This document shows, in pieces, positions 1 to 64,000 of a DNA stretch of 64,000 nucleotides. Position 1 is the first letter of the stretch; the number at the start of each line of letters is the position of its first letter. The position numbers and the translations under genes are program-made. A model generated the notes under the pieces. The model did no database searches and was not told the origin of the DNA. It saw nothing but the letters and a program-made list of their open reading frames with translations. This stretch comes from a virus (taxonomy: Duplodnaviria; Caudoviricetes), in IMG/VR virus record IMGVR_UViG_3300033069_000690, positions 26,493-90,492 of that record. One strand, written 5' to 3'.

Positions 1-723
1 ACTAAAAATCCTGTTAATGTGGTAGTTACAGGAGCAAATAAAAAAGATCAGAGAAATATTGTAGGGTTACCTGTCCTAGATGACAAAGGTAATGTTAAGA
101 TTTTCTGTAAAAGATCTCCTTTACTAGGACTTAGTAAGAACGGTAAGAAAAGTAAAGATAACAAGCCAAAATGGTATATCTTTTCTTATGAAGATCTTTT
201 AATTAATGATTTAGACAACTTATCTAAATCTAGAGTAACAGAAAGTTCATCTGTTAAGCTCATTAATAGTTCTTCTAATTGCTTTAACTTAGAATTCAAA
301 GTGAACTCCTTGAAAGATGAGCAAACAAATGAGGTTCTAACAGGCATTAAAGCTAAGATATTAGAAGAAAAATCTATTTGCAAATTAAAAGGCATCCTTG
401 TTCAAAGAAACGAAAAAGAAGGACGGACACTATTCTTAACTGAGTATGCTGGTCTTCCTATAAGTTTCCTATCGACCAATTGTGAGCTGTTTAAACCTTC
501 TTTAAAAGGCTTTAATATTCCTAAAAACAGGAATAAAGTTGAGGGTATAACCTGTAAAATTGTTCGTAATAAACAGACCATATTCAATATGGATGAGAGG
601 GTTAAAATCCTCAAGTTTGAGAAAAACTCAAAAACACCACAAAGACACTATTTCACTGTACAATCACTAGAAACTCCTAGCAAAATCAGTACAGTTTACT
701 CGCATAACTTAAAAGTAATCTAA
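1..723 (+). CDS. Hypothetical protein, probably 5'-truncated by the window edge
   Basis: Frame is open from base 1 (ACT AAA AAT CCT GTT AAT GTG...). Its stop overlaps the next ATG (TAATG at 721-725). No recognisable motif. Confidence 0.6.
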   Translation, partial: TKNPVNVVVTGANKKDQRNIVGLPVLDDKGNVKIFCKRSPLLGLSKNGKKSKDNKPKWYIFSYEDLLINDLDNLSKSRVTESSSVKLINSSSNCFNLEFKVNSLKDEQTNEVLTGIKAKILEEKSICKLKGILVQRNEKEGRTLFLTEYAGLPISFLSTNCELFKPSLKGFNIPKNRNKVEGITCKIVRNKQTIFNMDERVKILKFEKNSKTPQRHYFTVQSLETPSKISTVYSHNLKVI

Positions 724-1670
724 TGACAAAGGTAATTACTCGTCGAATCAAACCAGTAGCTAAAGAAGTTGCACCAGTAGTAGCTAAAAAGGAAGCTGCT
801 AAAGCACCAGTTGCTGCTAAGCCCAATTTTCCCACTTCAACTAGTGGTAAAAATTATACTCAATTTCGTCCGCAAATTCGTAGTAGACATCCCAGCCATA
901 GCTGTTTGCGTAATGCTTTACCTCGCCTTCCTTTCCCTTCAGTTATTCGCTTTGGTTCTACTACCGTTCTCCCGGATGTGGTATCTAAAGGAGGTCGTCG
1001 TGTTGAAGTTAATACTGTGGAAGCTGTTACTAAGTCGGCCAATAAGTTATTAATGAAACAAGCATTTGCTGAGAATGATGTAAAAACAGCAATTTGGACT
1101 CGTACAGCTAATGCTGAAGAGCTTCGTCGTTTCTTTAACGAACATGGTCAAATCGTGGCTAAATCCTTCTTTGGAAGTCGTGGTGAGGGTAATACCTTTA
1201 TTAGCTCAATGGATGCGTTAAATCGCTTTATTTTAGCTAATACGATCAATAATTTCGTGTTTGAGAAGTACTACAACTACGTACGTGAATACCGCTTACA
1301 CGTAACAGCTGAAGGCGTGTTCTATACATGTCGTAAGATGTTAAAGCGTGACACTCCTGAAGCAGAACGTTGGTATCGTAATGATAGCAATTGTGTGTGG
1401 ATCTTAGAAGAGAACCCAGACTTCGATCGTCCTCTATGTTGGGATGCTATTGTAGAGCAATCTGTAGCAGCTCTTAATGCAGTAGGATTAGATATTGGTG
1501 CTGTGGACGTAAAAGTACAATCTAATACTAAGGGCGGAAACCGCCGTCAAACCGTAGATTTCATCATTCTTGAAATCAATTCTGCTCCAGCGTTTGGAGA
1601 ACTTACCGAAACTCTTTATAAAGAAGAGTTGATGAAAGTTTTAAAGGCAAAACATAATGCAAATCAATAA
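723..1670 (+). CDS. ATP-grasp (RimK/YheCD-like) peptide ligase
   Basis: IVAKSFFGSRGEG, EKY...EYRLHV, GLDIGAVDV and ILEINSAP ATP-grasp motifs. Ala/Lys/Pro-rich N-terminal tail. Confidence 0.85.
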   Translation: MTKVITRRIKPVAKEVAPVVAKKEAAKAPVAAKPNFPTSTSGKNYTQFRPQIRSRHPSHSCLRNALPRLPFPSVIRFGSTTVLPDVVSKGGRRVEVNTVEAVTKSANKLLMKQAFAENDVKTAIWTRTANAEELRRFFNEHGQIVAKSFFGSRGEGNTFISSMDALNRFILANTINNFVFEKYYNYVREYRLHVTAEGVFYTCRKMLKRDTPEAERWYRNDSNCVWILEENPDFDRPLCWDAIVEQSVAALNAVGLDIGAVDVKVQSNTKGGNRRQTVDFIILEINSAPAFGELTETLYKEELMKVLKAKHNANQ

Positions 1671-2505
1671 TTTATTAATTGGATCTGATCCAGAGGCGAT
1701 GATTATTCATCAAGAATCTGGTAAGATGATCAGTGCTGTAGGATTAATTCCGGGAACTAAAGAAGAACCAGTAAGTATTGGTAATGGATGTTATATCCAA
1801 GCTGATAATGTTAATGTAGAATGGTGTTTACCACCAAGCAACGATCCTGTTGATTTTACTAAAAATCTTAAGTATTGTGTTGACTACACTAACAAAATAT
1901 TACCTCAAGGACATAGAGTGTTGTTAAAGAGTAGTCACATCTTTGATGGTGACCAGCTATTAACACCAGAAGCCCTTGAATTTGGTTGTGATCAAGATTA
2001 TTGTATCTATAATGTAGATACTGGTAGTCCTAATCCTAAACCTGCTGCTGCCAATCCTAATTTAAGAAGCTGTGGAGGTCATATCCACTTTGGTTCTATC
2101 AACTTGATTAATCAACAAGATGCAATCTACTTCTTAAAGACGCATGTAGAGCCTATCTTAGGAATCGCTCTAGTTGCTTTAGATCCAGATCAACGTCGTA
2201 AGGAATTATATGGTAAAGCAGGAGCTTTCCGTTATAAGCCTTATGGTATTGAGTATCGTACACCATCAAATTTCTGGTTAACTACTCCTGAACTAATCCA
2301 CTTTGTATTTGAGCTAATCTATACAAGAATGGTTGGTGTTAGACCTGAGGACTTACCATATCGTGTCCTATTCAAAGACATGGGACCAGAATTTGCAGCA
2401 CCTGCTTTCATTCAATCAGTCATTAATGAAAATAAGGTAGAACAAGCAACGAAAATCATGTCTGTTCTAGACATCAAATTACCAGTATTAACAACAAATA
2501 ATTAA
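1657..2505 (+). CDS. phiEco32-like COOH-NH2 ligase type 2 (glutamine synthetase/GCS fold)
   Basis: IGSDPE, QADNVNVEW, EFGCDQDY, GGHIHFG, RRKELYGKAGAFRYKPYGIEYRTPSNFW. Confidence 0.85.
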   Translation: MQINNLLIGSDPEAMIIHQESGKMISAVGLIPGTKEEPVSIGNGCYIQADNVNVEWCLPPSNDPVDFTKNLKYCVDYTNKILPQGHRVLLKSSHIFDGDQLLTPEALEFGCDQDYCIYNVDTGSPNPKPAAANPNLRSCGGHIHFGSINLINQQDAIYFLKTHVEPILGIALVALDPDQRRKELYGKAGAFRYKPYGIEYRTPSNFWLTTPELIHFVFELIYTRMVGVRPEDLPYRVLFKDMGPEFAAPAFIQSVINENKVEQATKIMSVLDIKLPVLTTNN

Positions 2506-2509
2506 AACT

Positions 2510-4027
2510 ATGTGTGGAATAGTAGGATTTGTAGGCACTAATAATGCTCAATTTGATCTTAACACAATTAAGATATTAATGTATGTAAACTCTAAACAAA
2601 GAGGTACAGACGCATGTGGGGTATTTACTCCAGAATTGGGTATATTAAAGTCTACAGGGGAAGCATATGATTTCCTCTATAAAAACGAGGATAAAATTGT
2701 TCCTTCTAGTATTTTCATAGGTCATGTTAGAGCTAAGACTAAGGGTGTTAACTCTGATGAAAATGCTCACCCATTTCAATATGAAAACATTGTAGGAGTT
2801 CATAATGGGACTCTAACAAACAATGATGACCTTATAAAACAAGTTGGTGGAAATCCACTTGATTTTAAAGTTGATAGTCAGGCTATCTTCTACCGTTTAG
2901 GTAAAGATAAGAAAGCCACAGTATTATCAGATTTAAAAGGCCCAGCAGCAGTTCTATTCCAAGATACAACTGATCCTGATGTCTTATATGCTTTCAGAAA
3001 TGATGAAAGACCATTGGTATTTGGTAAGCGTCCAGAAGGTCTTTATATTTCTTCTATTGCAGATCCTTTGGAATGGGTTAATTGTACAGAAATTGAACAT
3101 GCTCTTCCTGGTTACATTTACCGAATTCGTGATGGTAAATTAGAGAAGAAATGGAGAATTCGCTATCATAAGGCTACTGAGAACATCTTGGATGTAAAGT
3201 ATATTGCTAATGTTCCCTCTGCATGTTTGGCTGGGCTTATCTTATATGTGAATGGTGGAAATGCTATTCCCTATTCTAGCTTTCAGAACATAAAGCCTGG
3301 TTATTATCGTATTAAACACACAACAGTTGAAGACCAACTTCAACTTTATAGTGTTGAAAACTTTAATGATAAAATATATGAACAGACAAGTAAGACTAAC
3401 GTCAACTTAGCTTCTGTAAAATCTTTGTTCATTAAAGGTAGCTTCGTAGTAGCTAACTACAACCTTACAGCTGGTAGCAAGAAGAAACAAAAGCGTACAG
3501 TAGCTTCTAAGGGAGATCTATTGAAGATAGAAGGACCTATGAAAACCTTTGCGCAAGAAACAATTAAGGTTAGACACTTAAAAAGTGGTAGAACTGAAAC
3601 TGTTCAAGTTTCTGATGTATTACCATTGTTTGAGACTCATGAAGTCTTAAGAATTGCTCGTGAGCAAGGTATTAAGCTACAACACAACGAATTACCAGTT
3701 AGTACCTTTACTAAGGATCAATTGATTCAACGAGTAAAGAACTTGACAAATAAATTTATCTCTGGTACACCACTTGATAATTTTACAAACCTGGATATTG
3801 ATCCATCAGAAAGACCTATAGATATGGCATTTGAAATTGAAAGTCAACCAGCAAAAATTCACAGTTTAATCGTTAAAGCACAATCTGTCTTTACTAAGAT
3901 AGCTATAAAGTTTCCAGAAGAAACAGAATTAGTTGCTGAGATTAATGAATTTAATAAAGAAGCAGAAGAGTGTAAAAACATTCTTATTGCTATGGAAGAC
4001 GATATCACCGAATCAGAAACCGTTTAA
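2510..4027 (+). CDS. Class II (Ntn) glutamine amidotransferase with uncharacterised C-terminal extension
   Basis: N-terminal MCGIVG (catalytic Cys2), RGTDACG, GHVRAKT, NAHPF, HNGTL, DSQ, RPL. About 290 extra C-terminal residues. Confidence 0.88.
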   Translation: MCGIVGFVGTNNAQFDLNTIKILMYVNSKQRGTDACGVFTPELGILKSTGEAYDFLYKNEDKIVPSSIFIGHVRAKTKGVNSDENAHPFQYENIVGVHNGTLTNNDDLIKQVGGNPLDFKVDSQAIFYRLGKDKKATVLSDLKGPAAVLFQDTTDPDVLYAFRNDERPLVFGKRPEGLYISSIADPLEWVNCTEIEHALPGYIYRIRDGKLEKKWRIRYHKATENILDVKYIANVPSACLAGLILYVNGGNAIPYSSFQNIKPGYYRIKHTTVEDQLQLYSVENFNDKIYEQTSKTNVNLASVKSLFIKGSFVVANYNLTAGSKKKQKRTVASKGDLLKIEGPMKTFAQETIKVRHLKSGRTETVQVSDVLPLFETHEVLRIAREQGIKLQHNELPVSTFTKDQLIQRVKNLTNKFISGTPLDNFTNLDIDPSERPIDMAFEIESQPAKIHSLIVKAQSVFTKIAIKFPEETELVAEINEFNKEAEECKNILIAMEDDITESETV

Positions 4028-4036
4028 ATTTAGTAA

Positions 4037-5605
4037 ATGGCAACTCAAAGAAGAAGACCTGGATTAGAGGAAGCGAAAAACGTTAAGCCTCAAAGAAAGA
4101 CAGTTTTAAATTCTGTTATAAAATTCAGTAAAACTGAAAGTGAGCCTCTTGAAATTGTAGAGAACTTAATAAAACTAGAACTAGTTAAAATAGCAGAACT
4201 TGATGCTACTCCTAATCCTGGATTGAGTGAAAAGAAAATAAAGGATTTAAAGGAAGAGGGCTACGAGTTTGTATATGGTGGATGGGCTAAAGGAAAAGAC
4301 TTGATTAAGTGTGCTATTACTGGTACACGATTCAAGAATGGTGGACAGGTAGGAAATGTAGTTACTAAAATAACTCATTTGAAAGGAAGTAATAACTTAT
4401 CTTTTCAGCAAACTGTTGAAGTTCACCCATTGATCTATCCATTATTACCTATCATGTTTTATAAAGGATCTAGCTATAAAGTAAGTTTAGATGCTTTATT
4501 AAGCGTAGCAGATCTAGTAGTAGAAGTACCTCTAAGAGGTATTTATGCAATGGAAGAAGATGCTGCAAATTATGAATACCAAGATTATTATAAGTTTAAT
4601 AATTGTAAATTTGAAAGCACAGGTGACTTATCCTTAGATTTCTTCTATGGGTTAAATTCACCAACATTCTCCACTACCCACCAGATGAGATACTCTTTTG
4701 GTGTAGAAATTGAATGTGTAACAAGCTACTTAGCTCCTAATATTACAAAAGCATTTAATGCTGCGTGTGTAAGAGATGGTAGTATTGGAGGAAGTCGTAC
4801 ACAGGGTGGTCCTGAGTATGTTACTGGTATCCTAAAGGGTGATGCGGGTATGCTACAGCTTCAAAAGCTAGTAAATTTCCTATCCCCTCGATCTTCCATT
4901 GACCGTACTTGTGGTATTCACGTACATATTGGCGGTTTTAAAGTAAATAAACAATTTGCATTAGCAATCCATAAGTTAGGATTATTAGTACAAACTGACT
5001 TACTTAAAATGTTACCAGTTTCTAGACGCTCTAATGAGTACTGTCGTCCTATGAAAGATATTGGTATTCAGTTACCAGATCTAACTAAATTAGGAAGTAA
5101 CGTATTATTAGACAAAGAATTTGATAAGCTTGTAAATTACATTGGTTGTGTGGATGCCGCACGTCCAGTTAAAACAGGTTCATTAAATAAGCGTACTCAA
5201 CACCCTATGGGTAAGAAGTGTGGTTATAACCATTCCACACCTCGTTATGAGTGGATTAACTTTGTACCATTGTTATTCGATGATAAGGGTATTCAGAGTT
5301 ATACCATAGAATTCCGCCCTCATAGTGCTAGTTTGAACTATGAGAAGATTAAGAACTGGGTACTGATTTGTATGGCTCTAGTCAAATTTGCTGAAGAGAA
5401 CTACGATTTAATTCGTGTTAGTAAATCTTTAACAATTGAGGAGATAATCAATTTAGTAACCAACAACAAAGCTTCTAGTTTAATTAATTACATTAATAAC
5501 AGAAAAGCTTTATTCACAAGTAATTCAGCGGAAGGAGAAGAGTATTCGAAAGACTCCTTCAATGAAAATATATCACAATTATCTTTAAAAGAACTATGTG
5601 CATAG
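4037..5605 (+). CDS. Amidoligase (COOH-NH2 ligase, Amidoligase_2-like) with N-terminal extension
   Basis: FGVEIEC, DGSI, PEYVT, TCGIHVHIG, RY..IN, TIEFRPHSASL. Confidence 0.85.
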   Translation: MATQRRRPGLEEAKNVKPQRKTVLNSVIKFSKTESEPLEIVENLIKLELVKIAELDATPNPGLSEKKIKDLKEEGYEFVYGGWAKGKDLIKCAITGTRFKNGGQVGNVVTKITHLKGSNNLSFQQTVEVHPLIYPLLPIMFYKGSSYKVSLDALLSVADLVVEVPLRGIYAMEEDAANYEYQDYYKFNNCKFESTGDLSLDFFYGLNSPTFSTTHQMRYSFGVEIECVTSYLAPNITKAFNAACVRDGSIGGSRTQGGPEYVTGILKGDAGMLQLQKLVNFLSPRSSIDRTCGIHVHIGGFKVNKQFALAIHKLGLLVQTDLLKMLPVSRRSNEYCRPMKDIGIQLPDLTKLGSNVLLDKEFDKLVNYIGCVDAARPVKTGSLNKRTQHPMGKKCGYNHSTPRYEWINFVPLLFDDKGIQSYTIEFRPHSASLNYEKIKNWVLICMALVKFAEENYDLIRVSKSLTIEEIINLVTNNKASSLINYINNRKALFTSNSAEGEEYSKDSFNENISQLSLKELCA

Positions 5606-7101
5606 TTGAATATTTCCCACCTGGTGTTGATAAGGACACAGAATTTGTAAAGGAAAGTATCAGACAAGGAGCAGCATCTAATAGTATGGGTCTAGGATTT
5701 GCTTTTAAGAAGAAGGGTAAGCTTTACTTACATAAAGGATTCGAATCAAATCGGGTGAATGACCTTATAAAAGAGATCGAATCTCATGCGTTAACGAAAG
5801 ATGACGAATTAGTATTTCACGCTCGTATCGCCACATCAGGAGGAACTCGTCCAGAAATGACTCATCCATTTGTATGTAGTAACGACATTGAAGAAGTAGG
5901 TATCTTAAAAGGATATGTAGAAAAGCCAGTATTAGCTCATAATGGAGTGTTTCCTAAATTAGGAAATACTAAATACAGCGATACTTTCGAATTTGCACAT
6001 CAAATTTTAGGAGATTCTGCTGCATTAGCTCTATTAAAGTTAGACCAAGAAGCTTTCTCTGAGAGCGTTAAGGATATCTGGGGCTGGAGTAAAGTAGTAG
6101 TTATGTTTCCCGGGGATGAGAAAACCAAAGTATTAGGTGAATTCATTACTGATAAAGACTGTAAGTTTTCCAACAATGGCTACAAAACTTATGTAAGGAA
6201 CGTAGGAGGCGTTGAAAGACGAGACAACTTTCAAGGGCGTGCTTATGCTTACGGAGGGAGACAAGGGAGAATCGACGACGTTGACTCCAGAGACGGATTT
6301 GAAGACGAATACGACCACAGTTGTGGGGCAGGCTGTTTCCCCTCTCAGGGAGCGCGAATTGGCCAGTCGCGTTCGAGTATCCAGAGGGGGATCCACCCTT
6401 TTAAACTTGATGAGAGCTTTGTTCATAGTGGGATGTTCCATTCTTGGCCTGTTATTTATAGCAACACTGCTCTTGTCCCTAATATTTTTAATTATGACAT
6501 GTTGGTAGGAACATGTAATAATGACATTGCTAACTTCAGAAAAGGAGAAAAAATCTTCCTAAACTCTTATGACCCATTTGCTGGCGCAGCTATTTGCAAT
6601 AGCGTAGAAGACACTAGTAACATACTATCATGTTTTGAGGAAATAAAAGATTTAGTAAAGAATTGTACATTCGTCCCTAAAGCAGTAGATGGTCCTTTCC
6701 TAAAGGAATACTCAAAAATTAACGAGATACTCTGGAATATAAGAGTAGATAACGACAGACCTTTATATGATACAGATACGGACTTACCGATATCTAAAGG
6801 CAAAATGAAGGACATCTTCAAATTCGTTATGGATGAGGCTACAGAAACTGTTGGAGGTAGACTATACTTAAAGGCTAATAAAAGCAAATACAGTCTAGTA
6901 GACTCTCCTCGAAAAGGCAGCATAGCATTAGCTTCTATTGTTAGTACAGCAGCGTTAGTGCTTTGGTATGCAGAAAGACAACATCTCTTCCCTAAAACCT
7001 ATCAATTCTCTCACACAACAGTGGGTTACTTGATTGGTAAGAAGAACAGTTTCTTCTCTGAATTCGGAGCAGGATTTACAACAACAGGCGGAGTCCTATA
7101 A
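5596..7101 (+). CDS. Second class II glutamine amidotransferase (YafJ/GATase_4-like) with long C-terminal extension
   Basis: MC start (Cys2), GLGFA, FHARIATSG, THPF, AHNGV, SDT, and FSN at the end of the domain. Confidence 0.82.
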   Translation: MCIVEYFPPGVDKDTEFVKESIRQGAASNSMGLGFAFKKKGKLYLHKGFESNRVNDLIKEIESHALTKDDELVFHARIATSGGTRPEMTHPFVCSNDIEEVGILKGYVEKPVLAHNGVFPKLGNTKYSDTFEFAHQILGDSAALALLKLDQEAFSESVKDIWGWSKVVVMFPGDEKTKVLGEFITDKDCKFSNNGYKTYVRNVGGVERRDNFQGRAYAYGGRQGRIDDVDSRDGFEDEYDHSCGAGCFPSQGARIGQSRSSIQRGIHPFKLDESFVHSGMFHSWPVIYSNTALVPNIFNYDMLVGTCNNDIANFRKGEKIFLNSYDPFAGAAICNSVEDTSNILSCFEEIKDLVKNCTFVPKAVDGPFLKEYSKINEILWNIRVDNDRPLYDTDTDLPISKGKMKDIFKFVMDEATETVGGRLYLKANKSKYSLVDSPRKGSIALASIVSTAALVLWYAERQHLFPKTYQFSHTTVGYLIGKKNSFFSEFGAGFTTTGGVL

Positions 7102-7111
7102 AAATTAATAC

Positions 7112-7134
7112 GGGGGTAGCAATACCCCCTTTTT
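7112..7134 (+). terminator. Rho-independent terminator closing the ligase operon
   Basis: GGGGGTA-GCAA-TACCCCC followed by TTTTT, 11 nt after the stop at 7101. Confidence 0.85.
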
Positions 7135-7137
7135 ACT

Positions 7138-7341
7138 ATGCTTAGAGGAACAGAAACCAGATTTAAAAGAGGGTCTCACAAAGAGACTTTTCATGAGTAC
7201 CCTGTCTTATATGTAGTACAATACTTACCTAAGTACAATCAAGTAGAGGTTAGTAAGAAAGAAGATTTAAGTAATCCCTTCTTTGTACATATAGAAGACT
7301 TAGAAGCGGAGGATGATTCTCCAGCTGAAAGAACCCCTTAA
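7138..7341 (+). CDS. Small hypothetical protein
   Basis: ATG ORF filling the gap between the terminator and the next gene, with typical codon usage. Confidence 0.55.
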   Translation: MLRGTETRFKRGSHKETFHEYPVLYVVQYLPKYNQVEVSKKEDLSNPFFVHIEDLEAEDDSPAERTP

Positions 7342-7346
7342 TTAGG

Positions 7347-7646
7347 ATGATTTATTTAAAAATATTTTTGTTAGTTTTTTTACAAAACGCTAGCTTTACT
7401 TTAGTTAGTAGAGCACGAACAGGTAACAATATGTGGTATCACATGTGCGCATCTGTTCTATCTAATGGTATATGGTTACTTGTTATCCGTCAAGTAGTCT
7501 TAAACCTAGAAAGTCCTGGCTTTCAACTATCCTATTTAATAGGAGCAGTTACAGGCTCAGTACTAATGCACTACATTGCATTACATCATATTGAGGAGAA
7601 AGAGATATGGAAGAGGCTAAAAGCGAAGTTACTACAAGGGAGATAA
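7347..7646 (+). CDS. Small membrane protein (DUF5698/DUF2179-like)
   Basis: Three hydrophobic helices and the segment FLQNASFTLVSRAR. Confidence 0.6.
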   Translation: MIYLKIFLLVFLQNASFTLVSRARTGNNMWYHMCASVLSNGIWLLVIRQVVLNLESPGFQLSYLIGAVTGSVLMHYIALHHIEEKEIWKRLKAKLLQGR

Positions 7647-8311
7647 AAGTAGGAGATATTTATTTGGTAGGAACCAATAGATATGCTTTACCAAATAAAT
7701 ACATTGTTAAGGAGATTCTCCCAAACAATAGAGTTATAGGAACACCTACTAAATCACATTTCGGAGGTCTTACAGAACTTATACATTCGTATTCTGAAAT
7801 TATTTTAGATAAGGAAGTAGAAGGATTTGGTAAGGAATATCCTAAATATCTTAGAATTGATGATACTCTATATTGGTTTACAGAAATTTTTCCTGTAACT
7901 AACTTTGAAGGAGATCGTTTATTAGGAATGTACTATAGAGCAACGTACAGATGTAAAGAAGATGGTTATAAGAGCTTCAAGAGCATAAACTATAATGATC
8001 CTATCTTAATAATTAATTCAATTGAGGAGTCTGAAGTAGATACTAAACAACATAATTATCAAGACTTAATAGATGAACATGAAGAATTATTAGGGCAAAA
8101 AGTAGTTATTTCTAATAGAATCAGAGATATCAAAGAAGAACTACTTGAAACCCAACGTAACTGTAAACATCAGTATAGTGGAGAAACCTTTGAATTATCA
8201 GATAATTACAATGGTAGTTACGATTTTGCAGAAATAATTTATACTAAAACATGTATTAAATGTTTACACGAATCCCAAGAAGTAATTAGTATAAGTTCTG
8301 ACGATGACTAG
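7607..8311 (+). CDS. Hypothetical protein with C-terminal CxH...CxxC possible Zn site
   Basis: 234-aa ORF with a coiled coil followed by NCKH...TCIKC. Confidence 0.6.
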   Translation: MEEAKSEVTTREIKVGDIYLVGTNRYALPNKYIVKEILPNNRVIGTPTKSHFGGLTELIHSYSEIILDKEVEGFGKEYPKYLRIDDTLYWFTEIFPVTNFEGDRLLGMYYRATYRCKEDGYKSFKSINYNDPILIINSIEESEVDTKQHNYQDLIDEHEELLGQKVVISNRIRDIKEELLETQRNCKHQYSGETFELSDNYNGSYDFAEIIYTKTCIKCLHESQEVISISSDDD

Positions 8312-8786
8312 ACCACTGAGACGGAAACCAAAGATTAGAGATGACACCAAAAAGAATAGAAGAGTGGCCTTAAAAATTAGAAAAAAGAAAGGAGCTAATA
8401 AGAAGATAAAGAATGCTGTTTCACTAGAAGTGGATGGTATTAAATTTCGTTCTAAACTCGAAGTATATGCTTACAGAGCATTACGAGAAGCTAATATTCC
8501 TTTCGAGTACGAAAAGCATAAGTTTGACCTATTACCATCATTCGTCTACAAAGATGAAAAAATTCGGGGAGCCTCCTATAAGCCCGATTTTGTAGGTGAC
8601 GGATGGATCATAGAAACCAAAGGTTATGCTACTGACGTTTTCAATTTACGTTGGAAACTTTTCAAGTTCAAGCTCTTTAGTGAGGGGAAAGACATTGATT
8701 TGTACCTCCCAAAAACTCATGAGCAAGTTAACAATGCTATTGCAAAAATAATGGAAAAGAATGCTGCAAGACCCAACGATTCGTAA
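8304..8786 (+). CDS. PD-(D/E)xK endonuclease, T7 endonuclease I/DUF1064-like (possible Holliday-junction resolvase)
   Basis: FRSKLE, FEYE, YKPDF, IIETKG. Basic N-terminal tail. Confidence 0.82.
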   Translation: MTRPLRRKPKIRDDTKKNRRVALKIRKKKGANKKIKNAVSLEVDGIKFRSKLEVYAYRALREANIPFEYEKHKFDLLPSFVYKDEKIRGASYKPDFVGDGWIIETKGYATDVFNLRWKLFKFKLFSEGKDIDLYLPKTHEQVNNAIAKIMEKNAARPNDS

Positions 8787-9051
8787 AGAATTTTTCAATG
8801 CCTTTAAACACTGTTCTAATATCAATGATCTTATGACAGCTGTAGAAAAAGGCTACATCAACAATCTTCGATGGGAAATAGAAGAAGCTCTCACTGAACA
8901 CTTAAATAACCATTTACTTGTTACTTATGAAGAAGGTGAATGGAGTATGCACAATGCTAAACTAAATGTCTTCCGAGAAATGAAAAGGTTAGAAGCTCTC
9001 GTAGAAGACCTAATAGAAGCAAAAGAAACAGTAGCTGAGCGATCTTTATAA
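8761..9051 (+). CDS. Hypothetical protein
   Basis: 96-aa ORF tightly coupled to both neighbours. Confidence 0.6.
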   Translation: MLQDPTIRKEFFNAFKHCSNINDLMTAVEKGYINNLRWEIEEALTEHLNNHLLVTYEEGEWSMHNAKLNVFREMKRLEALVEDLIEAKETVAERSL

Positions 9052-9054
9052 ACC

Positions 9055-9801
9055 ATGATAGCATTAATAGATGCAGATTTTTTATTGTACTATTGTACAC
9101 ACCAGCGCAAAGATGCGCCTGAAATAACCTTTGACTCTGTTTGTAACTCAGCAGACAGCTTTTTAGAGAAAATTTTTCACCGAGTTAAAGCTACAGAGTA
9201 TTTAGCTTTCTTTAGTGCTCCCCCGCTCTTTAGGAAACAAGCTAATACTACGTACAAAGAGAATAGATTAAAGCTTGAAAAACCACGCTTCTTCTATGAG
9301 CTAAAAGAATATCTAATTGGTAAGTGGGGAATAATTATTGTTTCTCCTTACGAAGCAGATGATCTTGTAGTAATTTATAGAAATCATATTAAAGAACCAT
9401 CAGTAATTGTCTCTCCTGATAAGGATTTATTAAACCTAAGAGGTTATAATTATAATCCTGTAAAAGACATTGAATTTAATATTAGTAAACAACAGGAAGA
9501 GGAATACTTTTGGAAGAGTATGATTATAGGAGATAGAGCAGATAATATTCTAGGATTACCTGGTAGAGGCCCTGCATTTGCAGATAAGTTCTTTGCAGAA
9601 CATCATGATCACCATCGTTACCCAACGTTAGTGTTTGATCTCTACCTAGCATCACTAGGAGCTCATGAAGGTATCAAGTCATTCTATTCTAATTACACAT
9701 CATTAAAAATACTAGAAAAGCCGCTGGATGTTGCATTCGAGTTTAATACACCAATTAAACTTTCAAATGAAATCCCAGATGACGAAAGTATTTTATTTTA
9801 A
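9055..9801 (+). CDS. 5'-3' exonuclease / flap endonuclease (T7 gp6, T4 RNase H-like)
   Basis: ALIDADFLLY, YKENR, EADDLV, SPDKDL and the GDRADNILGLPGRGP helix-3-turn-helix. Confidence 0.9.
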   Translation: MIALIDADFLLYYCTHQRKDAPEITFDSVCNSADSFLEKIFHRVKATEYLAFFSAPPLFRKQANTTYKENRLKLEKPRFFYELKEYLIGKWGIIIVSPYEADDLVVIYRNHIKEPSVIVSPDKDLLNLRGYNYNPVKDIEFNISKQQEEEYFWKSMIIGDRADNILGLPGRGPAFADKFFAEHHDHHRYPTLVFDLYLASLGAHEGIKSFYSNYTSLKILEKPLDVAFEFNTPIKLSNEIPDDESILF

Positions 9802-9812
9802 TATTAGTTTAT

Positions 9813-10412
9813 ATGAATAAAAGGACAGTTAAAGAAGATTGTAATAAATCATTTCTTTTTATCTTGCCCTTTTTAGGACTCACTATCCGCAATTCCCCCG
9901 ATCCAATACTGAACTACTGTTCAGGAGTGTATATTGGAGATGCTAGTGATTCAGAGTTACAAAATAAGATCCTCATATTATTTGAGGACATTAGAGATCC
10001 TCTTTCTGATGACATAGAAAACACCTTTACCAAGAATGAATGGTATAGAGGTCAATATGTCCCTAAAGAAGGGTATGTTATGTATATCTTTGAAGTACCA
10101 GATTCATATAAAAAAGATTATGATCACTTTATGAACGGGAGATACTCCCAATTTAGTGAATCATTAAAAAGAGCCATTGTTAAGTACCACTGTAAGAAAC
10201 TAGATGTTAACTCACCTATTTACGGTGTACTATACAAGACCGAACAAAGAAGAGAGTATTTGGAGAAACTACTTTCTTATGACCCACAAGGAAACTTCGT
10301 TTCAAGTGTTACTATATCTCCTAGTGCAGAGTACGCCTCTATTATAAATCTTGACGAAGAAGTCTTTGATAAAAATCAATTAAAAGACATAGATAGTGTT
10401 GAAAAATTATAA
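9813..10412 (+). CDS. Hypothetical protein
   Basis: 199-aa ORF between the exonuclease and the RNR. No catalytic motif recognised. Confidence 0.65.
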   Translation: MNKRTVKEDCNKSFLFILPFLGLTIRNSPDPILNYCSGVYIGDASDSELQNKILILFEDIRDPLSDDIENTFTKNEWYRGQYVPKEGYVMYIFEVPDSYKKDYDHFMNGRYSQFSESLKRAIVKYHCKKLDVNSPIYGVLYKTEQRREYLEKLLSYDPQGNFVSSVTISPSAEYASIINLDEEVFDKNQLKDIDSVEKL

Positions 10413-12264
10413 AGAGAAGGAGATAGGAATAAGTCTTTTATCAGATTTGAATATATTTAACAAGTATGCAAAATACATAGACAGACTAAAGAGACGAGAA
10501 ACATGGGATGAGATTTGTAATAGGTATGAAAATATGATGGTAGAGAAGTATCCTGCTCTATCAGCTGACATCATAACTAATATGAAGCTTGTTCGTGAGA
10601 AAAAAGTATTACCATCAATGAGGGCCTTGCAGTTTGCAGGGCCTGCAATTGATAGGAATCCTAGTCGTATCTATAACTGTGCTTACATGCCCGTAGATTC
10701 GATCTATGCGTTTAGTGAAGCTATGTTTTTGCTACTTGGTGGTACTGGTGTGGGTTATTCTGTACAGAAAGCCCACATCAACGAATTACCTGAAATAACG
10801 CGTCCTACAAAGAAAAGACGTTATCTAGTAGGAGATAGTATAGAAGGATGGGCTGATGCCGTTAAAGCCTTAATGAAGGCTTATTTAGACCATAAAAGCC
10901 TACCTGAATTTGATTTCTCAGATATACGTCCTAAAGGAGCGCGTTTAGTTACAGCTGGTGGTAAAGCACCAGGGCCAGAACCTTTAAAGAAAGCTCTATT
11001 CTTAATTAACTTAATCTTAGAGAAGAAGGAAAATGGTAGTAAGTTAACATCTATTGAATGTCATGATATCATGTGTCATATAGCTGATGCTGTATTAGCA
11101 GGTGGTATACGAAGGGCAGCAATGATCTCATTGTTCTCATTCGATGATAGAGATATGATGACCTGTAAGTCAGGTAATTGGTGGGAATTAAACCCACAGA
11201 GAGGTAGAGCTAATAACTCAGTAGTACTCTCTCGTAATAGGATTACAAAGGAAGACTTTGATGGTGTGTGGAAACTAATGAAGGACAGTAATGCTGGCGA
11301 ACCTGGTATTTACTTTACTAATAACACTGATTGGGGAACCAATCCTTGCTGTGAGATTGGTTTACGTCCTTATCAATTCTGTAACCTTTGTGAGCTCAAT
11401 GTAAGTAATATTGAAAACCAAGAAGATTTGGAAAGACGAGTAGTCGCAGCTACGTTGTTTGGTACTCTTCAAGCTGGTTTCACTAACTTCCATTATCTCC
11501 GTCCTATATGGGAAGCAACTACTAAGAAAGATGCTCTACTAGGTATTGGTATGACAGGAATAGCATCAGGAGCAACTGATGGTTTAAATCTAAGACAAGC
11601 AGCTACTGTAGCTGTGGAAGCTAACAAACACTTTGCTTCAATTATTGGTATTAATCCAGCAGCTCGTGTTACTACTGTTAAACCTAGTGGTACTACTTCT
11701 TGTGTATTAGGAACTAGTAGTGGTATTCATGCATGGCATAATGATTTCTTCATTAGAAGATCTCAGTTATCTGGTAGTGATCCATTGGTAGCATACTTTA
11801 AAAGCATCAATTCTAGTGCTTTAAAGGAGCTTGGATGGTCACCTGGAGACTATGTATTCGAAACTCCTGTTAGAGCCCCACAAGGAGCTATTACGCGTCA
11901 TACAGAGACTGCTACAACATTACTAGAACGTGTTAAACGCTTTAGTGATGAATGGGTACGTCCTGGTCATAGACGTGGAGACAACACCCACAATGTTTCA
12001 TTAACTATTAATGTTAAGGAAGATGAGTGGGATCAAGTAAAAGAATGGTTATGGGACAATAGGAATAACTTTAATGGTGCAGCTATCTTACCACATGATG
12101 GTGGTAGCTACACACAAGCTCCTTTTGAAGACATAACCGAAGATCAATATAATACGTTAGTAGAACAACTATTAACTGAGAATATTGATTTCACCCAAAT
12201 AACAGAAAATGAAGATAGTACTTCTTTCACACAAGAATTAGCTTGTGCGGGAGGTAATTGTTAA
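10396..12264 (+). CDS. nrdJ: Class II (adenosylcobalamin-dependent) ribonucleotide reductase
   Basis: PSMRALQ, YNCAY, GTGVGYS, TNPCCEI, CNLCE, TVKPSGT and C-terminal ACAGGNC redox cysteines. GTG/TTG start. No small-subunit gene follows. Confidence 0.9.
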   Translation: MLKNYKEKEIGISLLSDLNIFNKYAKYIDRLKRRETWDEICNRYENMMVEKYPALSADIITNMKLVREKKVLPSMRALQFAGPAIDRNPSRIYNCAYMPVDSIYAFSEAMFLLLGGTGVGYSVQKAHINELPEITRPTKKRRYLVGDSIEGWADAVKALMKAYLDHKSLPEFDFSDIRPKGARLVTAGGKAPGPEPLKKALFLINLILEKKENGSKLTSIECHDIMCHIADAVLAGGIRRAAMISLFSFDDRDMMTCKSGNWWELNPQRGRANNSVVLSRNRITKEDFDGVWKLMKDSNAGEPGIYFTNNTDWGTNPCCEIGLRPYQFCNLCELNVSNIENQEDLERRVVAATLFGTLQAGFTNFHYLRPIWEATTKKDALLGIGMTGIASGATDGLNLRQAATVAVEANKHFASIIGINPAARVTTVKPSGTTSCVLGTSSGIHAWHNDFFIRRSQLSGSDPLVAYFKSINSSALKELGWSPGDYVFETPVRAPQGAITRHTETATTLLERVKRFSDEWVRPGHRRGDNTHNVSLTINVKEDEWDQVKEWLWDNRNNFNGAAILPHDGGSYTQAPFEDITEDQYNTLVEQLLTENIDFTQITENEDSTSFTQELACAGGNC

Positions 12265-12267
12265 CAC

Positions 12268-12984
12268 ATGTTAGACAAAATATTTAAGGAAGAGGGTCAG
12301 CAAATCGCTGGCCCTATTCTATATGAAAAAATCTTAGAGGAACTCTCAAGAGATAAAATTCTTGAACAACTTAGACAACTTCCTATTATCGAGAAAAGAC
12401 AATCTGATCTACAGCACTTAGTTACATTAGCATTGAAGAAATGGAGGTCTTTAATCGGTGTAAGAATTACAGACTCTTCTGTAGTAGAATTCATAGGAGG
12501 TGGGGATAGTTATACACCTTCTACTAAATCATTATTTAGTCTTAATCATGATTTCTACATAAAACCTAATAGAACTAGGGGTAATGATCCTACTATATAT
12601 GTACATCATATTCAATGCTTAACACCACCTCCTAGTGTAAAAGATAGAGAAATAGGATTTCGTAATGTATTTAGAGCTCCTTTAGATACTGTAAAATTTG
12701 AATTTATACCTATACAGAAGTATTGTAAAAAAGATAATGAGGATCTTTTGGATGACTTCATTATAGATATGTATAATAAGTATCTAGATGAGTTAATTGA
12801 TCCTCCTAAAGATGCTGTGAAAAGATTCTTTCCTGTTATTTACAAGACAGAAGATAAAAAGCAGTTCTTAGAAATGTACAAGCACCACAACACTCAGGGG
12901 ATATTAGATTATCTCGTGAGTAAAAAAACAGCAGATCCCTCTACTGAGGAATTAAGAACGATTATAAATGAGAAAATCTCGTAA
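12268..12984 (+). CDS. Hypothetical protein
   Basis: 238-aa ORF coupled to the RNR gene. Confidence 0.65.
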   Translation: MLDKIFKEEGQQIAGPILYEKILEELSRDKILEQLRQLPIIEKRQSDLQHLVTLALKKWRSLIGVRITDSSVVEFIGGGDSYTPSTKSLFSLNHDFYIKPNRTRGNDPTIYVHHIQCLTPPPSVKDREIGFRNVFRAPLDTVKFEFIPIQKYCKKDNEDLLDDFIIDMYNKYLDELIDPPKDAVKRFFPVIYKTEDKKQFLEMYKHHNTQGILDYLVSKKTADPSTEELRTIINEKIS

Positions 12985-13447
12985 AAATAGAGTTTATGAT
13001 TCTATTATTCATAAATTGTATGCTCTTGAAGCAACTATTCATTACTTTCTTACTAATTATAGTAAGGATAATTTAGTAACTACAGAAGAGTACATTAAGT
13101 ACTATAACAATACCTCTAGCAAAGGAAAGTTAAAAGAGTCCGTTAGAGAGATGTTTAAAAGCAATAAATGCATTTCACGTGTAACTGTTCACCACTCTAT
13201 GATGGGGGCTGTTAACATTGATTTCAATCGCCTAGAAAATATTGATGGGCACGCTAATCCGGATATTCCTGTAGCTAAATGGTTTTTTGATATGACTGTA
13301 CAAAAGCTTATGATAGAACTTGATGCAGAAATGGAGGAAGCTTTCTCTACTCTTGCATTAGCAACTACTGAAAGAAAAGCTAAGTCTATTCTAAAATCAC
13401 TAGAAAAAACTTTATTAGAAAAATACATTTACTTCTATCATGTCTGA
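12968..13447 (+). CDS. Hypothetical protein
   Basis: 159-aa ORF overlapping both neighbours. Confidence 0.6.
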   Translation: MRKSRKNRVYDSIIHKLYALEATIHYFLTNYSKDNLVTTEEYIKYYNNTSSKGKLKESVREMFKSNKCISRVTVHHSMMGAVNIDFNRLENIDGHANPDIPVAKWFFDMTVQKLMIELDAEMEEAFSTLALATTERKAKSILKSLEKTLLEKYIYFYHV

Positions 13448-13718
13448 TAACATCGCGCAACGAACACAAAGTGGTTACTACCACATTGAAGAAGTTCAAA
13501 AAGAAATAGAAGGTTCAGTAATTTTAAAAATTACTTTTGATCCAGAGCTCTTAACTAATTTCGAGAATGATGATAGTGGCCACCCTACTATAGTCGTAAT
13601 TAAAGAGAAGACTCTGGAAAAAGGAGAGAAGTTTGGGCCTTACGTGATCACTGATCTCGTATGGGCTACTGCTATCAATCCTAATGCCGCTTTGATTATT
13701 ACAGCAGAGAGGCGATAA
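13440..13718 (+). CDS. Hypothetical protein, last gene of the + strand block
   Basis: 92-aa ORF followed directly by terminators. Confidence 0.6.
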   Translation: MSDNIAQRTQSGYYHIEEVQKEIEGSVILKITFDPELLTNFENDDSGHPTIVVIKEKTLEKGEKFGPYVITDLVWATAINPNAALIITAERR

Positions 13719-13740
13719 AAAAAGGGAGCCTAAGCTCCCT
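13717..13740 (-). terminator. Terminator for the - strand (virion) transcript
   Basis: AGGGAGC-CTAA-GCTCCCT preceded by an A-run on +, which is a U-tract after the hairpin on -. Confidence 0.75.
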
Positions 13741-13756
13741 GATTGTTTGTGTGAGT

Positions 13757-13788
13757 AACGTGGGGAAGCAATTCCTCACGTTTTTTTT
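13757..13788 (+). terminator. Terminator for the + strand transcript
   Basis: AACGTGGGGAA-GCAA-TTCCTCACGTT followed by a T-run. Same GCAA loop as the terminator at 7119. Confidence 0.85.
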
Positions 13789-13795
13789 AGCCGTT

Positions 13796-16700
13796 TTATC
13801 TGGCTCTTCCAGCATTAGCAGAACTCTTATCCCACCAAGGATCTTGTATGTTCTGCATATAACTGTTACCAGCAAATGGTATATTCTTAATTAAGTTCTT
13901 AGTACCAGGCATATCACCATTACGCATACGCTCACCATTAATGATGCCTTTAAACACTACATCATTAGTACCTTCAACTATCTCAAGTAAGCTAGGAAGG
14001 AGTACAGTAGGTTTATTAAGGAAACGTAATAGCTCAAGCGCGTTACCCTCAGCAGTTAAGTCATTTTTAATGTTAGCTATCCTACGTTTTAATGGGTCAC
14101 GTGGATCGTCATCATCATCTCCATATACGGCTATCATAGCACCTGTAATACCTACCCATAGAGCCCAGCTCAATAGTAAACTAATTACATTTTGCTTCTG
14201 CTCTGGTGATAACTTTTTCCATTCCTTACCACCATTCATTGAGTCTAATTTAATAGCTTCTCCAGCATATAGAGCACGTACCATGAGTTTCATGTGGCGT
14301 ATACCTGGGGCATCACCAATCACTTTACTAGCTAGTAGCATACTACCTTTATCTAATCTGCTCTCCCAACGAAGTAATGGGTTACCATCCTCATCAAGTA
14401 CAGTCTTACCTGTTTCATTATCTAGTACTTCTACAAGCTTACCAAGTGATGCATTCTCAAAGTCTCCTTTCCATCCTTGCCATCCACGTTCCATTACGTT
14501 AGGTAGGTACTTATGGAATTGTAGGAAGATAGATAATAAAGCATTTCCTTCCATCTCTCTCTTACGACTCTTATCATACTCACCCATGATCCTAGAGTTT
14601 GCTTTCTTAATAGAAAAGATCTCTTGAGCTGATAAGCCTTCGATAACATCTCCATTCTCAGTTCTACCTCTAGTACCACCATTCCACTTCAGTTCACCAT
14701 TCTCAAATGAGTAACTATCCCATATAGACAAGCCTGTCTTAATATTCTTTTTCCTCATTAAAGTAGCTATAGTAGTTATAGAATAACCAACATCATCACC
14801 AATACCATAAGTGAGGTAAGCCCACTTAACATCTAATGCTCTGTTACTAGCTACTGCTAAGTTCTCTTTGCTTTTATTATAATTGAACTGACGTTGAGTA
14901 AAGTCATAGATCTGATTAATCTCTTCCCACTTATCTTTCTTTCCTAATACATTCTTATTGTAGAGATGCTGAAAATAAATACCATGGGCTTTAACTAAGT
15001 CACTTACAGTCCAGTCAATATCAGATGGATCTAATCCTACTAAATCTTTAGCTATGGAACCTTTAACAGCTTCCTTAGTAACATACAAGTAGTTAAGTAC
15101 AGCATTACTAGCTGCTCCTAATGTAGACCATGATAGTTTAGCAGCTGTGACTACTCCCATTGCTGCATAGGTTAACTTACCTAATTGTACTTTTTTATTA
15201 CCTACTTTAATTTCCGTACCCATACCAAACCGGTGATCATTATAAATCTCAGCTATGTTATTGTTTACAAAGTTCTTAACCCAAACAGCTGAGTTCTCTT
15301 CAGTTCCTGAGTTACTAGTACCATAAGCTAATACATCATGTAATGCTTGTCCATATACAGCTATATCATCGTAGTGTTGTTTAGCCTTCATATTCTGTAC
15401 AAACATCTTGAAGGTAGCCTCTGCATGTAAGCTATGTCCCTTAGCACCATAACTAAATGGTGATACTAAGTACTTAACAGGTACACCAACAGGTTTTAAT
15501 CCAAACAAGTCTTTGTTCTTAGCTTTAAAGTCTGTATAAGTAAGGTTACTCCAGAACCAGTCTTTAATTTGTCCTGTCTTTTCTCTGAAGCCTTTAAGCT
15601 CAGCAGGTAACTTAGGAATGTAAGGAGTCATATCCTCTTGATATTCTCTTCCCTTTCCTAACTCATCTACCCACTTCTCAACTTCAGGTAATCCTTTAAA
15701 GTAAGCTATTCTTTCCTCATACTTGGCTCTTAACTCATCTTTAGAATAGTATTTTAATAACTCATCTTTACTTAGGTTATCTAACTTCTGCTTGTAGTAC
15801 TCTATACCACGCTTAGTAGATAATGCTGCAAACATAGTATCACGTATACCATCTCTATAGAAAATGTTATATTCTCTCTCATCTGGGCTAAGCTCTTTAA
15901 ATCTTTTATCATACTCAGTCAATATCTTACGTCCTGAGACATTATCTCCCTCCCACATGAATCTAAATACCTCTTCATAATCAATGAGGTTTAAAGCTCC
16001 TCTAGTGAGCTTATCAAGCAACATCTTACCTTGGTTGTTTCCGTAGTAAGCCTTTAATAATTTATTTACCAACTCATCACTTTTCTTATAAAGATCGTGA
16101 CGCTCCTTAGTCATTAAGTTTTTAGCTTCCTCATACATCTTATTGAACATCTTAAGGAGAGGATTCTTTACATTATAACCAACACTAGTTAAACGTTCCA
16201 TGAACCCCATATCAGTACCCATACCAGATAGGTAATCACCAAATTCATTTCCTTCTAACTGTGCTATCTTTAAGATTAAGCTTTCTTCTGTATCCCTAAC
16301 ACGCATATTGTTTTGAACATACTCATCAGTTAATGGGCGTTTACCATCAATACCTGACTTACGCAACTTCTCTAATGCTTTCTTTAATCTAAGTAAGAGT
16401 ATATCTCTAGCTTGGAATACATTCTTAACACCACCTTCTTTCATTACCTCATCTAGATCAGCTGATAAAGAACGGCTTAATGCTACGTACTCTTTATGGT
16501 TGAATAAGTAAGGTTTCTTTTCTAATAGTGCAGGATTGTTCTCTCTGAAGTACTCTTGTAAAGTACCTAAGAACCTATCTCTATCTACACGTAATATCTC
16601 TATATCATACTGTGATGGTTTGATAATACCTATATCTCTAAAACGGATATTAGGATATTTATTCTTTAACATTAAAGCATAGAAAGTTTGCTGTAGTTTA

Positions 16701-19700
16701 TGTCTATCAGCTAATGACCAGTGAATACCAAAGCGTTCACCGAACTTCATGTAAGCCGCCTGCTCATTTTCTTTTAATGAACCAGTCTTGAAGTCATAGA
16801 TGGAATAAGAACCATCCTTATGCTTTATAAGTAAGTCAATAGTACCACCTAATCCTGTTTCAGGGTCTAATACAGTAAACTCTGTGTAGACTGTATCAGT
16901 GCTATTGATTCCTAAGTAATCTCTAATCTCTTCTAGCTTCTTTGAGTTTAACCATTGGAAGGTAAAGGGACTATCATCATATTGGTTATATTCTGCTTTT
17001 AAAGCTGCTAACTCCCCATCAAGTTGAGCATACTTAGGATTAGAAGGATCTGTGAAGTACTTCTCAAATATTTTGTGGATTACCTTACCCTTAATTCTAT
17101 TCTGTTCTGATGTAGATTTAAAATATTCTTTAGCTTGATCAAAATCCATCATAGTATTGTTCAACGAGATTTTGCCTCCATTAACATTCTGATGTTGTAC
17201 TTTAAACTCTCTTTTAGCTAAGTATGCTTCATACCCATCACTCTTATAAGGGTTAAAGATCTTATCAATCAATGGGGTAACCCTCTTTAATAGGTTCATA
17301 GCACCACTAGGACTTCTCATTTGATATGTCTCATCATCAGTAGCAATAGCAGCTTCTTGAGTAACATCTACACCGTTATTCCAGAACCTCAACTCATGCG
17401 AACCAGTCAGATCGCTATCCAAATCAAATAACTGTCTACCATTAAACATCATTGATGCTAACTCAAACATAGTTGTTGTAGGACTAAGACCATCTACCTC
17501 CACTGAAGTATCAATGCCTACTAGCTTTCCTAAGGAAACAAAGAAGCGTTTAATAGCTTTAACTAACATGGTAGGTAATGAGCTAACTAACCCAGCTCCA
17601 TATCTACCAATAGCAGTCACTATGGCTTCATCTAAGACATCCTTTTCACTTAAGTCAGGGTAGAGTGCTTTAACTTCTGTTAATACGTCAGAAGTCTTTA
17701 TTTGCTCTACTAGGTTATTGTAGAGTACCTTGTTCTTCTGCTCAATAACTTTAAGGAAAGCATGTGCAAATTCATGGACAGGAGCTTCAGCTGATAACCT
17801 ATTCTTATTTATCAGTACCTTACCGTTTAAATAAAGACCAGCATTATTTCTATACTGTGATGTACGAGGATCTTCATTGAAGTCTACTACCTCGTAATCA
17901 AGCTTAATAGCTTTAGCTAAAGCATGTAGAATATGGTCCACTAATACTCTACCAATTCTTTTGTTTTGTGTAGAGCGTAACTCTTTAGTATTGTTATTAG
18001 TAGTACTGAAGTTACCATTATTACTAATTGACTTAACCTGATTAGGATCATAAACTACTACTTCTCTATTACGATCAACAATGGCATCAAAGGAATTAGC
18101 TGTACGTTTATAAACCTTACGCATAATATCCTTCCAATTCTCATGTGCCTTATCAGGGTTATTTGTTTTCTCAACAACTAGCGGTTTTTGAATACGTAAG
18201 AAGTATCCTTCTGCTGAAGGAGTACCTGGTTTACCTTCCATGTTAGCTACATCAGTTGTATAAGCAAAGTAATTACCTTTACCATAAGTGTTAGTAGGAG
18301 AGCTTAATTCAGCATTAAACTCCCCAACTACATCACCTTTATGCCAAAAGATCCTAGGCTCCCCATTCTCATCGAGAGCTTCTGGAGATACTTCTTGTTG
18401 TTTTTGTTGTAAAAGAGTATTTAAATCTTTTATCTTCTTATCAAAAAAGGAAGTATCATTACTTGTAAATGTACCAGTTGTAGGATCAAACTCTCCTTTA
18501 TATTTAGAATAAGAATCTAAAGCTTTTTGTTTTTCAGACTTAAAAAAGTTTATTACATTTTGAATATCAACATCTTTTACTACAGACCAGAATTTATTAA
18601 AATCTTTATTATTAATAGTTTCTCTTGTGCCTATTAAAGAATCTGTATTTGCAATTCCTTCATTAGCTAATCTTTTCCAAACTTGATCTATAATGATATT
18701 TGAGTATTCTTTTTGTAAACTATTAAACTCTGAAGCTTCATTAGACTTTTTAAATGCTTTAAAACCTTCTATATCTTGTTTAGAACCTAATTTTATAGCA
18801 TTTTTAGGATTAGTTATTGCTATTACTTCAGACCAAGTTTTATTATCTCTTATTCTTCCAAAGTCTATAGCATCATAATTTCCTTCTATACCAGCAAAAA
18901 TTCCTTCATCTATTCCAGGATGAACGCCTTCTCCTATCTTTTCTCCAGCACTAAATTGTAGAGTTTTTGGTGTTTTTAATCCCCAACTTCCTATAAATTT
19001 ACGTTTAGACATAAACTCCTCAGTTAAAGGCTTCTTAACAAGGAATACTATATCATCTAATTTAGGAATATATCTGTTTTTCTTTTTTAACTCTTTTTGA
19101 AAATATCTTTCTGATGAACTTGTAAATTCACTTATATCTTCTTCTGAATGGTGATAGGCAATATTAGTTACTCCTATACTATCGAGATATTGAGAGTATA
19201 GTTCTTGAGCTTGTTGTTTTTGTTGTGGAGTTAATTGGTTGCTATAATTTAAAACTCTAAAATTATCTCCTTGTTCAGTGTCAATTATTCTTTTAACACT
19301 TCCCTCTTTTTCTAAAGAGTCCCACATTTTTTTTGCAGAATCTGAATTAGCAATAGCTCCTTCGTTCCATTCCTGAACCTCTACATTAAATTTACTTGAA
19401 ATTAGTTTATATAAATCTTTACCATATCCTTTATTAGTAACATTTAATTTAGGGTGCAATATAACAGTTTCATTTCCTCTATATTCAACAACAACAGTTC
19501 CTATATTATCACCACTTTCATTTAAAACTTCATATTGTTTAAAAGATTTTAATCTACTTTGTGGCACATAAGGGTCTTTATATTCAAGTTCTTTTCCTAA
19601 AGTAGTTTTTAATTTATTTTTAAACCCTAAAGCTTCATATACAGCATTAGCTAATTCAGGATTAGAGTCAAACAACTCTTTAACTCCTTCTTTTATATAA

Positions 19701-19888
19701 GAAGAATTATCCCACTCGCCGAACCAAGCTTTAAAGTTATCTGTGTAAACTCTAGCCCAAGCTTTAAGAGCATCATTACTATTACCTAATGTGTTCTTTA
19801 AAGTTTGATAGAGTATAGACTCATTTCCATTAGGAGCATTTACCCTATTAACGTTACCGTGCTTATCGTATTTAATTTGACAACTCAT
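13796..19888 (-). CDS. Large polyvalent virion/ejection protein (GNAT-like, ART-like, zincin, PD-(D/E)xK nuclease)
   Basis: FKAWFGEW; NKGYGKDLY...SAKKMW (GNAT); LDENGEPRIFWH...GKGNYF...EVVVYDPNQVKS (ART-PolyVal-like); VHEFAH; TIDLL...IYDFKTG; hydrophobic helix near the C-terminus. Confidence 0.75.
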   Translation of the reverse strand: MSCQIKYDKHGNVNRVNAPNGNESILYQTLKNTLGNSNDALKAWARVYTDNFKAWFGEWDNSSYIKEGVKELFDSNPELANAVYEALGFKNKLKTTLGKELEYKDPYVPQSRLKSFKQYEVLNESGDNIGTVVVEYRGNETVILHPKLNVTNKGYGKDLYKLISSKFNVEVQEWNEGAIANSDSAKKMWDSLEKEGSVKRIIDTEQGDNFRVLNYSNQLTPQQKQQAQELYSQYLDSIGVTNIAYHHSEEDISEFTSSSERYFQKELKKKNRYIPKLDDIVFLVKKPLTEEFMSKRKFIGSWGLKTPKTLQFSAGEKIGEGVHPGIDEGIFAGIEGNYDAIDFGRIRDNKTWSEVIAITNPKNAIKLGSKQDIEGFKAFKKSNEASEFNSLQKEYSNIIIDQVWKRLANEGIANTDSLIGTRETINNKDFNKFWSVVKDVDIQNVINFFKSEKQKALDSYSKYKGEFDPTTGTFTSNDTSFFDKKIKDLNTLLQQKQQEVSPEALDENGEPRIFWHKGDVVGEFNAELSSPTNTYGKGNYFAYTTDVANMEGKPGTPSAEGYFLRIQKPLVVEKTNNPDKAHENWKDIMRKVYKRTANSFDAIVDRNREVVVYDPNQVKSISNNGNFSTTNNNTKELRSTQNKRIGRVLVDHILHALAKAIKLDYEVVDFNEDPRTSQYRNNAGLYLNGKVLINKNRLSAEAPVHEFAHAFLKVIEQKNKVLYNNLVEQIKTSDVLTEVKALYPDLSEKDVLDEAIVTAIGRYGAGLVSSLPTMLVKAIKRFFVSLGKLVGIDTSVEVDGLSPTTTMFELASMMFNGRQLFDLDSDLTGSHELRFWNNGVDVTQEAAIATDDETYQMRSPSGAMNLLKRVTPLIDKIFNPYKSDGYEAYLAKREFKVQHQNVNGGKISLNNTMMDFDQAKEYFKSTSEQNRIKGKVIHKIFEKYFTDPSNPKYAQLDGELAALKAEYNQYDDSPFTFQWLNSKKLEEIRDYLGINSTDTVYTEFTVLDPETGLGGTIDLLIKHKDGSYSIYDFKTGSLKENEQAAYMKFGERFGIHWSLADRHKLQQTFYALMLKNKYPNIRFRDIGIIKPSQYDIEILRVDRDRFLGTLQEYFRENNPALLEKKPYLFNHKEYVALSRSLSADLDEVMKEGGVKNVFQARDILLLRLKKALEKLRKSGIDGKRPLTDEYVQNNMRVRDTEESLILKIAQLEGNEFGDYLSGMGTDMGFMERLTSVGYNVKNPLLKMFNKMYEEAKNLMTKERHDLYKKSDELVNKLLKAYYGNNQGKMLLDKLTRGALNLIDYEEVFRFMWEGDNVSGRKILTEYDKRFKELSPDEREYNIFYRDGIRDTMFAALSTKRGIEYYKQKLDNLSKDELLKYYSKDELRAKYEERIAYFKGLPEVEKWVDELGKGREYQEDMTPYIPKLPAELKGFREKTGQIKDWFWSNLTYTDFKAKNKDLFGLKPVGVPVKYLVSPFSYGAKGHSLHAEATFKMFVQNMKAKQHYDDIAVYGQALHDVLAYGTSNSGTEENSAVWVKNFVNNNIAEIYNDHRFGMGTEIKVGNKKVQLGKLTYAAMGVVTAAKLSWSTLGAASNAVLNYLYVTKEAVKGSIAKDLVGLDPSDIDWTVSDLVKAHGIYFQHLYNKNVLGKKDKWEEINQIYDFTQRQFNYNKSKENLAVASNRALDVKWAYLTYGIGDDVGYSITTIATLMRKKNIKTGLSIWDSYSFENGELKWNGGTRGRTENGDVIEGLSAQEIFSIKKANSRIMGEYDKSRKREMEGNALLSIFLQFHKYLPNVMERGWQGWKGDFENASLGKLVEVLDNETGKTVLDEDGNPLLRWESRLDKGSMLLASKVIGDAPGIRHMKLMVRALYAGEAIKLDSMNGGKEWKKLSPEQKQNVISLLLSWALWVGITGAMIAVYGDDDDDPRDPLKRRIANIKNDLTAEGNALELLRFLNKPTVLLPSLLEIVEGTNDVVFKGIINGERMRNGDMPGTKNLIKNIPFAGNSYMQNIQDPWWDKSSANAGRAR

Positions 19889-22800
19889 TAACAGCCTGTA
19901 TTATTTTTAATTATATCTTGTATTTGTGCATTCTCTTCATCAGAGAAATTTACTTTACTCTTTTCTTGTTTCTTCAAAGTATAAGTTACATCTTTTAAGT
20001 TAGTATATGTTTCACCGTATCTAGTTATCTCTTCCTTACCTCCTTGCTTAACCTCAGTAACTTCATAGTACTCTAAGTTATTATTGTAGAAGTCAGTGTA
20101 ATCGTGTACAAATACTGTGTCACCTACCTTAAGTAATTGATGTGGACTTACCTTATCAAGTTTATACGTTAGTTCAGGATTACCCGCTTCAGTTGGGGGT
20201 ACTCCTAAAATCTCATGTGGTAAATTGAAGTGATCATTAATATAGTAACCTGTAGTTAGATAAGATAAGTTAGCATCATAACCTCTACTTTTTTTATTAA
20301 CTCTAGTTATTGTTCTATAATAAGCTACTTTACCCTCATCTTTGATTTTTACGGCTAAAGATTCTTTACCATTTACTTTATTAGTAGTACGTAAGAACAC
20401 AGGAGGTTTAGCATACTTAATAGTTTTCTCTTCTTTAGATTTTTTATCCTCATACTTAACATCATTATAATCTAAAATGAAATCAGCTTCATGTGGATTA
20501 GTAATACCATACGTCGTCATATTCTTTACAGATAACCATTTAATTGCTGGTAAGTATCTTTCTTGTTGTCCTTGATGTTTAGCAATTTGAGAAGGGTTAT
20601 TTAAAGCAAATGAGATAGCAAAGTGATCTTTTATTTTATCAAACAAGGGACCATCTTTAATGAACGATTTCAATAAAGCATTATAAGTCTTAGCTTGTTC
20701 GGCTATATCTAAAGGATCTAGTAATTGTGAGAAGCTCTTAAGACCATACTCATGACCATTTTCTAATGCGGAATACTTTACCAGTTGTTCAATAAAGAAA
20801 GGAGGTAATAAGCTTAGATCATGTTTTAATTGAGCAGATACTGTACTATCATTTAGATTTGTACCAGCATTCCACTTAATTCTATATAGGCCTTTAGACT
20901 TAACAGCTGTTAACTTCTCTAAGAAAGCATTATGAGCATATTCACTATTAGAAGCTAAATCATTGATTACCTTTCCAAAGTGTTGAATCCAAGCATCCGC
21001 ACCAGTCACATAGAAACTCTTATCACCATTCTTTATTTCTAAAGGCTGCTTCCATATTGCATCAATCTCACTAGAATTAGATGCACTTGTAATAAGATAA
21101 CGAGTGAACTCTCTTCTTATTGTACTATCTATATTTTCTGTCTCGATACCATCTTCTGTATAAGCAGTTTTCTTCATATAAGACGTAATAAGATTTGCTA
21201 GTTTAGAGATCAATTTAGGATTATAAATATCCACAGCATTATTAACCAAATCAAATGAGGTAATAAAAGCATCCTCAGCACTTGAGAATTGAGGCAATGA
21301 CATGAAGCTACCATTAGCAAATCCAGTGTACTCTTTAGATTTATTAATCTTATCAATCATCTGTTGACCCTCTTCAAAAGTAACTTCAAAATCCTTAGTT
21401 AAATTAGCTACACTAGCTGCATTGCTCATAGCATCTACAACTGGTTGTAACTTATTGAACTCTCTAAATACCTTAACCTGAGTTAGCTTAGCTTTATGTG
21501 ATAGCTTAGAATACTCATTACCTACCTTAGTAGATTCTTCTAAAGCTAAGATTAGATCTTCAGTAGTTAAAGGAGATCTCAATTCCTTTTTAGTAAACTT
21601 TTTAGCTTCTTCAGTAACCCATTTAGTTCTTTGCTTTCCTCTTAAGGACACTAAGTCACGTACAAGTACTGGTTGTCTCATGAACAATGTGATGTCATTT
21701 AAAGGAACTCCTAATCCAACCATCAAAGCAATAGTAGGTCCTGTCTGGTTAGTAGCATTAATAATCTCTAATGCTTGTTCTTTCACGTTATCAATCGCAC
21801 CATTGATGAGAGTATCTAATACTTCCCATACCTTTCTACCAGTAAAGCCTTTACTCTTCTCAGTCTTAGAGATAGAGTTGTAACCTTCATTTAGCTTAAG
21901 AGTAACTGCTTTACCTTCCTTATCAACCATGTGAGATCCTTGACTAACATAGTTAACATAAGCTAAAGCCTTAACGAAGTTAGCAAATGCTCCTGTTAAT
22001 GCTACCCCAGCAAAGTTATCATTGTAAGTCTTTAACTGATCTAATAGATTGTTAGGATTACGTGTCTCATTCATATCAGCTCTTCCGTAGATAAGCTTCA
22101 ACTTAGTAATAACACCAATTGAGTTATCCTTGAAGATATTATTTTTTATTTCCTTATTAGTAATCTTGAATGTATTAGCTTCAGGATCAATAGCAATTAC
22201 CTTACTGATGTTCTCAGCAGTAATTCCCCACTCCTTAAACTTCTGTACAATCTCTATATCAGGACTATCTTGCTTCATTAAGTCTATAAACTCTGGAGTA
22301 ACTGAACCATCTTTACCATACACTTTAATAGATTTAGACGGATGATATAGTTCTAGATCTAAATCAAAGAAATCTTTCTTGATAGGGTCGAAAGAGATAG
22401 GTTGTCCCATATCCTTTTCATTTCTATCATGCAATAACATATAAATCATTGCATAAGCTTTCTTATTCTTTAGTGTACCCTCATAAGCTTCATAAGCTAA
22501 TTTATAATTAGCTGTATATTCTTTTTTAATATCACGATCTATATCTTTACTATTCATAAGATCTTCATATTTTTTCATGAGTTCTTTATAAGTAGTTAGT
22601 TGCTTATCAAACTCATTAAACTTTAATTCAGTATCAGTACTACCCTGAATCATATTCATTTGTTCAAAATTATCAATTTCAAATCCATGGGGCCATCCTA
22701 ATCTTTGTCCAGGCTCAACTACAATAGTACCATCAGGATTCTTTAAAGTTAATAATCTTTTAATACCACCTTCTTTCTTAAATAAAATCTCTGTACGTAC

Positions 22801-25800
22801 AGCAAACAAACTATCCACGTCAAAGTCAGATCCATGCAAAGCTACAAGCTCTTCAGGAGCAATAATGATGTTACTACTAGAATTAGTAGACGCTACCACT
22901 TTAAAAGGAATAGCAGAGTGAATACCCGTTGTAGGGATACGCACTGCATATTGTAGTTTAGTTAGGAAGTCAGGATATACTATTTCACCATCCTTATAAC
23001 CTTTCATATTTAACCACCAAGCAGGAGCAATAACCTCAGCTACCCTTCCTGTGTAAGAGTTTACATCTGATTTCATTAGAAGCTTAGTAGGAACCATGTA
23101 AACAGATTCATCATTGATATCGTCTACCATTTCCTTCTCAGCATCAGTTAACTGTGAGTAATCTCTAATGAACTTTTTGTTCTCTTCCCATGTAGTAAAG
23201 TTATTGTTCAAAGCATATGCACCAAACTTAGCACGTAAGCCACGTTGAACAGAATGAGGTAATGTGTAGAACTTATCTACCATCTTCTTCTGTGCTTCAG
23301 AGAGTTGTTTATAAGTAAGGACTTGTCCACCTACTCTATGTACACCTACACCCTTAGGTGTCTGTAGTACAAGCTTACTACCTCTACCATGTACAGCTTT
23401 AATGCTTTTCTTAGAAGCAGATGACATAAAGCTAATATGAACCTTACCTACTAATGCGGGGAAGTTCAAAGGAACTACATACTCATTATTTTCTTTAGCC
23501 CCAAGTAATTCAGCAAATCTTTCACTACCAGGTACATCACTAATAGATTCAATAATAAGTCTTCTAACTTCTTTCTCATTATAAGTAAATGTACCATCAG
23601 GATTCTTAACATAATTTAAACGCTTTTTAAACTTATCAAATGATAGATTTGTAAGTAAACCATCTATCTCATAGATAGCTTTAGCTACATCAGCATTCTG
23701 ACCATTCACATTAATAAAGTAAGTCAACTGACTAAAGTTAGTAATCTCCCCCTCAGTAGAACGTGGATTAGATTGGATTGAATAATGTTTAGTAGGTACT
23801 ATTACAACACCATTATGATCTTTATTAGATTCTAAGTGCTGGGAAATAGTCTCACCATTCTTTAATGTTCTTGCAGGTCTTCCTACCTTAAATGCAGAAG
23901 CCATATGCAATTCCATAATATTATTCTTTTCCATTTCTTGAGCTAACTCCTTAAGCTCAGGGAACATTTCCTGTAGAGCTGGTGTTAATTCAATACCCGC
24001 ATTCTTAGAGAATCTAGAGATACCAAACTTATCAATGAAGTAGAGTACAGGCTTAATAACATCTCCTAACTGGTAGAAATGACTATAACCAGCCTCTAAG
24101 TGATTTCTCCATTTAGGAAGATAAAACATTTGAGCATCTGTTAATTTATAGTCAATTCCATATATACCTTCTAGACCTTTTGCAAAGTCATTCCATTTAT
24201 TAAAATAATGAGAATCATCATCTGCAACCATAATAGCAATCTCAGTAGGCATACCAATAACATCATTAGCCACTCCTAATTGTCCCGGAGATACAGGACC
24301 ACTAGCACGTTTAGTTAAGTCAGCATTATGTTTGTATTGTCCTATATCACCTGTGTAAAATTGGTTAATGAAATGACCATTCACATAGTTGAGTTTATAG
24401 AATTCTTGTACCGCTATATAAGTATGTAACATTTGATGATACTTATATTGAGGGTACTCTATATCACGTTTCTTTAACTGGGATTTAAATTGTTCTTCGT
24501 AGTTTTTATAAGCACCATCATTAATGAGCTCATAAGTTTCTAATTTTCTAATTAGAGCTGCCATTAATGTTGGTGAGTTATGTTCAATATCTTCACCATG
24601 TTCTCTTGTAGAGAAAGCTTTATTTGAGTCTAAGTAAAAGAAAGCTTCATTAGCATCATGATTAAATCGGTTCTTAACCATATTTAGCAACTGCTTACGA
24701 CCTTGATCTGTTTTTAACTTCTCAGCTATTTCTTTATCAGGTAACCCATCAAAGAATCTTAAAGTAGCTTGTTCCTTATCACCAGCTATCTTCATACCAT
24801 CAGCATACTTTCTCCCATTGGTTTCCACAGGATGACTAGCTAAGCTATCCATCCATTCTCTTCTCTCTATTTGTTGTGTTAGAGCTGCTATAATATGAGC
24901 ATCTGTAGCACTATGAGAACTAATAGGAATCTCATGTCCATAAATCTTAGGCTTATTAGAAAGAGTATAACAGAATTGAATATACTTACCCTCTTTTAAG
25001 TTTTTAGTATTTAACATAGCTTCAAAACCATAACTAAACATACGAGTAACCCACCCAATTGTTTGCTCGTTCTTATACTTAGTTGATATACTATCATCAC
25101 TATGTGTTACACCGTTAATTCTTAATTGGGTCTTATGAGAATCATGTTCTATTAATCTACCTAGACCTATTTTTAAGTAAGGATTATGCTTAAAGAATTT
25201 ATATCCTAAGTTTTCCTTACGTAAGAAATCAGGCATTTGGAAAGCACCACCACGAGATTCCCTTACCTTAGTTAAGTACTCATGAATACGTGTTAACCAA
25301 CTACCAGTTACAAACATATAATTACGTTGCTTATCTCCTGTAATATAACTAGTGTTACCTCCAAAGTTTCTAGTGGTAGCAATTATATCTACAATAGCTC
25401 CTACATAACCATTAATGTCATTTAATAGCTCATCTTTTTTTCCATTAGTTGATAAGTCGTTATTTTTCACCAATTGGAATATATTTTTTAAAGAAGCTAG
25501 TATAACCTCACCTTGGTTCTCAGTACCAAAGAATTGTGAGAAGTTCTTTACATCTAGTAACTTAAATATTGACTGTACCTTGTTAACAGATCTCATATCC
25601 TTATTACCTATAATAGAAAGTACAGCATCTGCTTTATCTTTTCTAGTTTCATAATTAGACTCAACTACTTTAATAACTGATTCTTTAATACGATCATCAA
25701 CAGATTCCTGAGCACCTATTGCACGATTCTTTATATACCTATGATACATCCTATATATAGGATTAGTATTCTCATCTGTTTCCCCATCCTCATTTTCTAA

Positions 25801-28800
25801 ACGGGTAATACCTACAAAAGGATCTCTAGTAATTAGGCTACCAATACCAGAACGTAATCCAGCAATGAAATCTGCTGCATGTCCTTTTCTATAAGTAACA
25901 AGTAATAAGTTATACAATTGCTCATTACTCATATCAGCTGTAGACTCTTTACCAATCATAACTGGATGAGCTTTGAGTTGTTTAGCTGCTTGATAAATAA
26001 ATTTACCTGTATCTTGCTTTCTACCATCGCGCATAGAAACTTTAGAGTATCTATGGATGATATCACCATTCTCATTAAAGATTAATAACTTATTGTTAGT
26101 CATCTTTATTAAAGGAGATATTCCTCTTATTTCCTTCTTTCCTTCCTTAGATATAAATTCGTACCTTCTTGAAGAAAAAGCTAAAGTATACATCTCCGAT
26201 AAGAAATTAAATACAGCTTGAGCTTGAATATTATTTTTACCACCAATCTGATCTGCATTATAAGCTAGTTGTTTTAAGAAATATTCTGATGAGAAATCTG
26301 TACCAACTAACATTTGTTTAGCTAACATGAATACTACTGATCGTGGTATATGATGTATTACCTCTGTTTTAGTAATAGGTAAACCAGATTTGCTAATCAT
26401 AGGTTCTCCCTTACTATTAAGTACAGGAACTTCTTTAGTTACAAACAATGTACTCAATAAGTTCTTTACATTTTCTAATAAGGAAGATGAAAAGTCAAGT
26501 TGATTAGTATCTAAGATCTCATCACGTAATGATGGGTCTTGTAACATCTCCTCCTCTTCCATGGTTAGTTTATTACCTGAAGAAATAACTAAACTACGAT
26601 AAACTTCCTTGAATACATCTAGCTTACCGTTATAAGTAAGCAACTTAGAAAGCCATGCAGGTACTTCTTTTCCTTCTCTAGTAAGTTGTAGCATCTGGTC
26701 TATGAAGTCTTGTCTAACAGCATCTTCAGCTTCTTCAATTGTTAAAGGTACATTGAATAAATCAGTAGTTGTTGCTTTAACTTCTTTACCATCTTTAGTA
26801 GCTTTTACTTCTCTTACTCTTACATCTACTCCTCTAAAGGAACCATCCTTATTTGTGATAGGAGGCCATATCTTAACTCTAATAGCTTTTAATATAGCTT
26901 CTGTAGCTTTATTAAAGTTATCAACATGATCACCATATTCTTGTCCTCTAGTACCAAACCACTCTTTAATTTGAACTAAGTCAGCAGCACCTTCACCATT
27001 TAATTGAGCATTCTTATCAAAGTTATATACACCCTCGTCAATAGCTTCAAATAATTCATTTAACTGTTTCATTTGCTTATATTTAAAGCTGATAATACTT
27101 CTTAAGTAAATAAAGAATTTATGCAATGCTTTAGCTACAAAATTCATATCTTGATTAAAAGCTTGATACTGTCTAGCTAACCATTCCTCTATTTCCCTAT
27201 CAGGGCTAAATTGGTCCCCCATAATATCTCTAGCTGTCTCCAACATACTAGAATACTCTTGGGCTGTTAAATAAGTTTTAGCTACTCTATGGAATGCCTC
27301 ATGTCGTAGGATACGTGAATAGATAGTACCATCATCATTCGTTTGTAAGTAGATTATACCTCTCTCATAACGTCCCCAACGTGATCCTCCAAAACGACGG
27401 ATCATATCTTCCCTAGTTAAGAATACAATGTTCTCTGGGTTAGAAGCAAACTTTTCACCAAATATCTTAGTAGCTGCTTTGATGATAGTATCTCTACTAA
27501 CAGCAGGACCTAAATCTTCCACACTTACAACTTCTTCTGCTAAATCATATCCATTAATATCTTCATCATCATCTGTATTAGAAGAGTTATTGTCAATATG
27601 TTCATCATCAATATTAATTACAGAATCATTTACAGTATCTTCAGAAGCCCTCTGAGCTGGTTCTTCTTCACTTGTATAACCTGGAACTTCTGATGGAGTA
27701 GCTTGGTCTAGTATAATCTCAGTAGGCTCAATAGATTCTAAATCAGTTTCAAATTCCTCTGCCATGGCTTCCCAGGTATTTCTACGTTCAGCATCATCTT
27801 TATTAGGCATACGGATCTCATCCATATTAGTTGGCATACGTAATCCAAATCCATCATTAACATTACTCTCTCCCTCAGATGTAAATGCTTGATCTCCAAT
27901 CATCATCTCTAAGGTTTCTGTTGTTAGCGGTAATGATGTATGGTGAGTTATATTACCTTTATTATCTTTATGAGCATAAGCTGGTAGTCTACCACGCTTA
28001 CCTGTATTAACCCAATCTTGAATGTCTTTAGCACCTAAAGCAGCTAATAAAGAAATACCAGTAAAGTACTCTCTACCTGAATCAGGTTTTCTTTTATTAA
28101 CACGAATGAACTGACGCTCTCCTGTCTTAGTATTAAAGAAAGAAGAGTTAGCTTGTGCTATCCTATTAAATGTTTTTTCAGCAGGACCGCTAGCTCTTGA
28201 GTTCAAGACCATGTTGTTACTAATGAAATCAATCATAAAATCAGTAGGATTAATATCAGCATTAGTTACTTGTCCTCTAGTTATTAAAGAACCGCTTTTC
28301 TTAAAGTTTTTATAAACACGTCCTTGATCATCCACAAGTTCTTTTACGTGAATGTCATAATTAGCTGGTCCACCTTCTTTAGGCATATCAATCTTGACAT
28401 GGAGATTATTATAATCAAATACCTTTCTCCATACTTGGCTTCCATCAGTTTTCTCTATTAAGAAGTACCCAGGATAATTTGGATGCTCTGTATACTTCTT
28501 ACCATCAATAGTTTTATTTCCTTCTACTACCTTACGGCTTCCTTTAGTTCCAGTAATTAAATACTTACTTAAGTAAGCACCATTACTCTCATCTACATTA
28601 ACAGGAGCTTTAGTTTCATCTAATCCAATCTCATTACCTGTAATAGATTCATATACAGCTTCTCTAATAGCTTTGATTAAGTCTAGTACTTTAGCCGTAT
28701 CTTCCTTAGCATCAGATAGCTTAGCCATGATATCATCATGAACTTTAGAACCCGTATTAAGGAAATGGGTAAACACCTCAGATTGCGTACGTTGGAATGT

Positions 28801-31800
28801 CTGACCATCCTTAGTAGTATAATCAAAGTCCTCAACGAAATCTAACCCACCCATGATGATAGGATTACCACCAATAGTAATCTTCTCTAATATACTTTGT
28901 AGTTCCTTAACATCACCTAAGAACTTCTGTAATGGTGCTAAGAAGTTAGCATCAGTACCTTTATTAATTCTACGACGAGATAATGGTACATGTATAGTTT
29001 CTGTGTTACCAGATACATGTTGAATATGTTGTACGTAGTAAGCAATACCAGGTTTAACAACTTTAGGATTAAAGCCCCTATCTCTTACTTCCTTAGCAGT
29101 GTAAATAGCTAAATCCCAAGACTCTCCTTTAGTATTAGAGTTACCTTTCATTAGGTATTTAACTATAAGGTCATTACGTTTAGATTTTAGGAACTCTGCA
29201 AAGTTTGTTAGAGCTCCCCAATTAAGTCTCTTGTTCTTTATAGTATTTACTCTAGCTCTACCTAAGATAGCGTCAGGATGAATAGCGATTTTTACTTTAG
29301 TAGTAGTAACTCCTTTAAAAACTGTAGTTTCTTCTAATTCTGTAAAAGTTTCTGTATCCCATTCAGGATCATTTAAACGCTCTTTAAGGAAATCAGGAAG
29401 CTGATGTACATCAGCACTGTTAACTTCGTTCTTACCAATAACACCTACCTTAGTAATAGTACCATCAGAATTTATCTTTAGAATAGTAACACCAAAAGCT
29501 ACATTACCATTAGGTAGATCATATCTAGTGCGTACATATAAAACCTCATCTCCCTGCTTAAGCATAGGAGCATCATCTTTAGATTGCTTAGTAGCGTAGG
29601 ACTGTGGATAACGAATGTTATGAACAGATCCTTGTATATCAATAGGTAGAGATTCTTCTACTATACTCTCTTCTTTTATAGATTCATTTATCTCTTCTTT
29701 ATTCTCTTCTCTTACTTCCTCATCAGCATCTTCAGTAATTTCTGTATCTGTCTCATCCTCAGTTGTTGTAGTAGGAGTAGCTTGAGATTGTGCTGAAGCT
29801 TGAGAAGGGTTTGGTGTTAATCCAAACTCAGCTTTCTTCAAAGCTTCTAATTGATCTTCTAATGTTTTAACGAATGCATCTATCTCTTCTTGAGTAGGGG
29901 CATTACGAACTTCATTAGGTAATAAGTTTTTACTGGAATTAGTAAATCTTATGTTATTACTAGCTACAGCTACAAAGCTAGTAGCACGTGATGTAGCTAC
30001 ATACATAGCTTCATTAAATCTAGTAAAATCTACTTTACCATTATTTAATGATCCTGGAGCAGCAGCTAGATCCCCAATTGGTTCTAAAAGTATATAAGCC
30101 TCATCAACTGTGTGACTCTGTGCTTCTAGATAATTGAATACCTTAACATCAGTAATACCAAGTTTAGTTAACTGTGTTCTCATAGCTTCTGCTACCTGAT
30201 CGTTGTTAACAATTAATAACTTAGTACGCCCATTGTTCTTAGACTTCTCCATTAAGGTGATTAGCTGTTCAGCAGTTTGTACACCAGTAGTACCGAAAGA
30301 GTGATTATCTCTATCAGTCATAGAGTACATAGCAACAGCATCAGGTATTTCTCCTTTGCCTTTGAACTCTTTCTGTAAGGAAATAATATCAACATCATCT
30401 GTTCTATAAGTAACAGTTAATGGATCAATCATAAACGTATTTACTAATGATGTAGACTCAGTGAAGGAAATAGTATCTCCTCTAGTAATCTGTGAAGGAT
30501 CTCCTAGCATTAGTAATTTTATAGGCTCAGATCTTAAAGCATTTACTTTAGCTATCTTCTCATTAATTTTTGTTAAAGTATCAGCAGTAACTAATCCTGC
30601 TTCGTCTAATATGATTAAATCTTTTTTAGCTAATTCCGCCTCATCTGTAGCTAGGAACTTCTGTATAGGATTTTCCTCATCTATACCAGTAGTTTCACCA
30701 ATAGAGTTAAGCAAAGTATTATTAGCAGACTTAGTAGGAGCTAATGCAATTACATTGTCTTTAGTAATGTTTAATACTTTAAATAATAACTTGATAGCTA
30801 CTTGTGTCTTACCACTACCTGCAAAACCAACAAGAGAAGCGTTCTGTTGTCCAGAGTAGAACCAATCTACTAGCTGACGTAGAGCTATAATTTGTTGCTT
30901 AGTTGGGATAAGATTAAAACTTTTAAACGCTGCAATCTCATTCTGTAGATGAGTAATAGTATTGAATTTAGATTCCACACGATTACGTAAAGCAGACAGA
31001 GCTACCATATCTTGATGTGTGTTTAATAGGTGATCAAAGAAAGCTATTTGTTGTCCCTCATCTACTCCTTCAAATCTACCTTCCGTCTGTACTATCTTCT
31101 CTAATCCTTTTATAAGGACAGATAAATCTGTTGACTTCCTATAATCAGAGATGATTGATTTACCATCGAATGCAATCTCAGGGTAGATAGCCATTAACAC
31201 CTTACTAAAGAAACGCTTAGGATTACTTAGATAACCTACAATACCATTATTACTAACCCCATCTGTTTGAGTGGAACTAGTAGCTCTTAGAAATTCCACA
31301 ACATCTAACATCATAGAGTTATAAGTTGTTTTTAATTCCTCATTAATTTTATCAGTTAATGCTTTCTTATCAGAAGTATTATTAATCATACTCTCTAAAG
31401 CACCTAAAGCATATCCATGTTCTAAGTAATAAACACCATTAGCATCTTGTACTAGTAGTTTTCTTAATTCTTCTATAATCTTCTCTACTAAATCATCAGA
31501 GAACATTCCTAAATTATTACCAAGCACCTGATTAATATTTTCTGATGGCTCATAACTAATACCCATCTGATTTGCAATCGCTTGGGTACTTGTAGTATAA
31601 CTCTTTTGTTGAGCTAAGTCCTTATCAGCAATACGTTTCTTTACTGCTTCTTGGGCTTCAGTTAACTTCTCTTTTAATTCATTAATAGTTTCACGAACAT
31701 TCTTAAATGACTTATCAGAAGTAGTCTGTAAATGCTTGTGATCATTCAATACATTCTCAAGCCACTTTAATCTCTTCTCTAAGTAAGAAAGATTAGATGT

Positions 31801-34494
31801 AGCTAAATAGTCATCATCATTAATAGCTTGGTTTGTTTCCTTAGCTACTTCGTTTAAATAGTGGTCATGTACGAACTCAGCCTCTACCTCATTACGAGTT
31901 CTTGATTGAGCTACATGTGGAGCAGTAATTTTATCTGTATTATCTCTCACATCACTATCTACTTTATCTAAGCGAGTGATATTATTTTTAATCTCTTGGA
32001 GCTTATCAGCATATTCAGTCTCATTCTCTCCACGAGCTTGTTTCATTAACTGATCTAACTCATCAACTGTATTAGCTTCTGAGGATTCTCCTATACTATC
32101 TTGAATGTCCTTAACCTTATTAAGTTCTCCTCTACGGCGATCCTCAATACGGTTATGGATTTCAGTAACATCATCTTCTTCTAACTTAGCATCAGCCGTA
32201 CGAACATAAGCCACAACATCTAAGATGTCATGACCTAATGCTAACATACGTTTAGCCATGTTTGTTTTCTCACGTTGTCTAAGTAAAGAAGTAGAGTAGA
32301 TATCTGCAAGGTGATCTGCTCCAGCTGTCTCTCCTATACCGCGAGTCATCTCTCCGATTCCTTGCTTATAAGCTAGTACATTCTTCTGAGCTTCTGTACC
32401 TTCCTTCCATATCTTTTCGTTAGCCTTACGTTCTCTAGTGAACTCCCCACTAGCAATTTTCTTATTCTCTTCTAGTAACCTAGATATCTGTCTTTGTTTG
32501 AGTGCAGTAAATATCTCGAAGTCATCGTAGATCTCGTTTAAAGATTGCTTAGTCTTTTCAGGATCTAATAATTCTTTAAACAATTTAGTACGTCTACGTT
32601 CCTTTCTTTCCTTTTCTCTAACACTATCGTTGAGAGGATCTTCAGCATTCTTAATAGAAGTAGGTGATGATGTTCTTCCTAACTCATCTGCTTCAGATGC
32701 CATGTTAGCAGCTGTAGCTTCGAATAGTTGTGACTCTAACTCATTCACCATTAAACTATTTCTGATAGCTTGTTTCCTATCATTCCTTGATATACCACGG
32801 AAGTCAAATAACTCTAACACACCACCTAGGTAGTTAGCATCATCTATCTTCTCATACTCTTTCTTAGCGGCTTTAAACCTAGCAATCTCCTGTGCAGCTG
32901 TTTGAGGTGTGAACCCATTAGTTCCCATCTCTCCCATCTTCCTTACATGATCTACGAAGTAATCTTCCTTACCCTTATTTAGGATGTCCTCATACACACC
33001 ATACTTGTATTGCATGTAATCAAACTCATTACCTAAACTAGATGCAGAACCTAATAGGTTACCTGCTTTATGGTATCCATAGAAGTCACTTACTATTGAG
33101 ATAGGATGCATGAATGATAAAGCCCCAGTAGCAATAGCACCAGCATTAACTGATGATCTAAACTCTGAATCTGCATATAGGTTTCTATCTCCTTTATAGA
33201 ACATAGCTTTCTCTACTTCCCAACGATCTTCACCTACTTGTCTAGACACATCAAGACCAGGTAAATTAGTTTCTTTAGACCAGTCTATACCTTTTACATT
33301 ATCTTTAAATCTAGGTTTGTTTCCTAATACACCATCTAAGTATTGTTGAGTAAATAAGAACTGACTACCTTCTTCATTCATCTCTGAATTGAGAGTTAAC
33401 CCCATAGTACCAGCCTTCATAGCTGTACGTGCCCAACGGTTACCCATGCCAATAGTCTCAGCTAATTTAGTATAAGGGGTTACTGCTAATCCTACCTCTA
33501 ACATATCTCCATACATTAGGGCCATGTTCTTAGCACGTAATCTATCCATACCCTCATCAGCTTTTAAACGCATTTGACGTAAAGCTTTCTGATGCTCAGG
33601 CTTTTGTAGATCCTCTTGTGTAAGCTGGTTCTGTTCCATGTACTTACCTATCTGAGTTTGGTATGCCTCATTCCAAGCATCTCCCATCTCAGACTTTGTT
33701 TCAAGATCTCTAGACTTCCATGTAGCAGCTAACTCTCCAAGAGTAAATCCTATTGTAGTAGCAGCTTGGTATTGCTTAGGAATAGGTAAAGCAGAACTTG
33801 CAGCCATACGTTCTAAAGCTTTTTTAGCAACCCATGGAGCTATGATCTGTGTCATTTGTATACCAAGCATACTAGCACTACTACCTACATCTGTACCAGC
33901 TTCATACTTTAAGTAATCAGCAATATTAGTATTAGGTTCCTGTGCATAGATTTGTTGCATGATCTTATCTGGTAAGTCGAGATTACGTTTAGCCATCTCT
34001 TCTACACCTCCACCAATCATTCCTGTTAAACCGCTACCATGTTTTATTTCCTCCTCTAATCTATTCTTCTCAGCTAGAGAGTCAGCAATATACTTTTCTT
34101 TCTTAGCTAATGTTAACTCTAACTTCTTACTAAGCATATCAGTAAGATATTGATTGTTTGAGTCTTGAGCAACTTGCAATTGCGAACGAACGTCATCTGC
34201 ATAGTTATCAAACTCATCTACCTTCTTATCTATCTGACGTATCTGATGTTGGGTAGAGCTTACACCTGCTTGAGCCATAGCATTAAGGAAACTGTTTACA
34301 GTAATACCATTACCGTAACTGGTTTGCATTAAGTTAGGACTTAAGGAAAGCTTAGGGTCATTGTGTAATAGTACAGGAGTATCTGTAACTCCCTTTAAGA
34401 AATTCTGCTCTGATGCAAAACTACTTGATGGGGCTATTCCCTGTAAGGCTTGGAATCTTTCTGTGAATGATGTAGGATTATTTCCTTCTGGCAT
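19888..34494 (-). CDS. Giant virion-packaged RNA polymerase fusion (two-barrel RNAP, SF1 helicase, zincin)
   Basis: VRIPTTG...HGSDFDVD catalytic loop (22813-22827); GFAGSGKT, APT, DEAG, GDPSQ and YVATSRA helicase motifs; RHEAFH. Sits among the giant cargo genes as in crAss-like phages. Confidence 0.82.
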   Translation of the reverse strand: MPEGNNPTSFTERFQALQGIAPSSSFASEQNFLKGVTDTPVLLHNDPKLSLSPNLMQTSYGNGITVNSFLNAMAQAGVSSTQHQIRQIDKKVDEFDNYADDVRSQLQVAQDSNNQYLTDMLSKKLELTLAKKEKYIADSLAEKNRLEEEIKHGSGLTGMIGGGVEEMAKRNLDLPDKIMQQIYAQEPNTNIADYLKYEAGTDVGSSASMLGIQMTQIIAPWVAKKALERMAASSALPIPKQYQAATTIGFTLGELAATWKSRDLETKSEMGDAWNEAYQTQIGKYMEQNQLTQEDLQKPEHQKALRQMRLKADEGMDRLRAKNMALMYGDMLEVGLAVTPYTKLAETIGMGNRWARTAMKAGTMGLTLNSEMNEEGSQFLFTQQYLDGVLGNKPRFKDNVKGIDWSKETNLPGLDVSRQVGEDRWEVEKAMFYKGDRNLYADSEFRSSVNAGAIATGALSFMHPISIVSDFYGYHKAGNLLGSASSLGNEFDYMQYKYGVYEDILNKGKEDYFVDHVRKMGEMGTNGFTPQTAAQEIARFKAAKKEYEKIDDANYLGGVLELFDFRGISRNDRKQAIRNSLMVNELESQLFEATAANMASEADELGRTSSPTSIKNAEDPLNDSVREKERKERRRTKLFKELLDPEKTKQSLNEIYDDFEIFTALKQRQISRLLEENKKIASGEFTRERKANEKIWKEGTEAQKNVLAYKQGIGEMTRGIGETAGADHLADIYSTSLLRQREKTNMAKRMLALGHDILDVVAYVRTADAKLEEDDVTEIHNRIEDRRRGELNKVKDIQDSIGESSEANTVDELDQLMKQARGENETEYADKLQEIKNNITRLDKVDSDVRDNTDKITAPHVAQSRTRNEVEAEFVHDHYLNEVAKETNQAINDDDYLATSNLSYLEKRLKWLENVLNDHKHLQTTSDKSFKNVRETINELKEKLTEAQEAVKKRIADKDLAQQKSYTTSTQAIANQMGISYEPSENINQVLGNNLGMFSDDLVEKIIEELRKLLVQDANGVYYLEHGYALGALESMINNTSDKKALTDKINEELKTTYNSMMLDVVEFLRATSSTQTDGVSNNGIVGYLSNPKRFFSKVLMAIYPEIAFDGKSIISDYRKSTDLSVLIKGLEKIVQTEGRFEGVDEGQQIAFFDHLLNTHQDMVALSALRNRVESKFNTITHLQNEIAAFKSFNLIPTKQQIIALRQLVDWFYSGQQNASLVGFAGSGKTQVAIKLLFKVLNITKDNVIALAPTKSANNTLLNSIGETTGIDEENPIQKFLATDEAELAKKDLIILDEAGLVTADTLTKINEKIAKVNALRSEPIKLLMLGDPSQITRGDTISFTESTSLVNTFMIDPLTVTYRTDDVDIISLQKEFKGKGEIPDAVAMYSMTDRDNHSFGTTGVQTAEQLITLMEKSKNNGRTKLLIVNNDQVAEAMRTQLTKLGITDVKVFNYLEAQSHTVDEAYILLEPIGDLAAAPGSLNNGKVDFTRFNEAMYVATSRATSFVAVASNNIRFTNSSKNLLPNEVRNAPTQEEIDAFVKTLEDQLEALKKAEFGLTPNPSQASAQSQATPTTTTEDETDTEITEDADEEVREENKEEINESIKEESIVEESLPIDIQGSVHNIRYPQSYATKQSKDDAPMLKQGDEVLYVRTRYDLPNGNVAFGVTILKINSDGTITKVGVIGKNEVNSADVHQLPDFLKERLNDPEWDTETFTELEETTVFKGVTTTKVKIAIHPDAILGRARVNTIKNKRLNWGALTNFAEFLKSKRNDLIVKYLMKGNSNTKGESWDLAIYTAKEVRDRGFNPKVVKPGIAYYVQHIQHVSGNTETIHVPLSRRRINKGTDANFLAPLQKFLGDVKELQSILEKITIGGNPIIMGGLDFVEDFDYTTKDGQTFQRTQSEVFTHFLNTGSKVHDDIMAKLSDAKEDTAKVLDLIKAIREAVYESITGNEIGLDETKAPVNVDESNGAYLSKYLITGTKGSRKVVEGNKTIDGKKYTEHPNYPGYFLIEKTDGSQVWRKVFDYNNLHVKIDMPKEGGPANYDIHVKELVDDQGRVYKNFKKSGSLITRGQVTNADINPTDFMIDFISNNMVLNSRASGPAEKTFNRIAQANSSFFNTKTGERQFIRVNKRKPDSGREYFTGISLLAALGAKDIQDWVNTGKRGRLPAYAHKDNKGNITHHTSLPLTTETLEMMIGDQAFTSEGESNVNDGFGLRMPTNMDEIRMPNKDDAERRNTWEAMAEEFETDLESIEPTEIILDQATPSEVPGYTSEEEPAQRASEDTVNDSVINIDDEHIDNNSSNTDDDEDINGYDLAEEVVSVEDLGPAVSRDTIIKAATKIFGEKFASNPENIVFLTREDMIRRFGGSRWGRYERGIIYLQTNDDGTIYSRILRHEAFHRVAKTYLTAQEYSSMLETARDIMGDQFSPDREIEEWLARQYQAFNQDMNFVAKALHKFFIYLRSIISFKYKQMKQLNELFEAIDEGVYNFDKNAQLNGEGAADLVQIKEWFGTRGQEYGDHVDNFNKATEAILKAIRVKIWPPITNKDGSFRGVDVRVREVKATKDGKEVKATTTDLFNVPLTIEEAEDAVRQDFIDQMLQLTREGKEVPAWLSKLLTYNGKLDVFKEVYRSLVISSGNKLTMEEEEMLQDPSLRDEILDTNQLDFSSSLLENVKNLLSTLFVTKEVPVLNSKGEPMISKSGLPITKTEVIHHIPRSVVFMLAKQMLVGTDFSSEYFLKQLAYNADQIGGKNNIQAQAVFNFLSEMYTLAFSSRRYEFISKEGKKEIRGISPLIKMTNNKLLIFNENGDIIHRYSKVSMRDGRKQDTGKFIYQAAKQLKAHPVMIGKESTADMSNEQLYNLLLVTYRKGHAADFIAGLRSGIGSLITRDPFVGITRLENEDGETDENTNPIYRMYHRYIKNRAIGAQESVDDRIKESVIKVVESNYETRKDKADAVLSIIGNKDMRSVNKVQSIFKLLDVKNFSQFFGTENQGEVILASLKNIFQLVKNNDLSTNGKKDELLNDINGYVGAIVDIIATTRNFGGNTSYITGDKQRNYMFVTGSWLTRIHEYLTKVRESRGGAFQMPDFLRKENLGYKFFKHNPYLKIGLGRLIEHDSHKTQLRINGVTHSDDSISTKYKNEQTIGWVTRMFSYGFEAMLNTKNLKEGKYIQFCYTLSNKPKIYGHEIPISSHSATDAHIIAALTQQIERREWMDSLASHPVETNGRKYADGMKIAGDKEQATLRFFDGLPDKEIAEKLKTDQGRKQLLNMVKNRFNHDANEAFFYLDSNKAFSTREHGEDIEHNSPTLMAALIRKLETYELINDGAYKNYEEQFKSQLKKRDIEYPQYKYHQMLHTYIAVQEFYKLNYVNGHFINQFYTGDIGQYKHNADLTKRASGPVSPGQLGVANDVIGMPTEIAIMVADDDSHYFNKWNDFAKGLEGIYGIDYKLTDAQMFYLPKWRNHLEAGYSHFYQLGDVIKPVLYFIDKFGISRFSKNAGIELTPALQEMFPELKELAQEMEKNNIMELHMASAFKVGRPARTLKNGETISQHLESNKDHNGVVIVPTKHYSIQSNPRSTEGEITNFSQLTYFINVNGQNADVAKAIYEIDGLLTNLSFDKFKKRLNYVKNPDGTFTYNEKEVRRLIIESISDVPGSERFAELLGAKENNEYVVPLNFPALVGKVHISFMSSASKKSIKAVHGRGSKLVLQTPKGVGVHRVGGQVLTYKQLSEAQKKMVDKFYTLPHSVQRGLRAKFGAYALNNNFTTWEENKKFIRDYSQLTDAEKEMVDDINDESVYMVPTKLLMKSDVNSYTGRVAEVIAPAWWLNMKGYKDGEIVYPDFLTKLQYAVRIPTTGIHSAIPFKVVASTNSSSNIIIAPEELVALHGSDFDVDSLFAVRTEILFKKEGGIKRLLTLKNPDGTIVVEPGQRLGWPHGFEIDNFEQMNMIQGSTDTELKFNEFDKQLTTYKELMKKYEDLMNSKDIDRDIKKEYTANYKLAYEAYEGTLKNKKAYAMIYMLLHDRNEKDMGQPISFDPIKKDFFDLDLELYHPSKSIKVYGKDGSVTPEFIDLMKQDSPDIEIVQKFKEWGITAENISKVIAIDPEANTFKITNKEIKNNIFKDNSIGVITKLKLIYGRADMNETRNPNNLLDQLKTYNDNFAGVALTGAFANFVKALAYVNYVSQGSHMVDKEGKAVTLKLNEGYNSISKTEKSKGFTGRKVWEVLDTLINGAIDNVKEQALEIINATNQTGPTIALMVGLGVPLNDITLFMRQPVLVRDLVSLRGKQRTKWVTEEAKKFTKKELRSPLTTEDLILALEESTKVGNEYSKLSHKAKLTQVKVFREFNKLQPVVDAMSNAASVANLTKDFEVTFEEGQQMIDKINKSKEYTGFANGSFMSLPQFSSAEDAFITSFDLVNNAVDIYNPKLISKLANLITSYMKKTAYTEDGIETENIDSTIRREFTRYLITSASNSSEIDAIWKQPLEIKNGDKSFYVTGADAWIQHFGKVINDLASNSEYAHNAFLEKLTAVKSKGLYRIKWNAGTNLNDSTVSAQLKHDLSLLPPFFIEQLVKYSALENGHEYGLKSFSQLLDPLDIAEQAKTYNALLKSFIKDGPLFDKIKDHFAISFALNNPSQIAKHQGQQERYLPAIKWLSVKNMTTYGITNPHEADFILDYNDVKYEDKKSKEEKTIKYAKPPVFLRTTNKVNGKESLAVKIKDEGKVAYYRTITRVNKKSRGYDANLSYLTTGYYINDHFNLPHEILGVPPTEAGNPELTYKLDKVSPHQLLKVGDTVFVHDYTDFYNNNLEYYEVTEVKQGGKEEITRYGETYTNLKDVTYTLKKQEKSKVNFSDEENAQIQDIIKNNTGC

Positions 34495-34495
34495 G

Positions 34496-35143
34496 TTAAT
34501 TGTCTAAGTATTTGGCAAATGTTGTAAGGTAATCGAATACTGTACTGTTCTTTGGCAGTACACCTTTATTATGTTTCTTAATGAATTGATTTAAAACATG
34601 TTGTGCTGCTCCATGTGCTGTTGTAACATCTAGGTTAGCATCATGTAGTTTACTCTTAAAGGTACTTAAATATACCTTAGCACCCCCCACTCCTTGGAAG
34701 TGGACTAGTGCTGTTAATAAGTCGTCTTCAATGAAATTATATTGTTGTTTCAGCTTAGCTACAATAGGTTTATAATCTGTATTAAATACATACTCTGCAT
34801 ATTGTTCTTGAGCTTGTGGTGAATTTAAAAACTCATTTTTAGTTTTAACCCCAGTTACTTCTTGGATACGTTTCCAATGCCCACTAGTTTTACCATCTTT
34901 CCTATTTAAATCTCTAATAGGATCTCCATAAAGAAATTGAAATTTACCAGCAGCTGTAGAATTAGGATTAGTAGCTTTGTAAGGATCTGGTACGTTAGAC
35001 TCTACCCTACCAATAGCTTTAGAAAACTTTTTAAACTCTGTACCAGCGTCACTTACCGTTTCCTTCGTATCCCCATTGAGTTGCTGGTTGTTGCTCCCTG
35101 GGGCTGATAGGGGTTTGAGGTAGTAGTACCGTCTAATAATGCT
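34496..35143 (-). CDS. Start-less open frame encoding a lysozyme-like / lytic transglycosylase domain; probable frameshift extension of 35053-37362
   Basis: Read by hand: IGRVES...YKATNPNSTAAGKFQF...EFLNSPQAQE...ALVHFQGVGG. No ATG/GTG/TTG before the GTG at 34690. Confidence 0.72.
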   Translation of the reverse strand, partial: SIIRRYYYLKPLSAPGSNNQQLNGDTKETVSDAGTEFKKFSKAIGRVESNVPDPYKATNPNSTAAGKFQFLYGDPIRDLNRKDGKTSGHWKRIQEVTGVKTKNEFLNSPQAQEQYAEYVFNTDYKPIVAKLKQQYNFIEDDLLTALVHFQGVGGAKVYLSTFKSKLHDANLDVTTAHGAAQHVLNQFIKKHNKGVLPKNSTVFDYLTTFAKYLDN

Positions 35144-37362
35144 TTAAAGGTATCTTTAGAATAAAGACGTCCTCCTGCATAGTTTTCTAATGCTTGTTGG
35201 AATGTTACCAAGTCTTTAGCCGTTTCCTTATTAGGATGTTGTGTGTAAGCATTTACTAAAGTACTAAAGGCTTGTGATGCAGATGTTCTAATATCTTTAT
35301 CTATACTATTAGTATTAAGAATAAAGTTATTTATACCTGTAACAAAGTTTGTAGCTAGTTTAGGGTTATCAACTATTCTAGTAGTAAGCTCATCAAGATT
35401 CTCTTGAGCCCTATTAGCTGCGTAGTTCTGTTCCCATGGTCCTAAGTTCTTTCCTAATAAAGCATCACTTCCTGCCATATCCCTATTGTACCTAGATACT
35501 GTAGCGGGATTATTCATTGGTACTTCTATACTTGTAGGGATAGTAATATATTTTTGTTCATCACCTTTAGTATTTACAACAATAGGTTCTATATCTAATA
35601 TACCAGCAGCTTTCATACGTTCTACAACCCTATTTATCTCATTAGATTCATATGCCCAAGAAGGCCATATAGCTCCTACATCCAATCTCTGATCATAAGC
35701 TCCTATATCTGTATTACCAGCAGCTTCTAAAGCATTCTGAATTGTAGTGTAACCTTCTTCAGTAGCAGGTATCATGATCTTACCTTTAATAAATTTACGA
35801 TCTCCTATGTTATAAGTATTATCCGCCCCAACAAATGGTTGCCATGTTGCTGAAGACATTCCTATTAAATTCTTACCTAATTGAACTGTTTGATTCTTAG
35901 CTAGATCCATTTGAGCTTTATCATAATCTGTTACTAGTTTAGTTAATCCCTCAGTAGTAGAAATATCTATCCCAGCTTTTAGTGCTTCTCTTTGCACAGC
36001 TAAGAAACTTGGGTCTTCTTTAAATTGAGACAATTGAGATTTTATATCTGCTAGTATAGAAGCTTCTCCCTTATGTAAATCTGTAGATCTCTTAGCAGCA
36101 TCACCTGCTACAGCGGTAGCAAATTTACCTGGCGTTAATCCTGAAGTAACATTTCCAACAATATCTCCAAACATAACCTCTGGTTTATACCCAGGAGTTT
36201 TTCTTAATTCTCCTAAAGCTTTAAGAGATCTCCCTAAAGAACTATTCGTATTAGCTATTGATTCATAGATAGAAGCAGTTACACCCATTTCTGGTGAACT
36301 ATATTCAGCTATAGTAGCAGGAGAATTAAATGTAGCTTTAGGGTCAATACTAACTCCAGTAAAGGCATGTAACCTATCATCCCATTGGCTCATATCTAAA
36401 CCAACAGAAGATACGATCTCCTTAATGCTAACTGATTTAGACTTTTTAAATACTGCAAAAGGTTCTACTACTTTATCAGAATCAGCTCCTGGTCCTTTAG
36501 GATTACCTGATGGCCCAGCTAATTTGCTACTATCCATTGTTAATTGTTTTGCTCCTCTAAACATAATCATTGCTTTAGCCTGATCCATATTAGAGAGCTC
36601 CTCGAACTTCTTACCACCAAATGTCTGAACAAATCCAGGAGTATCTTTTAAGATGTCATCTGGTCTTATTCCTTTATAGTCTCCTTGCCATTGAGCGAAG
36701 ACAGGTAAAGTCATTAGTCCTAATGCTTGTGTTTTTCCTAAGTTTTGTAACCCAGCAAAATCTCTACCATCTACTGTAATAGTAGAAGTTTTTCCATCAG
36801 CTCCTACTACCTCTCTAGTTTGTAATTGAGTTTTTTCCCAATCATCTATTAAAGGTTTAATAACAGGTTCTAAACTTGTTCGTGACTTATAATTTAATTG
36901 GCTGTAGTCAGTATTCTTCTCAGAGTCCCAGTTGTAAGTATCAGGACCACTAACATACTCATTAGTAGCAGACCATGTAGCATTTCCCTCATTCTTCATC
37001 TTCTCTGTAAGAGCAGTAGTATGTAATGTGTAAGCATCGTTGTATTTATTTAAACGAGGCTGTATCCTATTTACTAATCCGTTAGCCCTAACACTTAATT
37101 GTTCTGCTGTCATAGAAGGATCGCTAACTAGTTTAGATAACTCATTATTAAACTCTTCCCTGATGGCTGGTAAGTGCACACGCTCATCTACTGAGCCGCT
37201 AATAGCTTTAGCTTTAGAGAAGACATCATTAAAGTTCTCTTGTGCTGTACCCACAGCTTTATCCCAACGTTGTTGTTTCATATCCGCAGCTTTCATTACC
37301 AAGTCATATGGTAAGATAGGTGGGTTGTATTGCGGTATATGTTCGTACCTATTGATTCCCAT
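35053..37362 (-). CDS. Virion cargo/ejection protein
   Basis: N-terminal RYEHIPQYNPPILPYDL plus coiled coil. Lies between the muzzle/cargo genes and the RNAP gene. Confidence 0.65.
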   Translation of the reverse strand: MGINRYEHIPQYNPPILPYDLVMKAADMKQQRWDKAVGTAQENFNDVFSKAKAISGSVDERVHLPAIREEFNNELSKLVSDPSMTAEQLSVRANGLVNRIQPRLNKYNDAYTLHTTALTEKMKNEGNATWSATNEYVSGPDTYNWDSEKNTDYSQLNYKSRTSLEPVIKPLIDDWEKTQLQTREVVGADGKTSTITVDGRDFAGLQNLGKTQALGLMTLPVFAQWQGDYKGIRPDDILKDTPGFVQTFGGKKFEELSNMDQAKAMIMFRGAKQLTMDSSKLAGPSGNPKGPGADSDKVVEPFAVFKKSKSVSIKEIVSSVGLDMSQWDDRLHAFTGVSIDPKATFNSPATIAEYSSPEMGVTASIYESIANTNSSLGRSLKALGELRKTPGYKPEVMFGDIVGNVTSGLTPGKFATAVAGDAAKRSTDLHKGEASILADIKSQLSQFKEDPSFLAVQREALKAGIDISTTEGLTKLVTDYDKAQMDLAKNQTVQLGKNLIGMSSATWQPFVGADNTYNIGDRKFIKGKIMIPATEEGYTTIQNALEAAGNTDIGAYDQRLDVGAIWPSWAYESNEINRVVERMKAAGILDIEPIVVNTKGDEQKYITIPTSIEVPMNNPATVSRYNRDMAGSDALLGKNLGPWEQNYAANRAQENLDELTTRIVDNPKLATNFVTGINNFILNTNSIDKDIRTSASQAFSTLVNAYTQHPNKETAKDLVTFQQALENYAGGRLYSKDTFKALLDGTTTSNPYQPQGATTSNSMGIRRKR

Positions 37363-37366
37363 TATT

Positions 37367-40279
37367 TTACTCTTTGCCTCCTTTCTTATATCCTCTTGGA
37401 TACGCTTTCTTCATGTAGTTATTAATGTAATCTTTTTGTAATCCGAATGCTCCTATCTTTCCGATATCCTCAAAGCCTGAATTGATGTAATCAGTTTTCA
37501 TAGCTTTGTTCTTAGCATTCATATCATCTACTGTTAACTTAGTAGCCATATTACTTCTCATCAAATCAATGTTAGAAGCGTCAGCTTTAAACTTACCTTC
37601 AGCATTGATGTTCATTATCTTTTCTTGCTCTTCAGCTTTAGTCTTTATTAGATTAGTTCCTAATGCTACGTCACCAGCTAAATTATAATTACCTGAGTTA
37701 CGCATGTTATAACGTCCTAAGTTATAGCCCTCATTGACTTTACGCTGTATTTGTTCATTGCTTAGGTCATTCCATTTCATGCGAGCATTAACCATGTAGT
37801 CCTCAGGATTAGAATGATCTGCTTTACCAAAGATACCTTTACCAAACTTCCATGCAATAGGAAGAATGTTAAGAGCAGACATTGTAGGATCCATATCTGA
37901 GAAGACTCCAGGTTGTGCTTCTGAAACAGGATTGTTATTCTGCCACTCATTCCATGTAGGAGGACCTACTAAAGCGTTAGTATCATAACGTTGGACTGTA
38001 CCTCCCTTAGCCATCTTAGCTTCTTTTCTTTCACGAAGCCTCTGTGCTGATATAAGACTCTTTTCTAATTGTTGTTTACCTTTCAAGTCTCTTTCCATAT
38101 ATTCTTTTGTTCTGTTCTTAGGTATTACTGTTGTACCTGCTGGTGCTTGTACAGTACCATCAGGGTTTATGAGATTAGGATCAGTTGGATGTGGAGGTAT
38201 GTTAATAAAGTTACGAAGTACCATACCATTACTAGTAAGTAACTCTCCTTTCTTCATACTTGCCTTTTGTCCACTTTGTATTCCTGAACCTTCTACGTTT
38301 ATTGTTGTGTTATTCATACCATCTTGTTCTTGTTTTTGTACTCCTCCCTCAATGGCTCCTAAGAAAGGAACAAGAGCTTGGAATGATTGTAAACCCATTC
38401 CTATACCTTGCTTTTCCTTATCACCAAAGATGCTTGTGTTCTGTACCAAACCATTAGTACCTTTAGCTACTTGCTGTATTGTACCTACATGTGTAGCTCC
38501 CATAGTGAGTGCATCCATACCTACAGCTCCAGCAATGTTACCAGCTCCTCTAGAAGCATTGAATGTTTTATCTTGACCTCCAATAGCTTTAGCTCCTGCA
38601 TCTGTGATCTGATCTGTAAGACCCATTGACATTGCATCAAGTCCTCCTTCAACTGCACCATATAAAGCTCCGCCAATACCTTTTAGTAAACCACCTTTAG
38701 CCATTTTTACTACACCTCCTAGTTTATTTTTTTGAATTTCTGTAGGTATAAATTGATTTTTAGTTGCACCTTTCCAACCATTTGTAGGATATTTACTATC
38801 TAAAAAGTTTAAAGCTGCTTCATTATTCTCATTAACATATAAATTTCTAAAATGTTGTAGTTCCCCATCGTTAAGTGGTCTTAATAAATTTTTAAGACCT
38901 GTTTTATCTTTACCCCTTATAACTTGCTCCATACCAGCATTTATAAAGTCACTACTAGTTTTCTCATATAAATGATTTAGTGTATTTGTTGGTACACCTT
39001 GTGTAGTTAAATTTGGTTTATACTTATTTACAGTTGCTGTTTGGTTAACCATATTTTCAGCATCCTTAGCTGTATAAGAATAGATAGGCTTATCAGAAGG
39101 ATTATGCTTCTTCATAATTTCAAAATCTTTTATATTAGGATATCCTGAATGAAATCGAGCAGCTGCTGCTCTAATTTCCTCTTCTGTATAATTTACTTCT
39201 TTAGGTATAAAGTTAGTAATCCCCTTTACATCAGATTTAAGTAGAGATTTACCTACACTTGGTATACCAAACGTAGCTTCATCCAATAGATTAACTCCAA
39301 ACATTCTAGGTATCTGTGATAGCCCAACTGCTCCATACCCAACACCACCTGCTGTTAATGCAGCTGCCATTGCAATAGGATCTGAAAGAACGTCGTTACT
39401 TAAACCTTCTTCTTTGTGACCATTAATATAATCTTGGATAGTATACTTTTCAGGATTAGTTGAAAGCTTTTTAGCACGTGCATTATACACCCTATCTTGA
39501 GGAGTAGATATAGTTTTTCCTAAAGTTGTTTTAGTAGTACTATTCATACGAGTATTAGCTTCTTGTACTAATTTTTGATTGAACCAAGATAGGTCTGTAG
39601 ACCCTCCTTTACCATACTTCATCTTATTATTAGGAAGCGTCACATTACTTTGTTTAGCTCTATAACCCATCTTAAGTAATTGCTCTGGTGTGTAGTTACC
39701 TGCTGTCTGTGGCTTATCCATCATGACTCCTCTAGTATCCATGTAACCTCCTGTTGGCTTATCTTCTACGATAGGTGCAGGTGGGTTATCTCCATATACT
39801 ATTTGTCTTTGTGGTGTACTAATAGGACGCTCTACAACTGATTTTATTTTGTCTACAGCCTTTATGATTGGGGCTGTAACAGAAGGAGTAGTAGGACGTG
39901 GTTTAGGTTTAGGTTTAGGTGATGGTTTTGGAGTACTTTGTATACTAGGCATAGGAGGTTCTCCCCTAATTTCAAGTACACCATATTCATGATTAGTCGG
40001 TAATGTAGATTTAGAAGTATAATTTATAGTATTTTGATTTATGTTTTCAATTCTAGGATCATCAGGATACTTATCTTTTATCATCTTTCTTATTGCTTTG
40101 AAAGTAGCTAAATCTATTGTTTCCATTTTTATAGCTTTAAAAGCAGCTTCTTGAGCTTTAGTATTTTTATAATTTAAAACACTATCTGCATGAGTAGCTA
40201 TAGGACCTGTAGTATACCCACCATTACTAAACATATTAGGTACTTCTAGACTAGGTTTATATTTTTTCTTTTTTATCAT
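37367..40279 (-). CDS. Virion cargo protein with Gly-rich hydrophobic segments and repeated xxGG motifs
   Basis: MFSNGG, KYGKGG, KNKLGG, MAKGG (twice), KKGG. PKPKP linker. Ala/Gly-rich hydrophobic stretches. Confidence 0.65.
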   Translation of the reverse strand: MIKKKKYKPSLEVPNMFSNGGYTTGPIATHADSVLNYKNTKAQEAAFKAIKMETIDLATFKAIRKMIKDKYPDDPRIENINQNTINYTSKSTLPTNHEYGVLEIRGEPPMPSIQSTPKPSPKPKPKPRPTTPSVTAPIIKAVDKIKSVVERPISTPQRQIVYGDNPPAPIVEDKPTGGYMDTRGVMMDKPQTAGNYTPEQLLKMGYRAKQSNVTLPNNKMKYGKGGSTDLSWFNQKLVQEANTRMNSTTKTTLGKTISTPQDRVYNARAKKLSTNPEKYTIQDYINGHKEEGLSNDVLSDPIAMAAALTAGGVGYGAVGLSQIPRMFGVNLLDEATFGIPSVGKSLLKSDVKGITNFIPKEVNYTEEEIRAAAARFHSGYPNIKDFEIMKKHNPSDKPIYSYTAKDAENMVNQTATVNKYKPNLTTQGVPTNTLNHLYEKTSSDFINAGMEQVIRGKDKTGLKNLLRPLNDGELQHFRNLYVNENNEAALNFLDSKYPTNGWKGATKNQFIPTEIQKNKLGGVVKMAKGGLLKGIGGALYGAVEGGLDAMSMGLTDQITDAGAKAIGGQDKTFNASRGAGNIAGAVGMDALTMGATHVGTIQQVAKGTNGLVQNTSIFGDKEKQGIGMGLQSFQALVPFLGAIEGGVQKQEQDGMNNTTINVEGSGIQSGQKASMKKGELLTSNGMVLRNFINIPPHPTDPNLINPDGTVQAPAGTTVIPKNRTKEYMERDLKGKQQLEKSLISAQRLRERKEAKMAKGGTVQRYDTNALVGPPTWNEWQNNNPVSEAQPGVFSDMDPTMSALNILPIAWKFGKGIFGKADHSNPEDYMVNARMKWNDLSNEQIQRKVNEGYNLGRYNMRNSGNYNLAGDVALGTNLIKTKAEEQEKIMNINAEGKFKADASNIDLMRSNMATKLTVDDMNAKNKAMKTDYINSGFEDIGKIGAFGLQKDYINNYMKKAYPRGYKKGGKE

Positions 40280-41796
40280 TATTTGTTAAGTTTAGTACTA
40301 GTTACTTCTACAGGATTTTCTACAGAAAGAGGTATAGAACTTATTGCTTGTTTTTTATAAAAATCTACTTGTTTTTTATAAGAAGAATTACCACTTACCA
40401 CATCATTATATTTTTTCTTAGTAGAAGCATCCCCAGATAACCAGCTTGGTTGATTGTATACATAAGGTAAGTACTCTAGGTAATTATCAGTATTTATATT
40501 TTCTGTATATGTAGGATCTTCTTTTTTATCAGAAGCTCTTTTTCTTAGAGTAGTTAATCCTGATGCTAAATGAACCATAGCAGCTTCTGAAGCTTTAATA
40601 GGATCAGATAAGTCTTCTACTGTGATAGATTTTTTATACTCTTCTGGTAATTGATTATAAGTAACTTGAAATGGTCCTATACTATGATTCTCCTTATTTC
40701 CTATAAGGTTATGGAGTAATCCCCATTCTGGGGCTGGTACATTTACACCTAAGACTTTTTTTGTTTTACCAAGATAGTCTGAATTAAATTTAGTTTCTGC
40801 GCCATATATACCCACCATATTCTCAACTAGACTATCATATTCTCTATTAGATACATTATAAGTACTCATAAATTTTTTTTTATACTCGGGGTCACTATAC
40901 TTAGAAAGTATATCAGGAAGACGGGACTCCGATATATCATCATATTTACTTTTATTTTGAAGAAGTATTGTTGGATTTTTTTTATTAGAAGAATCATCTA
41001 CTCCATTATCTACTAGTATAACTTTACGACCCTGTGATGTGGTAGAATTTTCACCAGTATCATTTAGAACAAATGAAGTAGGATGATAATCATTACTTCT
41101 AATTGTTTTAGTAGGATTAAAATACGTAGGATCTAAATCAGTTATCTGTGCCTTCAGTGCTTCTCTATCTTTTATTAAATCGTTTAATCCTGTTATAGGA
41201 TTTTTTCTTTTTAATAACTGTGTACTATATTTACTTACTAACCCAGGATCACTATAAATTAGATTGTCTTTACCTAGATAATAAGATTTTTCAATAACTG
41301 CCCCATGTCCAGGAGATCCTGCTACCTTTATTTCTTTAGTACCATTATCTAAATTTTTAATATCCATAACGGTAAAAGCATGATAGGGCCTTCCTTTAGC
41401 ATTTGTTTTAAATTGTAGTATATCACTGGGTTGGATATATTTATTAGAAGGTTCTAAGTATCTAGTAGAGGAAGCTGTTTTTGCATTATCTTGTGCAAGA
41501 GAATTAGAAAAGAATTTAAAGTTTTCTCCTGCTTGTGTAGCAAAATAACAAGCAGTCCCAATACAAGACCCACCACTTTTTGTTTTTATATCCTCAGGCA
41601 TAAAAGTACTATTCTCTAAAGTAAACTTTTCTTTTAAAGCTTTAGCTACTACTGTTTTTAATTTTGCTACAAAAGGGTCAGAACCTCCGGCATTTATACT
41701 ACTTTGGATTTCTTTATACCTTGCTATAAGAGAATCTCTTTTAGCTATAGTATATTCTTCTAATCCCCCAGTATTAATTTTTCCTATCTTACCCAT
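40279..41796 (-). CDS. Putative two-domain peptidoglycan hydrolase (NlpC/P60-CHAP-like plus lysozyme-like)
   Basis: GSCIGTAC...DILQF...PYHAF Cys/His dyad; GAETKF...SIGPFQV...YNQ. Markedly AT-rich. Confidence 0.55.
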   Translation of the reverse strand: MGKIGKINTGGLEEYTIAKRDSLIARYKEIQSSINAGGSDPFVAKLKTVVAKALKEKFTLENSTFMPEDIKTKSGGSCIGTACYFATQAGENFKFFSNSLAQDNAKTASSTRYLEPSNKYIQPSDILQFKTNAKGRPYHAFTVMDIKNLDNGTKEIKVAGSPGHGAVIEKSYYLGKDNLIYSDPGLVSKYSTQLLKRKNPITGLNDLIKDREALKAQITDLDPTYFNPTKTIRSNDYHPTSFVLNDTGENSTTSQGRKVILVDNGVDDSSNKKNPTILLQNKSKYDDISESRLPDILSKYSDPEYKKKFMSTYNVSNREYDSLVENMVGIYGAETKFNSDYLGKTKKVLGVNVPAPEWGLLHNLIGNKENHSIGPFQVTYNQLPEEYKKSITVEDLSDPIKASEAAMVHLASGLTTLRKRASDKKEDPTYTENINTDNYLEYLPYVYNQPSWLSGDASTKKKYNDVVSGNSSYKKQVDFYKKQAISSIPLSVENPVEVTSTKLNK

Positions 41797-44700
41797 TATC
41801 TAGAATTTAACATAACTAGACTGTTAACAGAACTAGCTACAAATTTATTATTACGTTTATTGTCATAGTATAACTCAGCAATGAAGTATCTGTCTTTTAA
41901 TCTCTCTGTAATAGCTGTACGATTAGTAGCTATGTTTACAGGATCAAAGATATCAAAGTTACCTCCTGTGTATAATACACGATTGCCTGGAACTTTAACA
42001 TTCCATATTGTCTTCCTACGTTTACTTATCCCAGCTAATGGTAATACATCTGTATTCTGATATGAATTAAATATCCTTATCTTATTAAAGAAGTCATTAG
42101 GTTGTGGAATAGCATATTGGTTTAGTAACTTATAATCCAAAGTAGGAGTATAAGCTTCTGTTAACACTTCCATATTAGTAAGTACCTTCTCTAAAGTAGG
42201 TTCTTGATTAATAATGAAAGATACTTTACTATCTTGTGGTCTAGTAGGATTGCTAGGGTGATCATAGAACACACCATACTTACCATAGTTGCTAGCGAAT
42301 AGTGCTCCTGGTAAGTTATTACCAGAAGGTACTTCAAACATGTTTAGCTTATCGTTAATGAACACTTTAGGTGTGTAGGTATATCTACCACAGAACCCAT
42401 CAAATAATTCACTGTAAGCTACCGTATAGTACTTATCGCTAGTACTGTTTAATAAGGAAATAAGAAACTCTCCATGGCGGGTATCGTAAGTAGCATGTAC
42501 TCCTATGTCCTCGTATGGATTATCACTTACTTGCAAATCACTATTAGTATTGTTAAAGAAGAAAGCTGACATACCTTTTAGATCACTAAGAGGTTCAACA
42601 GTATCCTTTAATCTATATACCTTTCTTGATAATGTATCAAACCAGATTAAGCTCTGATCTGATTGTGCAAAACTGAATTGATGCTTACTACCTATTGAAG
42701 TAGAAGCATACTCATACCTATCTAAGATACCTGATGTACCTATGTATAGTTGTGTATTGTCATCAGCTTGTAATGCTTGTTTATCAGCTACCTGGAAGCC
42801 TCCAAAGCCACGTTCTTGAAAGAACAATAGCTTATCTTTAAAAACAATTAAGTTCGTTATAGGGCCGTATTTAGATTCAACATCTAAGTAAGCAGATGGT
42901 CTAAAGGTTGCCCAAGAATCTACTGTCTCATTATTAGTCTTAGGTTCTGATTTATAAGTACGGCAATCAAATTCTCTACTTACATTAACATCAAATGGTT
43001 TAGCATAGAAGTTTCTAATGTTAGGTAACCATGAATATAACTTCTGGTCTCCTATATTAAATGACTCTGCTGTGGTAATGTTACCACCACCATTAACAGG
43101 GTTACCTGTGATATCATCTCTATTAGGCACATTGTGTGGACCTGTTGTTGAACTAGCACGTAAGGCTGTATTTAATGTAACCTCAATAGGTTGGTGGTAT
43201 ATTCTCCAAGCAACTCTTTGGTTCTCTAAGTCTGAAGCACTTATACCTAACTCATTAGGTAATCCTGATGAAGTAACGTATCTAGGCATATCAGGAAACT
43301 CATATACCATATCATGTACTAATGTGTAAGTATCTCCTCCAGCTACTGTAGCTGTATAAATAGGAGATCCTCCCGGTACTATACGAGTAAAATTATAAGT
43401 GTATCTGTAAACGTTATTAGCACGTTGTGCGTAACCTACACCGCCATACTGATTAGTAACATTACGTTTGTAATTAGCTATGTAAACTTTACTAGAACCA
43501 TTAGTAAACCACCCATCTAAGTTAGGGAAATTCTTGTTACCAGCACCTACTGTTTCAAAATCATAATAAATAGATGAGGTAGAGGGTGCGTATAAGATTG
43601 CTAGTCTATCATCAGAGAAAGATGCCCTATCATAAAGAGCCCATCCACTACCTCCTGTGTAAGGAGGAGAAGCATTCACCACAAATGGGCTACTAGCTAA
43701 ACCAGGGAACCATGAGGACCAATTATTAGTTAGTGTATCCCATGTAATAGCATCAGCACCATTATTATTAAATCTATTTAATCGTTTTGTATCAATGATA
43801 TTATACTCAGGACCACTTGATGTGGCATCTAGTATACTAGCAGGAATACCTACCCCAGTCACATCTGAGTAATTCTTATAAGAGTGAGCACTAATATTAG
43901 GCATACTTGTACTATTTCCATATATAAACTCCTTATATTCCGGATTAAATACAGCTGCTGGATTGGCAATCCTATCCATTAATGTAGTAATTTCAAAAGT
44001 ATCACCACTTTGATACTCAAAGTAACCACCAAATTGTAATTCAGGTGACTTAAGAGTCATCATGTGAGGCCAGATCTCACTAGGATTACCATTAGGAGAG
44101 TTAGTACCATAGAAGGGACCAGAGGAAGAAGAACTATTTTGAGCACCAGCAGAGCAAGTCCACATACTTCTCTCATGAATATCATTAGTAGGTATATTAG
44201 TCTTATAAGTAGGACTAAGAATACCTTGTGCTTTTATTCTTTTATCATTAGCTGTACGTGGTACTACTACAATTGAATAACCTTTTATCTCAGATGGTAA
44301 TGTACTTGTATCTACACTAAACTCTACAACTAAGTTTCTTGAATAAGCTACAGTAGTTGTAAGTAACCCAACTAAAGGGTAAGTTAATGCCTTATCTTCC
44401 TTAGCACTACCATTAGGCATGTATACATTAGGCATACGGATATCACCTATCCACTTAGCAAAGCTTTCATTACCTTGGCTATCATAGAACACAATAGCAA
44501 ATCTGTACATCTCATCACGCTGATAACCTGCAAGTAGGGGCATCATGTATGGAGAGATAGTACTTCTAAAAAAGTTACCTGTTGTATAATCATGATCTCC
44601 TAAATGCATTATTGAGGTAGTACTAGTAGTAACTTCTCTATAAGGGGCTTTAACATATGGGCCACTATATTTCTCATCTTGGATAATATCAACAGTAGTA

Positions 44701-46340
44701 AACCTATAAGAAACATTCTTACCTGATCCTCCTAAATCGGATATGTAGTTAGTAGCATTAGGTACATACAGTAAGTTACTATCAAACGTATTAGCTTGAT
44801 CTGCATATGATTGAATAGCATCATGCTGTTCAGGAACTGGTTGCTGGGTTGAATCAGCATTCAGTATATCATAGTTCAACGTAGAATCAACTGTGTATGA
44901 ATTACCAGCTAAGTCCTTAATAGTAGTTTGTGTAGCACCGAATGGGAATCTATAAGCTCTAGCATCCCAATCAATATCTTGTTCTGATAACAATACATTA
45001 GAAAGGAAAAGAGTATTGTATTTACTAGCTAGTGATTTAGCTCTACGTATATCAGCAGCAAAAGCAGTAACCTCATTAACATCAATATCAACTAATGTTT
45101 CTGATCCGCTGTATGTAACTGATATACTACTTTGGTTACTCACATAACCTTCATAGAACAAACTGCATATAGGTAAAGCTCCTTCAGCTTTATAGTATAT
45201 TGCAACAAGCTCTATCTTATCAAAGTCAGTATCAATGTTACTGATACTTAATGTAATACTCTTACCTGATGGTTCTTCAGACTTAGAAGCTTGGTAGTTC
45301 TGAAAATCTGTTGTAGCTTCAGGCTGATCATTTAAAAAGATAGGAGCAGATGGTAGACTGAATTTAGATTCAGCACCATTGCTTCTCTTTAGTCTATAAG
45401 CAAACTGGTACATACCTGTTAGTAATGTACCATTGCCTATACTTTGAAGGATTGGGATATCGAAGTCTATTGAGGAAATCAAACTTAATTCTTCAGGAGT
45501 CTTTAATTGGACAGAAGGATCTGCTACATTAATAACTCTTGGTCTGTTGAAGTTATCAGTCCAATAGATTTTCTGTATGTCTTTATTTTCATATCTAACT
45601 TCAATCATACCTGGGTTAGCCACAGGACGTTTAGTAGTTAGATTTAAAGCATCATTGTATATAAGAGTAAGGGAATAGTTATTAGGATCAGTCATGTCTC
45701 CTGACTTATCGTAAGAGAACTTCCACCACTGTCCATTAGATACAATAGTAGTAGTATCAGGATCATCAGTACAGTTAGTAGTCAAGAGATAGATATCATC
45801 TCTTAATACTGTCCATCCTATTATACGTAATCCAGCTTCACCATTCTTTACTTCAAAATTCCAAGTAACTCTTGATGTATAATCTGTAGGAGATCCTATA
45901 AGAGGTACTAATGTAACATTAGTGATTGACACTACTGAGTTATCAATAGAAATATAGGATTGATTCCCTATTGCTGATAAGGTATTAGTGATGCCTTGTG
46001 CAGTTAAGTAAGCAGACAGCTGTACAAAGATATCCTCTGTACTTGTACTGTATAACACATTAGGTACATAGTCTATACCATCTATGTTTATAGTAATATC
46101 ATAGAATCCAAAGCTAGTTAATGTGTGTGAAGCAATACTAAATTTTGTAGTACGTGGTATATCAGGAACAGAGAGTGTAAACTCTTGTCCTCTAATATTC
46201 ACACGACTAGCAGTAGTACCCCCATCGTCAGTAACTAATCTGAAGTTCTCGGAATCCACAACCATATCAGGCTTAAGTAATAACTTACTTATGTCCTGAT
46301 TAACCACACCACCTAAACTATTTGTAACTGGTTTTAACAT
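41796..46340 (-). CDS. Muzzle / tail stabilisation protein (P22 gp10-like)
   Basis: GGVVNQDIS...SENFR, IYWTDNFNRPR, GYQRDEMYRFAIVFYD...SFAKWIGDIR, YGPITNL, YEY...GSKHQFS. 1514 aa, beta-rich. Confidence 0.8.
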   Translation of the reverse strand: MLKPVTNSLGGVVNQDISKLLLKPDMVVDSENFRLVTDDGGTTASRVNIRGQEFTLSVPDIPRTTKFSIASHTLTSFGFYDITINIDGIDYVPNVLYSTSTEDIFVQLSAYLTAQGITNTLSAIGNQSYISIDNSVVSITNVTLVPLIGSPTDYTSRVTWNFEVKNGEAGLRIIGWTVLRDDIYLLTTNCTDDPDTTTIVSNGQWWKFSYDKSGDMTDPNNYSLTLIYNDALNLTTKRPVANPGMIEVRYENKDIQKIYWTDNFNRPRVINVADPSVQLKTPEELSLISSIDFDIPILQSIGNGTLLTGMYQFAYRLKRSNGAESKFSLPSAPIFLNDQPEATTDFQNYQASKSEEPSGKSITLSISNIDTDFDKIELVAIYYKAEGALPICSLFYEGYVSNQSSISVTYSGSETLVDIDVNEVTAFAADIRRAKSLASKYNTLFLSNVLLSEQDIDWDARAYRFPFGATQTTIKDLAGNSYTVDSTLNYDILNADSTQQPVPEQHDAIQSYADQANTFDSNLLYVPNATNYISDLGGSGKNVSYRFTTVDIIQDEKYSGPYVKAPYREVTTSTTSIMHLGDHDYTTGNFFRSTISPYMMPLLAGYQRDEMYRFAIVFYDSQGNESFAKWIGDIRMPNVYMPNGSAKEDKALTYPLVGLLTTTVAYSRNLVVEFSVDTSTLPSEIKGYSIVVVPRTANDKRIKAQGILSPTYKTNIPTNDIHERSMWTCSAGAQNSSSSSGPFYGTNSPNGNPSEIWPHMMTLKSPELQFGGYFEYQSGDTFEITTLMDRIANPAAVFNPEYKEFIYGNSTSMPNISAHSYKNYSDVTGVGIPASILDATSSGPEYNIIDTKRLNRFNNNGADAITWDTLTNNWSSWFPGLASSPFVVNASPPYTGGSGWALYDRASFSDDRLAILYAPSTSSIYYDFETVGAGNKNFPNLDGWFTNGSSKVYIANYKRNVTNQYGGVGYAQRANNVYRYTYNFTRIVPGGSPIYTATVAGGDTYTLVHDMVYEFPDMPRYVTSSGLPNELGISASDLENQRVAWRIYHQPIEVTLNTALRASSTTGPHNVPNRDDITGNPVNGGGNITTAESFNIGDQKLYSWLPNIRNFYAKPFDVNVSREFDCRTYKSEPKTNNETVDSWATFRPSAYLDVESKYGPITNLIVFKDKLLFFQERGFGGFQVADKQALQADDNTQLYIGTSGILDRYEYASTSIGSKHQFSFAQSDQSLIWFDTLSRKVYRLKDTVEPLSDLKGMSAFFFNNTNSDLQVSDNPYEDIGVHATYDTRHGEFLISLLNSTSDKYYTVAYSELFDGFCGRYTYTPKVFINDKLNMFEVPSGNNLPGALFASNYGKYGVFYDHPSNPTRPQDSKVSFIINQEPTLEKVLTNMEVLTEAYTPTLDYKLLNQYAIPQPNDFFNKIRIFNSYQNTDVLPLAGISKRRKTIWNVKVPGNRVLYTGGNFDIFDPVNIATNRTAITERLKDRYFIAELYYDNKRNNKFVASSVNSLVMLNSR

Positions 46341-47149
46341 TAGTATCTTCCTCTATATCCTTGTTTACTCATGTTCTTGAAGTTGTTCATGTACTCATCT
46401 TTACGAACAACCATCTTAATAAGCATATTCTTCATGCTTTCCATTTGGTGTATATCAGCTGTACGTACATAGTTGTATGCAGCAGCTATAGCCCAATTCC
46501 TTTCACGTTTACTATCCTGATACATCTTATCAGTTAGCTTACCTGTTCTCCATGCTCTGTAATCTAAACGCTCTGTTATATACATAACAACAGCAGCTTT
46601 AATCTTAGCATCATCTGGAATCTCAGGAAAGCCTTCTTCATCCACAGGGAATGATGTATAAGCCATACATACCTTTCCTTCTTTCTTATTGAAAGTAATA
46701 GTAGAAGAGTTCATAACAAATGTTATTGGCTCTGTAGAAGACTGTGATGTGGTTAGTAGTGGAGGTGCTTGGGGTGAAAATATATTACCGAAATTATCAT
46801 AGAACAAATCATATGATGAGCTGTTCTGACTATCAATACCACAACATCCACCATCAAGTAAATTGATGAAAGTATTAGAAGCTGGTATTGCTGTTTTATT
46901 ATCAACTGTTAGTGCTACAAGTTTATGAAAGCCTATAGGTAAATCAACTCTATAGTTTTCCATCTCATAAGCAGGGTCACCTTTAAATCCTATTACTTTA
47001 GGTACGTAGAATAAAGGACAGGAGATTGCTTCTAATGCTTCGTAGCACCAGTAAGCACAATCTTCTATATTAACCTCATCTTCTATACCAGTATTTCTGT
47101 ATACTGATAAGATAGCCTCTTTAAGGCTTGTGTATTTTGTAAATTGCAT
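46340..47149 (-). CDS. Tail ring / tubular protein (P22 gp4-like)
   Basis: YRVDLP, VCMAYTSFPVDEEGFPEIPDD, WAIAAA. Directly precedes the muzzle gene. Confidence 0.72.
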   Translation of the reverse strand: MQFTKYTSLKEAILSVYRNTGIEDEVNIEDCAYWCYEALEAISCPLFYVPKVIGFKGDPAYEMENYRVDLPIGFHKLVALTVDNKTAIPASNTFINLLDGGCCGIDSQNSSSYDLFYDNFGNIFSPQAPPLLTTSQSSTEPITFVMNSSTITFNKKEGKVCMAYTSFPVDEEGFPEIPDDAKIKAAVVMYITERLDYRAWRTGKLTDKMYQDSKRERNWAIAAAYNYVRTADIHQMESMKNMLIKMVVRKDEYMNNFKNMSKQGYRGRY

Positions 47150-47634
47150 TATGAAAAATAATCTATAGCTGGGTTTGTTTTTAGTTCTTTAGCAACCAAC
47201 CTTTTCCAGTGCCTCATTACAGTAATCTTGTAACGCCTAATACCCTCTATAACCCCATAGCTCCAGTTCCATCTATAGTAGTGGTAGGCCCTATGCTCGT
47301 TTAAATGGTACTTCTTTTCTCCTGTCTTAAGGTAATGACCATAGTCTAGCTTTAACTTATTCTTAGCTCTTAATGAATTAACGTTAGTGTAACGTTTCAT
47401 TATACTTAGAGCACCCATTCTATTAGGTAATTTAACTGTAGCTGCCTTATAGATAATATCATGCATCATTAGTTGGTAGAACCTTAGGTTCACAGCTATG
47501 AAAGTTTTCTTATCTACTAGGAAAGGAGTACCTTTATAACCCTCGAATGGTTTGTTAGCTTTAGCGTAATGGTCGTAGATGGTGGCTAGAGTGTAATTAA
47601 CCTTTACCTTAGCTTTCCCTCTTCTTATAATCAT
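47149..47634 (-). CDS. HU/IHF-like basic DNA-binding protein
   Basis: VKLPNRMGALSI, HLNEH...YRWNW. Strongly basic. Confidence 0.6.
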   Translation of the reverse strand: MIIRRGKAKVKVNYTLATIYDHYAKANKPFEGYKGTPFLVDKKTFIAVNLRFYQLMMHDIIYKAATVKLPNRMGALSIMKRYTNVNSLRAKNKLKLDYGHYLKTGEKKYHLNEHRAYHYYRWNWSYGVIEGIRRYKITVMRHWKRLVAKELKTNPAIDYFS

Positions 47635-48329
47635 TTACTATTGTTTGGTTGTTGAGGATCGAATGCTGCATTGTTCACGTTATCTGATATAGGAACTTGT
47701 AGACTCTTAAAGTTAGTGTCTATAATCATTCTTTTCATAACCTCAACCATGTGAGCATTAATTGGGTATCGACTGTCCCTAGTAAAACAAGGAGTACCAC
47801 TACAGCTATTATACTGGCCTACCTCTGTGGGATCAGCAGCAACAAGCGATATAGATACTTTAGTTAAGTTACTAGGAACATTCTTGATTATGATGTAGCC
47901 TTGACGTAAGTATGCTTTAATAACACGCTTACCAAAAGGATTATAATCAGAGTAAGGCATTGCAGCCTCAGGGTATAATGAGTAAGGAATACTTCCTATC
48001 TCTGGAGCACTTACCTTTAACAACAAATCCCTATCACTTACTTCAATCGGAGTAGGTATAGGGTTCTTACTTTTAACTATGTAACAGCCACTAGGCAAGT
48101 TTGTATTTAGAGAGGTATCATCTAGCTCAACATCAAAACAATCTATTGTCTGTGTGATGTTATCACTTAGGGTTTGTCCTTTGTCTAGTTGTTGTCTTAT
48201 TAATGTAGCTCTGGTGTTGTTTATCCAGAACTCCAATTGGCGGTCTGAAATTGGATCGTCGTCGCTGACTAACGCTCCCCCTCTCAGGATATTTCGTAGA
48301 TCGTAAATTAATTGATTTAACGTAATCAT
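47631..48329 (-). CDS. Tail ring protein
   Basis: TLNQLIYDL...SDD..ISDRQLEFWINNTRATLIRQ, C.IVKS..P, YPI. Confidence 0.7.
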   Translation of the reverse strand: MITLNQLIYDLRNILRGGALVSDDDPISDRQLEFWINNTRATLIRQQLDKGQTLSDNITQTIDCFDVELDDTSLNTNLPSGCYIVKSKNPIPTPIEVSDRDLLLKVSAPEIGSIPYSLYPEAAMPYSDYNPFGKRVIKAYLRQGYIIIKNVPSNLTKVSISLVAADPTEVGQYNSCSGTPCFTRDSRYPINAHMVEVMKRMIIDTNFKSLQVPISDNVNNAAFDPQQPNNSK

Positions 48330-48429
48330 GTAGTTCTTTATATTGAGGATCTGACATTAGATCGTCATCCCATTCGAAGGGATCTCCTATGTAATCGTTT
48401 GTAATTTTCATTACAGTAAGTTAACATCA

Positions 48430-48846
48430 TTAAGATAATTGTGTTAGCTTATAAATCGTACTATTAAGTAGTTCTACTACGTTATCTATTTGGTTCTGTA
48501 TAAATGATTCAGAGCTAATTGATGCTCTCTCTGAACTCACATACGCTAAAACTTCTTTTAAGTAAGCAAGAGCTGACTTTGGATCTTCATTTATGGAGAA
48601 GGTTCCTGAGTACCCACCTAGGATACTTCCCTTACTACCTGTAAGAGACTCAGCAATACCATCAGCTAAATCAACGATACCATCATAGTATTCATTTAAA
48701 GCCTTATGAGCAGCATAGCTACCATTACCATTTACAGTTAAATGATGTACGTGTGCCTGTACTGCTGAGATTAGTAAATATGTGATGAAGGCCCCTTCTT
48801 TGGAGGAGCCTGACTTCATCTTATTTGATATTGATTTTGGTAACAT
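48430..48846 (-). CDS. Ferritin/Dps-like four-helix protein (DUF5856-like)
   Basis: HVHHL...SYAAHKALNEYYDGIVDLADGIAE...QNQID...TIYKL. Confidence 0.7.
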   Translation of the reverse strand: MLPKSISNKMKSGSSKEGAFITYLLISAVQAHVHHLTVNGNGSYAAHKALNEYYDGIVDLADGIAESLTGSKGSILGGYSGTFSINEDPKSALAYLKEVLAYVSSERASISSESFIQNQIDNVVELLNSTIYKLTQLS

Positions 48847-48847
48847 G

Positions 48848-49750
48848 TTATAAATCCATCGGGATTATGATTGGAAGGTTCCCGTTGTTTAGGATCACTC
48901 CACAAGAGATTATGCTTTTCTTTGTAAACGCTTTAGCGTAATCGAAACTATATTGTGCATCATCTATACCACACCCTACTTGCATTGCAAATATACGGTC
49001 TACGTCTGATACGTTCCAAGTGACAGAGGCACTAGTGTGGAGATGTCCACTTACTATGCTTTTTCTCCTGTTTAGAGCTCTTGCGTATGCAGCTCTGTCA
49101 CCTGACGTACCTGTACCATGAGTATAGATAACATTATCTATTTCGTATTCTAAGTCGAATTCCCAATTAGGGACTTCTAAGACTTCAGCTAAGCCTTTAA
49201 TCCATCTCTTAGAGAGACCTGAAGAATATGCTTTACGCTGAATAATCTGATCGTGGTTACCTAAACATACTTGTACTTTAGGAAACACTTTATACCAATC
49301 TTGTAATCTTTCGATTGCTGAGGCTAATTCGTCTCCAGCTGATCTACCATCAGGATTAGTTTCGTGATATGATGAATAGTTATTATCTATCACATCACCA
49401 ATGTGTATAACTGTACCGCAATTAAACTTTTCCTGTACAGCCCTACAATGCTCTAGGTAGCCTTTACGCTCAAATGGGATATGTGTATCACCAATGATGA
49501 GAACGTTGCTAGGATCGCCTTTAAATGGGGCAGGGAGGAACGTACGAGTACTAGGTTTAGCGTTAGTTTTCTTAACTGCTTCGATAGGTTTGAAGATAAT
49601 TGATTTAACTTCCTTAACTATGTCTGCTACGATAGCTACATCTATATCAAATCTAGATGATAATTTAGAGTAACTTGTCTTAAGATGTCCTGGGTTATCT
49701 ATAAGCCAAGACTTAAATTGTTTGATTTCGTTTAAATTGTTTTTTCTCAT
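48848..49750 (-). CDS. Calcineurin-like metallophosphoesterase with N-terminal HTH-like region
   Basis: GDTH, GDVIDN, GNHD, HG and GHLH, the five metal-binding motifs. Confidence 0.88.
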   Translation of the reverse strand: MRKNNLNEIKQFKSWLIDNPGHLKTSYSKLSSRFDIDVAIVADIVKEVKSIIFKPIEAVKKTNAKPSTRTFLPAPFKGDPSNVLIIGDTHIPFERKGYLEHCRAVQEKFNCGTVIHIGDVIDNNYSSYHETNPDGRSAGDELASAIERLQDWYKVFPKVQVCLGNHDQIIQRKAYSSGLSKRWIKGLAEVLEVPNWEFDLEYEIDNVIYTHGTGTSGDRAAYARALNRRKSIVSGHLHTSASVTWNVSDVDRIFAMQVGCGIDDAQYSFDYAKAFTKKSIISCGVILNNGNLPIIIPMDL

Positions 49751-49774
49751 GGTATCGAGGTTTTAAAGTTTATG

Positions 49775-49806
49775 CAAAGATACGAAATATTCTTCCGAAA
49801 TCCAAA
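49775..49806 (-). promoter_or_regulatory. Bacteroidota primary-sigma promoter upstream of the metallophosphoesterase
   Basis: TTTG, 20 nt spacer, TATCTTTG on the - strand, matching the -33 TTTG / -7 TAnnTTTG consensus. Confidence 0.75.
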
Positions 49807-49830
49807 TACTTTTTTGTAACTAATTGATAC

Positions 49831-50331
49831 TTAGGAGAAAAACTTTTTAATACGAAATACGAGGAATAACAGAAAGCCGATTGTAACAATAAAGCCAATC
49901 ACTGAGGAAGCTATCCCTATGGTTGAGCGCGGTTTAGGTACTTCCTTAACTATTTGCTTGTCCTTAATTGAGGTCGAGTCCCTAGTAATTACTGTCTTCT
50001 TTTCCTTATTAAATAATCTAATGGGAATAGTAGTAGATTTCCTAGTATTCTTTACTTTTAACTTACCATCTTTAACCTCTACCGTAACTGTAACATCGCC
50101 TACCGTAGTTTCTACAGGCTCCAGTTGTGCTACATTGTTGCTATCCACTGATACTACTACACCATCAATCACTGCTGTGTTCTCAGGGATAGTAATAGTA
50201 GTATCATACGGTATTAAATTCTCAGTAGTAGTTGTATCTGTACTTGTAGAAGTGTTACTGGTAACAAATTCTTTCTGTGTTTTGCACGATGTACTAAGTA
50301 TGATTAACATACCAACTAATAATTTATTCAC
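49831..50331 (-). CDS. Putative unimolecular spanin (u-spanin)
   Basis: Lipoprotein signal ending LSTSC (Cys16), Thr/Val beta-rich middle, single C-terminal transmembrane helix. Adjacent to the endolysin. Confidence 0.65.
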   Translation of the reverse strand: MNKLLVGMLIILSTSCKTQKEFVTSNTSTSTDTTTTENLIPYDTTITIPENTAVIDGVVVSVDSNNVAQLEPVETTVGDVTVTVEVKDGKLKVKNTRKSTTIPIRLFNKEKKTVITRDSTSIKDKQIVKEVPKPRSTIGIASSVIGFIVTIGFLLFLVFRIKKFFS

Positions 50332-50545
50332 TTGTTTCTATTTTAAAAGATTTCAACCAGAACTTAACTCCAATTAGGACTAATCCTACACTGAAGCTAA
50401 TCCAGTAAGTTTGTGTTTCTGTTAGATTAGGTGCATTAGCTATTCCCGTTTGTATAACAGGAATAAAGATTAAGCACATATCCCCCCAAAAGGATGCTTT
50501 GGGATTTGTTTTTTGTTGATAATATGGTAGCCTAGAAGCTTTCAC
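50324..50545 (-). CDS. Small two-TM protein, holin or antiholin candidate
   Basis: Two hydrophobic helices within the lysis cassette. Confidence 0.5.
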   Translation of the reverse strand: MKASRLPYYQQKTNPKASFWGDMCLIFIPVIQTGIANAPNLTETQTYWISFSVGLVLIGVKFWLKSFKIETSE

Positions 50546-50991
50546 GAGAAATAATATTTTAATTCTTTCTCTCTACGTAATGTTAAGCCCTTAACTGCTC
50601 GTCCTTTTACCTTATTCCAGCGTCTAAACTCATTAGCGATGTTCAAATCATCAGGGTTAGCATTGACTAACTTGCGTAAAGTTGATTTCTTATAAGCTTC
50701 TATACCCACATTATAAGTAAAAGAAACTAAAGCATCAAATTGTTGTTGTGTGATTGTGTCTACGGTAGCTGAATCTACCATTAACTCGTACTGTTCTAAA
50801 AGCATTCTTAAGATTTGTACTGCTCTTTCTTGCGTAATAGGCGGATCTTGAAGAGTAACTTTCTTCTTAGTATCAGGATAGTAAGTAAAACCATAACCAA
50901 TAGTGGGTATTCCGGCAGGACATAAATAGGGAGAAGCCTCGAATTCCTCGAACTCCTCCAGTAATTGAATTAACTTGTCACTTACTTTCAT
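50542..50991 (-). CDS. Endolysin, GH24 phage lysozyme
   Basis: E-x8-C-x5-T triad (FEEFEASPYLCPAGIPTIGYG), QQQFDALVSFTYNVG, GLTLRREKE. Confidence 0.92.
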   Translation of the reverse strand: MKVSDKLIQLLEEFEEFEASPYLCPAGIPTIGYGFTYYPDTKKKVTLQDPPITQERAVQILRMLLEQYELMVDSATVDTITQQQFDALVSFTYNVGIEAYKKSTLRKLVNANPDDLNIANEFRRWNKVKGRAVKGLTLRREKELKYYFS

Positions 50992-51215
50992 TTCTTTCCT
51001 AATTTTTTAATAGCCTTGACTATGCTTTTCTTAATGTAATTACCTGTAAATGTGTCTACAGCTACTGTAATAGTAGCAACATAGGCTAAAGCCTGTAGAA
51101 CTTGCATATAAGATAGGTTTAATTTTGGTAGGTAATAACTTATACAACATAAAAGTATAGTGGCTAATGAGCCATTTACGCTTTGCATATCTATAGTCGG
51201 TGTTGGTGAGTTCAT
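50988..51215 (-). CDS. Holin candidate
   Basis: 75 aa, two hydrophobic helices, Lys-rich C-terminus, directly upstream of the endolysin. Confidence 0.55.
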   Translation of the reverse strand: MNSPTPTIDMQSVNGSLATILLCCISYYLPKLNLSYMQVLQALAYVATITVAVDTFTGNYIKKSIVKAIKKLGKK

Positions 51216-51217
51216 TC

Positions 51218-51757
51218 TTAGCTAAAGATTTTTAGTGACATTGTATGTGGAGCACTACAGTCTCCACCAAAATAAGGTTTACAAATGTACCCTACACTTG
51301 GAGTAGCCGTATATGGTAAAGTTACCACATATTCCTTTCCTTCATAAAGAACATAAGCTTCCGCTGTGTTGTTCTCTACATCATGATTGAGTACAAATTC
51401 TATTGGTGTGTCGTATTTAAAGAACGTAGAGGCTTTACCAATACGTTTCATTTTTACTTTTCCGTTATTATGTACATATAACCATAACTGTACATCACCA
51501 TCATTAACTACTTTCCATCCTAAGCGGATTGAATCAGTCATGTGGTTACCATAACTAAAGCCAGATACCTTATTTAAATCTTGGGTACATACCGGATTAG
51601 TTAAAGTATATCTACATGATGGGTCAAATACTACTGTACGTGTGTACTTAGTAATCCCCAAGTGCGGGGTAGAGACTCCTAAACAGTAGTTCCACCCCTG
51701 AGGAATAGTATATGTAGTAAACGGTGCTTTCATTAAATTCACAATTGCCCTTCCCAT
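51218..51757 (-). CDS. Hypothetical beta-sandwich (lectin-like) protein
   Basis: The ATG at 51757 follows the upstream TAA and is preferred over 51820. Beta-strand and aromatic pattern NKVSGFSYG...SIRLGW. Confidence 0.5.
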   Translation of the reverse strand: MGRAIVNLMKAPFTTYTIPQGWNYCLGVSTPHLGITKYTRTVVFDPSCRYTLTNPVCTQDLNKVSGFSYGNHMTDSIRLGWKVVNDGDVQLWLYVHNNGKVKMKRIGKASTFFKYDTPIEFVLNHDVENNTAEAYVLYEGKEYVVTLPYTATPSVGYICKPYFGGDCSAPHTMSLKIFS

Positions 51758-51758
51758 A

Positions 51759-53447
51759 TTACCCACCTTGAGTATTAGTACCAAAGTAAACGATACGATT
51801 AGCTGTAGGTGTGTAATCATTAGTCCACATAGTCCAGTCAGTGAATGTACCAGAACCTGATACAGACGTTACATTAACCACTAATGCTCCTGTTGAAGAG
51901 TTATAGCTAGTAACTGTACCTGTCATTGACTTAGTAGAGTCTGAAGTAGCTTCAATTGTAATTGTTCTACCTGTACTGTAACCAGTAGCATTAACTGGAA
52001 TAGTAAAGTTTTTAGTTCCTGTACCAATACTATTAGATGTAGTAGATTTATAACCACTATACCAGATAGTACTATTGTCCCCTGTTGTCCATGCTCCTGT
52101 ACGCATTGTAGCATCAGAAGTAATACCATATACTACAGGAAGAATATTATGTTCTACAATCCAGCGAGAATGGTAATCTCCTTTTAATTTACACTCATTA
52201 GGAATATAACCAATACCTGAAAGTTTAATCTCTGGGTATCCATTATTTTGAGTAACTACTTCAATTAATGTACCATCATATTGTACATAAGGTTTCTCAA
52301 TAGTGTACATACCAGTAGTTCCTCTAATATAGAAGAATGCCCCACCAGCTGCATGTCGTCTTTCAATATGTGTAGACTTAATAGTACATTCTTTAACTGT
52401 ACCAGCTCCTCCATTATCAAAATAAACAGCATAAGTACCAGCAATACCTAATGGATTTGCAATAGATAAGTCTCCTTCCCAAATGTTATCATCAATAACA
52501 ATACCAGAAGCACCTATTACATAGATACCTTTACCAGAATTTATGTTACCGTATATACGGTTCTTAATTATTCTAGTGTGGTTAGAAGCACCATTAGCTG
52601 TAGTACCACCCCAATCAGATCCATAAGTAACTACGATAGCATCTCCTGTATGATTGACAATGTTATTATGATAGATATCTGTATTCATACAGAATCTAGC
52701 CTTAATTGCAGTATCCACATATTCAAAGTGATTATCGTAAATTCTAGAATTGTAACTTTCTCCTAATAAAATTGCAGCTTTACCAGATCCTGTAGCAACA
52801 GCTCCTTGCCCATTAAACAAGAAATTATGTATTATGAATCTACGTCTTTGCCAAGCAGAGGCTTCAGTAGAGTTAGCAGGTAATCTACTACCAAAATAAT
52901 CCATTGGTGTAGAAACAGAGCTATGATCATAAATAAATGCTCCATTACCATCAATACTATAATTAATATTACGAGTACTATTAGGAGTAAATAATCCTGG
53001 TAAATAACAAGTAGATGTTAGATAATAATCTTTACTCTCAAATACTATACTTTGGAAATTACGTCTTTCTTGCATTAGATAAAATGCGTATTTAATAGCA
53101 GCAGTATCATAAGTATCAGTTGTTAATACTAAATTTGCTACACCATAACGCGCATCTAATTGTGGTTGGGAGAATCCAAAGGATGCTAATGTTCCTTGTG
53201 AGGCTGTATTGATGGTTCCAAACCATCCTACACTTGCGGCTCCATAGTAAACACGTTCCCAGTATCCTGTTGTTGTTCCTGAAGGTTTTATCCTGAATCC
53301 AGGAATGTCAGTTATGCTAGTATTAGTAGCTTTAACCCATCTAAAGGTTCCTCCACCTGAAGATGTATTTGTGTCGAATGTTCCGACTGTATGCGTGTTA
53401 TACGCAGTAGCGGTTTTCAGGTCATAAAAAGTGTTAAAAAAAGCCAT
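51759..53447 (-). CDS. Tailspike / beta-helix polysaccharide-binding or depolymerase protein
   Basis: GGGTFRW tailspike N-domain, repeated I/V-x-N-N beta-helix rungs, C-terminal SIGTGTKNFT...GSGTFTDW module. Confidence 0.72.
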   Translation of the reverse strand: MAFFNTFYDLKTATAYNTHTVGTFDTNTSSGGGTFRWVKATNTSITDIPGFRIKPSGTTTGYWERVYYGAASVGWFGTINTASQGTLASFGFSQPQLDARYGVANLVLTTDTYDTAAIKYAFYLMQERRNFQSIVFESKDYYLTSTCYLPGLFTPNSTRNINYSIDGNGAFIYDHSSVSTPMDYFGSRLPANSTEASAWQRRRFIIHNFLFNGQGAVATGSGKAAILLGESYNSRIYDNHFEYVDTAIKARFCMNTDIYHNNIVNHTGDAIVVTYGSDWGGTTANGASNHTRIIKNRIYGNINSGKGIYVIGASGIVIDDNIWEGDLSIANPLGIAGTYAVYFDNGGAGTVKECTIKSTHIERRHAAGGAFFYIRGTTGMYTIEKPYVQYDGTLIEVVTQNNGYPEIKLSGIGYIPNECKLKGDYHSRWIVEHNILPVVYGITSDATMRTGAWTTGDNSTIWYSGYKSTTSNSIGTGTKNFTIPVNATGYSTGRTITIEATSDSTKSMTGTVTSYNSSTGALVVNVTSVSGSGTFTDWTMWTNDYTPTANRIVYFGTNTQGG

Positions 53448-53461
53448 TTGTTTTTTTTGTT

Positions 53462-55642
53462 TTAAGTTATTGTAAATGTAAATACTGTATTACATCCATT
53501 TGTATCAACTATTACATAGTTGTAATCACCAACTGCTAGCCCTGTAAAACTAAGTCCAGAACCAATAAGTGTTGAAAAATCAAAATTATAAAGATCTAAA
53601 GTTGGGTAAGTACCTGATCCTCCTCCAACAGAGAAAGATGCTGTACCATTGTTTAATCCTCCTGTAGTATTTCCTATTGTAGGAACAGCTGCAATAACAT
53701 CAGGTTCTAGTATAGTTATTGTATCCCCAATGAATTCACATCCCTCACCACCATTATCTATTACAGATAATTCATAGTCTCCTGCTGTTAAATTATTTAA
53801 TCCTGTATTTGGTATTGCTATGCCATTCAAGAAATAAACATAAGGACTAACACCACCAGTAACTGATAAAGAACTTATACGTCCGTCATTATTTCCATTA
53901 CAAATAATATTAGTAGACGTATAATTTATAGAAGTTATTGCAGGAGGATCTGTTATTATTACTGTATAAGGACTAGAAGTAGCATTTATACCATCTACAT
54001 ATATAGCAGTACCAATTACACTATAAGTACCTGCTGGTAAACCAGTGACTATTTCTAACCCACCAGCACTTGTAATAGTCTGTAATAAAGTTGCGCCATC
54101 ATAAATTTCATATATAATCGAATCTGCTGTAGTTTCAGGTACAATATCAATTCTACCATTAGATTCTCCAGTACAAATAGGTTTTATAGGAGTTAGTGTA
54201 AAGAACATACTTCGGGTTACAACTGTAACGGTATTGGAGTATACAGGACAATCTATTCCAGGTACTGTTACTAAAGCTACAAATTTACTTCCTGCTGTAC
54301 TATTAACGGTAGTGTCCTCATCTCCTGATACACCATATCCAATCCATTCTACAGTTGTTCCTACTGGGTAACCGCCACTATACATTCCAATGTCTTTTAC
54401 TTTCATTTCAATAGAATCTGGAGATGATACTATATATGGAGAAGTTATAGGAACTTCAGTAACAGCATCCACTACAATAGGAGTAGGAGATTCTGTTTCT
54501 AAAACAACATCAAAAGTAACAGTTTGTGAGATTGTACCTGTTGTAGCTGTAACTGTATATGATCCTACAGCATCTACTTCTGTGAAATATGTTGTATCGT
54601 CATTAAACCATAGATATTCATCATAAGCATCTGTAACTGATAATGTCACAGTTCCTCCTGGACAAAGCTTAACAGATTCTGTAGAAGCTAAAACAGGTAC
54701 AAAATGTACTGTTATAGTAGATTCTGTTAAACAAGTAAATGTAGGATCACTATTTATCTTAAATTTGATTAATAACTGATCGCCATCACTTAAGAAGTTA
54801 TTAGCAACATTAGTATAACTATTAGTATTACCAGCTAATACTACGCTTGTATCTACATTAGTAATAGACTCTATGGTAAAATTAGTGTTTAAGTTCTTAA
54901 TAGTGATCGTATCTGTATCAAACATGTAAACATCACTTGTTAAAGCTCTATCTACCCCATCACTTGATACATTAATATATCCAAAACTATTGAAGTTTAG
55001 AGCTGAAACAGGATCTTTAATAGTCCTAACTAGCTCTGTATATGTAGTATCTCCTTGTTTACAATAAACACGTACTCTAACAGATACGTATGCTCCTGTA
55101 TCAACAGGTGTAGATAGTATTGAAGAATGCTCATTAGGGATATTATCCCATACTACATCATCCTCAGATACCGCATATTCATAGAAATATTGTGTATATG
55201 GTACGTTATTATTATTACTAGCTACAAAAGCTTTGAATGTATTCGAATCTTGATCAAAACATACAGCAAACTCCATATTAGTAAGATTACATAATATGGT
55301 AGTAGGTATAGGTAATGATGGTTTTTCCATGCTTAATACTTGTCTAGAAGAACAGCAACCACATAATAGGTTTAATTCCTCTACTACAGCCTGTAAATTT
55401 ACATTATCTATACATTGGTCCTCTAATGTCATAGTGTAGTTATTCACATCAAATGTATATCCTACTGGTCTATATGACTCTAGTATTCCTAATATACCTA
55501 ATAGGTACTCATTCTCTAAGTCTAAATTAGCAATACCTGGACGATTAAATGCCTCTGCGACTACTTGTTTATAGCCTTTATCTCCTAAGCAGCATTGTGC
55601 TAGAAGAGCCATATTAGCGACTTGTGCGTATGTATATGTCAT
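53462..55642 (-). CDS. Tail-associated protein with Ig-like domains and three SprB-like repeats
   Basis: CTGESNGRI, CNGNNDGRI...VTGGVSPYVY...NLTAGDY, NNGTASF...GGSG.Y...GLAVGDY...DTNGC. Cys-rich N-terminus. Confidence 0.7.
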   Translation of the reverse strand: MTYTYAQVANMALLAQCCLGDKGYKQVVAEAFNRPGIANLDLENEYLLGILGILESYRPVGYTFDVNNYTMTLEDQCIDNVNLQAVVEELNLLCGCCSSRQVLSMEKPSLPIPTTILCNLTNMEFAVCFDQDSNTFKAFVASNNNNVPYTQYFYEYAVSEDDVVWDNIPNEHSSILSTPVDTGAYVSVRVRVYCKQGDTTYTELVRTIKDPVSALNFNSFGYINVSSDGVDRALTSDVYMFDTDTITIKNLNTNFTIESITNVDTSVVLAGNTNSYTNVANNFLSDGDQLLIKFKINSDPTFTCLTESTITVHFVPVLASTESVKLCPGGTVTLSVTDAYDEYLWFNDDTTYFTEVDAVGSYTVTATTGTISQTVTFDVVLETESPTPIVVDAVTEVPITSPYIVSSPDSIEMKVKDIGMYSGGYPVGTTVEWIGYGVSGDEDTTVNSTAGSKFVALVTVPGIDCPVYSNTVTVVTRSMFFTLTPIKPICTGESNGRIDIVPETTADSIIYEIYDGATLLQTITSAGGLEIVTGLPAGTYSVIGTAIYVDGINATSSPYTVIITDPPAITSINYTSTNIICNGNNDGRISSLSVTGGVSPYVYFLNGIAIPNTGLNNLTAGDYELSVIDNGGEGCEFIGDTITILEPDVIAAVPTIGNTTGGLNNGTASFSVGGGSGTYPTLDLYNFDFSTLIGSGLSFTGLAVGDYNYVIVDTNGCNTVFTFTIT

Positions 55643-56835
55643 TATACTAATCTATATGATGTATCGAATGTAATTGTGCAGGGACCAACTAAAGGAGTTA
55701 AAGAACCTAGTAATGTTATATTACCAGCATTATCTATTTGAAATAATATAGTCTCTCCCGTAGTTAAATTGATTCCTTTGATATAAGGATTTGCTGAAGG
55801 TGCTATAGATGGTAACATAACAGCACATAAAGCATCTAAGGATAAGGCTCCAGCACTTAAATAAATTAAAGAACCTGTTAAATGTACCTCATATCCTATT
55901 ACTCTACCCAGTAGTCCTGCTCCTGTAAATGTTACTCCAGGAGTTGATACTGCTACTAAAGGTGAAGCAGAAGGTATATAGAAGTTAGCACCATGAGCAG
56001 TAACCCATGCAGATCCGTTATATTGGTAGAATACTCCATTACTACGTCTTAAGTAAACATCCCCAGTAGCAGCAGCTGCTGAAGGTGCACCATTACCTGA
56101 TGTAAATACACCAGGAGCTAAAAATGTAGAACTACCGCCTCCTCCACCGCTAGTACCTCCTACAGGAATAAATCCTGATATGTATACTTTAGTAGAACCA
56201 GGTGTAAAAGATGAGGCTACAACAGGATTAATAACTACTGAGCTACTAACAAATTGCATATAAGCTACTCCACCAGGAACAGTTGTAGGATCAGCACTAA
56301 ATGCTGTTTGTGTACTATCCCAATAACCTGCATAAACATAACAAGATTGTCCTGAAGACCCTGGATTACCCTGTGGTCCTTGTATACCTTGAGCACCAGT
56401 TGCTCCTGTTGCCCCAGTGGCTCCGGTTGCTCCTGTACTTCCAGTAGCACCAGTTGGTCCCGCTGGACCTGCTGGGCCTTGTAATGAGCCCATATCTACC
56501 CATCCTGCTCCATTAGCAGCACTAGAAGTAGGATCATATATCCAGAAATGTGCAGTATCTTGTACTATATAAGCATCTAAGACAGCAGGAGTAGGATGTG
56601 CTATTAACATAGCAGCATAACTAGCTTCTACACCTAATGCAGAAATAGACTCACCAGGAGGACCTTGAGGGCCTGGAGCTCCTTGTGGTCCTGTCGCGCC
56701 TGTTGCACCCGTTGCTCCGGTTACACCATCAGCACCTGGAGGCCCTTGAGGACCAACTGGGCCTGTATAAGTGATGTTCTGTCCACCACCTAATTGTATT
56801 ACTTCATCGCAGCATCCCATTAGCAGTTCAAACAA
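55642..56835 (-). CDS. Collagen-like fibre protein
   Basis: Two Gly-X-Y runs of about 13 and 15 triplets, followed by a C-terminal beta domain. Confidence 0.82.
   Translation of the reverse strand: MFELLMGCCDEVIQLGGGQNITYTGPVGPQGPPGADGVTGATGATGATGPQGAPGPQGPPGESISALGVEASYAAMLIAHPTPAVLDAYIVQDTAHFWIYDPTSSAANGAGWVDMGSLQGPAGPAGPTGATGSTGATGATGATGATGAQGIQGPQGNPGSSGQSCYVYAGYWDSTQTAFSADPTTVPGGVAYMQFVSSSVVINPVVASSFTPGSTKVYISGFIPVGGTSGGGGGSSTFLAPGVFTSGNGAPSAAAATGDVYLRRSNGVFYQYNGSAWVTAHGANFYIPSASPLVAVSTPGVTFTGAGLLGRVIGYEVHLTGSLIYLSAGALSLDALCAVMLPSIAPSANPYIKGINLTTGETILFQIDNAGNITLLGSLTPLVGPCTITFDTSYRLV
56344..56763 (-). repeat. Two Gly-X-Y collagen tracts
   Basis: GPVGPQGPPGADGVTGATGAT... (about 56647-56763) and GPAGPAGPTGATGSTGAT... 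(about 56344-56478). Confidence 0.85.
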
Positions 56836-57425
56836 TTTTGAGTTTTAATAATCCATTGTGCTTTAGCTAAAAGTTCTTTAGCTTTATCAGGCATGTCACA
56901 CGCAGCAGCCATTTTAGCTTCTAAAATAGCCCTGTAAGCTTCATTTGCCTTCTGTTTTTTACCTGTTTTACAACTAGAACAAGACGATTTAATAGCGTCT
57001 AAATACAGATTCTTAACCCCACAGTCAGCTTGACAAGTAAATAAGTAAGAAGAAGTATTAGACACAGTTTCATCACTACCATTAAAGGTAAAGCCTACTG
57101 TCCAGGTAATCTCGTAGATACCGTCTAACAGCTTATCAGTTGATGATAAGCCTAGGTCATCTGCATATATAATAAAAATATCCGTATTACTTGTGGAAGG
57201 AATCGGATATGTACTATCAATGGTATAAGTTAATCCGCTTGGGTCTACAATAGTAAACGTAGAAGAAGTAACATCTGTTGTACTTGGGTTGTTTGTTGAA
57301 GAACTATCCCACCCATAAGGATTAGTAGATGCGTTGTATATACCTGTAGTGTCAGTCACTTCTAACCATTTACAGGTACAAGACGACTCACATATATTTA
57401 GGTTCAGTTTTAAATTTGCAGCCAT
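56820..57425 (-). CDS. Cys-rich tail hub / fibre-attachment protein
   Basis: DTTGIYN...NPYGW, DGIYEI, CQADC, CSSC, CLNC. First gene after the capsid-operon terminator. Confidence 0.55.
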   Translation of the reverse strand: MAANLKLNLNICESSCTCKWLEVTDTTGIYNASTNPYGWDSSSTNNPSTTDVTSSTFTIVDPSGLTYTIDSTYPIPSTSNTDIFIIYADDLGLSSTDKLLDGIYEITWTVGFTFNGSDETVSNTSSYLFTCQADCGVKNLYLDAIKSSCSSCKTGKKQKANEAYRAILEAKMAAACDMPDKAKELLAKAQWIIKTQNCLNC

Positions 57426-57441
57426 TTAGCGTCATCTTTAT

Positions 57442-57479
57442 AAAAATAAAGGGAGGGGCAGATCTTGCCCACCCCCTTT
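57442..57479 (-). terminator. Probable terminator after the capsid operon
   Basis: On the - strand, AAAGGGGGTGGGCA-AGATC-TGCCCCTCCCTTT followed by ATTTTT (imperfect stem). Confidence 0.65.
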
Positions 57480-57498
57480 AGTATGTTGGTTTGGTTGG

Positions 57499-57885
57499 TT
57501 ACTTAATAATATATTCTACGAATATATCCATTACACCAGCTGTTAAAGCTGCAACTGCAACAGTAATTCCAATAGGAGCATTACTAGTTGTTTTGATTGC
57601 TGTAGCGGAACTTGCTAATGTTAATTTACCTTTTAAAGTAGCGTTGATACCCAAACTTGATAAGGTAGCAGCAGTTACTAATGTAGCACCACCGCCTGTT
57701 ACTGCAACTGTAGCAGAACCACCACTAGTAAAAGCAGTAGTACAATCTACGAATACCCCCGTAACGATAGCTCCCACTGGGAGAATATCAGATAGAGATA
57801 AAGTTACTGCACCTACCGCGCCACCATCAGTAGCGAAGCTATAAGAAGCACGTGCGATTTGTTGTCTTTGTGAACGATTCGGCAT
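57499..57885 (-). CDS. Small structural protein (capsid decoration / head fibre-like)
   Basis: Ala/Thr/Gly/Val-rich beta protein in the capsid operon. Confidence 0.55.
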   Translation of the reverse strand: MPNRSQRQQIARASYSFATDGGAVGAVTLSLSDILPVGAIVTGVFVDCTTAFTSGGSATVAVTGGGATLVTAATLSSLGINATLKGKLTLASSATAIKTTSNAPIGITVAVAALTAGVMDIFVEYIIK

Positions 57886-57906
57886 GATTATTTCTTAATT
57901 AATTGA

Positions 57907-59199
57907 TTAAAGAGTGATTGCTTTTAAACCAGCAGACTCGAAGTAAGGATTTAACTGAGCCAATAGTCCAGTTGACTGTGATGCTCCGTCTACTAAGTAT
58001 AAACGTAATTCTTCAGAAGAACGAACTGGTGCAGTAGCCGTAGCTGTTGCAAAGTTTTGGAACTGAAGTGAAATACAGTCATATACAGTAGTTGCAGTTA
58101 CAACATCTCCAGTTACGTTAGTACTTGAAGTAGCAGTTGTAGTAGCAGTACGTACAGCATCAGTACGGAAATCAGGAAGTGGAACAGTCATACGGTTTTG
58201 TTTCCCTTCAAAGCCCTGTGCAAAGCTTTCAAGTTCCGCAACCTGACGACCATCTCCTTGTCCCATAGAACGCTCTTGAGTCTTAGTGATAATAGTATCA
58301 CCGAATCCTTGCAATGAAACTGTGAAGCTCACACGCATGAATTTGAAGAAATCAAGTTTGTAGTCTAAAGGAAGAGCAGTTAAACGCACTCCATAATATG
58401 TACCTGGGGTTACAATAGCCATATCAGCATCAGCTGGTAAAGCCGCATTAGAAGACCCTTGGTAAGGCATATTAAGTAAGATATTAGCTCCTGATACAGA
58501 TACTACCTCATAAACAGGGATAGTAGCTCCTACACCAGATGTAGCGATACCAATACGAAGTAAGTCACCAGCAGATACACCATGCCCAGTATTTGAGAAT
58601 GATACATAAGGAGATCCTTTTACTACGCTTGCAGTATAACTAGCAGTCAATGTAGATGTAGTTGTAGAAGAGTTTAATACCTCAGCTTTGATTTTAGTAC
58701 CACCATCGATGTTAATTTGACGAGCCATGCTCAACGCTAATTTACGAGCTGTTGGGGTAGCATAAGTGTCAAAATATACGCGTTTATCTAATTGCTCAGA
58801 CCAGAACTCGATATCGTGATTGTACGTAATGTTAAGGAAGAAGTCGTTAGCAGCTGAAACATCAATGTTGTTTGTTCCAGATCCTACGAATCCGATGTGG
58901 TAGATTTGGTCTTGTCCTTGTGAACCATCAACTCCAGTAAATTTAGTTGTAGATTTACCATAAATCTTATTTGAATATTGGATAAAGTCCCCTGAGCGGA
59001 ATGCTAAGCGGATAAATTCAGAATCAGAAATAGTAGAGCCAGGTGTAAGATAAGTACCAGCTGAATTCAACGCCACGATCTCTCCATCAGCGATGTAGTT
59101 AGATGCGGTAGGCGCAGTTAGTTGTACAGATGCTCCAGTAGCAGCGATTGATTTACCAATCATGACTTGAAGCACGTTTTTTACAGATGTAACACTCAT
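57907..59199 (-). CDS. Auxiliary capsid/structural protein
   Basis: 430-aa beta-rich protein with high-expression codon usage in the capsid operon. Confidence 0.6.
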   Translation of the reverse strand: MSVTSVKNVLQVMIGKSIAATGASVQLTAPTASNYIADGEIVALNSAGTYLTPGSTISDSEFIRLAFRSGDFIQYSNKIYGKSTTKFTGVDGSQGQDQIYHIGFVGSGTNNIDVSAANDFFLNITYNHDIEFWSEQLDKRVYFDTYATPTARKLALSMARQINIDGGTKIKAEVLNSSTTTSTLTASYTASVVKGSPYVSFSNTGHGVSAGDLLRIGIATSGVGATIPVYEVVSVSGANILLNMPYQGSSNAALPADADMAIVTPGTYYGVRLTALPLDYKLDFFKFMRVSFTVSLQGFGDTIITKTQERSMGQGDGRQVAELESFAQGFEGKQNRMTVPLPDFRTDAVRTATTTATSSTNVTGDVVTATTVYDCISLQFQNFATATATAPVRSSEELRLYLVDGASQSTGLLAQLNPYFESAGLKAITL

Positions 59200-59232
59200 T
59201 TAAATGATTGTTTTAAAGTTAAAAATTGTGTA

Positions 59233-59673
59233 TTAGTTTAGTACGATAAATCGTATAGTTAGTGTACCACTTAATGCATTAGTTGCATGTGTGTTAACGA
59301 ATGTAAGAGCCACGCTTCCTGTACTAGGAACTACTTTTACTAAAACGGGTATACCATTAGTTACCAAAGTTCCAGAATAGTTCTCTATCCACGCTACTAC
59401 ATTTGATGTACTCTTAATAACAGAGTTAGTCAAAGTAATAGTTGCTGCCGTTACAGCAGCGGTAGTTAAAGAGGCTGTTACAATCTTACCAGTTGAGTTG
59501 TTAATAGTTGGAGTATTAGAACCTGAAGCAGTTTCTACGTCGTCTCCACCCATGCCATTTACAGCATCAATGATCGGGTTCACATCTGAAGCACGAGCAA
59601 AGATATTCTTTTGCTGAGTTAGCTGCAATTGTGCTTGACGACCACTATTACCTGTAATAATTTTTTGTAACAT
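59233..59673 (-). CDS. Small structural protein (head fibre/decoration-like)
   Basis: Thr/Asn/Val-rich, ...TITLTNSVI...LSGTLTIRFIV. Confidence 0.55.
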   Translation of the reverse strand: MLQKIITGNSGRQAQLQLTQQKNIFARASDVNPIIDAVNGMGGDDVETASGSNTPTINNSTGKIVTASLTTAAVTAATITLTNSVIKSTSNVVAWIENYSGTLVTNGIPVLVKVVPSTGSVALTFVNTHATNALSGTLTIRFIVLN

Positions 59674-59675
59674 TG

Positions 59676-60347
59676 TTAGTTGTTATTTTGTTGTGTAAGT
59701 CCTAGAGCTTGATGAGCTTCTTCTACAGCTATTTTAACTAGCCTTTCTTGTGCTTTACTTACTAACACACAAGGTGTATCAGCAATTGGAGACGCGTATT
59801 GAGAACCGTACTCTATTCTAGGGGGTTGTTGTATGTAATCTAAATGATATTGTATAATGGTAACACCAGGTGAGCTTATAAGCTCGAAGGTTTCATTACC
59901 ACTAATATTAGCACTTACAATGCGATGAATAACTTCTTCGCTTGGTTTGTTAAACGGATCATCCTTAATTATATTGTAACGATCACGTGTAATTGGTACA
60001 ACCTTTACTCGTTCAGTAACTGTGTTACCACACTTAGTATAAGTTATTGTAACCTCTTCAAGCAAACAAGAACGGTAGTCATTAGGTAATGGTACAAACG
60101 TAGAGTCCGGTTTATTTAAAGGACGGGTGTAAAAAGTAGAAGTTGTGTAAGGGAGCGTTATATTCTTTAACCAGTCCGCATATTCACCATTACTTTCTAC
60201 ACCTTCCTTTAATACGAAGTCTATTAGTTTTTCTTGACCTATACACAAGAACTCATCTATCGCCTCAGGCGTAAGTTCAGGATAGTTAAAGCTATCTATC
60301 TTGTCATAGAGTATCTTAAAACGTGTATGTAATTGGTCTAGAGTCAT
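59676..60347 (-). CDS. Head-tail connector ring protein
   Basis: LHTRFKILYDKIDS...PE...IDEFL..GQ, LPNDY, YHLDYIQQP, IAVE.A pattern. Confidence 0.72.
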   Translation of the reverse strand: MTLDQLHTRFKILYDKIDSFNYPELTPEAIDEFLCIGQEKLIDFVLKEGVESNGEYADWLKNITLPYTTSTFYTRPLNKPDSTFVPLPNDYRSCLLEEVTITYTKCGNTVTERVKVVPITRDRYNIIKDDPFNKPSEEVIHRIVSANISGNETFELISSPGVTIIQYHLDYIQQPPRIEYGSQYASPIADTPCVLVSKAQERLVKIAVEEAHQALGLTQQNNN

Positions 60348-61231
60348 TATTTATTATGTGCTTGTATTTTACCTAGTAAACTAACTTTGGCTTCCTCATA
60401 ATCAGCAGATGCAAGATTCATTAAGGTATTCAAATAACTATCCCCGATCTTCTCACCACCATTGATGTAGTACTTTTGTCCTTGTTTTTGAACTGCTTTA
60501 ATTTCTAAACAGCTCTTCAAGAAGATAGCTTCTTTATAGTAAGGATTATCAAATACATCCAAGAATGCTTTAGGTGAACGCTCGATTATATTACCGATTG
60601 CAGCATCAATAAAGTCAGCATTAGCTGTTTTAGTAACACTGTATTTTCCTTCTTCATACACTTTTAGGTAATCCATTCTCTCTTGAGTAGACATAGTAGC
60701 TAACTTAGCGTAAGCCATTGTTCTAACCTTAAGAGCATTTGCTTCAGCAGATTTCTCCACTTCAGTAGATGAGATCACAAACTCTGTATGTGATTTTAAA
60801 GAAGCCTCAGCAAGTGAGTTTGCAACCTTAGTAGAAGCCTTTAAGACACATAGAATAAGTTTATTCTTGATGTCGTGATCACAGTTAAGGATCAAGCCTT
60901 CTGTTGGGATGTTAATGAAGAACTTACTCCAGTATGCATCATTGTACGGTGACAACGACCCAGCAGGGAGATTCATAGCTTCTTCAAACGCAACTTGTTG
61001 AGCTTTGGTTAATCCGGTAATATGTACACCTGATGTAGGATGTAACTCTGTAGTAAGCAGAGTGTATGTTCCTTCATGTAAGTTTCTACCATCTTTATTA
61101 CCAGACATTCCTGATAACCAAGTTTTACGGGTAGGACGTACAATGAACAGTCCTCTAATCTTATCTAGTTCGCTTATTTCCACCTCTGGTGCAATAGCTT
61201 TTGTTTTTTCTTCAACACTTTTCATCTTCAC
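60347..61231 (-). CDS. Capsid auxiliary protein immediately downstream of the MCP
   Basis: Position after the MCP; PYND.YW, L.L.C, A..LKVR.MAY pattern. Confidence 0.6.
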   Translation of the reverse strand: MKMKSVEEKTKAIAPEVEISELDKIRGLFIVRPTRKTWLSGMSGNKDGRNLHEGTYTLLTTELHPTSGVHITGLTKAQQVAFEEAMNLPAGSLSPYNDAYWSKFFINIPTEGLILNCDHDIKNKLILCVLKASTKVANSLAEASLKSHTEFVISSTEVEKSAEANALKVRTMAYAKLATMSTQERMDYLKVYEEGKYSVTKTANADFIDAAIGNIIERSPKAFLDVFDNPYYKEAIFLKSCLEIKAVQKQGQKYYINGGEKIGDSYLNTLMNLASADYEEAKVSLLGKIQAHNK

Positions 61232-61242
61232 ATTATAAGTTA

Positions 61243-62688
61243 TTAATATTCAGTTGCAACGTTTTTAATTAATTCGCATGCACTTAGAGGGTTCGATAAC
61301 ATCACAGATTCTGTAGTCATGTATTTTACTTCATAACCGTCGATAGCCGCAGACATTAATCCACCACTATTTGGGCCGTAAGGAGAAGTAAGACCAGCTA
61401 CATAACCTTTAAGTTCTGTACGTCCTTTAGGTACTACACGTTGAATATTAGGGTTACCGTTGCTTGTACCAATATTCATAATTGTCATACGATAGTTCTC
61501 AGTGAAACCACCATCAGGGTCACGGAGACGGTTATCAATAGGATCATCATACTCAGGCATGTGCATGATATTCCATTTGATTCCTTGAGGCCCCATGAAT
61601 GAACGGTATTGTCCGCCGAATCCCATGTCTTGACCAGAACCATAAACACGCTTAGAATCAAGTGGCTGGAACATAGCTACTTTATCTTCGATTAGTTTAT
61701 GGAACGCTAACATACCACGCTCACCAGTCATGATTAAGAATTCACGACGATCTTCAGATAGAATGTTAATCGAAAGCTGTAAACCAACTTCCATTAAGTA
61801 ATCTAGTGATAGCTTATTGTAGTAGAAACGATAAGAAGGAGAAATCTGATCACGGAGACCAGCTGACTGCTTAATAGTTTCGCCGTTACCAGCTTTGTTT
61901 ACATAAGTACCATCACTACGTTTGTTTGATTTACCGTAGAAGAGAACGTTGTTCTTTTCACGCATCCATTGCCAGTCACAAACAGCTTCTTGCCAACGAG
62001 TCCAAGTAACTACTTCTTCTCCTGATGGAGTTTTCATCTTAATCAAAAGAGGACGGTCATGCATGTTACCAGGCACGATGTATTCTTTAGAGATAGTTGT
62101 GAAGTCATTACGCATCTCGAAGTGAGAGCTGAATTGTGTACCACCGAATTCGTCAGTAAGTACGTTAGTTGTAACACTGTATTCCTTAGAAACTCGTCTT
62201 CCAGCAGAAAGTAATCCCGCAGGGATAGAGAAGTTTTGATCAGGACGCATGTGCTCTACAGTGTAGATCCAAGTAGTTCCATTAGGTCGTCCTTCGTCAA
62301 CAATACGAACACCGTATTCACGGTCATCGAAGATTAAGAAGTCAGATTTCTGGAAGAAACGCTCAACTAATTCGAGTTCGAATGGTTGATTAGCGATACC
62401 AGGATGCGCCATGTCAGGTGCAGTGTAACTAACAATAGCGATTGCCTTGCGGTCGTCGCCTTTCATTTTCCAGGAGTATTCTCCATCATGATCAAGAACT
62501 TTAGTAGGATATTTTCCTAGTAATGTCTGAACACCACGCATACCCATGTAATTGAATACCTCAACCATTGTGTCCATAACTTTCTGAACATCATTTTGGA
62601 AGATATTATATAAGTGGGTATCCTTTGTAAGTCCAGACCATGATTTTGCAAAACTTACCTGTAACGGTGAAATTTTTTGTGTTGCCAT
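61243..62688 (-). CDS. Major capsid protein (crAss-like, HK97 fold)
   Basis: 481 aa, strong codon bias (CGT, GGT, TTC, ATC), GETIKQSAGLRDQI, MTGERGM, MHMPEYDD. Follows an acidic scaffold-like gene. Confidence 0.8.
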   Translation of the reverse strand: MATQKISPLQVSFAKSWSGLTKDTHLYNIFQNDVQKVMDTMVEVFNYMGMRGVQTLLGKYPTKVLDHDGEYSWKMKGDDRKAIAIVSYTAPDMAHPGIANQPFELELVERFFQKSDFLIFDDREYGVRIVDEGRPNGTTWIYTVEHMRPDQNFSIPAGLLSAGRRVSKEYSVTTNVLTDEFGGTQFSSHFEMRNDFTTISKEYIVPGNMHDRPLLIKMKTPSGEEVVTWTRWQEAVCDWQWMREKNNVLFYGKSNKRSDGTYVNKAGNGETIKQSAGLRDQISPSYRFYYNKLSLDYLMEVGLQLSINILSEDRREFLIMTGERGMLAFHKLIEDKVAMFQPLDSKRVYGSGQDMGFGGQYRSFMGPQGIKWNIMHMPEYDDPIDNRLRDPDGGFTENYRMTIMNIGTSNGNPNIQRVVPKGRTELKGYVAGLTSPYGPNSGGLMSAAIDGYEVKYMTTESVMLSNPLSACELIKNVATEY

Positions 62689-62711
62689 AGTTTGTTTAAA
62701 TTATTTTGTGT

Positions 62712-63806
62712 TTAAATTTTTCTTTTTGATTTGATATAAGCAAGTGCCTTTTCAGCGTCACTCTTTAAATCTCTTGGTTTGTCTTGGTATGTAGATACTG
62801 AATTCTTAACTTGCTTAGTTACTTTTGTCTTAATCTTGTTCTCTATCTTAGATAGGTCACCTTTCATAAGGACAACAAACTGAGCTACTTTAAATTGCAT
62901 CTCAGGATCTGAGAGCATTCTTTGGTATTCAGTCATACCATCTTTACCTACTTTAGTTGTAGCCTCGAATAAACGTGGCTTATCATCTTTAGATAAAGGT
63001 ACTCCGTTGATAAACTCATTAGCTTGCTCAATCTTCGTTTTCAACATAGACAGGTTTTGAGCCTCTTGTTTTTCACGCATTTCTTGAGCCTTCTGAGCTT
63101 CCTTCTCCATCTCAGCAATCTGCTTTTCCTTATGGTTCTTAACGAACTTTAAGGCTTTAGTAGCTTGTTTACCTAATAGATTAGCATCCTTGTAAGTTTC
63201 AATAGTTTCCATAATATCCTCAGTTGACTCTCCCATTAAAGCTAATTGTTCTGCAACAATACGCTCTGCTAGAGTTTCATCTTCCTCAAGATCTTCAGCG
63301 GTAAGTTCACTCAAAGCATCTTTATCAGCCTCAATTTCTAAAAGGGCATCCAATGGGACTCCTTTCTTGAACTTCTCGTTGATCTCACGGATACGTGGAT
63401 CTAATGATTCTAGAGCTTTCTTTTCTAGGGAAGCTGCTAGCTTCTGCTCTACCCATTCTTCTGAGTCTTCAAACTCTTCTTCCTCAAACTCTTCTAACCA
63501 CCCCTTACTTTGTAAGTAAGTAGCCCAAGCTTTGTTTTCCGAGTCAATCTCAGTCTGTGTATTATCATCTGGTTGAGGAATCTCAATTTCCTCTTCTTCA
63601 TCATCCTCAACTACTTCCTCTTCAGGTTCTTCTGTTTCAGAAGCTTTAGGGGTAGGTTTAGAGAAATCTTCTAAGCTCTCTACTTCAGGAATGTCTACTT
63701 CTTCATCATTAAGAGTTTCCTTACTCTTACTAAAAGAAGCCATATCCTCAATGATAGGGAAATCGCTTGGTAATGATAGGTTTTCAAAATCTAATTTTTC
63801 TGCCAT
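62712..63806 (-). CDS. Acidic coiled-coil protein, scaffold-like
   Basis: Very E/D-rich N-half, helical C-half, basic C-terminal tip. Directly upstream of the MCP. Confidence 0.65.
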   Translation of the reverse strand: MAEKLDFENLSLPSDFPIIEDMASFSKSKETLNDEEVDIPEVESLEDFSKPTPKASETEEPEEEVVEDDEEEEIEIPQPDDNTQTEIDSENKAWATYLQSKGWLEEFEEEEFEDSEEWVEQKLAASLEKKALESLDPRIREINEKFKKGVPLDALLEIEADKDALSELTAEDLEEDETLAERIVAEQLALMGESTEDIMETIETYKDANLLGKQATKALKFVKNHKEKQIAEMEKEAQKAQEMREKQEAQNLSMLKTKIEQANEFINGVPLSKDDKPRLFEATTKVGKDGMTEYQRMLSDPEMQFKVAQFVVLMKGDLSKIENKIKTKVTKQVKNSVSTYQDKPRDLKSDAEKALAYIKSKRKI

Positions 63807-63835
63807 CTCTTTTCTTTCTTCACGTTAATTTTATG

Positions 63836-63867
63836 CAAAATTAGGTAAATGTGGTTGCTAGAACAAG
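63836..63867 (-). promoter_or_regulatory. Bacteroidota-type promoter upstream of the scaffold/capsid operon
   Basis: (C)TTG, 20 nt spacer, TAATTTTG on the - strand. Same geometry as the promoter at 49775-49806. Confidence 0.65.
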
Positions 63868-63919
63868 TACTTGGTTTAAAAAACTTTTTCTTTATATAGC
63901 AACCACACGTTTTTAGTCC

Positions 63920-64000
63920 TTAAAATTCAGTCCAATCCTGAGCATTAATCTTGTCAGTAAAGTACTGTGCAATAACTACTTGTTTCTTATCTGTGTTCGC
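63920..64000 (-). CDS. 3' end of a gene entering from beyond the window
   Basis: Open frame ANTDKKQVVIAQYFTDKINAQDWTEF ending in TAA at 63920-63922. Too short to assign. Confidence 0.4.
   Translation of the reverse strand, partial: ANTDKKQVVIAQYFTDKINAQDWTEF

Follow-up and report, generated by a model that had tools for sequence, protein, structure and literature searches.

The five enzyme genes at positions 723 to 7101 of the window, the 64,000-nucleotide stretch of IMG/VR record IMGVR_UViG_3300033069_000690 that was analysed, are almost certainly a crAss-like-phage version of the phiEco32/LUZ24-type amidoligase cassette. They encode an ATP-grasp ligase, a COOH-NH2 ligase type 2 (lig2), a class II glutamine amidotransferase (GAT1), an amidoligase (Amidoligase_2) and a second, predicted class II amidotransferase (GAT2). 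Since 2009, genome analysis has revealed cassettes of this kind in phiEco32-like phages and in many others. The new details are the seven-gene terminator-bounded unit in which the cassette lies, a large and hitherto unannotated GAT2 family placed after Amidoligase_2, and the absence of GGACT and C26 enzymes, unlike phi14:2-type cassettes. The features are as follows.

1..723, + strand, 3' part of gene X (ORF start outside the window)
723..1670, + strand, ATP-grasp ligase P0004 (ORF, 315 aa)
1657..2505, + strand, COOH-NH2 ligase type 2, lig2, P0005 (ORF, 282 aa)
2510..4027, + strand, GAT1, P0002 (ORF, 505 aa)
4037..5605, + strand, Amidoligase_2, P0003 (ORF, 522 aa)
5596..7101, + strand, GAT2, P0001 (ORF, 501 aa)
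7112..7134, + strand, intrinsic terminator (7-bp G+C-rich stem, GCAA loop, then T5)

The ORF coordinates agree with the preliminary description of five co-directional, overlapping or abutting genes; the first and last junctions are overlaps of 14 and 10 nt, and the two between them are gaps of 4 and 9 nt. The strong terminator described at 7112-7134 is also there: the hairpin (GGGGGTA-GCAA-TACCCCC, followed by T5) folds at -13.7 kcal/mol (z -2.9) and is base-for-base the same in a relative, L010, whose proteins are only 62-74% identical. The block had been called a terminator-bounded five-enzyme operon, which is right for the 3' end and for the number of enzymes but not for the 5' end or the unit. 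At 723 there is no boundary, as the stop codon of gene X overlaps the ATP-grasp start (TAATG), and, going upstream, the first terminator is met about 2.4 kb beyond this point, outside the window and immediately 5' of the primase gene. Conservation was seen for both terminators, and between them are seven co-directional genes (primase, X, ATP-grasp, lig2, GAT1, Amidoligase_2 and GAT2), for which we infer co-transcription from the terminator-like hairpins only. The ORF of gene X (L005:11882-13216) could encode up to 444 aa, with the real start probably 36-59 codons further in. Gene X matched no known family in family searches, and its homologues number just five, each in a close relative; it is 42% identical where ATP-grasp is 74% identical, and is fast-evolving.

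The phage is a divergent crAss-like phage, as had been proposed. Its major capsid protein matches the PHROG profile phrog_11589 at 6e-87, and tblastn with the capsid found only Crassvirales-type records, at 30-31% identity over 98% of its length. The cassette is located in the replication module of the genome, with PolA, DnaB, Sak4 and primase genes upstream and resolvase-like, exonuclease and ribonucleotide reductase (RNR) genes downstream. This location is one argument for a nucleotide, cofactor or DNA modification, in which an amide-linked change to a DNA base, an NAD-related compound or a folate-type polyglutamate would serve replication or counter-defence. The cassette always lies between the primase and the resolvase, exonuclease and ribonucleotide reductase genes, it shares a terminator-bounded unit with the primase, NAD-salvage genes occur, possibly by chance, near the cassette in the unrelated carriers phage 7-11, Lbo-JY46 and L097, and MptN, the top NCBIfam match of the ATP-grasp protein, is a cofactor glutamate ligase. 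However, nucleic-acid-binding or nucleotide-binding domains were not found in any cassette protein and the gene neighbourhood may reflect expression timing only; we regard this explanation as very improbable.

The ATP-grasp protein matches phrog_2599 at 9e-35, and its RimK/GshB-like core, at about 48-311, follows an Ala/Lys/Pro-rich N-terminal tail. Residues K147, E181, E189, R191, D262, E284 and N286, which include the Mg/ATP motif, are invariant across its homologues. The Pfam ATP-grasp models fell below threshold on P0004, the RimK, MptN and GshB matches were all sub-threshold, and a comparison of its profile with structures gave PurK, PurT and BacD at E 4e-4. The name RimK is carried in relatives' records, but the protein scores 33.8 bits against the TIGR00768 cut-off of 143.4 and is therefore not a RimK orthologue. 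RimK, the S6 poly-alpha-glutamate ligase, adds glutamate tails to ribosomal protein S6, and it has the ATP-grasp fold and is the closest named family by sequence; in comparison the protein here has a shortened N-terminal domain, and there is no S6-like substrate and no RimA or RimB partner. A quite improbable role for the cassette is protein tagging, in which the three ligases, the RimK-like ATP-grasp among them, would attach glutamate or peptide tails to a protein of the host or the phage and the Ntn enzymes would trim them. The best named ATP-grasp relatives are RimK-family alpha-L-glutamate ligases, the name of the PHROG family refers to S6 modification, and Iyer and co-workers reportedly proposed, for such systems, a peptide modification of proteins. 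Against this stand the low RimK score, the equally good scores of the small-molecule enzymes MptN and GshB, and the lack of a candidate substrate protein conserved alongside the cassette; gene X is confined to close relatives, is fast-evolving and has a C-terminus that is not acidic. The second ligase, lig2, matches COOH-NH2_lig (PF14395; 48.1 bits, cut-off 25) and phrog_3815 (2.8e-61), belongs to the GCS2/glutamine-synthetase-like superfamily and has E13, E55, H142, H144, E199 and R201 as invariant residues.

Residues 1-222 of GAT1 form a class II (Ntn) glutamine amidotransferase domain, which matches GATase_6 at 46.1 bits (cut-off 27). C2, R74, N99, G100 and D122 are invariant and there is no invariant column after residue 204. 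Its model aligns with the GlmS glutaminase domain over 210 residues (Z 27.0, rmsd 2.2), and amidotransferases (Z 27.0 and 25.1) score above EgtC (Z 23.1). The protein is named GlmS in relatives' records, an assignment we reject: only residues 1-185 match, scoring 68.7 bits where the cut-off is 381, and the two C-terminal SIS isomerase domains of GlmS are missing, the model showing in their place a beta-rich region (244-373) and a helical hairpin (437-505). Amidoligase_2 matches PF12224 (49.9 bits, cut-off 22) and phrog_2443 (1.2e-22) through a glutamine-synthetase-like ligase core at about 219-455, in which E224, E226, D247, E260, H295, R403, E425 and R427 are invariant. Its N-terminal 218 residues, the C-terminal parts of GAT1 and GAT2, and gene X matched no known family and did not match one another.

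The fifth protein, GAT2, was the hard one to assign. Nothing in Pfam is matched above threshold (the best being GATase_4, 13.3 bits against 23) and its family profile had no match among PDB sequences, and we therefore base its class membership on motifs, profile-profile comparison and fold. The N-terminus (MCIVEY) has a cysteine right after the initiator methionine, which 90% or more of the 24 family members compared retain as C2, and R77, N116, G117 and D129 are invariant in the 24 sequences. Assigned by inspection to the GlmS motifs, the glutamine-binding Arg, the oxyanion Asn-Gly and the alpha-amino-binding Asp follow the same order as in GAT1. HHalign relates GAT2 to the GAT1 N-domain at 97% (E 1.2e-10). 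The GAT2 model, with pLDDT >90 over residues 1-200, matches the GlmS glutaminase domain in Foldseek (E 2e-6, probability 1.00) and aligns with GlmS (1xff) over 174 residues (Z 14.6, rmsd 3.5), with EgtC tied at Z 14.0. Together these mark GAT2 as a very divergent class II (Ntn) GATase with the four-layer Ntn fold in its model; the GATase-fold domain (1-205) is followed by a disordered linker (202-287), a small SH3/Tudor-like barrel (291-363) and a helical region to about 480. Its profile collects 1,245 cluster representatives with E <= 1e-30; wherever distant members were sampled, the gene is directly 3' of Amidoligase_2, and here as in distant relatives it starts within the end of that gene. 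All five enzyme assignments of the preliminary description, GAT2 included, are thus upheld by families, motifs and fold, and in all three ligases, as in the two Ntn domains, the catalytic residues align and are invariant, distant homologues included.

The link drawn earlier to the phiEco32-type cluster proved sound. The four enzyme families are the same, with lig2 sharing 36-37% identity with its counterparts in phiEco32-like phages and phage 7-11, and the genome has the PF14395 ligase, an Amidoligase_2 adjoining a class II GATase, the ATP-grasp and the replication-gene location of that type; the accessory GGACT/AIG2 or C26 hydrolase is missing. The phiEco32/LUZ24-type cassette was reportedly described by Iyer et al. 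in 2009 (Mol Biosyst) and Hardies et al. in 2013. In phiEco32, 7-11, LUZ24-PaP3 and RIO-1 the four families cluster in the early/replication region of lytic short-tailed phages, but their gene order differs from that found here, their ATP-grasp is 24-27% identical and about 100 aa longer, and two other unknown genes lie alongside. Their small second amidotransferase-type gene is unrelated to class II (profile probability 0.1-0.2%), whereas GAT2 is predicted to have the class II (Ntn) fold.

Novelty of the cassette could not be sustained, because it is annotated at the same locus in two crAss-like phages. The cultured Cellulophaga phage phi14:2 (Crassvirales, Steigviridae; NC_021806) also has it directly after the primase, as g037-g041, annotated in the order primase-GGCT-ATP-grasp-COOH.NH2 ligase-GATase-amidoligase, so that the order of the four enzymes is as here. 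Identities are 49% for the ATP-grasp (g038), 29% for the ligase, 30% for the GATase N-domain and 29% for the amidoligase core, and the phi14:2 GATase has 638 aa compared with 505 aa for GAT1. The GGACT cyclotransferase before the ATP-grasp and the UDG after the amidoligase in phi14:2 are both absent here, and the present genome instead has gene X upstream and GAT2 downstream. The gut crAss-like phage cr108_1 (Pipoluvirus rarus, NC_055878) has an ATP-grasp (45% identical), a COOH-NH2 ligase, a large class II GATase and an amidoligase after the primase; a Peptidase_C26 (47.4 bits) and two unknown genes of 300-330 aa lie between its ATP-grasp and ligase, a UDG lies downstream, and GAT2 is lacking.

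To survey conservation, relatives of the ATP-grasp (n=157) were collected from IMG/VR and the 56 loci with good flanks were counted. GAT1 and Amidoligase_2 occur in all 56, always adjacent and with Amidoligase_2 just after GAT1, and lig2 in 50. The co-conservation of the genes in relatives was thus seen for all four core genes together at 50 of the 56 loci; these four (ATP-grasp, lig2, GAT1 and Amidoligase_2) form a core that is inherited together across crAss-like phages from the environment. The accessory slot is more varied, with GGACT at 34 loci, a C26-type enzyme at 19 and GAT2 at 19 (identities of the C26 and GGACT enzymes confirmed with Pfam). Neither GGACT (PF06094) nor Peptidase_C26 (PF07722) has a match in the whole 90.5-kb record, and GAT2 is the only extra amide-cleaving-type enzyme in the genome. 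In the reading that we favour, GAT2 takes the accessory gamma-glutamyl-cleaving slot held by GGACT and/or Peptidase_C26 in phi14:2-type cassettes. It occurs alongside GGACT and C26 at some loci (L075, L076, L085 and L097), and this is therefore no strict replacement; an independent-pairs test had two supported pairs only and was underpowered.

As to what the cassette makes, the earlier statement that no product is established agrees with the literature searched, in which we found no paper identifying one. The likeliest chemistry is of the gamma-glutamyl/carboxamide type, and we consider it probable that gamma-glutamyl-type amide bonds are built, amidated and trimmed. Judging from the enzyme families, each ligase would use ATP to activate a carboxyl group as an acyl-phosphate and then couple it to an amine, and each Ntn domain would bind a glutamine or gamma-glutamyl moiety through its conserved Arg and Asp, with Cys1 either freeing ammonia for a ligase or cutting a gamma-glutamyl amide. 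The preliminary description counted two ammonia donors. Two class II GATases are indeed present, but donation is one of two readings, the other being a hydrolase: a synthase domain could be recognised in neither GAT1 nor GAT2, related cassettes have GGACT or Peptidase_C26 as their accessory enzyme, and GlmS, PurF and EgtC all superpose on the Ntn domains, so that fold does not separate the two. Taken as a whole, we lean towards a cassette that builds, amidates and trims a short amide-linked Glu- or Gln-containing compound in the replication phase, with GAT1, Amidoligase_2 and GAT2 working as a unit. No domain in the cassette proteins points to an acceptor, which would be non-protein and cytoplasmic, possibly a small molecule and less probably a peptidoglycan precursor.

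Peptidoglycan or envelope remodelling, an unlikely alternative in our view, would act on cytoplasmic murein precursors and change their stem peptide, for instance through extra or amidated D-Glu or mDAP linkages, and so block superinfection or control lysis. All named hosts of COOH-NH2 ligase phages are Gram-negative/diderm (Pseudomonas 121, Escherichia 94, Vibrio 19, and others), and there is an established precedent in AsnB/LtsA-type class II amidotransferases, which amidate mDAP. The GAT2 barrel (291-363) weakly matches the SH3b domain of a gamma-D-glutamyl-L-diamino-acid endopeptidase (Z 6.6), but such an SH3-like match is generic here, as the barrel has dozens of matches to SH3, Tudor and KOW domains at Z 5-7. 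Family searches of the cassette found no Mur-ligase, transpeptidase or murein-binding family, inspection of the N-termini by eye found no signal peptide in any of the five proteins, and the neighbours are replication genes, not lysis genes. The hypothesis has been published (PMC5498523, with Iyer and Hardies as sources), but no experimental support was found in the literature. The targets suggested earlier for this DNA (proteins, peptidoglycan or a small peptide) are guesses that repeat published hypotheses.

For the favoured reading, an amide-linked Glu or Gln compound, the EgtA/EgtC pair of ergothioneine synthesis is a working analogy and not a case of membership; equivalents of EgtB and EgtD are not present here. 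In that system a GCS2-type ligase adds glutamate by an amide bond and a Cys1 Ntn enzyme later removes it. EgtC-like stand-alone Ntn GATase-fold proteins are gamma-glutamyl amidohydrolases, and EgtC superposes on the models of both GAT1 (Z 23.1) and GAT2 (Z 14.0) at 15-16% sequence identity.

The five enzymes of the cassette are encoded head to tail; the first two genes overlap by 14 nt, gaps of 4 and 9 nt come next, and the last two genes overlap by 10 nt:

723-1670, plus strand, ATP-grasp protein (315 aa)
1657-2505, plus strand, COOH-NH2 ligase type 2, lig2 (282 aa)
2510-4027, plus strand, first class II (Ntn) GATase, GAT1 (505 aa)
4037-5605, plus strand, Amidoligase_2 protein (522 aa)
5596-7101, plus strand, divergent class II GATase, GAT2 (501 aa)

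The assignments made by eye in the preliminary description proved accurate on family, profile and fold evidence, including that of GAT2, the hardest call. Lig2 matches PF14395 (48.1 bits, cut-off 25) and phrog_3815 (2.8e-61), and the amidoligase core (residues 219-455) matches PF12224 with 49.9 bits; PDB sequence searches with these two proteins gave nothing usable. The ATP-grasp protein found nothing above threshold in Pfam. It matches phrog_2599 (9e-35), its family profile aligns with the PurK, PurT and BacD structures over their ATP-binding half, and its matches to the NCBIfam RimK, MptN and GshB models lie far under their cut-offs. On NCBIfam model scores, the names GlmS and 'ribosomal protein S6 glutaminyl transferase' in the records of relatives are unwarranted. 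The ATP-grasp protein also has an N-terminal extension of 45 Ala/Lys/Pro-rich residues (723-860, plus strand), which is confined to this clade (the window, its relative L010 and, in shorter form, its relative L012) and absent from the known crAss-like carriers phi14:2 and cr108_1.

The class II GATase domain of GAT1 occupies residues 1-222 (GATase_6, 46.1 bits) and its model superposes on the GlmS glutaminase domain over 210 residues (Z 27.0, rmsd 2.2). The C-terminal half was modelled at low confidence as a beta-rich region and a helical hairpin. It has no invariant residue in the homologue alignment, and the model and structure comparisons revealed no synthase domain of SIS, PRTase or AsnB type, so that it seems more a region for scaffolding or interaction than an enzyme domain with an acceptor site. 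ESM Atlas searches with this half gave no usable match. In none of the five proteins do the catalytic or metal-binding residues vary among distant homologues and, judged from the sequences, all five active sites are intact.

GAT2 has no Pfam match above threshold (GATase_4, 13.3 bits against 23). Its N-terminus is Met-Cys, and R77, N116-G117 and D129 are invariant among 24 homologues. The N-domain aligns with that of GAT1 (HHalign 97% probability, E 1.2e-10), and the AlphaFold model, with pLDDT above 90 for residues 1-200, superposes on the GlmS glutaminase domain and EgtC (Foldseek E 2e-6; Z 14.6 and 14.0). Disorder is predicted for residues 202-287, a small SH3/Tudor/KOW-like barrel with generic matches (Z 5-7) spans residues 291-363, and the remainder is helical. 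PDB sequence searches with GAT2 and its family profile yielded nothing usable. The C-terminal part was considered as a derivative of the UDG that GAT2 seems to replace, and this was dropped: profile-profile comparisons among the C-termini of GAT2 and GAT1, the amidoligase N-terminus and the upstream gene X, and of these against UDG and gamma-glutamyl cyclotransferase (GGACT), all gave <=0.1% probability.

A word-index search that yielded only 8 homologues had made GAT2 appear rare, a view overturned by the full HMM search. Among 50%-identity cluster representatives the family profile matched 1,245 proteins at E <= 1e-30 and 10,928 at E <= 1e-3; some of the weaker matches may be ordinary class II GATases. 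Nearly all of the best 150 matches cover both domains. Members are either about 220-240 aa (N-domain alone) or 415-580 aa long. In the distant carriers L096 and L097 the gene directly follows Amidoligase_2; for another homologue, P0100, the 3.1-kb contig shows no called cassette gene on the upstream side. GAT2 thus represents a large, previously unannotated Ntn glutaminase-fold family of the cassette, with at least 1,245 clusters.

The phage amidoligase cassette was reportedly predicted by Iyer et al. in 2009, and 17 years after the prediction our literature search found no paper identifying its product, nor any joining 'crAss-like' with 'amidoligase'. The cassette is already annotated in crAss-like phages. 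In phi14:2, a cultured phage of Cellulophaga, the order is primase, gamma-glutamyl cyclotransferase (g037), ATP-grasp (g038), COOH.NH2 ligase (g039), GATase (g040), amidoligase (g041) and UDG, and the same cassette is present in the gut phage cr108_1. The phiEco32-like phages and Salmonella phage 7-11 have the same families in another gene order. A tblastn search with the ligase matched 311 GenBank phage records, nearly all with Gram-negative hosts. The locus described here is therefore a lineage variant of a known cassette and not a new system. The earlier interpretation repeats published hypotheses; another name given to the cassette is 'peptidoglycan modification cassette', with prevention of superinfection as its hypothesised role (PMC5498523).

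Co-conservation was surveyed among the 157 relatives of the ATP-grasp gene in IMG/VR, of which the best 80 were taken and HMMs from seed cassettes run on all ORFs; the counts refer to the 56 loci in which 3 kb or more of sequence precedes the ATP-grasp gene and 7 kb or more follows it. GAT1 and Amidoligase_2 occur in every one (56/56) and lig2 in 50; the four core genes are present together in 50 of the 56 loci. Other genes are patchier: GGACT in 34/56, UDG in 33/56, and a small C26-type GATase and GAT2 in 19/56 each. Two architectures dominate. The phi14:2 type consists of primase, GGACT, ATP-grasp, an optional small GATase, lig2, a GAT1 of 600-720 aa, amidoligase and UDG, and that of the window of an optional X, ATP-grasp, lig2, a GAT1 of 505-590 aa, amidoligase and GAT2. 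The small GATase of phi14:2-type cassettes is a Peptidase_C26 protein of class I fold (47.4 bits in cr108_1) and is unrelated to GAT2 in profile-profile comparison. A search of the source record found no GGACT, C26 or UDG. GAT2 and UDG never occur together (0/58 loci), and GAT2 accompanies GGACT or C26 in only 3/58. GAT2 is not a strict substitute for C26 or GGACT, since L097 carries all three, and its complementarity is without statistical support because the ATP-grasp tree is poorly resolved, with only two supported independent pairs.

The preliminary description had the five enzymes as a terminator-bounded operon, which stands at the 3' end and fails at the 5' end. A longer unit, from primase to GAT2, is flanked by two hairpins that each have a G5 stem, a tetraloop and a T-run behind them, and both are kept in L010, the upstream one in similar form at the same place before the primase:

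L005:10782-10802 (source-phage locus including the upstream region), terminator-like hairpin GGGGGC-TTCG-GCCCCC with T5, directly ahead of the primase ATG
7112-7134, hairpin GGGGGTA-GCAA-TACCCCC plus T5, free energy -13.7 kcal/mol, z -2.9 against shuffles

The downstream hairpin is base-for-base identical in L010 despite only 62-74% identity of the cassette proteins, and is thus conserved as a structure-bearing element. No 5' boundary lies at 723, where the stop codon of X overlaps the ATP-grasp start (TAATG). The nearest upstream hairpin is about 2.4 kb above 723, which puts it about 1.7 kb outside the window, and precedes the primase, so that the terminator-to-terminator unit holds seven genes (primase, X and the five enzymes). 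The start of the annotated-length primase ORF (L005:10780) falls inside this hairpin, so that translation probably begins at the ATG of L005:10807 instead. Searches of Pfam, PHROGs and the ESM Atlas placed X in no family. It has only five homologues, all from close relatives, and evolves much faster than its neighbours (42% identity against 74% for ATP-grasp).

Three genes follow the downstream terminator:

7347-7646, plus strand, P0016, hydrophobic protein of 99 aa, phrog_33664 (unknown function) at 2.6e-7
7607-8311, plus strand, P0017, 234-aa protein with an acidic ...SSDDD tail, no Pfam or PHROG match
8304-8786, plus strand, DUF1064 / phage endonuclease I-like protein (Holliday-junction resolvase type)

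P0016 is encoded just past the terminator, a position that it also holds in L010, and resembles a small membrane protein. P0017 looks like a lineage-specific insertion; it is missing at the same position in L010, where a 96-aa gene directly precedes the DUF1064 gene. The DUF1064 slot is taken by RusA in phi14:2 and by an endonuclease in cr108_1.

The accessory position of the cassette is taken by any of three unrelated folds (GGACT, C26 and Ntn), whose characterised members all cleave gamma-glutamyl or glutamine amide bonds, and this sharing supports gamma-glutamyl amide chemistry as the common thread. From family chemistry, the three ligases would form amide bonds via acyl-phosphate intermediates. 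With their conserved Asp and Arg, the Ntn domains would hold glutamine or a gamma-glutamyl group whose alpha-amino and alpha-carboxylate are free, and then either supply ammonia or hydrolyse the gamma-glutamyl amide. Class II glutaminase domains are normally fused to a synthase, and stand-alone ones such as EgtC are amidohydrolases, which makes trimming the likelier role, at least for GAT2. The cassette probably encodes a pathway in the cytoplasm, active in the replication phase, by which a short amide compound containing glutamate or glutamine is built, amidated and trimmed. A small molecule is our tentative choice of acceptor; a peptidoglycan precursor is rather doubtful, a protein unlikely, and a nucleotide, cofactor or DNA improbable. 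GAT1, Amidoligase_2 and GAT2 are invariably adjacent with start-stop overlap, so they may form an ammonia-channelling complex. It is very improbable that they form a new split amidotransferase (a class II glutaminase acting in trans with a glutamine-synthetase-like ligase) whose product, a nucleotide or cofactor-type compound that has been amidated or gamma-glutamylated, serves replication or counters host defence, with GAT2 and its SH3-like module as a lineage-specific specificity or recycling subunit.

What this copy adds is a predicted seven-gene transcription unit, the recognition that GAT2 stands for a large cassette family so far unannotated, and phi14:2 as a model that can be cultured. 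The cassette is carried by hundreds of lytic phages and is common in environmental crAss-like phages (157 IMG/VR relatives of the ATP-grasp alone), and it is open to genetic study because cultured phi14:2, whose host is Cellulophaga baltica, has an orthologous core.

The source record is a linear IMG/VR virus of 90.5 kb, of which the window covers bases 26493-90492. It is probably nearly complete, the CheckV estimate of 59% notwithstanding, since the circular contig of a relative that shares its gene order measures 95.1 kb. Megablast of the cassette region against GenBank phages gave no match. The record also encodes a family A DNA polymerase, DnaB, Sak4, primase and RNR, and two large minus-strand ORFs of 2030 and 4868 aa. 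Features within the window are:

19888-34494, minus strand, 4868-aa ORF beside the 2030-aa ORF, L012 counterpart of 6220 residues
61243-62688, minus strand, major capsid protein, phrog_11589 at 6e-87

Matches of the capsid protein in tblastn are confined to Crassvirales-type records (30-31% identity). The 4868-aa ORF presumably encodes a cargo protein of the giant virion RNA polymerase type known from crAss-like phages; the called product at the same place in L012 has weak AAA_30 / viral helicase matches.

In unrelated phages, NAD-salvage genes (Nampt/PncB-like plus Prs-like, NARP1-type) lie within a few kb of the cassette:

L002 (phage 7-11), 1-1556, NAD-salvage genes
L095 (Lbo-JY46), 1246-5455, NAD-salvage genes
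L097 (distant GAT2 carrier), 13470-16744, NAD-salvage genes

Follow-up and report, generated by a model that had tools for sequence, protein, structure and literature searches.

Introduction

Slippage of ribosomes by one base near the 3' end of a virion-module gene is well described in the dsDNA phages, where the lambda G / G-T pair and the tail chaperones of other phages are made in this way and a C-terminally extended minor product arises beside a short major one. The heptamer of the lambda G-T site, G_GGA_AAG, is together with A_AAT_TTT a classical bacterial slippery site, and it works in lambda without a strong structure. CCC (C at the Y positions of the X_XXY_YYZ pattern) is a poor A-site slippery triplet in the published systems that have been tested. 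Frameshifting also gives some copies of a virion protein an additional C-terminal segment in T7 gene 10A/10B and in capsid and tail proteins of the Listeria/SPP1 type. A cell wall-degrading activity within the particle is known from the internal core protein gp16 of T7, which is ejected before the DNA and whose Slt-type domain aids the crossing of peptidoglycan.

Crassviruses eject large cargo proteins ahead of the genomic DNA. For the crAss-like phages, the structural work on PhicrAss001 (PMC10172136) established a gene order in which the muzzle gene is followed by the cargo proteins gp45 and gp46 and then by RNAP-associated giants. The cargo proteins were proposed to build an envelope-spanning channel, an analogy with T7 that the paper itself draws for gp45 and gp46 (PMC10172136). 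The words peptidoglycan and hydrolase occur nowhere in its text, and since peptidoglycan is not mentioned, that study leaves aside how this layer is crossed (PMC10172136).

Here we describe a locus at the corresponding position of another crAss-like genome, at which a lytic transglycosylase-like domain lies in the -1 frame relative to the gene upstream. The arrangement is, on comparison of the sequences of its relatives, very probably a programmed -1 ribosomal frameshift. Our full-text search of the literature retrieved no report of a programmed frameshift for crAss-like phages or their cargo genes; the mechanism is a textbook one, and would be new as a frameshift in a crAss-like phage.

Results

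Gene order around the locus

The window, by which we mean the whole stretch of DNA analysed, comprises 64,000 nt (positions 26,493-90,492) of IMGVR_UViG_3300033069_000690, an IMG/VR virus record of 90.5 kb. Judged by its genes, the source is an uncultured crAss-like phage. A gene for 1514 aa (46340..41796) matched the Pfam family PF25731 crAss_MUZ (muzzle) with an E value of 1.3e-98, and a muzzle gene was also found in two of the related loci described below (L005 and L009) and in the records that hold three others (L011, L013 and L016). Past the muzzle gene the window encodes, in order, proteins of 505, 970 and 769 aa, an ORF without a start codon, and then proteins of 4868 and 2030 aa. The 4868-aa protein has an SF1 helicase domain and a DFDVD motif at residue 3890; a search for an RNAP identity gave no PDB or PHROG match. 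PD-(D/E)XK and ART-PolyVal domains were recognised in the 2030-aa protein. Neighbouring genes in this block abut or share 1-4 nt, so that an untranslated gap of 560 nt would be out of character. There were no tRNA genes in the window, and a blastn search of the window against GenBank phages returned nothing.

The 769-aa gene occupies the position that cargo proteins have in crAss-like genomes. An Atlas feature search placed its product (P0002) nearest to the clusters of crAss cargo protein 2 (crAss_CARGO2), with a score of 0.92 and 184 shared features, a result that serves as a lead only. The corresponding Pfam model, PF25712 crAss_CARGO2, matched nothing in the entire 90-kb record at E values up to 10 and none of seven members of the protein family; in three related records it likewise had no match, which is weak evidence because the model matched nowhere there. 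Neither the 769-aa protein nor the profile of its family matched anything in Pfam, PHROGs or PDB, and scans of IMG/VR with P0001 and P0002 were without matches. The position after the muzzle gene, together with the language-model lead, hints at a cargo or ejection role for the 769-aa protein. Six homologues of P0002 were found (752-772 aa, 68-32% identity), none of them fused to the domain described below.

Two overlapping frames and a candidate slippery site

The two overlapping frames occupy window positions 34496-37362, and all features of the locus are on the minus strand. Those that concern the two reading frames and the predicted site of slippage are as follows.

35053..37362, minus strand: 0-frame gene for the 769-aa protein (P0002), from the ORF list and its translation, lying after the muzzle gene and before the giant one
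35053..35055, minus strand: 0-frame stop codon TAA, the end of the short, 769-aa product
34496..35143, minus strand: -1 frame ORF of 215 codons and a stop codon, with no canonical start before 34690
35110..35116, minus strand: slippery heptamer A_AAC_CCC, in phase, within TCA AAC CCC (S749 N750 P751)
35104..35109, minus strand: spacer TATCAG, 6 nt
35071..35103, minus strand: hairpin CCCCA-GG-GAG / CUC-AA-UGGGG with a 13-nt loop, found by RNAfold, candidate frameshift stimulator
34492..34498, minus strand: junction TAA-C-ATG, with one base between the stop codon of the -1 ORF and the start codon of the 4868-aa gene

The preliminary description of this DNA had reported a -1 frame open from 35143 to 34496 with no ATG, GTG or TTG before 34690, lying in a -1 relation to the 769-aa gene and overlapping it by 91 nt, with A-AAC-CCC in the correct phase at 35116-35110 and, after 6 nt, a possible hairpin at 35103-35071. 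Rereading of the window sequence bore out each of these points, and the hairpin was also obtained in the RNAfold structure. The first canonical start of the -1 ORF is the GTG at 34690, its codon 152, and the 769-aa ORF ends in ...TTTSNPYQPQGATTSNSMGIRRKR-TAA. The same description had given about 955 aa as the length of the product of slippage after N750-P751; as the codons from 35110 onward add 204 aa after the shift, the arithmetic (751 + 204 = 955 aa) is correct. The predicted junction in the 955-aa product reads ...TSNP-LSAPGSNNQQLNGDTK, with TSNP-LSAPGSNNQQ at the point of fusion.

Two other ways of joining the frames were considered and rejected. Reassignment of the stop codon does not apply, as the frames are one base apart and read-through in frame 0 ends after 16 codons, and for transcriptional slippage there is no long homopolymer.

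A lytic transglycosylase-like domain in the -1 frame

The sequence added by the predicted shift contains the two further features listed here.

34499..35053, minus strand: lytic-transglycosylase-like domain, model residues 20-204, from the AlphaFold2 model, its fold and a profile match
35000..35002, minus strand: putative catalytic Glu codon (RVES), residue 48 of the -1 ORF and residue 788 of the 955-aa product

AlphaFold2 modelled the domain with a mean pLDDT of 88.2 and a pTM of 0.81, and gave the first 19 residues after the shift as a low-confidence linker rich in Ser, Gly, Asn and Gln. In a structure comparison (VIA) the model matched the catalytic domain of Cj0843 with a Z score of 10.8 (138 residues, 3.1 A); Slt70, MltF, MltE and phiKZ gp144 scored Z 8.9-10.3, and the best 35 structural matches were lytic transglycosylases throughout. 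Comparison of the domain profile with the PDB gave phiKZ gp144 (3BKH) as its only significant match (E 1.3e-10), with the ES motif aligned. Thus the profile match and the fold scores back the call of a lysozyme-like or lytic transglycosylase-like domain that had been made from the letters, and the predicted structure supports a lytic transglycosylase (lysozyme-like) fold.

A HMMER search of 1.8 billion representative proteins recovered 226 homologues of residues ~30-175, in which the domain stands alone, forms the C-terminus of mid-sized proteins or, often, the N-terminus of proteins of 2,000-4,000 aa; among the best 150 of the domain homologues none resembles P0002. An alignment of 48 sequences (A2) keeps the Glu-Ser, A-x-G-K-Y/F-Q and H-F-x-G motifs, and the Glu of RVES corresponds to its invariant E37, which aligns to the ES of gp144. 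No Pfam family was assigned to the domain at E values up to 1, nor to the same region of nine homologues at E values up to 0.01, and in PHROGs the sole match was a weak one, to a family of unknown function (E 0.007). A tblastn search of 50,697 GenBank phage records with the domain in three versions found the Leptolyngbya phage Lbo-JY46 only, a cyanophage that encodes the domain in frame, at the C-terminus of a 495-aa protein.

Its lack of a canonical start codon might suggest that the -1 ORF is an untranslated relic of a frameshift mutation, in the course of decay. Such a relic would not be expected to stay open, yet the ORF is intact over 172-221 codons across the loci examined (up to 666 in L011) and in every lineage. 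The catalytic Glu-Ser and 24 invariant positions are retained down to 32% identity, and the fold is predicted with confidence. We therefore regard decay as very unlikely; the domain is, from its pattern of conservation, under selection and enzyme-like.

The layout is kept in independently assembled relatives

The comparison set consisted of the window and 16 further independently assembled loci, all read as DNA and representing ~12 distinct sequences; they came from Logan, ENA, IMG/VR and JGI assemblies of different studies and samples, made with different assemblers. Loci from L011 onward were found by scanning IMG/VR and JGI metagenomes with the domain alignment and by looking up truncated gene calls. 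All 17 loci have the domain ORF in the -1 frame, with 52-109 nt shared with the upstream gene, and none of these ORFs has an ATG, GTG or TTG until deep within the folded domain; this holds where the upstream protein has fallen to 32% identity or is no longer recognisable. The closest relative, whose domain is 90% identical, is represented by assemblies of two runs (L002 and L003) and has the same two frames without an indel; its heptamer and hairpin are identical to those of the window, its spacer carries AAG in place of TAT, and divergence is clearly greater in its upstream gene than in the cassette and the domain. The contigs with homologues of P0002 (L004-L010) each have the domain ORF in the -1 frame, with an overlap of 55-109 nt, A_AAC_CCC in phase and a first canonical start only 43-158 codons in. 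The contig of P0073 shows the same layout at the level of gene calls, beside a 6324-aa gene. As in the window, the stop codon of the -1 ORF lies -4 to +7 nt from the ATG of the next gene in nine of 13 relatives examined; the gap is 35-40 nt in the other four.

The preliminary description had treated a 1-nt assembly error as a real alternative, and had named a continuous ORF in all relatives among the observations that would go against a frameshift. An error of one base in a run of C or G could split a continuous 955-aa gene, and the overlap does contain the short homopolymers CCCC and GGGG. However, the same frame relation was present in the 16 other assemblies, with diverged flanks and different heptamers; no relative has a continuous ORF, and the six upstream homologues are all 752-772 aa long. 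As independent assemblies keep the split, together with an in-phase heptamer and a hairpin, an assembly error is effectively refuted and we give it next to no credence.

A heptamer of the form X_XXY_YYZ, in phase, was found in 17/17 of the frameshift-type loci, and three sequences were represented. Throughout the ten loci of the window's group A_AAC_CCC is unchanged and in phase, and the protein alignment shows N750 and P751 to be invariant; besides L004-L010 and L002/L003 this heptamer occurs in L038 and L067. G_GGA_AAG was found in L011, L013/L014, L016, L039, L044 and L066, and A_AAT_TTT in L065. The three heptamers occupy the same spot, with the same spacing, in different lineages. For comparison, in-phase X_XXY_YYZ heptamers occurred at 0.0044 per codon in the large genes of the window and at 0.0086 per codon in the upstream genes of the relatives, and at such a rate (0.004-0.009 per codon) about 0.1-0.2 heptamers are expected in an overlap of 20 codons. 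By these figures the presence of a heptamer in each lineage, invariably with a hairpin 4-6 nt behind it, is not a chance pattern, and the switch to the classical G_GGA_AAG or A_AAT_TTT at equal spacing is the behaviour to be expected of a functional slippery site. In L010, L013, L016 and L039 a stop codon in the -1 frame stands 0-1 codon before the heptamer, which confines the change of frame to the stretch of 45-64 nt from the heptamer to the 0-frame stop. With C at its Y positions, A_AAC_CCC may shift with low efficiency.

No homology was detectable between carriers of the A_AAC_CCC group and those of the G_GGA_AAG group (profile-profile probability 0.15%, and pairwise BLASTP negative). The cassette and the domain are common to both groups despite this. 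Either the carriers have diverged beyond recognition or the cassette has moved.

A possible separate start for the domain

The domain could also be made as a small protein of its own, from a start at ATT, ATC, ATA or ACG or by re-initiation after the 0-frame stop. Near-cognate codons are present in the window (ATT ATT at 35140-35135, ACG at 35068 and 35059, ATT at 35014), and the domain stands alone with an ATG in other phages. Initiation of the Bacteroidota type works without a Shine-Dalgarno sequence, so sequence alone leaves room for a start of this kind. On the other hand, no near-cognate codon is conserved in position across the lineages, and the heptamer is the very point at which the -1 frame opens in L010 and L013. 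The -1 frame has no ATG, GTG or TTG near the 0-frame stop; the GTG that follows the TAA belongs to frame 0. A separate start would moreover leave the constant -1 frame, the overlap, the in-phase heptamer and the hairpin unexplained, and we consider it improbable. Loci in which a canonical start lies within ~40 codons of the opening of the domain frame, which served as a contrast group, include none with the frameshift layout.

A hairpin downstream of the heptamer

In every frameshift-type locus a hairpin begins 4-6 nt past the heptamer, after a spacer that varies in sequence; the distance at which a stimulatory structure is looked for at simultaneous-slippage sites is 5-9 nt. The hairpin of the window is part of the RNAfold minimum-energy structure (-12.3 kcal/mol), although against shuffled sequences it was not exceptional (z -0.19 over 106 nt and z -0.98 over 60 nt), and hairpins of the window's type are the weakest among the loci. 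Mono-shuffle z scores were -2.2 to -4.3 in all lineages except for the window and L005, both of which were at about -1. Ranked among 42-nt windows over the surrounding 9 kb, that of the analysed stretch fell in the top 1.5%, and the 42 nt after the heptamer ranked in the top 0.15-2.5% of all such windows per locus. The region is also a local island of high GC content (0.57 vs 0.36 in the window; 0.43-0.62 vs 0.29-0.37 across the loci).

The loci share a hairpin core, CCYCAG...CUGGGG, on which the upper stems are specific to each lineage. Perfect stems of 9 bp were found in L013 and L016, CCUCAAACC/GGUUUGGGG and CCCCAGACC/GGUCUGGGG, respectively, which differ by a single exchange of A-U for G-C. 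Since MAFFT left the 3' arms of L011, L013 and L016 unplaced, the alternative upper stems in these loci were read from single-sequence folds. A covariance model gave exactly one strong match per frameshift-type locus and none in the 15 scanned loci with a normal start of the domain, and 79% of the cells were paired in the structural alignment made with it. A formal covariation test in a common register gave 0 compensatory pairs, with no excess over shuffles, the stem being mostly conserved in sequence. The conserved CCYCAG...CUGGGG also codes for PQ...PLG in frame 0 and for S-G in frame -1, and as the arms are coding in both frames, constraint on the peptides is inseparable from constraint on the RNA. 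On the folds and the model matches taken together, the hairpin is probably a real structure.

Discussion

The conserved layout, the heptamers that change between lineages while remaining in phase, and the contrast group without the signal favour a programmed -1 frameshift, as had been proposed from the window, and the hairpins of the relatives lend this reading further support. We infer that slippage takes place, with some efficiency, that the long product is incorporated into the virion and that its domain is enzymatically active. Ribosomes translating the 769-aa gene would reach A_AAC_CCC with the P site occupied by tRNA-Asn and the A site by tRNA-Pro, where the hairpin 6 nt downstream would slow them. 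A fraction would then slip back by one base (AAC to AAA, CCC to CCC) and read the -1 frame to 34496, and ribosomes that had not shifted would stop at 35053 and release the 769-aa protein. The shifted ribosomes would make the 955-aa protein, in which the last ~185 residues would be the transglycosylase domain, behind the Ser/Gly/Asn/Gln-rich linker. The two isoforms would presumably be produced at a set ratio. If, as its position suggests, the carrier travels inside the virion and leaves it before the DNA, its less abundant long form might cut the peptidoglycan locally during entry, in the manner of the transglycosylase domain of T7 gp16.

It can be speculated, with a good deal of doubt, that the frameshift also gates the giant gene downstream: only shifted ribosomes would cross the 560 nt to TAA-C-ATG, where they could terminate and re-initiate. 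The 4868-aa helicase/RNAP-type protein would in that case be made in a fixed ratio to the transglycosylase isoform. The heptamer, hairpin and transglycosylase domain may also form a module that has been kept by, or moved between, carriers whose homology is no longer recognisable.

For the entry of crassviruses, a transglycosylase domain added by frameshifting to a protein at the cargo position would provide a testable answer to how peptidoglycan is crossed, in one environmental branch. There is also a consequence for annotation, in that gene callers cut the -1 ORF to fragments of 113-123 aa that start at internal codons (P0003, P0015, P0046, P0073 and P0096), and these truncated calls hide the domain and its upstream link in public protein sets. 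Furthermore, three heptamers before one conserved hairpin constitute a natural series for the choice of slippery site in translation of the Bacteroidota type.

Among the systems described previously, phiKZ gp144 resembles the domain in profile, ES motif and fold (Z 10.3), at an identity of ~18%; a soluble endolysin, gp144 has a peptidoglycan-binding domain at its N-terminus, whereas the domain described here has no Pfam match. With T7 gp16 the likeness is one of proposed role, and this analysis showed no sequence homology of the carrier to gp16. The gp16 domain is N-terminal, in frame and on every copy, while here it is C-terminal and, we propose, present on the shifted copies only. The extensions added in T7 10B and in the Listeria/SPP1-type proteins are decorative or adhesive (Ig, FN3), in contrast to the cell wall hydrolase-like domain of this family. 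As in lambda G / G-T and the tail chaperones, the slippage predicted here is by -1, near the 3' end of the gene, and would give a C-terminally extended minor product, and part of the family has the lambda heptamer itself. The window's lineage differs in using A_AAC_CCC, followed by a hairpin; moreover, the carrier is a cargo-position protein of a crAss-like podovirus and not a tail chaperone, and the extension is an enzyme domain. By genome position the 769-aa gene corresponds to those for gp45 (C1) and gp46 (C2) of PhicrAss001, which likewise come after the muzzle gene and before the RNAP-associated giants.

Public gene calls and the junction with the giant gene

In public gene calls, the ORF encoding the lytic transglycosylase-like domain had been shortened to fragments of 113-123 aa (homologues P0003, P0015, P0046, P0073 and P0096, from the relatives' loci L002, L065, L066 and L067), in which internal ATG, GTG or TTG codons were called as starts, and a gap of ~100-200 nt between the upstream gene and the fragment was left uncalled. 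These shortened calls are a systematic annotation artefact of the probable frameshift. At its other end the frameshift ORF runs up to a giant gene.

Window 34492-34498, minus strand: TAA-C-ATG junction of the frameshift-ORF stop and the giant-gene ATG
Window 19888-34494, minus strand: 4868-aa ORF (the giant gene), with SF1 helicase Pfam matches and HEAFH and DFDVD motifs
Window 13796-19888, minus strand: 2030-aa ORF with PD-(D/E)XK nuclease and ART-PolyVal Pfam domains

In most lineages (the window, L004, L005, L007, L009, L010, L044, L065, L066 and L067) the frameshift-ORF stop lay -4 to +7 nt from the giant gene's ATG; in L011, L013, L016 and L039 a gap of 35-40 nt separated them. Translational coupling of the giant gene to the frameshift is possible.

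The SF1 helicase matches in the 4868-aa ORF fell at residues 1203-1337 (Pfam; AAA_30, E 4e-13), with HEAFH at 2398 and DFDVD at 3890. Comparison with PDB and PHROG gave no match, and its putative identification as an RNA polymerase is based on the DFDVD motif. The 2030-aa ORF adjoining the giant gene has a polyvalent-protein architecture.

Other architectures of the domain and its carriers

The same transglycosylase domain was found at the extreme N-terminus of metagenomic proteins of 2,000-4,000 aa (P0029, P0033, P0044, P0052, P0059, P0071, P0112, P0114 and P0136), two of which additionally contained a histidine phosphatase domain. The domain therefore changes place, lying in some cases at a gene's end and in others at the beginning of the giant gene that follows. 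In two loci with the G_GGA_AAG heptamer the -1 ORF was extended, the domain being followed by a further region of ~400 aa.

L011:1411-3411: extended -1 ORF, 666 codons
L039:1438-3228: extended -1 ORF, 596 codons

Homology between the carriers of the two heptamer groups was not detectable (hhalign, alignment A8 against A12; probability 0.15%), and the carriers of both groups shared the C-terminal tail NPQ...PLG, for which the hairpin arms code.

The 970-aa neighbour

Window 37367-40279, minus strand: 970-aa gene with one mildly hydrophobic segment

This protein had no match in PHROG at E up to 0.001. Its single mildly hydrophobic stretch lies around residue 302 (mean of 1.54 on the Kyte-Doolittle scale over 19 residues) and is reminiscent of the predicted membrane helix reported for gp45, a cargo protein of PhicrAss001 (PMC10172136).
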